From the NCBI RefSeq assembly GCF_009914755.1, contig NC_060925.1: a stretch of DNA of 64,000 bases; one strand, 5' to 3'. The translations under genes and the position numbers were made by a program. Each line of letters begins with the position of its first letter. Positions within the stretch are counted from its first letter, which is position 1. The DNA comes from the human T2T-CHM13v2.0 reference genome, Homo sapiens. Below, piece by piece: positions 1-64,000 of this stretch. Below the pieces are notes generated by a model. That model saw only the letters and a program-made list of their open reading frames with translations. It made no database searches and was not told the origin of the DNA.

Positions 1-2445
1 CTCAAACTCTTTCAAAAATTTGAAGAGGAGGTAACATTTTCTAACTCATTCTATGAGGCCAGTATTACCCAGACACCAAACACGAGAAAACTACAGACAA
101 ACATCACTTACAAATGCTGATGCAAAAATCCTCAACAAAATACTAGCAATTTAAATTTAGCAGTACATTAAAAGGATTATACAACATGAATGAGTATAAT
201 TGACTCCTGAAGTAAAAGTATGCTCCAACACATAAAAATCAATGTAATATCACATTAACGTAAAGAAGAAAAGAAAAAAACGTAAAGAAAAATGTGATTA
301 TTTTAACCAAAGCAGAAAAAAGTATTTATCAAAATTTAACCCACTTTCATAAAAAATACTCAAGAAACTATAAACAGAAAGGAAAGACCTTAACATGTTA
401 TACATTAAAAAAAAAAAACACACGGTTAACATAATGGTGAAAGCTTTTATCCTAAGAGCAAAAACAAGGATGCCTGCTTTTACCACTTCTATTTAACATA
501 GTATGGAAGATTCTAGTTAGAGCAATAAGGCAAGAAAAAGAATAAAAAATTCCAACTAAAAAGAAAAGGTAAAAGTATCTGTTTGCAGATGATATAAACT
601 TGTATATTAAAAATCCTATAGTTTTTGTGAAAGAAACTGTCAGAAGCAATAAATAAAATTCAACAAAGCTGCAGGATACAAAATTAATACATAAAATCAT
701 TTGTATTTCTACAATAACAATAAACTATATCATTTATGATACCATCAAAATAATACTTAGAAACCAACTTAACCAAGGTAATGAAAAACCTGTACAGTGA
801 AAACTATAAACATTGCAGAAAGATATTAAAGATGACTCAAATGAAAAGACACTATGTGTTTATGGATTGGAAGACAAAACCTTGTCAAGATGTCATTGTT
901 ATCTATAGTCATCTACAGATTCAATGAAATTCCTTTAAAAATCCCAACATTTGCAAAAGTAGAAAAACCTATTCTAAAATTCAGACGAAATCTCAAAAAA
1001 ACCCAAGAGTCCCAATCTATATTAAAATAAATGAAGTTAGAGGATTAACGCCTCGTGGTTTTGAACTTACTACAATGCTTCAGTACCCAAAAAATGTTGT
1101 ACCAGCATAGAGACAGACATAAAGACCAAGGCAATATTGGTCATAATTTTCAACAAGGGAGCCAAAACTATTCAATGAGAAAGGACAGTATTTTTTAAAT
1201 AGTGCTAGAAAAACTGGATATTTACATGGAAAAGAATGATGTTGAACCCTTACTTTACACCATGTACAAAACAATTAAAAATGGATCAAACATCTAATTG
1301 TAAGAGCTAAAACTATAAAACCCTTAGAAGAAAGCATAGGGAAAAAGTTTCATAACATAGAATCTGGCAACAATTTCTTGGATATGACAGTGAAAGTGCA
1401 GGCAACAACAACAAAATACATAAAAATAACTTTATTAAAGTTAAGACCTTTTGTGTGTCTGAAGATACAATCAATAGATTGAAAATACAATTCACAGAGG
1501 GGGAGAAAATATCCACACATTATATATCTGATAAGTAATTAATATCCAGGCTATATAAAGACCTCAGCAACAACAACAACAAAATCAAATTTAAAAATGA
1601 GCAAAGGTTTTAAAATACACATTTCTTTAAAGAAGATATACAAATGACCAGTAAGCACAGGTGAGGTGCTCAGCATCAATTATCATGAGAACAATGTAAA
1701 TCAAAAGCACAATGCAATACCAACTGACACATATAAGTATAGCTACCATAAAAAAAACAACCAACAACAAACCAAAACAAACAACAAAAACCCAGAGAAC
1801 AGCAAATGCTAGATGTGGAGAAGTCAGAACTCTTGCATACTACTGGTGGGAAAGTAAAATGGCAGAGCTACTATGGAAAACAGTAATCACCATATGATCT
1901 AGCAATTCTACTTCTGGGTATATACCTAAAAGAACTGAAAGCAGGAATTTGCACAGATATTTGCACACCCATGTTTATAGCAGCACTCACAATAGCCAAA
2001 GTGTAGAAACCACCAAAATGTCCATCTATAGATGAATGGGTAAGCAAATATAGTCAATACATACAATGATATATTATATTCAACCTTAAAAATAAAAGAA
2101 ATTTTGATACATGCTACAACAAACCTTGAGAAGATTTTGCTAAGTAAAATAAGTCAGACAAAAAAGCAAATACTGTATGCTTCCACTTATATGAAGTACC
2201 TAGAGTAGTCAAATTTATAGACATAGAAAATAAAATAGTGGGGGTCAGGGGATGAGAAGAAGGGAAATGGGGAGTTATTGTTCCATGGATAGAGTTTCAG
2301 TTTGGGATGATAAAATAGTTTTGAAAATGGATAGTGGTGATGGTTGCACAACAATGTATTTGTACTTAATGCCACTAAATTATACACCTCAAAATAGTTA
2401 AAGTGGTCAACTTTGTTATGCATATTTTACCACAGTAAAAAAATT
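1..2445 (+). mobile_element. Old LINE-1 (L1M/L1MB-like): degenerate ORF2 plus 3' UTR
   Basis: Starts within L1 ORF2-like sequence (ctcattctatgaggccagtattacc), has many stops, and ends in an L1M-type 3' end (...atattttaccacagtaaaaaaa). Confidence 0.85.
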
Positions 2446-2494
2446 AGCAAGTATTTAAAAATCTACATTTTTCTTTGAACTGTCTCTTTATATC

Positions 2495-2853
2495 TGATAT
2501 GGTTTGGCTTGGTGTCCCCACCCAAATCGCATCTTGAATTGTACTCCCATATTTCCCACATGTTGTGGGAGTGACCTGGTGGGAGATTCTTGGATCATGG
2601 GGACAGTTTCCCCTCTGCTGTTCTCGTGGTAGTGAATAAGTCTCATCAGATCTGATGGTTTGATAAGGGGAAACCTGTTTCACTTGGCTATTATTCTCTC
2701 TCCTGCTGCCACCATGTGAGACGTGCCTTTCAATTTCCACCATGATTGTGAGGCCTCCTCAGCCTTGTGAAACTAAGTCCAGTAAACCTCTTTCTTGTAA
2801 ATTGCTGAGTCTTGGGTATGTCTTTATCATCAGCATGAAAATGCACTAATACA
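2495..2853 (+). mobile_element. THE1 (MaLR) solo LTR, THE1C/D-like
   Basis: Canonical termini tgatatggtttggct... and ...gcactaataca; ~360 bp. Confidence 0.9.
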
Positions 2854-3225
2854 ACATTCTTTGTCCATTTTTCAATTTTGCTGCTGGTCTTTTAATAATT
2901 TATGATAGCTTTATATATACATTACCCAAATTAGCTCTTTGTCTGTTATATATGTTAGAGATTTCCCCAGTCTGTTGACTTTTGACTTTGAGGCATTTTT
3001 CTCTCATAGAAAGTTTTAATTTTTATGGAGTCAAATGCATCAGTCTTCTATTCAATGACTTCTTCATGGGGATGGTGTTTCATTTTAGGATAATAATAAA
3101 GTTGTAGATATGAATAAAGGAGATGGTCGTACAATAATGTGAGTATACTGAATGCCACTGAACTGTACATTTAAACATGATTAAAATGGTAAGATTAATG
3201 TTATATATATTTCACCACCAAAAAA
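2854..3225. mobile_element. Two old L1 fragments (minus-strand piece 2854-3055; plus-strand 3' end ~3060-3225)
   Basis: L1M-like sequence; both pieces recur inverted at ~29645-29988. Confidence 0.6.
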
Positions 3226-3435
3226 GGGCCAGGCTTAGATGTTTATATGTTAGAGGTTTGGAGTAGCTTTGACACCTATTCCTCTCCAGGGCTCTAATTT
3301 ATAAAGCACCCACACAATAAAAGTAGATATTAACTTCACAAATCTCCATGGCATCTTATAAGCCCCACACCAGGGACTGTCTTGGAAAGCTGATGTGGAA
3401 AAACTGGCATAAACTTGAGGTCAATATGAGACTTC

Positions 3436-5990
<2,555 letters not shown>

Positions 5991-7586
5991 CCTATCCCCT
6001 ATTCTGGAACTAGATGGAGGAACATACGCATGCAGGTTCACCTGGAGAGATGAGATGGGGCAAGCAGAACAGTCTTGCCCAAATCATCCCATAAGCCTGG
6101 ACCTTGAGCCCTCTCACATGCTGTCAGGCATGTATCATACCAAGAAAGGAGGCTAGGAGGGTACTGTATCTACCTGTATACAGGGAGCTATGAAATATCT
6201 GAGCTGAGAATGTGACACATGAGAGGTCAGAGGCAGTATGACCTTTACACAGTGACCTGGCTCAAAATTTCCGGCTTGCATTAACCAGGTGAGTTCCTCT
6301 TTCTCTCCGAGGTAGGTAAACTAGAGGGGTGAAGTGGGAGTTGGGGATAATTTTGGGTAGTATTTATTCTGTGTTCTAAATAAGAAAACCATAAATGCCC
6401 TCTTTCAGGGTCCAAATATTAGGTGAAAAAACCTCTTTGTCATCTCAGTCATGTACTGTGGACCCCAGCCGAGTAGTATACAAATGTTAATTTATACTTT
6501 CTGCATAGTGTGAGCTTTTTCAGTTTTATGATGTAGCTGATTAAGTCCTCTCATGTTACTAACTGGGGACCAGACTGCTGAATGTCACAACAGGTGGCTA
6601 GCATGTCTGTGAAGGGCAGAAACTGGAGGAACAAACAGCTGGCAGAGGCCAGCTAGTAAGGACGCAGTGCCCACTTCACAGAGGACTCAACACTTAAAAG
6701 GCAAGATAAGCAAATGCCAGGCTGCCTCACTAGTCATGCCCCCAAATAGAAAGACAAAACTCCTCTACAGAATGTGTGTGTACACACCTAAATACACACA
6801 CACAGCTACATGCGAAGGGAAAGGGCTTGGAAGAAACCAAATCCACCTCTGAACACCAGTTACTTCTGGGAAAGGGGCAGGTGAAGCCAACTGTCCCCAT
6901 TACCTTTTAAACTGATGAGCCTATGGTAACTTTGCACGCTTTGGGTTATTACACAAGCCCTGCAGAACTGAACCACCAACAACCAGTTGCACAGCTTTTC
7001 CTGACGCCAAATGATGACTTCCCTCAAAGTTCAGTCCCACCACCTGCCTCCCATGCAGGGGGCTACTGGCCTCCTAGGGTGCAGTCCTGGTCCCATGTAG
7101 GGGGCCACTGGCCTCCTGGGGTACAGGGTTCCAGGCTAAATCCACCCCACAGATTCCTGGTGAAACCAGCATGTGTCCAAGGGGTTTTCCCAAGCCTGGG
7201 CCATGTGCCTACCACAGAAATATGTCTGTGCTTGCTCCCCTAGGACAGGCTCCCTTTTCCTTCAGTTGGAATGAGGGGTAGGGAAGATTTCATGGTGTCT
7301 GGTAGAGGTTAGGTATGCTGAATCTGATGTGCTGTCAGAAAAGCTCCCCGGAGTCAGGTGCATTCTCAGCACGTGGTGTGTGCTGCCCTTTCAAGCTGCG
7401 AGAATCCCAGAAGGCGGGTGCTACTGCAACCCCCATTTATAGCTAAGCAGAGCTCAGGTGATCTACAGCAGGCCAAGAAGCTAAGAGGCCAACAGGCTGG
7501 ATCTGCATTTCGCTTGCAGAGGCCCCTGCCTGGCTGCCTGAGGCTGCTCTTGAGACTCCTCCTGCCTCCTCCTCTTCCCTCTGCAG

Positions 7587-9213
7587 CTACACCAGCTTCT
7601 AACCACGGCTGTGCTCCAGGTGGGGAACATCTATGGGCACACCATGGCACAGCTGCTCGAAAACCGCAGCATGTAGTAGAGCCCCTGCTTCATGCTGTCT
7701 CCCATGTCCAAGCCCAAGTTCATCTAGGGCTTTAGCAAGACCAAGCTACACTGAATTCCCTGATAGTAGATAATCCCCTACAATCCCCTGTACATGGGTA
7801 AGCCACCAGGCCTTGGCCCTGCTCCCTCCTGGCCCCACCATTCTGCCTCAATTGCTTACATGCTACCCTGTCTGTACTGTTTTGAAACTCTACAAGGATG
7901 TTGAGATTCTGAGCTGACTCCCACTGAAGGAGGAAAACCACCAGCAGCCACTAGGTTCTGCTTTCTGGAAGCTTCATGCCCCTTCCCCTATGGCCCACCA
8001 TGCTAGCCAGGCTGGAAGGGGGACTCCTGAGACTTGAGAAACCCAGACCTGCAGGTGGCATATGAAAAAAAGGCCCCTAAGAGGACCACTCCCAGCCATG
8101 AAGCCCCAGGTGGAACCAGGTGATTGGGAAATACACAGGAGCCAAGCCTGGGCCCCACTCAGACCCAGGTGGGAACTGCAGCAGTGACTTGCCCCTTCTG
8201 CCACTCTGGCTGTACCACTGCAGGAGGGAGGAACATCTGACACCACCCATGAGTGGAGACACTAGGTGTGGGCAGCTTCCAGTGGTTGCTGCAGCTGAAC
8301 CTTCCCAACCGGATCCATGTAAGGCCATCTCAGGTGGGTGCAGGCCTGGGCTGCGCTGGGCAAGGACACCCCTCAGAGGGTGAGAGCCAGTGAGGAGAGC
8401 TGTCACAGAGGCCCATTTTCCTGCTCTGAGAACAGGTTGGGGCAGTAAGGGGGACTTCTCTCACTTCCTAGCTGCTTCCAGGAGCCCATCTTTTCTGAAG
8501 ATGAGACACTCCCCTGCTTGCCTGTTCCAATTTGGCTTCAAGAGGCAGTTGCCAGCATTGAGGGAAATGAGCCTCACCTGCCTTCCCTGACGCATCTGAG
8601 GCAGGTGGGTAGGCCTAGGGGAAGGCCAAGGGGATCTGGGGTAGGACCTAAACATATGCCCAACCCCAGGCTATGCTGGCTTCATCCTCCCAATCCACTT
8701 GTGTGAGGGTGTGAGTTACCAAGAGGGTATCATACAGGCCATGGATGAGTTCTACAAGAGCCAGGTAGAAGAGCACTGTCCTGGGTGTGCTCCCGAGCAC
8801 CCAGCTCACATCCATCTTATTTGACAGCTTCAGTGAGGCAGGCCTTGAAGTCCAGGCTCCCTGAGAGGCCTGGGAAAGAGGCTGTGGCTCAAGGGCCTGA
8901 CCCCAAAGGTACGACTTCCACCTCTCTCATCCTGACAGCCTTGTATTCTCCCCCTGCTTTGAAGCAGGGGATAGGGGAGACAAGAGGCAGTGTACATTAA
9001 TCACTTTTCCAGAGTGCCATCCCTCCAACCTGGGGCAGGACAGACCCCTGCATGGGCATTTTCCTCACTGGTTGCCAGATTCCCAGTTCCTGTTCAGAAA
9101 CTGCACCTGTGCCCTGGAGAGACTGCACTGAGCACACAGGCCCAGCAACCACATGTACAGCCCCCAGGGCCTAATTCCCTTCTATATGGGACCTAATTCC
9201 CTTCTGCATGCAT
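7587..9213 (+). pseudogene. Unprocessed FAM166A/CIMIP2A pseudogene, left copy (exon remnants 7587-7797, ~7880-8119, 8210-8333, 8670-8764, 9087-9213)
   Basis: Translated remnants match FAM166A motifs as I recall them: QVGNIYG, LYHCRREE, KAISG|YAGFI, QAMDEFYKSQ|FLFRN, QGLIPFYMG. Several GT/AG junctions are retained; stops and frameshifts are present; first exon not found. Confidence 0.88.
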
Positions 9214-9915
9214 GTGAGTACACAGTGGGCTTCATTCCTGCCAACTAGTATCCGACCCTGCCAGATATCCGTGTGCCAACATGATTAGGGGGAAGAGGTC
9301 ACACTGACACACCCAGGCTATCATGGGGAAGGGGTAGCTGGGGCTCTATTTCACCACCCTTTATTGCTGGTTCAGGACCAGCTGTGTTACTACATTGTCT
9401 CCAAGGTCCCACCTTGGGGTAGAATTGCCCAACCCTTTTGGAAGTTGGGGGGGCGGTGGGCAGCACTGGCCACTTTTAAGTTACAGAGGTCAGCTGGTCC
9501 TGGGGAGGAGCAGCCAGGCTTTCCTTCAGGAAGCAGTTTCCCTACTAAGCAGATAACCAAGGCCCAGGGCAGCCTCAAGTTCCTGTGGAGCATGCCTGCC
9601 ATGTCCATAATCCATACTGATCCCGCCAGGAACCACTGGAATGCTTGTTCCTTGGCATAGAAGCCCAAGTCAGCTGCAACCTTGCAGCACAATTACACAC
9701 ATCTGCCAGCAGTACCCAGAGGGCCTATAGAAAGTGCAGGTGAAAGCAGATGCTAAGAGAATGCTCCATTAGGCAAAACCGCATACTATGAAAAAGCTTT
9801 AAAACACAACAGGAGGAGATGTGAAGACACAAACAAGTGCCTAGTGACACATGGCTATCAGAACACACTATAAGAACCCACACCGCTTCCCCACTTTACC
9901 CAGAAAAGGCAGGCT

Positions 9916-12036
9916 CTAGGCCACCTCCTCCTCCTCGGCTGTGGCGTCCTGGTACTGCTGATACTCAGACAGCAGGTCGTTCATGTTGCTCTTGGCCTCG
10001 GTGAACTCCATCACGTCCATGCCCTCGCCTGTGTACCAGTGCAGGAAGGCCTGGAACACACTCGAACAGCTCCCGGATGGCCGTGTTGTTGCCAATGCAG
10101 GTGGCCATTTTTAGCCCCTTGGGTGGGATGGCACAGATAGCCATTTTCACATTGTGAGGGAGCCAATCAGCAGAGTACCTGCTGTTCTTATTTTGAATAT
10201 TGAACATTTGCTCATCCACCTCCCTCATGGACACACAACCTCTGAAAATCGCAGGCACCGTTAGGTAGTGGCCATGACGGGGCTCACAGGCAACAATCAT
10301 ATTCTTAGCATCAAACATCTGCTGGGTGAACTCGGCCACAGTCAGGGACTGGTATTACTGGCTGCCCCGGCAGGTCAGTGGGGCAAAGCCAGGCATGAAG
10401 AAGTGCAGCCAGGAAACTAGGATCACGTTCGTGGCCAGCCTTTGCAGATCAGTATTCAGCTGGCCTGGGAAGAACAGGCACGTGGGGACCCCACTTGTGG
10501 TAGCAGACACCAGGTGATTCAGGTCACCGTAGGTGGGTGTGGGCAGTTTTAGGGTTCTGGAACAGATGTCACACAGAACTACAGAGCTTCACTATCAATG
10601 CAAAAGGTCTCATCTGCATTTTCCATGAGCTGGTGGACTGAGAGGGTGGCATTGTAGGGCTCCACCACGGTGTCTGACACCTTGGGCAAAGGCAGAACAC
10701 TGAATGTGTTTATGATCCTGTCTGGGTACTCCTCCCAGATCTTACTGATGAGAAGAGTATCCATCCCAGACCCAGTATTCCCACCCAGGGAGTGGGTAAG
10801 CTGGAAACCCTGCAGGCAGTCACAGCTCTCAGATTCTTTTTCACAACATCCATCAGCGTCTCCTTCAGCTCTGCACCTTCTGTGTAGTGCCCCTTGGCCC
10901 AGTTGTTCCCGGCCCCACACTGACCTGTAAGACAACACAGCAAGTCGCTGGATGGCCAGATATACAGTCATCAGGGGTCACCACAATGCAAAAAAGGGCC
11001 AAGTGTCACGTGTGAGGTGAAAGCACCATTCACCCTGCAGGTGGAGCAGGTGGACCTCCCTCCCCCAAAGCTGAAGGACAGCAGCCTCCCCTGTTAGAAG
11101 TTAAGTCAGGAGCCGAACCTGAGACAGCCTAACACAACAGACCTGGCTGCAGGTGGCTCCTGCCCATCCCCAAGAAAAGCAGCAGCCACTGCCCCCAGCC
11201 CAGCTCCCTGCAGAAAGATTGCATCAGCAGCTCCTCTCAGGCAGACAGCTGGGCCTTCCTCCCAAAGCCCGTTTAGGAGAAGGAGATTGCGTGACTCAGG
11301 ATGGGAGGGTGTTCAGGGGCCCTAGCTCCACAGTTCCCACAGCGATGACTTTCGGGCACTCCTTGAATTTGAGCGGCCCTGGCTAAGGAGCCTCACCCCA
11401 GTCCTCACCCGCAGCTCACCGAAGATGAAGTCGTCCGGCCTGAAGATCCTCCCGAATGGCGCTGAGCACACAGAGCCGATGGTGCCCGGCTCCACATCCA
11501 CAAGCACAGGGCGGGGCACGTACCTGCCACCTGAGGGGGGCGGGAGGGCATCAGCGAGGAGAGGGCCGCCATTCCCAGGAGGGCGGCTGGGGAAGGACAG
11601 GGGTCTCACCGCTGGCCTCGTTGTAGTACATGTTGATGCGCTCCAGCTGCAGGTCCCTGTCCCCGTGGCAGGTGCCAGCAGAGTCGATGGCATGTTCATC
11701 AGAGATCACCTCCCAGAACTGCGAGAGACACGAGGGGCCAAACAGGCCAGGGCTGAGTCACGGAGGCCAGGGAGCCCGAGGCTGCCCAGCCCCTCTCCTA
11801 TCCCCACCCCCAGGCCGCTGGATCCCTGGGGGTCCGCCCTGGCTGCCTAGCCAGCCACCCAGCTCCACCGCGTCCCAGGCGCGGAGACGGGGGGCCGCAA
11901 TACAGCCCCAGCCGCTGCCAACATCTTCTCGGGCCACCCGGCAGGCCCGCGCTGGGCCCTCAGAGCCCCGGCCACCAACCTTGGCACCGATCTGGTTCCC
12001 GCACTGCCCGGTCTGCCATAGCACGATCTCCCTCAT
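9916..12036 (-). pseudogene. TUBB8P10: Unprocessed TUBB8-like beta-tubulin pseudogene, 4 exons (probably TUBB8P10; symbol from memory)
   Basis: MREIVLWQTGQCGNQIGAK start with TUBB8-type residues [14 protein letters not shown] and [12 protein letters not shown]. Exon 4 has a frameshift after MDVVK, an in-frame TAG, an internal deletion and a shortened tail ...EEEEVA*. Confidence 0.93.
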
Positions 12037-13768
12037 GGCCACTGCTGGACTAGGGCGGCAGGAGAAACGCGAGGAGGAGCAGGAGCGCAGCGACAGGGCC
12101 AGTGCTCCGCCAACGCTAAAATAACCCCGCGCCCACCTCCCCCAGCCTCAGATTGGGCTCCCAGAATAAGCAACAGCTTTACTTCCACACAGGTGTACCC
12201 ACCTGTGAATCCCTTGGCGTTCAAGGTCTGTTGGAGAGCTCAGGTGGCCTTGCTGTGGTCCTTTCCACGTTGGGGAAAGCTGGTCAGCTGGAGAACTTCC
12301 TCCCATGTCTTTAGTAAGACTAAATCCCTAGCTGAGCTGAAATGGAATTTTCCTCCCGTGTGGAGGGGAAGCCTTTTGTTTCCGTGTTCACAGAGTGCCT
12401 TTGCACCTGTCCCACATTGATGACATATTTTTGTAATTGATGAGTCCCTTTCTATTAGGAGATCTGTGGTTAGGAGAGGCCTCCCCTATGTTAACTCGAC
12501 AGGAAGTAATTGTAAGTTTTCCTTTGGAGCAGCTCAAACCCGGAGTAAGCTATGGGTGTTAGAGATAGTCAGGCCTCTGACTTAGCTAGGGTCTTCTTTA
12601 GAGTATGATTAACCCTTTCACCTTTCCAGAGGACTGCGGTCTCCATGCAGAGTGAAGGTGATATTGGATTCCTAAAGCTGAGGATAGCTGTTGGGAGACG
12701 CCTGCTGTGAAAGATGGGCCATTGTCACTTTGCAGGCCTTTGGATGACCCAAAAGGAGGAATTATTTCTTCTGGTAAACACTTGTCAGATAGGGTGGGGA
12801 ATGCCTGGATCTAACCAGTGAATGTAACAGTAAGCATTAGCAAATACCTGAATCTCCTACAGAAAGGCATCTGAGTAAATTAGAGTTGCCAGTCCTCACC
12901 TGGATAGGTTCCTCAATGTTGGACAGGTTTAACTGGAGGAGGTGAAAATTGCTGGGTCTTTGGGTTATGTCAGACACAGCGCTCACAGGGCTGAGTCACC
13001 TGTTTTAGCGTCTTGAAAAGATTTATCCCCATAAACAAATGAGACATTAACTGAAGCAAAGAATCCCTTCTAGGGTGGAAAGAATCATGAAAGTGCTTAA
13101 TTATTTTCCTACAATGGGTGCTCGGCATTAGTAACTTATTACCATCAGCCAGCCAGCCAGAGGGATCCTGGACTGAACTGCAATCCCTGGCCCATTTTTG
13201 TTCTCTTCAGAGTGTTCTGGCCCAGCTCTGTGTACGCTGAGCAGTATGCCCAGAAGCTTCACTGGCCCTTTCAGTGCAGTGGCCTTGGCTGACACATCTG
13301 TGAGGGCATTTCCTTTTACACGGTCAGTCTCTCTTTTGATGTCCTCTGCAACGAATTACAGCCACTTTTTTTTTTAATGGCGGCAAAGCAGCATTCTAAC
13401 AAGCTCAAAATCTGAGTAATGTATGGAAAAGCCCTTCGTGGTCAGGAGTCCCTACCCATTCCAAATTGCAGCATAAGCATGAAGCACTAAGAAATCATAC
13501 TTGGAATCAGTGTAAATGTTAACTTTTAAGTCCTTTCCCAACTGCAGGGCTCTGGTAAGTTTAATTGACTCAGCTTTTTGAGCTGAGGTAGAGGCCAGCA
13601 AGGCTTGTGCCTTGATTATCTTGTGCCGACTAATAATAGCATACCTACCCTTCCTGTTTTCCTGATGCATAAGACAACCTGCATCTCTTAACCACTCTTC
13701 CTTGGGATGGTCAAGGGGCTCATCTCTCTTAAGTCTGGCCTGCTAGAATAACTTTGTTTCATAACCCG

Positions 13769-14421
<653 letters not shown>

Positions 14422-16103
14422 ACCTGTATGCCAGAAAGGTTGGGAGCACTTGTGGACCCTGGCAGATAAGTAACTGGGTTTATGGTTTGGCAGACTCTAA
14501 GGGTTATGTCTGGAGTGTCTAGCAATAAGGCCTGATACTTTAATAAATGTTCTCCTATTATCCACTGGTGCCCTTTAGCTTCTAGGACCACCTTCCCTTG
14601 ATGTGGGGTCAAAAACCTTTAGGTGCTGTCCTCATGCTAGTTCATTAGCTTTGCCTACTAGAAAAGTTGCAGCAGCAACAGCTCTAAGACATCCAGGCCA
14701 CCCTGAGGCCACCTGACCTATCTGCTTAGAAAAGTATGTTACAGCCCTTGGAATGTTCCCCAGTTTTGGGACAAGATTACCCAGGGCCTATGCCTTGCTT
14801 TTTGGCCACATAAAGATAAAATGATTCATCCAACTTGGGGACTCCCACAGCTGCAGCAGAGCCCAATTTCTCTTTGAGAGTATTGAAGATTTGCTTGCAG
14901 TTCTCATTACATTCAAGGAGCTCTAAATCTTTCCCTTTTAGTGCATCCCGTAAATGCTTGGCTACACGTCCAAATCTGGGCACCCGTAAGCAGCAGTACC
15001 CAGCCATCCCCTAAAAAGGCCCACAGTCATTTGTTGGACTGCGACTCTTGAATGACTAAAAGAGCTTTTTTACTTCTAGGGATGTTGATCAGTTCCAGAG
15101 GTGAATACAGATTCCAAATATTGGAGCCGTTGAGTCAAAATCTGAGCTCTGTATGGTGATACCCTATATCTGCTAGTTCCCAGGAAATTTATCAGTTTAA
15201 CAGTATTATTATCCGAGTCTTCTTTAGTTGGGCTAGCAATGAGTAAGTCACCTAGATACTGAATAATGGTGCCTGTTTGCAACTGTAAATTTCTTAAGTC
15301 CTTAGCTAGGGCATTTTCAAATAAGTGGGGGCTATCCTAGAACCCTTCAGAGAGGACCATCCAGGTTAGTTTTGAGGTTGAATGAGTATCTGGATCAGTC
15401 CATTCAAAGGCAAACATATTGCGAATCTGGATACATTGAGATGCAGAAAAATGCATCTTTCAGAACTAAGAATGTAAACCAGCTTGGATCCCCTGGGACT
15501 TGGGTAAGGATTGGGGACAATGGGGTGTATGGAGACAACAGCTGCATTTATTAATGCTCTAAGGTTTCTGACAAATCTGTACTTGCCAGATTAGGCTTTT
15601 GATCTGGTAACATGGGAGTATTGTAAGGAGACTCTCATGGCCTTAACAAGTCATACGGCAAGAATTTGGCAATAAGGGGTTGAATTTCCCCTCATGCTTC
15701 TTGCCTTAAAGTGTATTGTCTCTTCCAAGGGCGAGGAGCACTAGGCCAAAGTTGGATTTGAATGGGGGAAGTGTTTAGTGTGTTTCCCAGAGCCTGTGTG
15801 GCCCAAACCTCAGGATTTACTTGTGAGAACACCTCAGGTGGTAAATGTGACAGCTCATCCTTAACTTCTTTTTTTCCCCGAGGGGTCAGGAATAAAAGTC
15901 ACACTTTCTCTGCTTTATGATCTGTGAAGGTCACCATGGCTTGGTCACTGGAGTCAATAAAGCTCTCCCCAGTGAGAGGTCAGGCATTCAGACAATACTA
16001 GAAAGGCAGGTGAGAAGCCCAGAGGCCCTGGAGAACAACTTAGAAGATAAGAAAAGCAGTGTTTTCCGACTTGTCCATCATGGAAGACGGGAGCCCATCG
16101 TAT

Positions 16104-16504
16104 AATTTAAGGCCATACAAGACATCTTCCATCCAGCCTTAAAAATGTATAAATGTCCTAGGAGTGCAGCATTTTTTCTTAAAGATAAATTTAATGAGCT
16201 AGCTTAGGTCAAAGGGTTAATGGTCATTGTTAAAACCAATAACCCCTGCCTTTAGTGAGTACATCTGCACCTTCCAAGTTTAATTGTAACTCTTTCTCTT
16301 TACAGTTACTTATAAGTAGAGACACTAACAAAAGACATTGCATTCCTGCTTTTGTTTTCTGAGGATGCCCAACTCTGTAATGGAGTCATTTCTAATAAAC
16401 TTGCTTCTTGCACTGTGGTCTCTGACTCACCTCAAATGTTTTCCTGCACAAGATCTAAGAATCCTCCTTTGTGGTCTGTATCAGGACCCTCTTTTCCAGC
16501 AACA
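16104..16504 (+). mobile_element. 5'-truncated ERV1 5' LTR (LTR8/HUERS-like 3' end)
   Basis: aataaacttgc...caagatctaagaatcctcct...ggaccctcttttccagcaaca, followed by a degenerate PBS-like sequence (cagtaacaccatgaaggga, resembling the tRNA-Arg PBS tggcgaccacgaaggga). Confidence 0.75.
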
Positions 16505-22950
<6,446 letters not shown>

Positions 22951-23076
22951 GGGAGCCCAATCTGAGGCTGGGGGAGGTGGGCGCGGGGTTATTTTAGCGT
23001 TGGCGGAGCACTGGCCCTGTCGCTGCGCTCCTGCTCCTCCTCGCGTTTCTCCTGCCGCCCTAGTCCAGCAGTGGCC
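22951..23076 (+). promoter_or_regulatory. Residual beta-tubulin core promoter/5' UTR (CCAAT box, GC-rich box, degenerate TATA tattttagcgttggcggagc); mirror at 12037-12162
   Basis: ccaat at ~22957 and a TATA-like element at ~22990, resembling the TUBB4B TATAAGCGTTGGCGGAGC as I recall it; CpG-rich through exon 1/intron 1. Confidence 0.55.
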
Positions 23077-25199
23077 ATGAGGGAGATCGTGCTATGGCAG
23101 ACCGGGCAGTGCGGGAACCAGATCGGTGCCAAGGTTGGTGGCCGGGGCTCTGAGGGCCCAGCGCGGGCCTGCCGGGTGGCCCGAGAAGATGTTGGCAGCG
23201 GCTGGGGCTGTATTGCGGCCCCCCGTCTCCGCGCCTGGGACGCGGTGGAGCTGGGTGGCTGGCTAGGCAGCCAGGGCGGACCCCCAGGGATCCAGCGGCC
23301 TGGGGGTGGGGATAGGAGAGGGGCTGGGGAGCCTCGGGCTCCCTGGCCTCCGTGACTCAGCCCTGGCCTGTTTGGCCCCTCGTGTCTCTCGCAGTTCTGG
23401 GAGGTGATCTCTGATGAACATGCCATCGACTCTGCTGGCACCTGCCACGGGGACAGGGACCTGCAGCTGGAGCGCATCAACATGTACTACAACGAGGCCA
23501 GCGGTGAGACCCCTGTCCTTCCCCAGCCGCCCTCCTGGGAATGGCGGCCCTCTCCTCGCTGATGCCCTCCCGCCCCCGTCAGGTGGCAGGTACGTGCCCC
23601 GCCCTGTGCTTGTGGATGTGGAGCCGGGCACCATCGGCTCTGTGTGCTCAGCGCCATTCGGGAGGATCTTCAGGCCGGACGACTTCATCTTCGGTGAGCT
23701 GCGGGTGAGGACTGGGGTGAGGCTCCTTAGCCAGGGCCGCTCAAATTCAAGGAGTGCCCCAAAGTCATCGCTGTGGGAACTGTGGAGCTAGGGCCCCTGA
23801 ACACCCTCCCATCCTGAGTCACGCAATCTCCTTCTCCTAAACGGGCTTTGGGAGGAAGGCCCAGCTGTCTGCCTGAGAGGAGCTGCTGATGCAATCTTTC
23901 TGCAGGGAGCTGGGCTGGGGGCAGTGGCTGCTGCTTTTCTTGGGGATGGGCAGGAGCCACCTGCAGCCAGGTCTGTTGTGTTAGGCTGTCTCAGGTTCGG
24001 CTCCTGACTTAACTTCTAACAGGGGAGGCTGCTGTCCTTCAGCTTTGGGGGAGGGAGGTCCACCTGCTCCACCTGCAGGGTGAATGGTGCTTTCACCTCA
24101 CACGTGACACTTGGCCCTTTTTTGCATTGTGGTGACCCCTGATGACTGTATATCTGGCCATCCAGCGACTTGCTGTGTTGTCTTACAGGTCAGTGTGGGG
24201 CCGGGAACAACTGGGCCAAGGGGCACTACACAGAAGGTGCAGAGCTGAAGGAGACGCTGATGGATGTTGTGAAAAAGAATCTGAGAGCTGTGACTGCCTG
24301 CAGGGTTTCCAGCTTACCCACTCCCTGGGTGGGGGTACCGGGTCTCTGATGGATACTCTTCTCATCAGTAAGATCTGGGAGGAGTACCCAGACAGGATCA
24401 TAAACACATTCAGTGTTCTGCCTTTGCCCAAGGTGTCAGACACCGTGGTGGAGCCCTACAATGCCACCCTCTCAGTCCACCAGCTCATGGAAAATGCAGA
24501 TGAGACCTTTTGCATTGATAGTGAAGCTCTGTAGTTCTGTATGACATCTGTTCCAGAACCCTAAAACTGCCCACACCCACCTACGGTGACCTGAATCACC
24601 TGGTGTCTGCTACCACAAGTGGGGTCCCCATGTGCCTGTGCTTCCCAGGCCAGCTGAATACTGATCTGCAAAGGCTGGCCACGAACGTGATCCTAGTTTC
24701 CTGGCTGCACTTCTTCATGCTTCGCTTTGCTCCACTGTCCAGCCGGGGCAGCCAGCCAGTAGTACTCGGCCCTGACCATGGCTGAGTTCACCCAGCAGAT
24801 GTTTGATGCTAAGAATGATGGTTGCCTGTGAGCCCCGTCATGGCCACTACCTGACAGTGGCTGCCGTTTTCAGAGGTTGCATGCCCATGAGGGAGGTGGA
24901 TGAGCAAATGTTCAATATTCAAAATAAGAACAGCAGGTACTCTGCTGATTGGCTCCCTCACAATGTGAAAATGGCTATCTGTGCCATCCCACCCAAGGGG
25001 CTAAAAATGGCCACCTGCATTGGCAACGACACGGCCATCCGGGAGCTGTTCGAGTGTGTTCCAGGCCTTCCTGCACTGGTACACGGGCGAGGGCATGGAC
25101 GTGATGGAGTTCACCGAGGCCAAGAGCAACATGAACGACCTGCTGTCTGAGTATCAGCAGTACCAGGACGCCACAGCCGAGGAGGAGGAGGTGGCCTAG
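23077..25199 (+). pseudogene. TUBB8P9: Unprocessed TUBB8-like pseudogene (exons 23077-23133, 23395-23503, 23583-23693, 24189-25199; probably TUBB8P9, symbol from memory)
   Basis: Exon sizes of 57/109/111 nt match beta-tubulin genes and all GT-AG sites are intact. It has the same exon-4 lesions as the left copy. Confidence 0.93.
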
Positions 25200-25898
25200 A
25201 GCCTGCCCTTTCTGGTTAAAGGGGGGAAGCGGTGTGGATTCTCTAATGTGTTCTGATAGCCATGTGTCACTAGGCACTTGTTTGTGTCTTCACATCTCCT
25301 TCTGTTACATTTTAAAGCCTTTTTATAGTATGTGGTTTTGCCTGATAAAACATCCTAACAGCATCTGGTTTCACCTCCAACTTCTTTCTCTAGGCCCTCT
25401 GGGTGCTGCTGCCAGATGGGCATAGTGGTCCTGCAAGGCTGCAGCTATCTTGGTCTTATATGCCCAGGAACAAGCATTCCAGTGGCTCCAGGGTTGGGGG
25501 GGTCAGCATGGGCTTTGGACATGGCAGACAGGCTTCACACAAACTTGGGCGTGCCCTGGGCCTTGGGCATCTACTTGGTGGGAAACCTGTTCCTGAAGGC
25601 AAGCTGCAGCTTATCCCATGTACTGAACTCTGAGGGGACTAGCTGATCTTCTGTTTTTGGAACTTTAAAAGTGGCCAGTGATCCCGGTGGACAATGTCCC
25701 CAAAGTTCCACCTCTGGGTAGGGATATGGCCAGACAGCTGGCCCTGAACCAGCAATGAAGGGTAGGCAAGTAGAGCCTCAGCCACCCTCTTACCATGATG
25801 GGTTGAGTGTGTCCGTGTGGCCTCATTTTCTTCATGAGGAGGGCATGGGGTATCTGGCAGGGAGTAGTGGGCAGGAATCAAGCCCACCGTGTACTCAC

Positions 25899-27517
25899 AT
25901 GCAGTGAAACCCATGTAGAAAGGGATAGGCCCTGGGGGCTGTAGATGCGGTTGCTGGGTCTGTGTAATCTGGGCAGTCTCTAAAGGCACAGATGGGGTTT
26001 CTCAACAGGACCTGGGGAGACAGGCAGGTGCTCACACGTGCTGCTTCCCCCAGCTGGCAACTAGTGAGGAGAAAAGTACCCGAGTGGAGGTCTGACCTGC
26101 CTCAGTCTGGAGGGCTGATACACACTGTCTTCTGTCTTCCCTGTCCCCTGCTCCAAAATTTCAGGGCAAAAATAATCCAAGATTGCCAGGATGAGACAAG
26201 CAAGGGTGGCACATTTGGTGATAGGCCCTTTAGCTCAGCCGAGTCTCCTCCGCAGCTTCTCAGGGAGGCTGGACTTCAAGACCTGCTTTGGGGAAGCTTC
26301 AAATAAGAGATGCGTGTGTGAGCTGGGTGCTGGGCAGCATGCCTGGACAGTTCTCTTCTACTTGGCTCTTGTAGAACTCGTCCATGGCCTGTGTGATGAC
26401 CTCTTGGTATCTCCTCCCTGCATCACACAGATAGACAAGATGAAGCCAGCACAGCCTCGGGCTGGGCAGATGAACGGGTTCTATTCCAGGTCCCCTGGGC
26501 ATACCCACCTGCCTCCGATGTGTCAGGGAAAACGGGTGAGGCTCCTTTCTTTTTGTTCTCTGAATGTTGGCAATGGCCTATTGGGGCCAAATGGGAACAG
26601 GGAGGCAGAGTGCCTCATCTTGAAAGACGTGGCTCCTGGAAGGAGTGGGAGAGGTCCCCCTACTCCCCGAACCTATTCTCAGAGCAGGAAAAGGGGCCTC
26701 TGTGACAGCCCTCCTCAGTGGCTCTTACCCTCTGAGGGGTGTCCTTGCCCAGCCCAGCCCAGGTGTGCACCCACCTGAGATGGCCTTGTGTGGTTGGTTG
26801 GGAAGGTTCACCTGCAGCAACCACTGGGACCTGCCCACACCTAGTGTCTCCACTTGTGCGTGGGGTCAGATGTTCCTCCCTCCTGCAATGGTAGAGCCGG
26901 AGTGGCAGAAGGGGCAAGTCACTGCTGCGGTTCCCACCTGAGTCTGAGTGGGGGTCAGGCATGGTACTCATGTATTTCATAATTACCTGGTTTCATCTGG
27001 GGGGCTTCATGGACAGGAGTGGTGCTCTTCCAGGCCTGTTTTCCATATGCCAGCTGTAAGCCTGGGTTTCCCAAGTTTCTGGAGTCCCCCTTCCAGCCTG
27101 GCAAGCATGGTGGGTAGTCAGGGAAGGACATTAAGCCTACAGGCAGCACAACCTATCTGGGTATGTTCTCTACCCCTGGTGGCTCCTGGTTGTTTACCAC
27201 CCTGGGTGAGAGTCGGCTTAGGATCTTAACATTCTTGTAGGACTTCAGAACTGTACAGACAGGGGCCCAGGAGGGAGCAGGGGCTGGGACTGGCAGCTAA
27301 CCAGTGTAGTAGTGTGGGTCACAGGGCTCAGTTTGGTCTCAGCAGGGAATTCAGGGAAGCTTGGGTTTGCTGAAGTCCTAGATGAGCTTGGGCTTGGATA
27401 TGGGAACAACATGGAGCAGGGGCCCTTCTGCACACTGGAGTCTTTGAGTAGTTGCACCCTGGTGCATCCATAGGTATTCCCCACCTGGAGCGCAGCTGTG
27501 GATAGAAGCCAGCATAA
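25899..27517 (-). pseudogene. Unprocessed FAM166A/CIMIP2A pseudogene, right copy (exon remnants 27517-27302, 27250-26987, 26896-26775, 26455-26362, 26011-25899)
   Basis: ORF-track fragments YAGFYPQLR, GNTYGCTRVQLLKDSSVQKGPCS, PPCLPGWKGDSRNLG..YGKQAWKSTTPVHEAP, LYHCRREE, QAMDEFYKSQ and IPFYMGF are colinear with FAM166A as I recall it. Confidence 0.9.
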
Positions 27518-28771
27518 CTGTGGAGGGAAGAGGAGGAGGAGGCAGGGTGAGTCTCCAGGGCAGCCCCAGCAGCCAGGCAGGGCCTCTGCAAGTGAGATGC
27601 AGATCCAGCCTGTTGGCCACTTAGCAGCTGCTTGGCTGGCTGCAGGTCACCTGACCTCTGCTCACCAGTAAATGGGGGTTGTGGTAGCACCTACCTTCTG
27701 AGACTCCTGCAGCTTTGAAGGGGCAGCACATACCACGTGCTGAGAATGTGCCTGACTCAGGCAAGCTTCTCCAGCAGCACCACGTCAAATTAACATCCAA
27801 CTTGTACAGGACACCATCAAATCTCCCCATCCCTCATTCCAACTGTAGGAAAAGGGAGCCTCTGTCCTAGGGGAGCAAGAACAGGCATATTTATGCAGTA
27901 GGCACATGGCCCAGGTTGGGGAAAGGCCATTGGATACATGTTGGTTTCACCAGGAATCTGTGGGGTGGGTTCAGCCTAGTCCCCTGTACCCCAGGATGTC
28001 AGTAGCCCTCTGCACGGGACCAGGACTGAGAAGTGCGTGGGAGGGCTGAGCTTCGAGGGAAGCCATTATTTGGCCTCATGGGAAGTGGTGCAGGTGGTTG
28101 TTGGTGGTTCAGTTTTGCAAGGCCTGTGTGATCACCCAAGGAGTACAAATTGCCTTTTTTAAAAAAAATTGCTAAAATTGATGCAGCTCATCAGTTGAAA
28201 AGGTGAATAAGGCTGAGAGTCGGCTTCACCTGCCCCTTCCCCAGAAGTAACTGCTGTTCAGCACCTGCTCCTTCCCCAGAAGTAACTGCTGTTCAGAGAT
28301 GGGTTTGATTCCTTCCAAGCCTTTCCCCTTTGCATGCAGCTGTGTACACGTACTTAGGTGTAGACATACACCTGTTCCCTGGAGGGGTTACTTTTATTTT
28401 TTTATTTGGGGGATAACTAGTGAGGCAGCCTGGCATTTGCTCGTCTTGTCTTTTAAGTGTGGAGCCCTCTGTGGAGTGGGCACCAGGTACTTACTAGCTG
28501 GCCTCTGCCAGCTGTTTGGCTGACCCAGTTTCTGCCCTTCACAGACATGCTGGCCATCTGGTGTGACATTCAGCAGCCTTGTTCACAGCTAGTATAATGA
28601 AACAAATGGATCAGTTACCTTGTAAAATTGAAAAAGCATATAACATGCAGAGAGAAAAGAGTAAATGACCATGTGTATACTGCTCTGCTAAAGTCCATAT
28701 TACATGACTGAGATGACAAAAATTTTTTTCACCTGACATTTGGGTCCTGAGAAAGGGCATTGATGTGTTAC

Positions 28772-29068
28772 TTTTTTTTTTTTTTTTTTAGATAGAGTCT
28801 TGCTTTGTCACCCAGGCTGGAGTGCAGTGGTACAATATTGGCTCACTGCAACCTCCGCCTCCCAGGTTCAAGTGATTCTCTTGCTCAGCCTCCCAAGTAG
28901 CTGGGACTATAGGTGCATGCCACCAGGCCCAGCTAATTTTTTGCATTTTTAGTAGAGACGGGGTTTCATTGTGCTAGCCAGGATGGTCTTAATCTCCTGA
29001 CCTCATGATCCACCTGCCTTGGCCTCCCAAAGTGCTGGGATTACAGGTGTGAGTCACCTTGCCTGGCC
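28772..29068 (-). mobile_element. Alu (AluSc/Y-like), right arm only
   Basis: Poly-T followed by an Alu dimer; absent from the left paralogous region ~6350-6400. Confidence 0.9.
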
Positions 29069-29989
29069 TTTTTATTTATGATAGAGTTAGAAGAAATGCT
29101 ACCATGCTTTCTTTTCCATGATCCCCAACTCCCACTTCACCCCCTCTAGAGGAGCTCACCTGGTTAATGACAGCCTGGAATTATTTGAGCCAGGTCACTG
29201 TATAAAGGTCATACTGATTCTGTCCTCTTGTGCATCACTTGCTCAGCTCAGATATTTCATAGCTCCCTGTATACAGGTAGATGTGTTACCCTCTTAGCCT
29301 GCTTTCTTGGTTTGATACATGCCTGAGAGCATGTGAGAGCACTTAAGATCTGGGCTCATGGGAGGACTGTTCTGCCCACCCCATCTCTCCAGGTCAGCCT
29401 GCATGCATGCCTTCCTCCATCTGGTTCCAGAGTAGGGGAGGTCTCACATTGACCTCAAGTTTATGTGACTTTTTCTACCTCTACTTTCCCAGACAGCCCG
29501 TGCTGTGGGGCTTGTAAGGTGCCATGGGGATTTGTGAAGTCAATATCTACTTTTCTTGTTTGGGTGTTTTATAAATTAGAGCCCTGGAGGGGAATAAATA
29601 TTACAGGTACTCCAAACCCCTAATATATAATAAACATCTAAGCCTGTCCTTTTTTTGGTGGTAAAATGTACATATCATAAAACTTACAATTTTAACCATG
29701 TTCAAATGTACAGTTCAGTCACATCCAGTATATTCACAGTGTTGTACAGCCATCTCCTTTATTCATATCTACAACTTTTTTATTCTAAACTGAAACACCA
29801 TACCCATGAAGTCATTGTATAGAAGATTGATGCATTTGACTCTGTAAAAATTAAAACTTTCTATGAGAGAAAAATGCCTCAAAGTCAAAAGTCAACAGAC
29901 TGGGGAAATAGATCTGCAACATACATGACAGACAAAAAGCTAATTTGGGTAATATATATATAAAGCTATCATAAATTATTAAAAGACCT

Positions 29990-30392
<403 letters not shown>

Positions 30393-30761
30393 CTACTGTC
30401 ATCGCAGAAAACCTTCCTTGATTGTTCTACATGAATTAACTTATCTGTCTCTTTCTCCTCTCACTCTTCATTTTTTTAATTAGTACTCATTACTACCTGG
30501 CGTATGTGTGTAGAATTTTTTTTGTAGAGATGGGGTCTTGCTCTGATAATCATACATGTATATTTTTAATTTGCTGTCTCTCTTGCTTTTTTGTTCACCG
30601 TTCTCCTAAAATAATTCCAGGCATTTGTATGTGATTTGTAGGTATTGGTTGATATTAAATGAATGAATGTAATTAGTGTATTCTGTACACCATCAGTACA
30701 TATACTATTAAAGATGTGATAGGTTTCGTGTTTTCCTCTCTTTATATTGTTATTCCTATAT

Positions 30762-31215
30762 TGCAGCAGTCCCCAGTCTTTTTGGCACCAGGGACTGGTT
30801 TTGTGAAAAACAACTTTTCCATGGACTGGACAGGGGGATGGTTTCAGGATGATTCAAGTACATTACATTTATTGCATATTTTATTTCCATTATTACTGTA
30901 TTATAAAATGAAATAATTATACAACTCATCATAATATAGAATCAGTGGGAGACCTGAGCTTGTTTTCCTGCAACTAGACAGTTCCATCAGGGGATGATGG
31001 GAGACAGTGACACCCAAAATGTGGTGCTTATGTCCAATCTACTCTGTAACCTTGTTTTGGTTGCTGTCACTGCAAAAAACCCTGCTTCACAAAGACAGGA
31101 TGTTGGAAATGGAAGCAGGCATTTCAGTGATACTATTGACAAGGAAATGTCAGTGCTCTGTGGAGAATAGCAATGGCTACACTGTCCTTAAGTTTTACAT
31201 AACATTTGCTGTTAT
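30762..31215. mobile_element. MER1/Charlie3 hAT DNA transposon fragment
   Basis: Begins cagcagtccccagtctttttggcaccagggactggttttgtg, the MER1 terminus. Confidence 0.75.
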
Positions 31216-31475
31216 TGATCCTCCTCTGTGCTCTTTTTTTTTCTGATATATTTCCTCTCATCTTCCTCCTCTTAAATGGTACATATAATCCTGTTCTTTG
31301 ATTTCTAAATTTTTTAATGCTTTTCAATGCCTGCAGGTCTTTACTGAATACCTCTATAATCATTTAACTCCAATTCTATTTCAATAGCTAAACTGCCCAT
31401 CTGGTATTTCCATTGGTTATTATACTTATCACAAACTTGGTAAATCTGAAATTCGGTGCTATAGATAATTTTTTT

Positions 31476-33300
31476 GTGGTAGTTTAAAAATATGTTCAAA
31501 AATTATTTGAAAGTCTTCAAAAAGTATGAGGCATCTTCAAAAAGTTCATAGGAAGTGCATATTATGAAGAAACTATGCATAGATTTCAAAAATATTTTGC
31601 ACCTAAATAAACTTGTACTAACTTCTTATAACATGTCTGAACAGGATCTAATTTGAGGAATTATAATAAGAAAACTAAGACACCAATTTGAAAAGAGGTC
31701 CCATTAGAGCAACATGAATTCTGCTAAAATTAAAGCAAGAATAAACATAAAATTTATAGCAATATGGCAATTTTGGGTGAATAGTAAAATCACTGATTCT
31801 TTTATGACAAGTTTATGAGAACACTGCCCCCCAACATTCACAAGTTTACAAATGAATAACTCATTTGAAGAAGGGATACGATGTTGAAGATAAAGCCTGC
31901 AGTGGCAGACAATTCACATTAATTCACCAGAAAAAAAAAAAAACTTGTTCATGCCCTGCTTTAGGAATGACAACAGCATAAACAACAGCTAACATCATAG
32001 CCATCTCAACTGGTTAAATATACACAATTTTGAAAACTTTTCCACTCAATAGATTAAAAAACTCTTGTTTCCACATCAGCTGCAGACAAGAGCAGGGCTT
32101 TCAACTGAAATTTTACATAAGTGGAATCAAGATCCTGAAGCATTTCTTCAAATAATTGTAAGAGGAGGTCAAACACAGCTGTTCTAGTGAAATCCTCAAG
32201 ACAAAACACTATAAAAGCAATGGCTACCAAGAGGTAAAAGTGGTCCAGTCACAGCAAAAGGTGACTGTCTAGAACAAAGCTCATAGCAACAGTGTCTTAG
32301 GATGCTCAAGGCATTTTGTTTGTTGACTTTCTAGAGGACCAAAACCAAACCCCAATAACACGTGCTATTATGAGAGTATTTTGAGAAAGTTAAAGCTTTA
32401 GAAGAAAAACTTCCAGGAAATTTCACCAGAGAATTCTCCACCACAACAATGTTCTCCTCATTCCTCTCATCAAAAAAAAGACAATTTTGCCAGTTTCAAT
32501 GGAATATTATTGGGCATCCACCTTTTAGCCCTGATTTGGCTCCTGCTAACTTCTTCATTTTCTTTTCTGATCTTAAAAAAATCAGAAAAAGACGGGGGGA
32601 TGGTTTCAGGACACCCATTTTCTTCAGTTAATGATGTAAAAAAGACTATCTTGACATGGTTAAATTCCCAGGACCTTAGTTTTTGTAGGGATAGGTATTA
32701 TTGCTTATAAAAGTGTCTTGCATTTGATGAAGCTTATGTTGAGAAATAAAGTATATATTTTGTTTTTGTGTTTTACTTTGTTTTTTTTTTTTTTTTTACA
32801 AACTTATTGAAGTCCTTTCATTGATCCTAATTTTCTTCCTCTTGAAAGTATGTCAAGTTTAATAATCCTCTCTGGTGAATAGAATGTGACAGAAGTGAAC
32901 AAGTGTGATTTCTGAGTCTAGAGCATAAAGATTTTGCCACTTATGCTTTGCTTTTTCCTAAGCACTCACTGTGGAAGAAACCAGCAATTATTTGGTGAGA
33001 ACAGTCAAGCAACCTTACAAAAATATCCATGTGAAGAGAACCTGAGGCCTTCAATTACAAACCCCACCAACTTGTGGGCCGTGAATGTGAGCAAACTTGA
33101 AAGTGGATCTTCTAGTTTCGGTCAAGGCTTTGGATGACAGCCCCAGTTAAACTCTGTAACCACATGAGATATCCTGAGGCACAACCACCATGATAAATTG
33201 TTCTTGAATTCCTCATTTACAGAAACTCAATTAGGTAATAAATATTGTGATTTTATGCCACAAAGTTTTGGGGTTATATGTTATGAAATGATATATAGCA
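31476..33300 (+). mobile_element. MLT1-type MaLR LTR split by HSMAR2 (31476-31524 and 32821-33300)
   Basis: tgtggtag... start; MLT1-like end (taataaatattgtgatttt...ttttggggttatatgttat). Confidence 0.6.
31525..32820 (+). mobile_element. Near full-length, defective HSMAR2 mariner transposon
   Basis: TIR-like ends (tatgaggcatcttcaaaaagttcat / aacttattgaagtcctttca); transposase start MNSAKIKARINIKF at 31714; HPPFSPDLAP motif; multiple stops. Confidence 0.9.
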
Positions 33301-33339
33301 ATTTCACACTTTCAACATCCATTTTATTTTTTATACAAA

Positions 33340-33692
33340 CATACATTTTTAATAATGGAGATATATCTTGAGAAACGCACCACTGTGTAATATTGCTGCA
33401 TGGACATCATAGAATGTACTTACACAAACCTAGGTGGTATAGCTATACCTAGGTGGTATAGCTATACCTAGGTGGTATAGCCATACCTAGGTGGTATAGC
33501 CTATCACACACCTAGACTATCTGGTATAGCTTATTGCTCCTAAACTACAAACCTGTATAGCATGTTACTGTGCTGAATACTGTAGGCAATTGTAACACAA
33601 GGGTCAGCATTTGTGTATATAAACATAGAAAAGGTACAGTAAAAATATGGTATAAAAGATTTAAAAATGATACACTTGAATGGGGCACTTAC
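33340..33692. mobile_element. Tigger3/MER7-type DNA transposon fragment containing a 4x ~19-bp tandem expansion (cctaggtggtatagctata, ~33429-33500)
   Basis: Contains gaatgtacttacacaaacctag... and acaaacctgtatagcatgttactgtgctgaatactgtaggcaattgtaacacaa. Confidence 0.8.
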
Positions 33693-35486
33693 CTCAGGTG
33701 GTCTGCTAATTTTCATGGTCACATGAAGATTCCACTGAGATATATTCTGCACTACCCACTGCCATAGGTGACAGCCTTGACTATGTGCACCACCCATGAA
33801 GGTCCCCTTTGCCTTGCTTTTCCTGACTTGTCAAGTGCATGATGATGTGGTAAGCCAGCATAAGAGCTGAACTCTGTTCTTTTTCTATTGAGTTCTGCAG
33901 CTATTTATCCTGAGTTTGGTGCCTAGATTTTGTAGACTCCATTTCTTTGACATTCTTGGTAGAATCAGGCCATCTTCATCTCATTGCGCTATCCTTGTGT
34001 TACTGTTATGTGTTATGATGCCTAAAGTTATTTTTTGTAAGAATAACCCAAGGGTAGGCCATAGGCATAGGACCTTTGAGCCTATTGTTTGAGCCAACCT
34101 CACAGAGAGGACAGTTAGTGGTTTTCCCTGGATCAGCATCAATTTGGATAAATATTGCTGTCAGTTACTATGAAACTGGTTACATTCTCCTTTCACTTTT
34201 TTTGTCTTAAGAAAACATCTTTAATCCATAGAGCATGTTTTCTCTGGTTTTATACCCACCAGGATCACAGGCTTTTTTCTGCTTTAAGATATGGCCAACC
34301 ATCACATTAGGGCCTAGACATTAGGTGCACAGAATTACATACAAACTGTCCTCTAAATACTCTTCATTTTAGGACAAAACTATTGGTACTTATATATACT
34401 TTTATTACAATTCTTACGCTTATTTCTCTGAATAGCATTACTTCATCAAGGATTATTTGAAACTTTAATGGCCACATTAATGATTGACTAGAGAAACATT
34501 GTTCCTTTGAAAGGCATGTTAGAAAAACCAAGATTCCTCGGGTCCAATGGGCAGTATTTTTAGTTGGTAGGCAAAGGAGTCCACATATAATTCTGAATTA
34601 AACATTGCTCCACTAAAATATTCTGTGGTTAAAGATGGCTAAAGATGAAAAATTTTACAATCAGAAGTAACAAAAACTAGATACATTTTTTAGTAAATCC
34701 TTCCCCTCCTTGTCTTTCCGTTGCTTCCTGGTGTGCAGCTCTCCCTCCTGCCCCTTAGGATTCTGATCTCTCTTCTCCTCTGCCCCACCACTGACTTCTC
34801 TTTCTTGCTTTTTGTTCTGAAATTATTTTCCCAACTGTCATAAATTCCCAACTTTCTTACATCTAAAGATCCACATTTACCATGACCCAGATATATAAGC
34901 GACTGCAGAATTTAAATCTAGCGCATGAGTTCAGAGTCTACATGAACTAACAAGTTATACATGAACTAACAAGTTATAATTAACAATTTTTAAAAACTAA
35001 ACAAAGTCAAATATTCATCAAATAATTTAGAATTATTTAGGGCATACATGGCCCAGGGTTACTTGACATATCAACTTGTACACCTGTTAATTGGAACATC
35101 AGATGCTAAATCCTGGATGATGAAATGTCTGACCTGGTAGGAAATTTGTAGAATTCCTCTTTCCAGAATAAATATCAGGGTCAAAATCATTCATAAAAAC
35201 ATGAATAAAATTATTAAATTATAGAAGAATTTGGAGATAGACTATAAAACATTGTCACAACTCAGAGTTAAAACGGGTTTTTATTAAAAATCTATGTAAA
35301 AGTTATAAAACTTAAAATCTTAACTGGGATAATTATATAATAAAAGCTATCATAAATGCTCAACAGGAAACTTCAGAAATTTTATTTTGTCATTTATGTT
35401 TTACTATCAACTATAATTACTGTGTTTCTTGTAAGAAATATACCATTATGAGGTGATCAGAATCAGGTAAGGAGGTTAGACATTCC

Positions 35487-35940
35487 CTCATTTATTCACC
35501 CAGCAACCCTGCCACAGAACTAAACCTGTGCGAAGTGCCCTGGTGGGCCCAGCATGTGGTGCTGGGAAATGATTGAGTGGCCCTTTCCCCCACTCAAGGA
35601 GCCCACAGTCTGAGGATATATGGACAAAAACACTAAAGCAAGTGCATATAAAAGAAGAGTAAATGCTATAATTAAAGTAGGATGTTGGGAGGGAGGGCTG
35701 GGGAGCCATAGCATTTGAGGGACCCAAATGCCTCACTGAGGTGACATTTATGCCATGACTAGGATGACAACAGAGGGCTAGCCCTGCACAAGTCTGGGAA
35801 CAGTGTATCAGGGAGATGCCACTCCTGGTGCAGAGACATGCAGGCAGAAGTGACTTTGGCAGAGGATGTGAGAAAGAGGCCAGTGGGGCTAGAGGGAGCC
35901 TGGGGAAGAGAAGTAGAGAGGCAAGGAGGACTCTGAGGCC
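35487..35940 (-). mobile_element. L2 3' fragment
   Basis: cattccctcatttattcacccagca terminus followed by L2-like body sequence. Confidence 0.6.
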
Positions 35941-35959
35941 TGGAAGAAGAAGATAGTGA

Positions 35960-36860
35960 TCTGCTTCTCTCTGACGTCATTATCCCCAAACTTAGCACCT
36001 TCGAACAACAAATGCTTACTTATCTCATGACTTAGGTGGACTAGAATCTGGACACAGCTTTGCTGGCTGCCTGCAATGAGGCTGGGGCTGTGTTCTCAGC
36101 TGAAGCTGGGCTGTGGGAGGATTGGCTTCGAGGCACACTCATGTGGGTATCGGCTGGATTCAGTGTAGACTGAGAGCCTGAGAGTCTCCCCTGGCCTGGG
36201 CACTCCCTCATTCTCTGTTGTGTAGGCCTCTGCACAGGGCAGCTCATAACACTGGAGCTTGCTTTCTGAATTTGAGGAATGCAGTAGAAAGTCAGGAAGA
36301 AAAATACATATTGACAGAGAAAGAGAATGAGGGAGAAAACACTGGACAGAGTAAACAGAAGAGATGAGAGAGATTGAGGAAGAACACACAGAAGAAAGTG
36401 ACTAGGAGAAAATGGCAGCTTTTTGGATAATAACATAATGAGAGTTGCAATAGACTAAACATTTCCCCACCAAAAATTGTATATGTTGAAATCCTGGTCC
36501 CCCGTATAACAGTACTAGGAAGTGGGGGGTAATTAGGTCCTGAAGGTGAAACCCTCATGAGCGGGATTACTGGCTCTATAAAAGAAACCCCAGAGAGCTC
36601 CTTCCTCCACTATCTGTCAGGTAAAAATACAATGTAAAGTCTACAGTCTGCAACTCAGAAGAGAGTTCTCACCAGACTCCATCCATGCTGGCGTTCTGAT
36701 CTTCAACTTCTGTCCTCCAGAACTGTGAAGAAGAACATTCTGTTGTTGATAAGCGGCTCAGTCTATCTTTGCTATAACAGCGTGACCTAGGACAGAAGTG
36801 TTATCCCATCATTTTCGTTGCATTCTGTTGGTCAGAAGTGAGTCACTAACTCCTTAGTGT
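35960..36860. mobile_element. Old MLT LTR with a nested MLT1A/MST-like LTR (36445-36795, plus strand)
   Basis: MaLR hallmarks (tatatgttgaaatcct...gaaaccctcatgag...tccagaactgtgaag). Confidence 0.55.
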
Positions 36861-37866
36861 TGTGAGCCCTTCCTATAGGCTGCCCAACACATAGGCCAAA
36901 ATGAAGGACATGGGTCTGATTCTGAATATAATGAGAAGGCACTGAAAGGAGTAATGTCAGAGGATGACAATATCTGAATTTCATTTCATCTGAAACTCTT
37001 ACTGGTGCAGAATGAAAAATGGGGCTGAGAGGGGAAGTGACTTTCCAATAACACACTGCTGGACACAGGCTTGTTTGAATTGTATTTTATGCTACCTCCC
37101 ATTCCTTATAATTCTTTTATCTCTAAGTGTGTGCGTTATCTACGTGGGATGCCACACCATGAGTTTTACAAGTTTTATCTCATACACACCTGATGAGTTC
37201 CCTAGGAAGGAGATGCTGGCATGTTACCCCATTGTACATGTTGAAAGGCCCCAAAACCCACAATAACTTTTCTGGTGTCACAGAACTAGTAAGAAAAAGT
37301 AGATTGTTACCTGGATCTGTGATCTCACACCTGAGGCCCTGGCTGCATTCAGGTCTTTCCAGGGAACTGAGAAGGGCTGTACTTGCATAACTGTGCACAG
37401 GTAAAGAGTTGACATGCAGGGATAGTGAGCAGTCAATAGCCCAGCAGGGCCTTTGGGTAGGTCTTATGGAAGCAAGGAGCCCAGAGGATGAAACTTTGAA
37501 AAAGCCATCTTACTACCTTGGTGACAGACCCCAACAAAACTTAGAACTCTGGTAGCCAAGCACCCACACCCTAGAGACAGCCCTGTATCCAGGTCACTTG
37601 GTGGGAAATGCTTAAGAGAGCATGATGTGCTCCTGCTCTATCCCAACTCTCTTAGGCTCTTGCTTCAGGAAGGCCTAAAGTGAAAACCTTTTCTGAGATG
37701 CTCACATTGGCTTATTCCTCACCCAAGATGCCTCTGGAGATTTTGCAGAGGTCACCCAGAGGTAACATACAGTAGGCCGAGGGCAGGCCCCTCCAGCCTA
37801 GGTCTCACCAGTGCTTTCATTTCCCTTTGCATTAGAATGTAAAGAAAAATCAGGAATTTAAAATAG

Positions 37867-38170
<304 letters not shown>

Positions 38171-38774
38171 ATTTTTGATACATAGCTTTGCTAGGTGTAG
38201 GATTCTTAGTTGACAGTTTTTTTTTTTTTCTGTGAGCACTGGCCAAGGAAATTTTAAAAGAAGAAATAGAGAAACTTCAAATAAGTCAATTAAATGAACA
38301 AATCAAGAGCTAAGAAACAACAAAGAATGAGTACTGAGGTTGTAGTTATGGCAGCTAATGATAGAATAGATCCAGTTAGAGAGTTCAGGCAGAATTGTAT
38401 TTGTAGAGAGTAGAAGTCTGAGGGGTGAGGGTGTCCTGAATGAGGCCAATTGGAAGACTTGTTTGTTATAGAATCAAAGACAACGCGTGGGAACATACCA
38501 TGCCAAACCCAAACAGGCTGAGCTGGTGCTCTGTGCTAAGATATATAGGTTTATGAAAAGAAAAGCTACCATTATAACATCAAGTGTTTTTCTTAATTAA
38601 AAGAATCACAAATGTGGCAGTTATAATCAGGGTTGAGTTATACTTCAGGTTTGGTTGGTGGGTGTCACAAAGCCAAAAGTTTATCTGTTGCCAAGAAGTC
38701 GGTGCTCTAGTTTGTGAAATAAAACATCCCCATGACTAGAAACAGTAGAGGAGAAAAGGGAATGGGATGGCAAA

Positions 38775-39520
38775 CACAAGTTCCTGACCACAATCAGGCA
38801 CAGCAGCTGTGCTGCGTTGTGGTGAACTGCCCCCCGGTCCCTGGTGCCAGCAGACTAGAGCGGCCAACTCAAACCACAGATATAGCGACTGCCCCTCCCC
38901 CCGGGAACGTGGTCCATCTCCGCCTCTCCAGCCTTCTGCCGCTGGCCAGCTGGAATTCCAAGTCAATGGGTCTTAACTTGTGAGGCGCTGTGGAAGTAGG
39001 GCCCACAGAATGATGCCACTTGGCTCCCTGGATTCAGCCCCCTTCCTAGGGGAATGCATGGATTTATCTCGTGCTTTGCCGGACTTCTGGGGGCAGAGAA
39101 TGCAAAACTCCTGGGTTTCCAAGCACACCACAGTGAGCCAGCGAGTACTCCCCTGAGACTCCACACAGCTCTGTGCTTCAGACCCAAGGCCATGGTGACT
39201 GGGCTCACGAGGGAATCTTCTGATCTGCAGGTTGCAAATATCCCTGGCAGAAGCATGGTTTCCCCGGGTAGAGTCACACAATCACTCACCGCCTCCCTTG
39301 GCTGCGAGTGGGGCTCCCCTAGCTCTGTGCCACACCTGGGTGGGCCATCGCCCTACTTGCTTTTCCTCACTCTCTGTGGGTCGAGCTGTCTGCCTAGTCA
39401 GTCCCAATGCAAGAACCTGGATACCTCAATTGAAGGTGTAGAATTCACTCGCAGTTTTCATTGCTCTCCATGAGCGCCATGAGCCACAGCTGCTTCTAAT
39501 CCACCAGCTTGGCCCCATCT
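38775..39520 (-). mobile_element. Isolated L1 (L1PB/old L1PA) 5' UTR
   Basis: GC-rich L1 5' UTR motifs (ttggctccctggattcagccccct, gatacctcaattgaaggtg), ending ...agcttggcccc. Confidence 0.7.
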
Positions 39521-40691
39521 AAATTAGGATTTCTTAATACATGAGGTGTTTTAAATATTTTACAATAATGACATTTATCACAAATAATATTTTGTCTCAA
39601 TGTGTTATGAAAATTGCTAATAAATAAATTCTTTTTTGGTTACCACAAAACTATCTGGAAATGTAACTTCTGCCATTTATAAAATGTTTGTAGAGTTAAT
39701 AGAACTTTACCTGAAGGGAGGCTTGCAATATACATCATGATTTCAAATATAGTATTAATTGTTTTGTAATTTTGTGTTTTTTTAAACTAAATTTATTAAA
39801 TTGGTGATATATTACTTTAGGTAAGATTATTTGGTGATGAGAGAATAATAATTTGCAGAATATTAAGAATATAAGTTCCCTATTATAAAAATGTCCTCTG
39901 TTTTATATTACTACCACTTCCTCTGAAAGTTAAAAATTGTAATTTTCTAATTAAAATATATACGCACAAATGTGACTTGTAAATGTTAATATTTATAATT
40001 TTGGGTTTTTTTTGCATTTGGTAGGGATAGGATTTTCTGGTGTCTATTATTCTTCAAGATAAAAGAGAATGGAATAAGGATAGGTTAAAACACAAAGGAA
40101 CACAAGGATGATAATAGAGATTATTCATTTGCAGCCTGCCATGGCATAAAAATATCAAGAAGAAACATGAGCAATAGAAAACCTGCATGTCCCTGAACAT
40201 TAGAGAATTTTTCATTTGTCTCTTTTTTATTCAAGAAAAGTGTAAACTTATTGAGAGATTATAACAATTGTAAATATATATGCACCCAACATCTGAGCAC
40301 CTAACTATATAAAACAAATACTAACAGAACTGAAGGGATAAATAGACAGCAATACACTAATGCTAGGGGACTCCAATACTACACTTTCAACAATGGATTT
40401 ATTATCCAGACAGAAAATCAGTAAAAGAATAGTGAACTGAAACAGCTATAGACCAAAAGGATCTAACAGTAATATTCAGTTCACGTTAAAAATCTCTGCA
40501 ATTTGCACATTTAGGAGAGATAAAGTCAGAGTGCAGGGACCTCCCCTGATCCTGATCAGAGCACTCAAAGTACAAAGCATGTGTATTTATCTCCTCCCAA
40601 CTCCACAGTGGAAGCAGTTGCTCTGGCTATCTTATTACAGTCATGCACAGAGACATGATGGTCAAAGAGCTTGCGTACTTTAAAAAAGAAA

Positions 40692-41615
40692 TGTTCTATT
40701 ATGTTGAGATTTAAAAAAAATGACATGATTTGTCTACAGATCTTCATAATCTGCCTCAATTATATTAAATTTATAAACAACTTACATAATAAAATAACAT
40801 ACTGGGCTTTTATTATTATTTTGATAATTTCTTTGTCAACATCATTTTCACCATATTGTATAAACAGCATTGTAAGACCTATGACTGGTCATTGACAATA
40901 TATACAATACGTATATATTTGTACACAGGATCCAGCTCTGTCATTCTTGCTGGAGTGCAGTGGCACAATCATAGCTCACTCCAGATTCAAACACCTACCA
41001 CCAGGCAGGATTTTTAGAGGTTTCCAAAAATTGTAAGATATGACTTGTGATCAAGCCCCTCCACTGTTTTTTGTCTTTGGTCTCTGCAGTAACACTTCTA
41101 GTACTTTTTTTCTCAACGAGCTAAGAATTAAATGTCTTGACATCATAAATGTCTATGTTAGTAAACATCGTGATTATGGCTGCACCCTGCATTAAGTTAC
41201 ATTGCCAGAGAAATTGAGATGTCTTTTAGTTATTTGGTTATTATCTTATAATTATTCTTTTGGCACTTCTGCATTTCACAAGATTATTTTCATGGAAATA
41301 TCTAGTTAGAAAGAATAATACTTTTCTAAAATTGTGAGCTCAGTTTCTCAGGTTACCAACTATTGCCACTGAACCAACCAACCTTCCTTTATCTGTCACA
41401 TGAAACTCTCATAATCACTTTATGTTGTTGATAACCAGTCATAGGTCTTACTGTGCCATTTCTAGAATATGTTGAAAGTGGTGGGGACCAAGAAATAATA
41501 ATAAAACAGCACAGTATTTTATTATATAAGTTGTATATACATTTAACTTAAGCCAGAGTACAAAGATCTATAGACAAATCATGTCATTTTTTAAAAATCT
41601 CAACAAATTTGACAT
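40692..41615. repeat. Ancient AT-rich inverted repeat, arms ~40692-40900 and ~41425-41615
   Basis: tgacatgatttgtctacagatct vs agatctatagacaaatcatgtca; gtaagacctatgactggt vs accagtcataggtcttac; the sequence between these anchors is alignable. Confidence 0.8.
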
Positions 41616-42271
41616 TATTATAAAGATGAATAAACAGATTTATAGAGCTCTATTTTCTTCAAATTATTTTTCATTACACTCTATTTCTTTGCTTCAGACA
41701 TCTGATTTAAACACCTGCAGTATTTGTGATCAGTCTATTGTTTTGGTACATTTAATGATGTTATTTTTCCCACAATTATTGATTATATATACGCTTAGGG
41801 ACTTATACAATTTTGAAGGTAAAGCAAGCACAATGAGAATGAACTTGATTTGCATTGTCTGTCTCTGAGAATGCTCAGAGACTTCACCCTCAGCCCAAGG
41901 ACAATCTGGTTGCCACATTTCCTGGTGAGAGCTCAGATGTACATCCTGATTTATGTTTTCAAGGTATCATTTGAAACTCAGTTTTCTTTTATACTCTTAC
42001 CAATCCATATGACCTTTTATTCTTTTTTCCCCACGTCTGTACAATGTTATTGTAAATCCTACGATACTTCCATAATGGATGTGTCAGATTCACCAAAAGA
42101 AAATATAAGAAACACAGTAAAGTTTAAAACTAGGATAAACAATGAATAACTTTTTAGCATAGCTATGAATATTTGCATATTTGTGTGTAATATGTTTAAG
42201 CAATTATTGGAAGATATTTATACAAAATAATAACATTACTTACCCCAAATTCAAATTGAGCCAAGAGTTTT

Positions 42272-43385
42272 ATAATTTTTTAATTTTTGTGAGTACATAG
42301 GTATATATGTTTATAACATACATGAGATGTTTTGATACAGACATACAAAGTTAAATAATCACATCACAAAGAATGGGACATCCATCCCCTCAAGCATTTA
42401 GTTTTTGAGTTGCAAACAATCCAATTACACTCTAAGTTATTTCAAAATGTACAATTAAGTTATTGACTATAGTCACCCTATTGTGCTACCAAACAGCAGG
42501 TCTCATTCATTCTATTTTTTGTACCCATGAAAAATGCCCACATCCCTCTAGCCCCCCACTATCCTTCCCAGGCCCTGGTAATCATCCTTCTACTCTCTAT
42601 ATTCATGAGTTCAAGTGGGTTGATTTTGAGATCCCACAAATAAGTGAGAGCATGTGATATTTGTCTTTCAGTGCCTGGCTATTTCACTTAACATAATGAT
42701 CTCCAGTTCCAACCATGGTCTTGCAAATGACTGGATCTCATTCTTTTTTAAAGCTGGATAGTACTCCATTGTGTATATGTACCACATTTTTTAACGCATT
42801 CTTGATGGACACTCAGGTTGCTTCCAAAGTTTAGCTATTGTAAATGGTGCTGCAACAAACATAGTACTACAGATATCTGAACATACTGATTTCCTTCCTT
42901 TTGGGTATATACCCAACAGTACAATTGCTGGATAACGTGGTAGCTCAATTTTTAGTTTTTTAAGGAACCTCCAAACTGTACTTTATAGTGGTTGTACTAA
43001 TTTACATTCCCACCAACAGTATATGAGGGTTCCCTTTTCTCCAAATTCTCTCAAGCATTTGTTATTGCCTGTCATTTGAATATAAGCCATTTTAACTCCA
43101 GTGAGATGATATTGCACTGCAGTTTCAATTTGCATTTCTCCATCGACGTCGAGCACCTTTTCATGTGCCTGTTTGCCATTTGTATGTCTTCTTTTAAGAA
43201 ATATATATTCAAATCTTTTTTGGCCATTTTTGATCAGATTATTAGATTTTTTCTTGTAGAGTTGTTTGAGCTTCTTATATATTGTGGTTATTAATCCTTT
43301 GTCAGATGGGTAGTTAATCCTTTGTCAGATGGGTAGTTTGCAATTATTTTTTCCCATTCTGTGGGTTGTCTCTTCACTTTCTTGG
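42272..43385 (-). mobile_element. L1MA 3' portion
   Basis: L1MA 3' end tttttgtgagtacatag...catgagatgttttgatacag. Confidence 0.8.
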
Positions 43386-43406
43386 TGTGTTATATTTTAT
43401 TGTTCA

Positions 43407-46400
43407 TTTATTATTTTATTTTATTTTCCCATAAGTTATTGGGTTACAGATGGTATTTGGTTACATGAGTAAGTTCCTTAGTGGTGATTTGTGAGATTAT
43501 GGTGCACCCATCACCCAAGCATACACTGCACCATATTCATTGTCTTTTATCTCTCACCTCCCTCCCACTCTTTCACCCAAGTCCCCAAAGTCCATTGCAT
43601 CATTCTTATGCCTTTGAGTCCTCATAGCTTATCTCCCACATATCAGTGAAAACATATGATGTTGAATTTTCCATTCCTGAGTTACATCACTTAGAATAAT
43701 AGTCTCCAATTTCATCCAGTTCACTTCAAATGCTGTTAACTAATTCCTCTCTATGGCTGCGTAGTATTCCATCATATATATTTCTTTATCCACTCGTTGA
43801 TTAATGGGCATTTGGGTTGGTTGTATGATTTTGCAATTGTGAATTGTGCTGCTATAAACATGCATGTGCAAGTATCTTTTTTGAATAATGACTTATTTTC
43901 TTCTATGTGGGTACCTAGTAGTGGGATTGCTGGATCAAATGGTAGTTCTACTTTTAGTTCTTTAAGGAATCTCCACTCTGTTTTCCATAGTGGCTGTACT
44001 AGTTAACATTCCCACCAGCAGTGTAGAAGTGTTCCCTGTTTACCACATCCATGCCAACATCTACTGTCTTTTGATTTTTTTTTTTATTATGGCTTGCAGG
44101 AGGTAAGGTGGTATTGCATTGTGTGGTTTTGATTTGCATTTCCCTGATCATTAGTGATGTTGAGCATTTCTTCATGTTTGTTGGCCATTTGTATAACTTC
44201 TTTTGAGAACTGTCTATTCATGTCTTTAGCCCATTTTTTGATGGTTTTTTTTTTCTTACTGATTTGTTTGAGTTCGTTGTAGATTCTGGATATTAGTCAT
44301 CTGTCAGATGTATAGATTATGAAGATTTTTCTCCCACTCTGTGGGTTGTCTATTTACTCTGCTGACTGTTCCCTTTGCCATGCAAAAGCTCTTAGTTTAA
44401 TTAGGTCCCAGCTATTTATCTTTGTTTTTATTGCATTTGCTTTTGGGTTGTTGGTCATAAAACCCTTGCCTATGCCAATGTCTAGAAGGGTTTATCCAGT
44501 GTTATCTTCTAGAATTTTTAGAGTTTCAGGACTTAGGTTTAAGTCCTTAATCCATCTTGAATAGATTTTTGTATAAGGTGACAGATCAGGATCCAGTTTC
44601 ATTCTCCTACATGAGGTTTGCCAATTATCCCAACACCATGTGTTGAAAATGGTGTCCTTTCCCCACTTTATGTTTTCGTTTGCTTTGTCGAAGATCATTT
44701 GGCTGTATTTGGGTTAATTTCTGGGTTCTCTATTCTGTTCCATTGGTCTATGTGCCTATTTCTATACCAGTACCATGCTGTTCTGGTAACTACGGCCTTA
44801 TAGTACAGTTTGAAATCAGGTAGTGTGATGCCTATAGGTTTGTTCTTTTTGCTTAGTCTTGCTTTGGCTATGAGGCTCTCTTTTGGTTCCATATGAATTT
44901 TAGAATTGTTTTTGTAATTCTGTGAAGAATGATGGTGGTCTTCAGATGGGGATTGCGTTGAATTTGTAGATTGCCTTTGGCAGTATGGTCATTTTCACAA
45001 CATTAATTCTACCCATCCATGAGCATGGGATGTGTTTTCACTTGTTTGTGTCATCTATGATTTCTTTTTCTTTTTTCTTTCTTTTTTTTTTTTTTTGGAG
45101 ACAGGGTTTCGCTCTTGTCACTGAGGCTAGAGTGCAATGGTGCGATCTCAACTTACTGCAACCTCCGTCTCCTGGGTTCAAGTGATTCTCCTGCCTCCAC
45201 CTCCTGAGTAGCTGGAATTATAGGCATGCACCACCACGCTCAGCTACATCTATGATTTCTTTCAGGAGTGTTTTATAATTTTCCTTGTAGAGGTCTTTTG
45301 ATTCCTTTGTTAAGTATATTCCTAAGTATTTTCTTTTTTTGCAGCTATTGTAAAAGGGGTTGAGTTCTTGATTTGATTCTCTGCTTGGTTGCTGTTGGTG
45401 TACAGAAGAGCTACTGATTTGTGTAAATTAATCTTGTATCTGGAAACTTTGCTGAATTCTTTTATCAGTTCTAGGAGCTTTCCAGAGGAGTCTATAGGGT
45501 TTTCAAGGTAAAAGATCATATCATCCGCAACTAGTGACAGTTTGACTTCCCTTTTACTGATTTTGATGTCCTTTATTTCTTTCTTTTGTCTGATTGCTCT
45601 GGCTAGGACTTCCAGTACTACGTTGAAGAGGAGTGGTGAGAGTGGGCATCTTTGTCTTGTTCTAGTTCTCAGAGAGAATGCTTTCATATTTTCCCCATTC
45701 AGTATTATGTTGGCTGTGGGTTGGTCAAAGATGGCTTTTATTACATTAAGATATGTCCCTTGTATGCCTATTTTGCTGAGAGCTTTAATTGTAAAGGGAT
45801 GCTAGATTTTGTCAAATGCTTTTTCTGCATCTATTGAGATGATCATGTGAGTTTTGTTTTAAATTCTGTTTATGTGGTGTATTCCATCCATTGATTTGCA
45901 TATGTTAAACTATTCCTGCATCCCTGGTATGAAACCCACTCGATCGTGGTGGATTATCTTTTTGATATGTTGTTGGATTTGACTAGCTAGTATTTTATTG
46001 AGGATTTTGGCATCTATATTCATCAAGGATATCAGTCTTAGTTTTCTTTTTTTGTTATGTCCTTTCCTGGTTTTGGGATTAGGGTGATGCTGGCTTCATA
46101 CAATGAACTGGGGAGGGTTCCTTCTTTCTCTATCTTGTGGAACAGTGTCAAAAGGATTGGTACAAATTCTTTGGATGTCTGGTAGAATTCTGCTGTGAAT
46201 CTGTCTGGTCCTTGACTTTATTTTTTTGGTAATTTTAAAATTACCATTTCAATCTTGCTCCTTGTTATTGGCCTGTTCAGGGTATCTAATTCTTCTTGAG
46301 TTAAGCCAGGAGGGTTACATTTTTCCAGAAATGTATCCATCTCTTCTAGGTTTTCTAGTTTATATGCATAAAGGTGATCATAGTACCCTTGAATGATTTT

Positions 46401-49400
46401 TAGTATTTCAGTGGTGTCAGTTATCTCCTGTTTCATTTCTTAGTGAAATTATTTGGATTTTCTCTCTTCTTTTCTTGGTTAATCTTGCTAATGGTCTATC
46501 AGTTTTATTTATCTTTTCAAAGAACCAACTGTTTCATTTATATTTTGTACTTGTTGTTGTTGTTGTTGTTGTTTTGATTTCATTTAGTTCTTCTCTGATC
46601 TTGGTTATTTCCTTTATTCTGCTGGGTTTGGGTTTGGTTTGTTCCTGTTTCTCTAGTTCCTTGAGGTATGACCTTAGATATTCTGTTCATGTTCTTTCAG
46701 ACTTTTTGATGTAGGTGTTTAGGGCTATGAACTTTCCTCTTAGCACAGCCTTTGCTGTATCCCAGAGGTCTTGATAGGTTGTGTCATTATTGTCATTCAG
46801 TTAGAAGAATTTTTAAATTTCCATCTTGATTTTGTTTTTGATCCAATGCTCATTCAGGAGCAGGTTATTTAGTTTCCATGTATTTGCATGGTTTTGAAGA
46901 TTTCTTTTGGAGCTGATTTTCAGTTTTATTCTACTGTGATCTGAGAGAGTGCGTGATATAATTTCAATTTTCTTAAATTTATTGAGGCTCATTTTATGGC
47001 CTATCATATGGTCTATCTTGGAGAAAGTTCCATGTGCTATTGAATAGAATGTGTGTTCTGTGGTTGATGGATGAAATGTTCTCTATATATCTGTTAAGTC
47101 TGTTTGTTCCAAGGTATAGTTTAAATCCGCTGTTACTTTATTGACTTTCTATCTTGATGACCTGTCTAGTGCTGTCAGTGGAGTATTGAAGTCCTCCACT
47201 ATTATTGTGTTGCTGCCTATCTCATTTCTTAGATCTCTCTCTATCTCAATTTCTTAGTAATTGTTTTATAAATTTGGGATCTCCAGTGTTAGGTGCGTAT
47301 ATGTCTAGGATTGTCGTATTTTCCTGTTGGATAAGGCCTTTTACCATTATATACTGTCCCTCTGTCACTTTTAACCACTGTTGCTTTAAAGTTTGTTTTG
47401 TCTCCTATGAGAATAGATACCACTGCTCACTTTTGGTGTCCACTTGCATGAAATGCCTTTTTCCACCACTTTCCTTAAGTTTATGTGAGTCCTTATGTGT
47501 TAGGTGAGTCTCCTGAAGGCAGCAAATAGTTGGTTGGTGAGTTCTTATCCATGCTGCAGCTCTGTATCTTTTAAGTGGAGCATTTAGGCCATTTACATTC
47601 AATGTTAGTATGAACGTGTGAGGTACCATTGCTTTTATCATGCTCTTTGTTGCCTGTGTACTTCGTTTTTGGTTTTTAACTTGTATTTTTGTTTTATAGG
47701 TCCTGTGTGAGTTATGCTTTAATGAGGTTCTGTTTTGATGTGTTTCCAGGATTTGTTTCAAGATTTATAGCTCCTTTTAGCAGTTCTTGTAGTGCTGGTT
47801 TGGTAATGGCGAATTCTGTCAGCATTTGTTTGTCTGAAAATGACTGTATCTTTTCTTCATATATGATGCTTAGTTTCACTGGATAGAAAATTCTTAGCTG
47901 ATAATTGTTTTGTTTGAGGAGGCTAAAGATAGGGCCCCAATCCCTTCTAGCTTGTAGGGTTTCTGCTGATAAATCTGCTGTTAATCTTATAAGTTTCCCT
48001 TTATAGATTACCTAGTGCTTCTGTCTCACATCTCTTAAGATTCTTTCTTTCGTCTTAACTTCAGATAACCTGACGACAATGTGCCTAGGCTAAGATCTTT
48101 TGTGATGAATTTCCCAGGTGTTCTTTGTGCTTCTTGTATTTGGATGTCTAGGTCTCTCACAAGGCCAGGAAACTTTTCCTTGATTATTTCCCAAAATATG
48201 TTTTCCAGGCTTTTAGAATTGACTTCTTCCTCAGGTACACCGATTATTCTTAGGTTTCATTGTTTAACATAATCCCAGACTTCTTGAAGGCTTTCTTCAT
48301 ATTTTCTTATTCTTTTTTTCTTTCTCTTTATTGGATTGGGTTAATTTGAAAACCTTGTCTTCGAGCTCTGCGTTTCTTTCTTCTACTTGTTCAATTCTAT
48401 TGCTGAGATTTTCCAGAGCATTTCACGTTTCTGAAAGTGTGTCCAAACTTTCCTGAATTTTTTACTGTGTTTTCTGTAAGCTATCTATTTCCTTGAATAT
48501 TTCTCCCTTCACTTCTTGCATCATTTTTTGGATTTCCTTGCACTGGGCTTTGCCTTTCTCTGGCCCCTCCCTGATTAGCTTAATAACTAACCTGAATTCT
48601 TTTTCAGATAAATCAGGGATTTCTTCTTGGTTTGATCCATTGCTGGTGAACTAGTGTGATTTTTGGGGGGTATAGAAGAGCCTTGTTCTGTCATATTACC
48701 AGGGTTGGGTTGGTTTTCTGGTTCCTTCTCATTTGGGTAGGCTCTGTCAAACAAAAGGTCTAGGGCTGGAGACTGTTGTTCGGATTCTTTTGTCCCATGG
48801 GGTGTTCCCTTGATGTAGTACTCTCCCCCTTTTCCTATGGGTGTGGCTTCCTGTGAGCCAAACTGCAGTGATTGTTGTCTCTCTTCTGGGTCTAGCCACC
48901 CAGTTGGTCTACCCGGCTTCAGGCTGGTACTGGGGGTTGTCTGCACAGAGTCCTGTGATGTGAACCATCTTTGGGTATTGCAGCCATGGATACCAGCGCC
49001 TGTTCCAGTGGAGGTGGTGGAGGGTGCAATGGACTCTGTGAGGGTCCTTAGCTTTTGAGGTTTAATACTCATATTTGTGCAGGTTGGCCTCCTGCCAGGA
49101 GGTGGCACTTTCCAGAAAGTGTCAGCTGTGTAGTGTGGAGAGGGACCAGTAGTAGGCGGGGCCCCGAGAACTCCCAAGATTATATGTTCTTTGTATTCCA
49201 CTACCAGGGTGGGTAGGGAAGGACCATCAGGTGGGGGCAGGGCTAGGCATGTCTGAGCTCAGACTCTCCTTGGGCAGGTCTTGCTGCAGCTGCTGTGGAG
49301 AATGGGGGTGGTTTCCAGGTCACTGGAGTTGTTTACCAAGGAAGATTATGGCCGCCTCTGCTGAGTCATGCAGGTTGTCAGGGAAGTGGGGGAAAGCCAG

Positions 49401-50187
49401 CAGTCACAGGGCTCACCCAGCTCCCACACAAACTGAAGGGCTGTTCTCACTCCCCTCACTCCCACCACCCACCACCCTGCCACCAACAGCCCTGAGTCTG
49501 TTTCCAGGTGGAGGGTTAGAGGGGCTTGAAAATTTGCCCAAGGATATCTGCCTCCCAGCTGTGAAAGAAAAGGGCTTTGGTAGTTCCCCTAACTGTGGAG
49601 TCTGCACACCAGATTCGCACCCTCCCCTGAGTTCTGGCCAGGAGAGGGTACGGTTCAAATTCTTACAAAGTTCTTGCCTGGTTCAAATTGTTACAAAGTT
49701 CAGCTAGAGAATTCCTTCTCCCTGTGGAGTTTTACCCCCTGCTTCTCTGGCCACCCTCCTGATGGATCCCTGTGGTGCCAGGCAGGAATGGGCTGCCTGG
49801 GGACCCAGCAAGCTCCCAGGATCTTTCTGCTGCTTCTTCTACCCCTGTATTTTGCTCACCTCTCTAATTTGACTCAGCTCCAGGTAAACTTGGAAACTTC
49901 TCCTGCAAACAGAACTTCAGCTTCTCCAGTGGGGGTATGTGTTCAGGAGAGGAGGGTCTCCCTTTCCCACTTCCACAGTTGGGGCATTCACAGTATTTGG
50001 AGTATCTCCTGGGTCCTGCAGGGGCAGTCCACTTCCTTCAGAGGGTCTGTGGATCCTCTTGGAATTGATGGTTTGTTCTTGCAGTTGACCTGGAGCTAAA
50101 ATTCACAGTGCAAGCCTCTGCATGTTGCTCTGTCCGAAGCTGCAATTTAGTCTTGCCTCCCATCCACTATGATCCCCTGAATCCCCT
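43407..50187 (-). mobile_element. Full-length L1PB (L1PB1-like), ORF1 and ORF2 disrupted
   Basis: L1PB 3' end; ORF2 fragments ([52 protein letters not shown]); 5' UTR extends to 50187; TSD ttatattttatt(g/t)ttca at ~43390 and ~50188. Confidence 0.92.
45064..45246 (-). mobile_element. 5'-truncated Alu (right monomer) inside the L1PB
   Basis: Flanked by TSD catctatgatttctt. Confidence 0.88.
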
Positions 50188-53100
50188 TATATTTTATTTT
50201 TCAATTCTAGTTTATGAAAACCACTTTTCTTTCCTCAAGACGTAGCATAAATGCCCTCAAAAACCTCATTAAAAACACGTTTGATAATTCACCAGATACA
50301 TTGTTTTGCAATATGTGGTAAACATTTAGAGACTGTGTAACATGAATTAGAGTGTATGATCTGGTTACCCCATGGGGAGAGGAAAAAAATAGAATTTTTA
50401 CCTATGTTATTTTATCTAATTTCATTATTTCTTTATGGGATATGACTTATACACAGTGTGTGTGTGTGTATATATATATATGAATCTATATGAATTCACC
50501 ATATATTATTCACTTTCCTAAAATACTTTACTTACGTGAATGTATCCGTGACAATAACATGAGAGAGTAATTGCAAAATTATTCAGTGAAATTGTATGTC
50601 TATAAAGGGTTCTGATACAGAGATATCTTGCTTAAGATGTGGAGAATTATCTTTACTGTTAGAGAAATTAGTATTTTTCCCAGGCATGAGAAAGTATTCC
50701 TGTATAAAGTCTTAAGAAAAGGAATGCCATGGAATTAATTTAATGCAAATTCATTGATGTCATAAAGCAGAAAAAGGTAGTCTGTGTCCTCTAACATTGA
50801 GAGCTGGATTTTAGCAATTTCCTCCTGAGATTAAAAAAAAAATTTTTTTACATACTTCTCTGGGATAGAAACAAAACTCAAAAAGAGCCAGGATTATTTT
50901 AAGGAGATGTAGTTAATTAGCCCTATGGAAAGTGAAATAATGCCATAAAAGATGCCTATGTCTCACCCCCAGGGCCTAGCAATATATCATGGTATGTGAC
51001 AAAGCAGAATTAAGGCTGCAGGTGAAATAAAGTTTGACAATCAGCTGACTCAAAAATAAGAATATTAACTTGAATTGGAAGTTTGGCCTAATGCAATTAC
51101 AAGGGTCCTTAAACCTTTGTAAAAGAGAGACTAAGAAGAGAAGCAGTCTGGGTGCTGTGATGTGAGGGAGTCTGTTTGTTTTTTAATTTTTTTTCCATTT
51201 AGTGACTCTCTTCTTTAAAATAAAATTTAGTTTAGATATACAAACACTCATGAGGTATTTTTATATGACTATCACTCTTCTAGTTGATAAATATTAGGCA
51301 AGAGATCTAGAACTACAAAAAGTGTTTTCTAAATACTGAGCCCCATACTATGGTAGTATAGATAATGGGCATTCTATATGGGTGATTATGAATGTGCTGG
51401 TGTGCTGTGTGTGTGTGTGTTTGTGTGTGTGTGTATCTATATATGTATATATAATTTGGTGTACAAAATAATGTGACTATTTTTAAAATTTCATGATAGA
51501 ATTAATCAAGAAAACATTTTGAGTGTTTGACATCTTGTAAACTAAAAATTAAAAAATAGAAAAGTGTAAAAAATCAAGAAAACATTGAATGGAATAAAAA
51601 AGATATCATATGTGATAATTTTGACCATATAGTAAATAACATTTATGATGTAAAATCTATTTTTTTCAGATATATATTTCTGTAGTTTTCCCTTCCTTTT
51701 TTTTTACTATGCAGTAGTAGTTTATTATTTCTGCATCAATATTTATATTTATTTATCTCTTTTTGAACACTATGCATGTCTGAATTAAAAGATTTGTATC
51801 TGGTTTTTAATTTTATCTTATAAAATTATTACTTTCTGATTGTTGTGTTTTATTCCTTTTATATATGCCAGTGAAGTAATTGTATATGTTCTACCCCTTC
51901 CTATTCTAGTCTTTATTTATCTATATTTATGTTTTATGTCAGTTTACCTTTTTCACTATAAATTTGTTCTGCTTAATCTCCCAGTGCACTATTCCTCTCA
52001 GCAGCTCCTACAAAGTTAATACAATGTATATTCATAAGATGAATATTCAAATATGATGTATATTCAAATTCTATACCTTATTTTTCAGCTATTCAATTTA
52101 TCCTTGGCTCTTTTCACATATGCTCTTCAAATTTAAAGATTTTTGATTTTTCAACATTATTTTGGTTTCATATTTTCCCACTGTATTGACTTAAATATTT
52201 GTGACTATTTCAATATCAGAAATGTATGTGTAATCTATTCTGGTAGCTTAAATTCTGGTAGCTTATTTTCTTGTATGCTTCAATATTTATAATTTAGTTC
52301 TCACAACACAGAGATCTAATACTGTAAATATTTTCAATCTGTATGTTTATGTATTTATTCTAGTTGGCCTGGCACAAGACTTTCAGTGTTGCTGTGTGAC
52401 CAGCCATTGGCTTTTCACATTCACAACTCCTCTGAATTTTTTCTTGCCTCATTTCTGGTCCTGGGGAACTCTGATATTTTCTCCTCATCTCCATTGTACA
52501 TTTTAGGGATTCTCAAAACTTTTATTGCACAAACATCAACACTGTCCACATAAGGTAAATATTTTACTTAGATATTTTCTAGCAGACATTGAGTACTCAT
52601 GAGAAATCCTCAGTTTCTTTATTTGGAACACCCCCTCCCCAGTATTCCATATGGAGTAGTTATGTGTAGAATGTGATTACTTCATTAATATGTCAAAGTA
52701 GGGATATATTTTGAACACATTTCTGAAGTTCTAATTCCTTTCTTCATGAATAGCACCTGCACATGAACATAATCGATATTTTCTCTGTAGCAGGAAGTTA
52801 GCACTGGTAGAATCTGTTCTGCAATACGAGGTCCTTGGGCTCCAGTGTCAATGCTTCCTCCTTAGATCCTCACTGACCCTGTAAATTTACCTCAGTCTCT
52901 ATTTCTTAATCCAATAGTTATTTAAATTGATCTTCAATTACTTTGTATGTGGCTAGATATTATTTATGGGTTATATTCTAATTCACATTTTCTGATGTAA
53001 TTTCACAGAGCCTAGAAAATGTCACCTATTGAATATCTACTTCCACAAAATCAGTGATACATTTTTAGGTCTTAAACTTCAATATTTAAAATGTTTGTCT

Positions 53101-53779
53101 CTGGAATTTGAAAATAATGTGTATGCTTTGTTTCCTGGCTAAAAAGGCTAATCACTTGTTCATCTGATTAGTAATCAAACTTTCTAAAGTTTATTTCATA
53201 CTTGATGTTAATTTATTTGTTTTATAGAAAAGTGTATTTCTATGACAGTTTTAGTGTCACCTAATATTATTTTCAATGTTGTAATTTTTATTTATATGAA
53301 TCTTTGTGTTATACATTTTAAAGTCATTGGTATTAAAACTGTATGTGCAAATAGCTTGAAATAGCGCCTAACACATCATGGATTCTATGTAAATATTCAC
53401 CACTCTGTTTCATCACATTTTAACCCATTCATACCATTCTTCATTTGCTAACATTTTGTTTGTCCTTATTCAAATTTATGTTGGTGTTCTGTCTACATAT
53501 TAATAAAAGAGAGGAGGTAGGCTCAGACTTCCATCTTGATTAAATACTATGACAAATGGCACATTTTCCTAGTTCTATTTAGATACAGCATTACATTTGT
53601 CTCACACTATAAATGTGAGTATTAAGTACAGCAAGAAAAACAATCTTCTCCTTCCTATAACAGATGTTGGGTTATTCATGGATTGTCCACAGCTTTCTTC
53701 TCCCAACATTATTTTTATTCTTACATCTCAATTGCCATGAAAACCTAGAAGCATGAAATACTACAAATTAGAAACAAAT

Positions 53780-54530
53780 TTGCTGCTATATACAAACTGG
53801 AAAAGTAAACTCAAGAAGAAATAGAATATATGCATACTCATACAACAGGTAAATAGATGAAGCTAATGAAAACTCTTCACACAGAGAAAAGCCCAGGCTC
53901 AGATAGCTTCACTAGTGAATTCGATTAAACACTTAATGAATAACCAATCCTTAATAAACACTTGCAAAACAGAGAAGGAAAACATCGATTCATTTTTGAG
54001 GCCAGTATTACCCAGATAACAAATCAGACAAAAGCATCACAAGATAATAAATGTGCAGACCATTATTCCTCATGAATGACGACAGAAAGCTTCAAAAACT
54101 CTAGCAAACTGGATTCAGCAACACATAAAAATGTTAGACAAGCCTGGCATGGTGGTGCACACCTGTACTCCCAGCTACTTAAGTGGCTGAGGTGGCAGGA
54201 TAACTTGAGCTTAGGAGTTTGAGACTATAGTGAGCTATGACTGCCACTCCACCCCAACCTGGTGACATAGTAAGGCCTCAACTCTGATAAAAATTAAAGA
54301 AAATTAGAAAAGAATGTTAGACAATATAACCAAGTGGAATTATCTTACAAATACAAATTTAAAAATCAATCAATGTAATACACCATATTAATAGAATAAA
54401 GGAAAAAACCATGATTATTTCAATGGACATCTGACAAAGTCTGACACTCATTCCTGATAAATCTCCCAGAAATCTAGCAATAGAAATAACTTCCTCAACC
54501 TCCTACAGGATATCCATGAAAATTTAATAA
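53780..54530 (+). mobile_element. Old L1 ORF2 fragment with a FLAM/AluJ monomer (54140-54290)
   Basis: L1 motifs aaaagcccaggctcagatagcttcactagtgaattc and gaggccagtattaccc. Confidence 0.7.
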
Positions 54531-56430
54531 ATTCCACTAAGGTATATTGAAAGACATATTGATACTTCCAACTCTATGCTTTTAAAAATTAATAAAATGA
54601 TAACTAATAACAGTAATATATCCATCTGGAAAACATTAAACACTTCTCTAAAAATATTTCTTTTGCATGTGATAAAGGTAAAAGTTCAAATTTAATAAGA
54701 GGAGTGCTCTTGAGAAGACTGAAACTTGGTGTTCCTAATTTTTCTGACTCATTAGCAATTACGGTCAAATTATCAATAATTCCAACAAGACAGGAGTATT
54801 CTCCTCAGCCAAAAGGCATGATCACGTAAAATCCTTATGTTAGGCATAACAGCATTTCATATTTGAATTGTTTAATAACATTATCATCATTGCTATATTC
54901 TCCTGGAAATAACACACAATACAGACTTCAAAAAATCAGAGCTTTTGCTGGGGATATATGCTCCTTCCAAAGGCGGTTGTGTGCAGTATTCTGAGAAATA
55001 ATTCCTCCAAAGGTAAAGTGTGGCTATCTGGGCTTTTGGAGGAAATATTCCAAAAATCCACATATTCTAAAAATCTTTTCCACTACAAACCACCATAAAT
55101 GCTGGACAACAGAATATGTGCTCAACTGGGCAAATTATTCCTAAGTGGGGAATGAAAGTGAAGAAGCAGAGGTGGCAGGAAGGAGGGAGGATGACAGCAA
55201 AGCTGGCAGGGTGGGGCTGCCCATGATGGTGCAGTCATAATAGGGGCATCCTTTGTTGGGTTCTAACAGCATTTGGGTGTGGATACAATGCTACAGCAAC
55301 ACCAGTGAAGGGGAGAAGAAACTGACCAGCCTAACTAAAGGAAAAGCCTCAAAGTTCCACAAGTCTAAGAAAAATGGCCTAGAATACTCAGACTGCAGTC
55401 AAAGGAAGATAAACAGTGAAGCTCCTCAGGCTATGCCTTGGCTGATTCAGGAAGGAAGGCAGCCCATTGTTACTTTGGGGCTTCTGTACACAGTTTTTGC
55501 ACAGAAATATTTAAGTGACTATAAATTAATTCAAATGTTTTCCAGGTGGATATTGAGGGAGAAACAGAAAAATCCAAGACAGTCTCCTGTGGAAGAAAAT
55601 TCTCCAACCCAAAACTCAACCGAACCCAAAGCTCAACCCAAAGCACTGAACGGCACATCAGTTAAGACCTGTCAAATATAATCACACAATCTAATATTTT
55701 TAAACATGCAAAATGAAGACCACCGAAGTCAATGTCATTCAGAAATAACAACAACAAAACCAGAGCACCCTATACAATTAGGCCTCAAGGAATTCCAAAG
55801 TAGTGTATTAGGTATAGAAAATATATATGTAATTAGAAACATTTACAGATTAGAGGGATACAGGCAATGTAAAAAATATGAGCTAAAATATGAGTAAAAG
55901 AATGAACTGAAATCTATACTTAGGTGTCAGGACAAGAAGAAAAATGAATAGAAAATATAAAATAGAGGTGAAAATAAATTGAAAATGGAATGAAAGGGCT
56001 ATTTCTAATGAATTTTCAAAACAGACATTTAAATAAACAGAGAAAATAGTAGAAAATAAGACATGTTTAAACATTTTAAAGAATGATGAAATACAGGCTC
56101 ATCAAATATCAACCAAGAAAAGCACAAAAGGTATACATATCTAAAAACATCATAAATGAAAATGTTAACACCAAAATAAAAGAAATGAATTAAACTCATT
56201 GAAATATAAAATGCAAATTATGGAACAATAGATTTTAATCTTGTTTCTCAACTTCTTCATGAAATTGATATATCAATAGATATTAAGCTTGAAGTTGTAG
56301 GTTAAATATGTGTTAATCTGGAATTGCATACCTAGCTAAAATATTTTTCAAGATTGTGGAAAAATGTAAATTAATTCATACAAGTAATATAAAGTCTTTA
56401 ATGCAATTATTCACATCTTTAAAAAGTATA

Positions 56431-56763
<333 letters not shown>

Positions 56764-58699
56764 CTACATTTTATTAATGTTTGTGAAGTATGATTTTTTT
56801 TTTAAAAAAATTGGCCTCTAAAACGGTTAACAATTTCAGTAAAGAAGAAAATAAAAATTCAATGTTTGATATACATATATAAAAATAAATTTCAGGAAAA
56901 TGAAAGGTCCATGTGATGACAGAATCCAAATTATATAAAAGATAGAAATTTCAATATTTGTTTTTACACATTTTAAGGAAAAAACCCTGAAAGCAGGGTT
57001 TTTATTTTTATTTTTTTTATTTTTCTGCACTTTACCAGAAAATAATGTTAATAAGTCTTGAGTTTTCAAGTCCCTCTCACTGACTTGGCACTTAGAGAAC
57101 AGCCAGCACAGGCTCAGGACACCCTGCTGGGCATTCTATCAAGGAGACCATCCTCATGGAAATGCAGCAGAAAGCTACATGCAGAAGATGGATGGATGCT
57201 CTCCTCCCAGAGACCAGCAGGTGCAAGTGTAGAGGGAGTGGGCCAGGGAGGAGCTGTGAACACCAAGCTGGGAGAGGTGCCTGGACCTCCATTGGACCCT
57301 CCTGCCTGCAGGGGCCTCACAGGGTTCCAGCAGAGGCGAATCCTAGGTTCCCTGTCCTATGGCTGGCCCCTGAGACTTGCTCCACCTGCCAGCTCTTTCC
57401 ACAAAGACATCAGGATGGCAAACCCAATCCAGCCCCCTCACAGAGAAAGGGGATTAATGTCAGGGCCCATGCCCATCCTGGCCTGTTCAGTAACTAATTG
57501 AGTAGTGAATAGGTTAGGCCAGAACGTGCTGCTGTGGCCCCTGGGATCACATCCCTGAAGGGAACTTGCCTGGGGCTGTGACCTAAAGTGGGAGGCCCAC
57601 TTGGGGTTCAGTGAGCTGGGACTTAGTTCCCAGCTCAGTTCCCTCTGCCACTCCTGGGGGACTTGGGCTTGTCTAGAGCAGGCATTGAGGATGGCATATA
57701 GCAGACATGCTGAGCTGTCAGGTGGGTGCCAAGGGGTGAGCATGAGGCATCCTGAGGGTTGCAACCATCAGAAGGCCCTGAGGTCAGCCCAGAACCAGCC
57801 CAGCCTCTGTACCTGGAGCTGCAGGTGCACAGGCTGTACCTGGAGCTGCAGGGTGGGCGCTGTGCAATGGGCTGGTCAGAGTGGAGTGAGAAGCCAGTCA
57901 GGGAGGGGCTTTCATTGCCCTTTATCCTGTGGTGCAAATCAAGTCCCCAAGGCCACAAACCAGGCGGGGCAGAAACAATGGGCTAAAGCATCGCCTTCTC
58001 TCCTCTTTGGCTCACATAGGCCCCTGACTTTCCTGGGCTTGCCTGAAAGTGAGAGAAAATCCCTCTTCTTGTGAGGATGAACACAGAAGTCACCAGTCAA
58101 GTTTGGTGAGGGGGGGCCCAGGCACCCCTAGAGTCTTTGCAGGGCAGCACCCACTACTTGCTAGCTGGACCAGGAGGCCAGGCTGGGACATTCTGGGAAC
58201 TGAGGTCACCAGTCCCTGCTATGCCTCGAATCTGTCCCCACCATGCAACCTCGGGCCAGCTCAGGCTCTGCCACCAGCTCCCCACATCGTCGTCCCTCAA
58301 GAGGCCTAGGGTGGGTTCCCCCTGCTTGGTGTCTCTGGCCCCTGCTCTCCATTCTGAGGCCTGACAAGCACCCAACCTCCAAAGCTGTGTTTTCCTGGGG
58401 GAGTGGGTGTTGGGACCACTGGCACAGAACTCGCAGCTTAGCTACATGTTTGTTCCAGACTTGGTTAATCAATGCAGCAGTAAACCCGCTGCTTCTGGGG
58501 TACAGTCTCCTACATTTCACGGGTCAGGTAGACAGACTGCGTCCCCTTCACCCCCCAGGTGTGCGAAAACACAGTTGACTCCACCTGCAATTCGGTCCTG
58601 CCCTCTTCCACCTGAAGAAGACCTGCTCACAACCCAGGGGTCAGCTCCGCGGCTTCTTCTTGGTGAAGCCTCCCTGACATCGCCTCTGGCACTGATACC

Positions 58700-59800
58700 A
58701 CCCTCTGAGCCCCAGCACAGTCCCAGCAAAAGCCGCGCACTGTGCAACAGAGGCCTGCGCTCGACCTCGCGGTGCACTCAGCAGGGGCTGCCCTCGGTCC
58801 CACCGTCTCCCTTAACGCCCCTGCCTCCCAGTCCCACGGCCCCCAGGAGGAGCCAGTACCCTAGCCCAGGGAGCCGGGTTGGGCGCGGCCTGGGGACCGG
58901 GCGTGGGAAGCTGGCCCACAGGGTCGCCCCTAGCAAGGAACCACCAGAGCGCGCATGCGGGAGCCGAGGCCGCAGCACTGGGTGGGCAGCTAGCTCACCG
59001 AAGACCCACGCAGCGGGCCAGGCGCCAGCGGCCGCTAGGTCTGGGCGCGGGGCCGGGCCGGCGAGAGAAGGGTCCGGGGCACCCAGTGGGCTCGGATCTC
59101 GAGCGGTCCCCGTGACGGCCCCGCGACTGCGCGACTTCCCGCTCTAGAGAGTTTATGGACCCTGTCCCAGGAGGGCTCCGCAGCCGCCAGGGAGGTACCG
59201 GAGGGACCGCGGCGCTGGGAGAGGGTGGCGCCAGGCGGCCCTGGAGCCCTGGGCGACGCGGCCGGGCCGGCCAGAGGGCGGAGAAGTCCAAAGCAGCAGC
59301 CCGGACAGCCGCTTCCGCCCCTGCGCCGCCCTCCCGGCCCAGGTGACCGGTCGCCCTACCCGGGGAGCAGCGCCCTCCTCCTCCTGGGCCGGAGCCGGGC
59401 GTGGGGGTCGCAGGCTGGTGCCACAGCCTGAGGACACCGCGGCCTCTGCCCCGGGGAGCACGCCAAATGCCGGACGGAGCGGCTGTTGCAGACGGTGAGG
59501 CCGCAGCCCCGCTTGAGGGTAGGGTCGGGCGGGGTGTCGGGGTCCTGGCAGAGGCCGCGGCGAGGGCAGGAGCCGGTGCGCTGGCCGCTGCACATGCGCC
59601 GCCCGGCACCGGGACCCTGCGGGCGCGCCCCCTGGTGGCAGCCAGCGGGAGGTGGCGTCCCTGTCCCCAGACAGGCGGCAGCGCGAAGCTGCCTCCCCGC
59701 GGGGGGAGCGGAAGTGGCCCAGCTGCTCGAGTGACTTACTAGTTAAAAAGCTGGGGTTGGAGCTGCCACGCGGGGAAGTGTGGAGGCCTGCGGGGCTCCG
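58700..59800. promoter_or_regulatory. CpG island with promoter-type motifs (NRF1 gcgcatgcg ~58951; ETS cggaagt ~59709; X-box-like gtcgcccctagcaa ~58923)
   Basis: Very high GC and CpG density, in contrast to CpG-depleted flanks. Confidence 0.8.
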
Positions 59801-62627
59801 CCTAGACTTTCTGGGTGTCCTCCTGGGACCTCAGGTTCCTCACCTGTCGCAGAGGACTGATGGGCTGCTATGGCAGGGTTGTTTGGAGGATTAGGCCAAA
59901 TAGTCCCAGTAAAGCCCCATTAGCCTCCCTGGCCTCTGGATTTTTTTTTTTTTTTCTGGCTTGGGTAACTGCGGAATGTGGCCAGGTGCTGAAGCGGGAA
60001 GGCTGGACTCTCCCTAGGCGTCGGGGTTCCTTCCTGGCGCCCCCTCTTCTTAGGCTCTTTTCAAGCACATACCCGGCAACGTGTGCTCTACCCAAGAGCG
60101 CTTCACAGATCTTCCTGTGGGCCTAAAACCAGAACGCTTTGTTCCCTGACCCCGGCTCTCATATCACCCCAAAGCCAAGTCTTTTGGCGGAGCTGGCTTC
60201 AGATTCGAGTCTCAGTTTAATGCTTGTTCTCTAAGGTCTGCCCAGGGCTCTTATGATGGGGCGTTGTTCCACTCCACCCCACCCTGTGCCTCCCCCAATG
60301 CGCTGGGGGCCTCAACTGCAGGGACTTGGAACTGGGAGCCCTCCCTGACAGGCTGGCCTGGCCATGGACTGGTGGATCTCAGTCCCAGGGCGAGATACCC
60401 CGGGCAGGGACTCTCATCCCGGCTTTTGTACACTCCAGCCATTTAACCTGGTGTGGTGGCCTCGCTGAGACCCCAGGTCTGTGGGGCAGGATTTCTTCCT
60501 TGTGTCATAGTGGAGGAAACTGAGGCAGAGGGCCGGTGAATGACAAAGTCAGGGAAATGCTCTGATTGTGAAATGCCCCCTAGGCCTCACAGGTCCCTTC
60601 AAGACACAGCATCCCTCGGGTTGCTGCATCAATGGGCTGTTGGCTTGGGCACCCCAAGCTCAGCGCCATGTGGGGATGAAGCTGGGGAATGTGGGGGCAG
60701 GGAAATTCGTCCCCCATATCGGCACAGCAGGAATTTCATTCTCTGATATGTGTGGACACCACTGCATGTGTGGGTGTGGGTGGGGCCCCCATTGTGTTGA
60801 TTAAGAAAGAGCCCTTCCTGGGGCCTCTGGGGAAGTGAGGGGCACCATGTGTGCCTGGCAGCTGGTTGGGGTGTGGAGGGGCTCGTCTGGACTCTGTCCT
60901 GTTGTCACCTTTTCAGGGCCAGCTAGACCCTGAAGTCTTAGTGCCAGTCATGCCCAGTTGCATGCTGCCCTTTACTTGCCTTCCCCCCCCGCCCCTGCCT
61001 GACTCCCCCAGCTCAGCCCCTGCCAGGATTTCTCAGGCCTCTGTGGACCCTGGATGGGATCCCAGGAGATGGCAACTCCACTGCCTGCCTCTGCCTGAAG
61101 TCTGGGGTCCCTGTGCAGGGTGGGTGAACAGGTCAGGGGTCAACTTTTGGCTGAGTGCGGGGCCTTTCCCTGATCCCCACCCCACACTGCTGGAACCACT
61201 GTGCACGGCTGGTCCCGGGGCTGCACTGGGTCCCCCAGCCTACTGCTGGACCGGATAGAGGAGAATACTTGTGCACATGGCTTGACCTGTTGTTAATGCT
61301 CAGTCCAAATCAGAACTAACCAGCTGTTTCCCTGGGGTCAGGGCCCAGGCCTGAGGCTGCCATGACCAGCCCATTCTCTGCCTTCTTGGGGGCCATCGGC
61401 GGCCAGTGTTTGGTGGTCCCCAAAAGACATGATGGCTAGGACTGGAGAGCTGGGGGTTAGGTCAGGAGACCCCCTGACCATGGGGGTCCACAGGGGCTGT
61501 CCCTGAGCTGTGGGTCCCTATGGGATGCAGGTACATGTGGATGCTTTAGGAGGTGAGCATGGGTCCTTCTGGCTGGCAGGATCTTGGTGGGCACTGGACA
61601 TGTGGGGCCAGGTTAGGTGGGATGGGCAGAATTGGGCCTGGCTGGGGAGTGTGACTGGTGTGGCCAGAGTCTGCAGTGAGCCCCTCACATCTAGGTTGCA
61701 CATTGACAGAATGACAAGTGGCGGGTCAACCATCCCAGCTGGGTCTGGGGAAGCAGGCCTACCCAGTGGGACCCCCACCCTTGTCCTGGCCCCAAGCCCA
61801 GACTGCCTGCCTCCACTGAGCATTGTCTAGCCTTGGCAGGGAAGCCCGGGTGTGATGATCAGGTGTTATGTCTCTGGGTCTCAGGCCTTGGTGGGCCCTA
61901 GGGAGATGGGCAGGCACTGGGCAGGGGGAGGGTCTGGGAGCCACCTGAGTGCATCTGCCCCTGGGTGTGTGCCCCCACCCCAGCTCCTCAGCCCTCAGGG
62001 CAAAATGACCAGGGCTCCTCACCTGCTGTGTGGCTCCAGCTCTGACCCCCTTGCCTAATGACTGACAGACTCTCCCCTGAGCCTGTGGGAACTTTATGTG
62101 GGTCATTTGTGAGTTGGGGGTCCCAACCTCCCTATAGGAAGGAGCCCACCACCAACCACCCTAGTAGGCCCACCTGGGCCTCCTCACTCCACTGGCCTGT
62201 GAGACCCAACTGGCCAGACCTGCTGTCCTATTTATATTTTGCTCTTTTTCTCAGTGTGTGTTTTCTGTAATGGTTGTTGCATGGCATTTCCAGATAAGCT
62301 GCAGGGTAGAGACTGCTCCCTGCCCCAGAGAACCCCCATACCAAATAGCCCTCACCACGATCTCCTGGGCTGGTTGTGTCTGTGCTCAGCTTGGTGTAAA
62401 TGGCGCCTGCAGTGTGCACCATTGAGTGGATCTGTCCACACGGCTGCCTGAGCTGGCATCTCTGTCCTTGTTGCTGAGGCCCATTCTCTTCCCCCACTCT
62501 CCACCTGAGCTGCTCTTGAAGCCAAGAGGAGGGATGGAGAGGGACCCCACCCCTCCTGGGGTAAATCTCCACCATGAGGGGGCTGAGCTTGCCCACCCTG
62601 TCATCCACTCCTCTGAGCTCCATCTCA

Positions 62628-62932
62628 GCCAGAGGTCAGCCAACTGTAGCCTGTCCCCACCTGCTTTTGTGCCGCCCGTGAGTTAAGAGTGGATTTTACA
62701 TTTCCAAATGTTCAAACAAATCAAAACAATTATACTTCACGATGCTGTGAAATTTGAATGTTGCTGGTTCATGAATAAAGCTGTACAGGAATCCAGCCAT
62801 GCCTGTTTATTTACAGGTGGCCTGGGGAAGGCTGCTGTCTGGCTACAATGGCACAGTTAAGTCCTTGGCACAGAAAATGGTTGCCAAAGCTGATAATACT
62901 GACCCCTTTAGAGAAACAGTTTCCAGCCCAGG
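62628..62932. mobile_element. MER58-like hAT MITE
   Basis: cagaggtcagccaactgtagcc...aataaagctgtacaggaatccagccatgcctgtttatttac...ccctttagagaaacagtt. Confidence 0.6.
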
Positions 62933-63112
62933 GTTTGAGGTTGTCTGGCAGGACCCCAGACTCTGGGTCAGATCCTTCCCCACTCACAGCTGTGATGGCC
63001 TCCACTGGTATGCCTGTAAAGAAGGGGTGCCAGGGGCCTCCCAAGGGGATGTTGAGGCCTTGTGTGCCAGGTTTCAGTGTGTGTGCTTCACAGTCACTCA
63101 TCTCACCCGCTG

Positions 63113-63373
63113 AGGTCCCGGGCCTGAGGTGGGCCTGCCTGCAGGAACAACTGGTCCTTGGCAGTGGGAACTCTGTGGAGCTGAGCTGCCACCCACCTGG
63201 CAGAGGTCCCATGGAGCTCACTGTTGGGGTCAAGGGTAGTGCAGGGCTGGTGTCCTGGACTGCATGGGCCCCAACTACTGCAGGCGCTGACTTCCTCCCA
63301 TGAAGAAATCAGAGCCAACAGCTGCAGCAGCTCACCCAGTGCGTGCTGTGCCCCTTCCGTGTGCATGTGACAG
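63113..63373 (+). pseudogene. FGFR3 pseudogene fragment: Ig-like domain I exon (exon 3) with dead splice sites and frameshifts
   Basis: Reads EVPG...[37 protein letters not shown], versus FGFR3 [46 protein letters not shown] as I recall it. It ends LTQCVLCPFRVHVT (FGFR3 LTQRVLCHFSVRVT). The acceptor is ctg and the donor GT is lost. Confidence 0.9.
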
Positions 63374-64000
63374 AGGGTGCCTGCTGGATCTGCACCAGTC
63401 TGTGGGTAGGAGGCCTTGGTGGCTATGTTCACTGAGTGGCTACCTGGCCCAGGAGTGGCCAAAGGGTCTCAGGAGGTATGGCCACAGCATCCTCTCCGTG
63501 AGGGTCTGTCTGATGATTGGTAGAGAAGAGGGCACCCCCAGGAGGTGAGGGGCTCCAACCCCATCAGTGAGGGACAGCTGGGGTCCTCCTGGGGAAAGTC
63601 AAAGGCTGAGCCCCAGGACAGAAGGACGCTGCCCTCAGCTGAGTAGCAGCAGGCACTTGGACGTGGGCCATCACGGGGCCGCAGCGCACACACCCTGTCT
63701 CCTGCATTGCACCTCGAGAGGTGAGGAAGTTGGGATGCCAAGGCTGAAGACACAGATGAGACCAGACTCCAGGCACTTGGGGCTGGTCTGGGGTAACGCC
63801 TGCTTCCCACTCACCAAGTCTTGCCCTCCACAGGCAGATGAGGGACCAAGGACTTGGGGACAACCTCCCTAGGGTCACACTGACAGTCAGGGTTCCCTTA
63901 GGGTGCAGGAGGGGCTGGGCCACTGACATGGCTCTGGATGCCTGGCCCATGGAGCTCACTGTCTGGGTGAGCTGGCTCTGGGGTTCAGGCTGGGGGTGGG

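What the first reader, a model, noticed from the sequence alone, without database searches (positions are those of the whole stretch)
25899..27517. Hidden FAM166A/CIMIP2A pseudogenes tail-to-tail with each tubulin copy: a fossil of the TUBB4B locus
Seen: five exon remnants with intron structure occur downstream of, and antisense to, both TUBB8-like genes (second copy at 7587-9213). Established: TUBB4B and FAM166A (a ciliary microtubule inner protein) are convergent neighbours on 9q34.3. Inference: the TUBB8 family arose by DNA-level duplication of the TUBB4B-FAM166A block. Both copies share an exon-2 frameshift (ctccagg) and a dead exon-4 acceptor (tgg/cgg), so FAM166A died before these arms separated. 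These pseudogenes may be unannotated.
Basis: partly seen in the sequence, partly recalled or inferred. Interest (0 to 1): 0.72.

Follow-up and report, generated by a model that had tools for sequence, protein, structure and literature searches.

The report
Fossil neighbour gene reveals TUBB8's origin
Broken remains of a sperm-tail gene (CIMIP2A/FAM166A) sit behind both tubulin pseudogenes here and behind all 17 related human copies checked, so the human egg's tubulin gene TUBB8 likely began as one 5.6-kb DNA copy of the TUBB4B region in an early monkey ancestor; the remains themselves are likely dead passengers.

Summary
Confirmed and extended. Both arms of an inverted duplication carry an intron-containing CIMIP2A (FAM166A) remnant, antisense and tail-to-tail to a TUBB8-family pseudogene. 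There are six exons (2-7), not five. Exon 1 and the promoter are absent here and have no second copy in the genome. All 17 intron-containing TUBB8-family copies found carry the remnant. Copies that reach the block's ends share them: just 5' of the TUBB4B TATA box, fused to a decayed endogenous retrovirus, and inside CIMIP2A intron 1. So one ~5.6-kb DNA block founded the family, and CIMIP2A was probably dead on arrival. Protein placement, a 12-nt stretch later lost from catarrhine CIMIP2A, and TUBB8-clade proteins in capuchin put the event before the New/Old World monkey split. The exon-2 frameshift is universal (17 of 17); the exon-4 acceptor loss is not (one copy keeps CAG). Arm A holds the family's deepest-branching remnant, while the tubulins were homogenised by gene conversion. 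A predicted lncRNA already covers copy B and reuses five CIMIP2A splice sites. This is an ordinary kind of object (a passenger pseudogene) but a good marker of TUBB8's birth. GENCODE status and the key 2002 paper could not be checked.

The parts
27302..27517 (-). CIMIP2A exon 2 remnant, copy B; both splice sites intact and used by the predicted lncRNA; family-wide 1-nt deletion
26987..27250 (-). CIMIP2A exon 3 remnant, copy B; keeps the ancestral 12 nt lost from catarrhine CIMIP2A
26775..26896 (-). CIMIP2A exon 4 remnant, copy B; acceptor CGG; family-wide 5-nt and 1-nt deletions
26362..26455 (-). CIMIP2A exon 5 remnant, copy B
25899..26011 (-). CIMIP2A exon 6 remnant, copy B
25356..25435 (-).
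27518..28562 (-). CIMIP2A intron 1 remnant, copy B; homology stops about 245 bp short of exon 1; lacks the two Alus now in the parent
7587..7797 (+). CIMIP2A exon 2 remnant, copy A
7880..8119 (+). CIMIP2A exon 3 remnant, copy A; acceptor dead (CTG)
8210..8333 (+). CIMIP2A exon 4 remnant, copy A; acceptor TGG
8670..8764 (+). CIMIP2A exon 5 remnant, copy A
9087..9213 (+). CIMIP2A exon 6 remnant, copy A; small tandem duplication before the donor
9683..9758 (+). CIMIP2A exon 7 remnant, copy A
6593..7586 (+). CIMIP2A intron 1 remnant, copy A
23077..25199 (+). TUBB8P9, four-exon frameshifted tubulin pseudogene, ATG to stop
   Evidence: supplied gene table
9916..12036 (-). TUBB8P10, four-exon frameshifted tubulin pseudogene, ATG to stop (the supplied model omits exon 1)
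22947..28562 (.). Founding block copied from the chr9 TUBB4B-CIMIP2A locus, copy B (parent L024 2383-8585)
6593..12166 (.). Founding block, copy A
16104..22946 (+). Decayed class-I-like endogenous retrovirus: LTR-like repeat about 16105-16504, then gag, protease, RT, RNase H and integrase fragments in order; the tubulin core promoter is joined at the integrase C-terminal end
12167..16103 (-). Inverted partial copy of the same retroviral DNA in arm A
19008..25254 (.). Inner arm homogenised with 16103-9860: 15 mismatches in 5291 columns up to 24300, 93-98% to 25254, about 80% beyond
25235..37969 (-). Predicted lncRNA LOC105373122 (XR_007071145.1); 5 of its 11 splice ends inside the block are CIMIP2A sites; longest ORF 91 codons
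   Evidence: supplied gene table

Best explanation
The two stretches are broken, intron-containing copies of CIMIP2A (FAM166A) exons 2-7 that lack exon 1, and they are likely dead passengers of one DNA duplication of the TUBB4B region that likely founded the whole TUBB8 family before New and Old World monkeys split. SHOWN: every copy that reaches the ends of the block starts at the same base just upstream of the TUBB4B TATA box and stops in CIMIP2A intron 1, with shared foreign DNA beyond both ends (retroviral pol on the tubulin side). Exons of the remnant decay at the intron rate. The tubulin half stayed under purifying selection. INFERRED: a ~5.6-kb piece was copied out of 9q34.3 and joined to or inserted into an endogenous retrovirus; the tubulin got a whole frame plus core promoter and survived, while CIMIP2A, cut off from its promoter and start codon, was non-functional from birth. 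The enlarged unit then spread by segmental duplication. The earliest surviving split is the inverted pair in this window, whose inner arms were later homogenised by gene conversion up to the tubulin's 3' end. Copy B is predicted to be transcribed from a new start about 9 kb beyond the junction, as a lncRNA that reuses leftover splice sites.
For: Parent identity. Colinear match far above shuffles. 17 of 17 intron-containing TUBB8-family loci carry the remnant (16, chr16; loci counted); the other beta-tubulin loci have no match (21 of 21 candidates scored). Same ends: parent 2383 in 14 loci and about 8581-8585 in 17 loci of the 19 stretches compared; shared flanks. No second copy of exon 1 or its promoter: 15 non-self matches, all confined to the intron-1 end; none of the upstream TUBB4B promoter. 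Shared lesions: exon-2 d1 17 of 17, exon-4 d5 and d1 16 of 16, exon-7 acceptor deletion 13 of 13. Neutral decay: after the first split 0-fold sites changed at 0.096 and 0.084 against 0.090 and 0.100 in introns; before it, 39 of 235 polarised codons changed on the copy stem against 13 on the parent line. dN/dS to parent: TUBB8 0.10, remnants 0.39-0.61. Age: placement as sister to all simians AU 0.97, sister to catarrhines 0.039, hominoids 0.008, platyrrhines 0.004; 12-nt stretch kept by copies, marmoset, Aotus and lemur but lost in macaque and apes; capuchin proteins share 24 of 38 and 18 of 29 TUBB8-specific residues, clade support 100. Conversion: arms are sisters in the tubulin tree (100) but arm A is the deepest copy in the CIMIP2A-region tree (100).
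Against: Shared junctions show only the state of the last common ancestor of the surviving copies; a longer first copy that lost exon 1 early would look the same. A 56-nt exon cut off by a rearrangement could be missed by the seed search. Placement as sister to all primates was not rejected (AU 0.106), and at 7 simian-derived sites the copies had the derived state 0 times, so the event could be older; no tarsier sequence was on hand. The TATA-side search did not even report the short known overlaps, so it is insensitive. One search scored only 40 of 74 candidates, so 17 is a lower bound. At least 15 further loci carry the retroviral flank; the 4 checked keep only tubulin exon 1 and have lost the remnant by deletion, so 'every copy' is not literally true. 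The lncRNA is a predicted model; I saw no reads.
Confidence: 0.86

Rival explanations
1. The whole CIMIP2A gene was duplicated with TUBB4B, worked for a while as a second sperm-flagellum gene, and lost exon 1 and its frame later but before the surviving copies split (closer to the first reader's wording).
For: Pairwise dN/dS to the parent is 0.39-0.61, below 1; the stem is long, so early events are hidden.
Against: The low pairwise ratio is expected because the parent branch is constrained: 39 stem changes against 13 parent changes, and the stem carries as many amino-acid changes as the fully dead terminal branches (43 of 245, 39 of 241). No trace of exon 1 elsewhere in the genome.
Confidence: 0.09
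2. The remnant has been kept because it works as an antisense non-coding RNA that controls the neighbouring tubulin copies.
For: LOC105373122 overlaps the 3' end of TUBB8P9 and uses 5 CIMIP2A splice sites of 11 inside the block; the remnant travelled with 17 of 17 full copies.
Against: Exonic and intronic sites decay alike; the reused splice sites are dead in other copies, e.g. the exon-4 donor is AT in 13 of 16; its tubulin partner here is itself dead; physical linkage explains the co-travel.
Confidence: 0.04
3. The similarity is chance, a repeat, or a retrocopy of an mRNA.
For: Single exons are weak alone: the copy-B exon 2 gives only E 0.053 against PF10629.
Against: Over 5 kb of colinear DNA at about 70% including all introns; shuffles reach 28 bits at most.
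Confidence: 0.01

Closest known systems
CIMIP2A / FAM166A (ciliary microtubule inner protein 2A, Pfam PF10629), chr9q34.3
   Same: Exon order, sizes, introns, most splice sites and the tail-to-tail position against a beta-tubulin gene. Described as the sperm replacement for FAM166B inside doublet microtubules (10.1101/2022.09.29.510157, passages read).
   Different: No exon 1, promoter or start codon; frameshifts and stops; keeps 12 nt that the human gene lost; lacks two later Alus.
Unprocessed (duplicated) pseudogene fragments carried inside segmental duplications
   Same: DNA-level copy with introns, truncated at a duplication breakpoint, neutral decay, partial reuse by non-coding transcripts (class known from general knowledge).
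   Different: Much older than typical catalogued duplications (K2P about 0.34-0.38 to parent, 0.005-0.27 among copies), so it falls below the usual 90% identity cut-off and marks the founding event of a gene family.
TUBB4Q/TUBB8 subtelomeric duplicon (van Geel et al. 2002; Ambrosini et al. 2007 block 8; community C2 in bioRxiv 10.64898/2026.07.10.737660)
   Same: The same family of tubulin-bearing blocks at 4q, 10p, 18p and elsewhere (passages read).
   Different: The passages read name no FAM166A/CIMIP2A content (0 occurrences in both papers). Van Geel 2002 could not be read; as I recall it, it dates the spread within catarrhines, whereas the founder here is older.
Palindrome arm-to-arm gene conversion
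   Same: Inverted arms around a short spacer with near-identical inner parts.
   Different: Autosomal, about 10-kb arms, with a sharp step from 99.7% to about 80% near the tubulin 3' end.

Membership tests
Unprocessed pseudogene of CIMIP2A | Best non-family match in the genome is CIMIP2A, colinear | tested here: met
Unprocessed pseudogene of CIMIP2A | Introns retained (DNA-level copy) | tested here: met
Unprocessed pseudogene of CIMIP2A | Disabling lesions, no intact frame | tested here: met
Unprocessed pseudogene of CIMIP2A | Neutral decay of coding sites | tested here: met
   0-fold rate equals intron rate after the first split
Unprocessed pseudogene of CIMIP2A | Complete copy of the gene | tested here: not met
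   exon 1 and promoter absent; it is a 5'-truncated fragment
Transcribed pseudogene | Spliced RNA from the locus | not testable with these tools
   only the predicted RefSeq model; its splice ends are canonical AG/GT
Processed pseudogene (retrocopy) | Introns lost, poly(A) tail | tested here: not met
TUBB8 duplicon | Adjacent tubulin carries TUBB8-specific residues and the shared junctions | tested here: met
   25 and 26 of 38 TUBB8-specific residues; junctions
Functional CIMIP2 protein (PF10629) | Open frame passing the Pfam cut-off | tested here: not met
   14.1 bits against cut-off 21.6; longest ORF of the spliced lncRNA 91 codons
Already catalogued in GENCODE/HGNC | An overlapping FAM166A pseudogene model | not testable with these tools
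   No GENCODE table on hand. An Ensembl id recalled for the chr10 model occurs in a testis row of a supplementary table of PMC9641868, but nothing there names its parent or place.

The most novel reading that the evidence does not exclude
The founding break itself made TUBB8 an egg gene: it cut TUBB4B's upstream promoter away, left only the TATA core, and fused it behind a retrovirus whose LTR, in the same orientation, is still about 3 kb upstream of the working TUBB8 on chr10 and its chr18 and chr16 relatives. The CIMIP2A fossil would then date and map the promoter swap that gave monkeys and apes their own meiotic-spindle tubulin.
Probability: 0.2. Interest if true: 0.78.

Novelty: new member of a known kind. 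Interest (0 to 1): 0.42.

Why it matters
TUBB8 is the main tubulin of the human oocyte spindle and a cause of female infertility (recalled; the paper was not held). Tubulin proteins are too conserved to show which gene it came from or when. The dead neighbour does: it names the donor (TUBB4B at 9q34.3), gives both ends of the founding piece to within a few tens of bases, dates it to before the New/Old World monkey split, and gives a tree free of the gene conversion that blurs the tubulin copies. It also shows that the new gene's upstream DNA is retroviral, which makes the origin of its oocyte-specific expression testable. In practice it supplies copy-specific flanks and flags 19 places where CIMIP2A-like reads can mis-map. 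The remnant itself is probably inert.

Tried and rejected
Chance and retrocopy readings: rejected. The exon-4 acceptor as a clean shared lesion: rejected as weak; CGG, TGG and CAG fit one A-to-G change followed by CpG decay in both directions, or separate losses. Dating the arms from the tubulins: rejected because of conversion. The 12-nt 'insertion' in all copies is not a lesion but the ancestral state. The acrocentric and pericentromeric loci were checked as possible pre-insertion sites of the retrovirus; the 4 of 15 examined are deletion derivatives instead, so no empty site was found. A match between the lncRNA's intron-4 exon and an ape cassette exon is an overlap only; the ends differ, so it was not counted. 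A 14-column 'shared insertion' in exon 6 is an alignment artefact next to a deletion and was dropped. Rfam found nothing in the window. The flanks of the other beta-tubulin genes were not read directly; that control rests on their absence. Literature: ten searches showed no paper on this; (FAM166A with TUBB8) listed one unrelated paper; the 30 listed of 39 papers held only FAM41C or FAM41AY1. Supplement searches of three papers for FAM166A/CIMIP2A gave only the parent gene's expression row. bioRxiv supplements were closed and one large table of PMC9641868 was unreadable; either could hold an annotation.

Full report
1. What is in the window. Self-comparison shows an inverted duplication: 19008-28777 against 16103-6378, extending in pieces to 29988 and 2886. 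Identity between arms is not uniform: 15 mismatches in 5291 columns up to 24300, 93-98% to 25254, then about 75-85% across the flagged stretch.

2. The observation. A genome search with 25899-27517 gave 23 matches (21 of 21 candidates scored); the most distant full-length one, 70%, is at chr9:149.48 Mb. That locus (L024) holds a 7-exon, 954-nt frame of 317 codons with AG/GT sites on the minus strand and a 445-aa tubulin on the plus strand, their 3' ends adjoining. Exons 2 and 3 match FAM166A/CIMIP2A chains of mouse and cattle and named primate CIMIP2A proteins at 92-96% in apes. The name TUBB4B for the tubulin rests on its C-terminal tail and position (recalled), not on a call. TBLASTN gives colinear hits in both arms, best 126 and 72.8 bits against at most 28.1 in 20 shuffles. 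Exon 7 is also present, so six exons survive.

3. The block and its ends. With the parent's Alus masked, its homology to the copies starts at L024 2383, about 150 bp before the tubulin ATG and just before the TATA box, and ends at 8581-8585 in CIMIP2A intron 1, about 245 bp short of exon 1. Of 19 stretches compared (two overlap on chr4), 14 loci show the first end and 17 the second; the rest are truncated inside the block (chr16 adds one more first end). A search with exon 1, its promoter and the 5' part of intron 1 returned 15 non-self matches, all limited to the last 105 bases already known. Beyond both ends the copies share the same foreign DNA at 80-91%. On the tubulin side this is a decayed retrovirus: Pfam fragments of Gag p30, protease, RT, RNase H, integrase zinc finger, core and C-terminal domain lie in order at 18414-22962, 8 of 20 natural frames scanned matching, mostly below the curated cut-offs, behind a 400-bp dispersed LTR-like repeat at 16105. 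Shared junctions mean one founder.

4. The family. One search lists 17 loci whose tubulin aligns with the window copy beyond exon 4 (40 of 74 candidates scored, so a lower bound). All 17 carry the remnant: 16 and the chr16 copy, cut inside exon 6. Two more remnants on chr14 and chr22 have no tubulin within the 10 kb fetched. Other beta-tubulin loci match only in exon 4 or as retrocopies and have no remnant; only the chr9 gene aligns across introns. Fifteen further loci have the retroviral flank; the 4 checked keep tubulin exon 1 and then jump to the equivalent of window 29831, a 6.7-kb deletion.

5. How it died. Lesions common to all copies with data: a 1-nt deletion in exon 2 (17 of 17; 18 aligned), 5-nt and 1-nt deletions in exon 4 (16 of 16), and a deletion of the exon-7 acceptor (13 of 13; that alignment left out three near-duplicate copies and three had no data there). 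The exon-4 acceptor is dead in 15 of 16 but intact at chr1:241.47 Mb. After the first split, 0-fold sites changed as fast as introns (0.096 and 0.084 against 0.090 and 0.100). Before it, 39 of 235 codons that could be polarised changed on the copy stem, 13 on the parent line, 6 were ambiguous. There is no sign of a working phase, which fits a fragment born without promoter or start codon. The tubulin half behaved differently: dN/dS to the parent is 0.10 for the chr10 gene and 0.28-0.29 for the window copies, and only the chr10 copy and one of two chr18 copies tested have a full frame.

6. When. All eight copies examined keep 12 nt in exon 3 that marmoset, owl monkey, mouse lemur and other mammals have and that macaque and apes lost. 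One of the parent's two intron-1 Alus has a clear target-site duplication and the copies show the empty site; the other is simply absent. In fixed-topology tests the copies fit best as sister to all simians (AU 0.974); positions inside simians and sister to lemur were rejected at 0.004-0.039; sister to all primates was not (0.106). As an independent check, two capuchin proteins share 24 of 38 and 18 of 29 TUBB8-specific residues and group with TUBB8 at support 100, while the lemur and other sequences tested share 0-4 (only the best 120 of 545 hits were listed, so absence in lemurs or tarsier is not shown). The New/Old World monkey split is about 43 million years old (recalled).

7. The two arms. 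In the CIMIP2A-region tree arm A is sister to all other copies (support 100, K2P 0.22-0.27 to them) and arm B groups weakly with chr1:241 Mb; in the tubulin tree the arms are close sisters (100). So the arms are the oldest surviving pair, and their inner parts were overwritten by gene conversion. That the family began at 1q42 is suggested, not shown.

8. Annotation and transcription. The supplied RefSeq table has no CIMIP2A pseudogene. Copy A is bare. Copy B lies under the predicted lncRNA XR_007071145.1. Of its 11 splice ends inside the block, four are canonical CIMIP2A sites (exon-2 acceptor and donor, exon-3 donor, exon-4 donor) and one is the internal exon-3 acceptor used in chimpanzee and gorilla isoform models; where the exon-4 acceptor died it uses an AG 14 nt downstream. 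Its first two exons lie outside the block. Its longest ORF is 91 codons. I recall GENCODE models described as FAM166A pseudogenes beside some TUBB8 copies but could not verify this.

9. Literature. Ten searches found nothing linking FAM166A/CIMIP2A to TUBB8 (listings and abstract starts only). Passages read: PMC2323237 (TUBB4q block; reference to van Geel 2002), bioRxiv 10.64898/2026.07.10.737660 (TUBB8 duplicon), bioRxiv 10.1101/2022.09.29.510157 (FAM166A in sperm doublets, TUBB4B the main sperm beta-tubulin), PMC11821543 (one mention of TUBB8 copies), PMC12519442 (no relevant text). Supplements searched: PMC9641868, PMC8108447, PMC11821543. Van Geel 2002 and Feng 2016 were not held; what I say of them is recalled. 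The library lacks most subscription papers, so absence from print is not established.

10. Verdict. As an object it is a truncated duplicated pseudogene, a known kind, and probably inert. Its value is as a marker: it fixes donor, ends and age of the event that made TUBB8, and shows a retrovirus next to the new gene's core promoter; on chr10 the LTR-like repeat lies about 3 kb upstream of TUBB8 in the same orientation. Whether that drives oocyte expression is untested. Interest 0.42; new member of a known kind.

Noticed in passing
window 11980-12090: The supplied RefSeq model of TUBB8P10 has three exons and stops at 11720, but exon 1 with its ATG (12036) is present and identical to that of TUBB8P9.
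   Followed up: yes
window 16104-22946; chr10:44826-45697, chr18:43999-44876, chr16:96176793-96177670, chr9:150436973-150437825: The retrovirus upstream of the tubulin is about 6.8 kb here, but in the chr10, chr18, chr16 and chr9 copies the LTR-like end lies only about 3 kb from the tubulin, implying a shared internal deletion.
   Followed up: partly
L043-L046 (chr14, chr20, chrY) and 11 more loci: A subfamily on acrocentric short arms, chr20 and chrY keeps retroviral flank, promoter and tubulin exon 1 only, joined to the equivalent of window 29831 (4 of 15 checked).
   Followed up: partly
window 57000-62000: A GC-rich stretch with a CpG island (RefSeq silencer 59180-59779) is shared at 83-88% with chr12p11, 10p and 18p ends near TUBB8 copies, so the travelling unit was tens of kb; beyond it are 67-70% matches to chr4:1.80 Mb, chr1:246.5 Mb and chr16:38.9 Mb of unknown nature.
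   Followed up: partly
L027-L030 (chr18:37-201 kb): Four tandem copies about 54 kb apart; of the two tested, one has a full tubulin frame and one a frameshift.
   Followed up: partly
L024 exon 3; P0002-P0015: CIMIP2A evolves fast in primates: a 4-residue deletion specific to catarrhines, and a long marmoset branch with a divergent C-terminus in its models.
   Followed up: partly
L035 (chr1:304 kb), L033 and L034 (chrY): I recall lncRNAs FAM41C and FAM41AY1/2 lying beside these tubulin copies; they may also run through CIMIP2A remnants. Not tested.
   Followed up: no
window 20690-21340: A MaLR-type LTR-like repeat with an Alu inside it interrupts the retroviral pol; it is in both arms (repeat class judged by eye, recalled).
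   Followed up: no
L035 1744-2361 and L038 near 1963: A short tandem repeat has expanded in tubulin intron 3 of the chr1:302 kb and chr4 copies.
   Followed up: no
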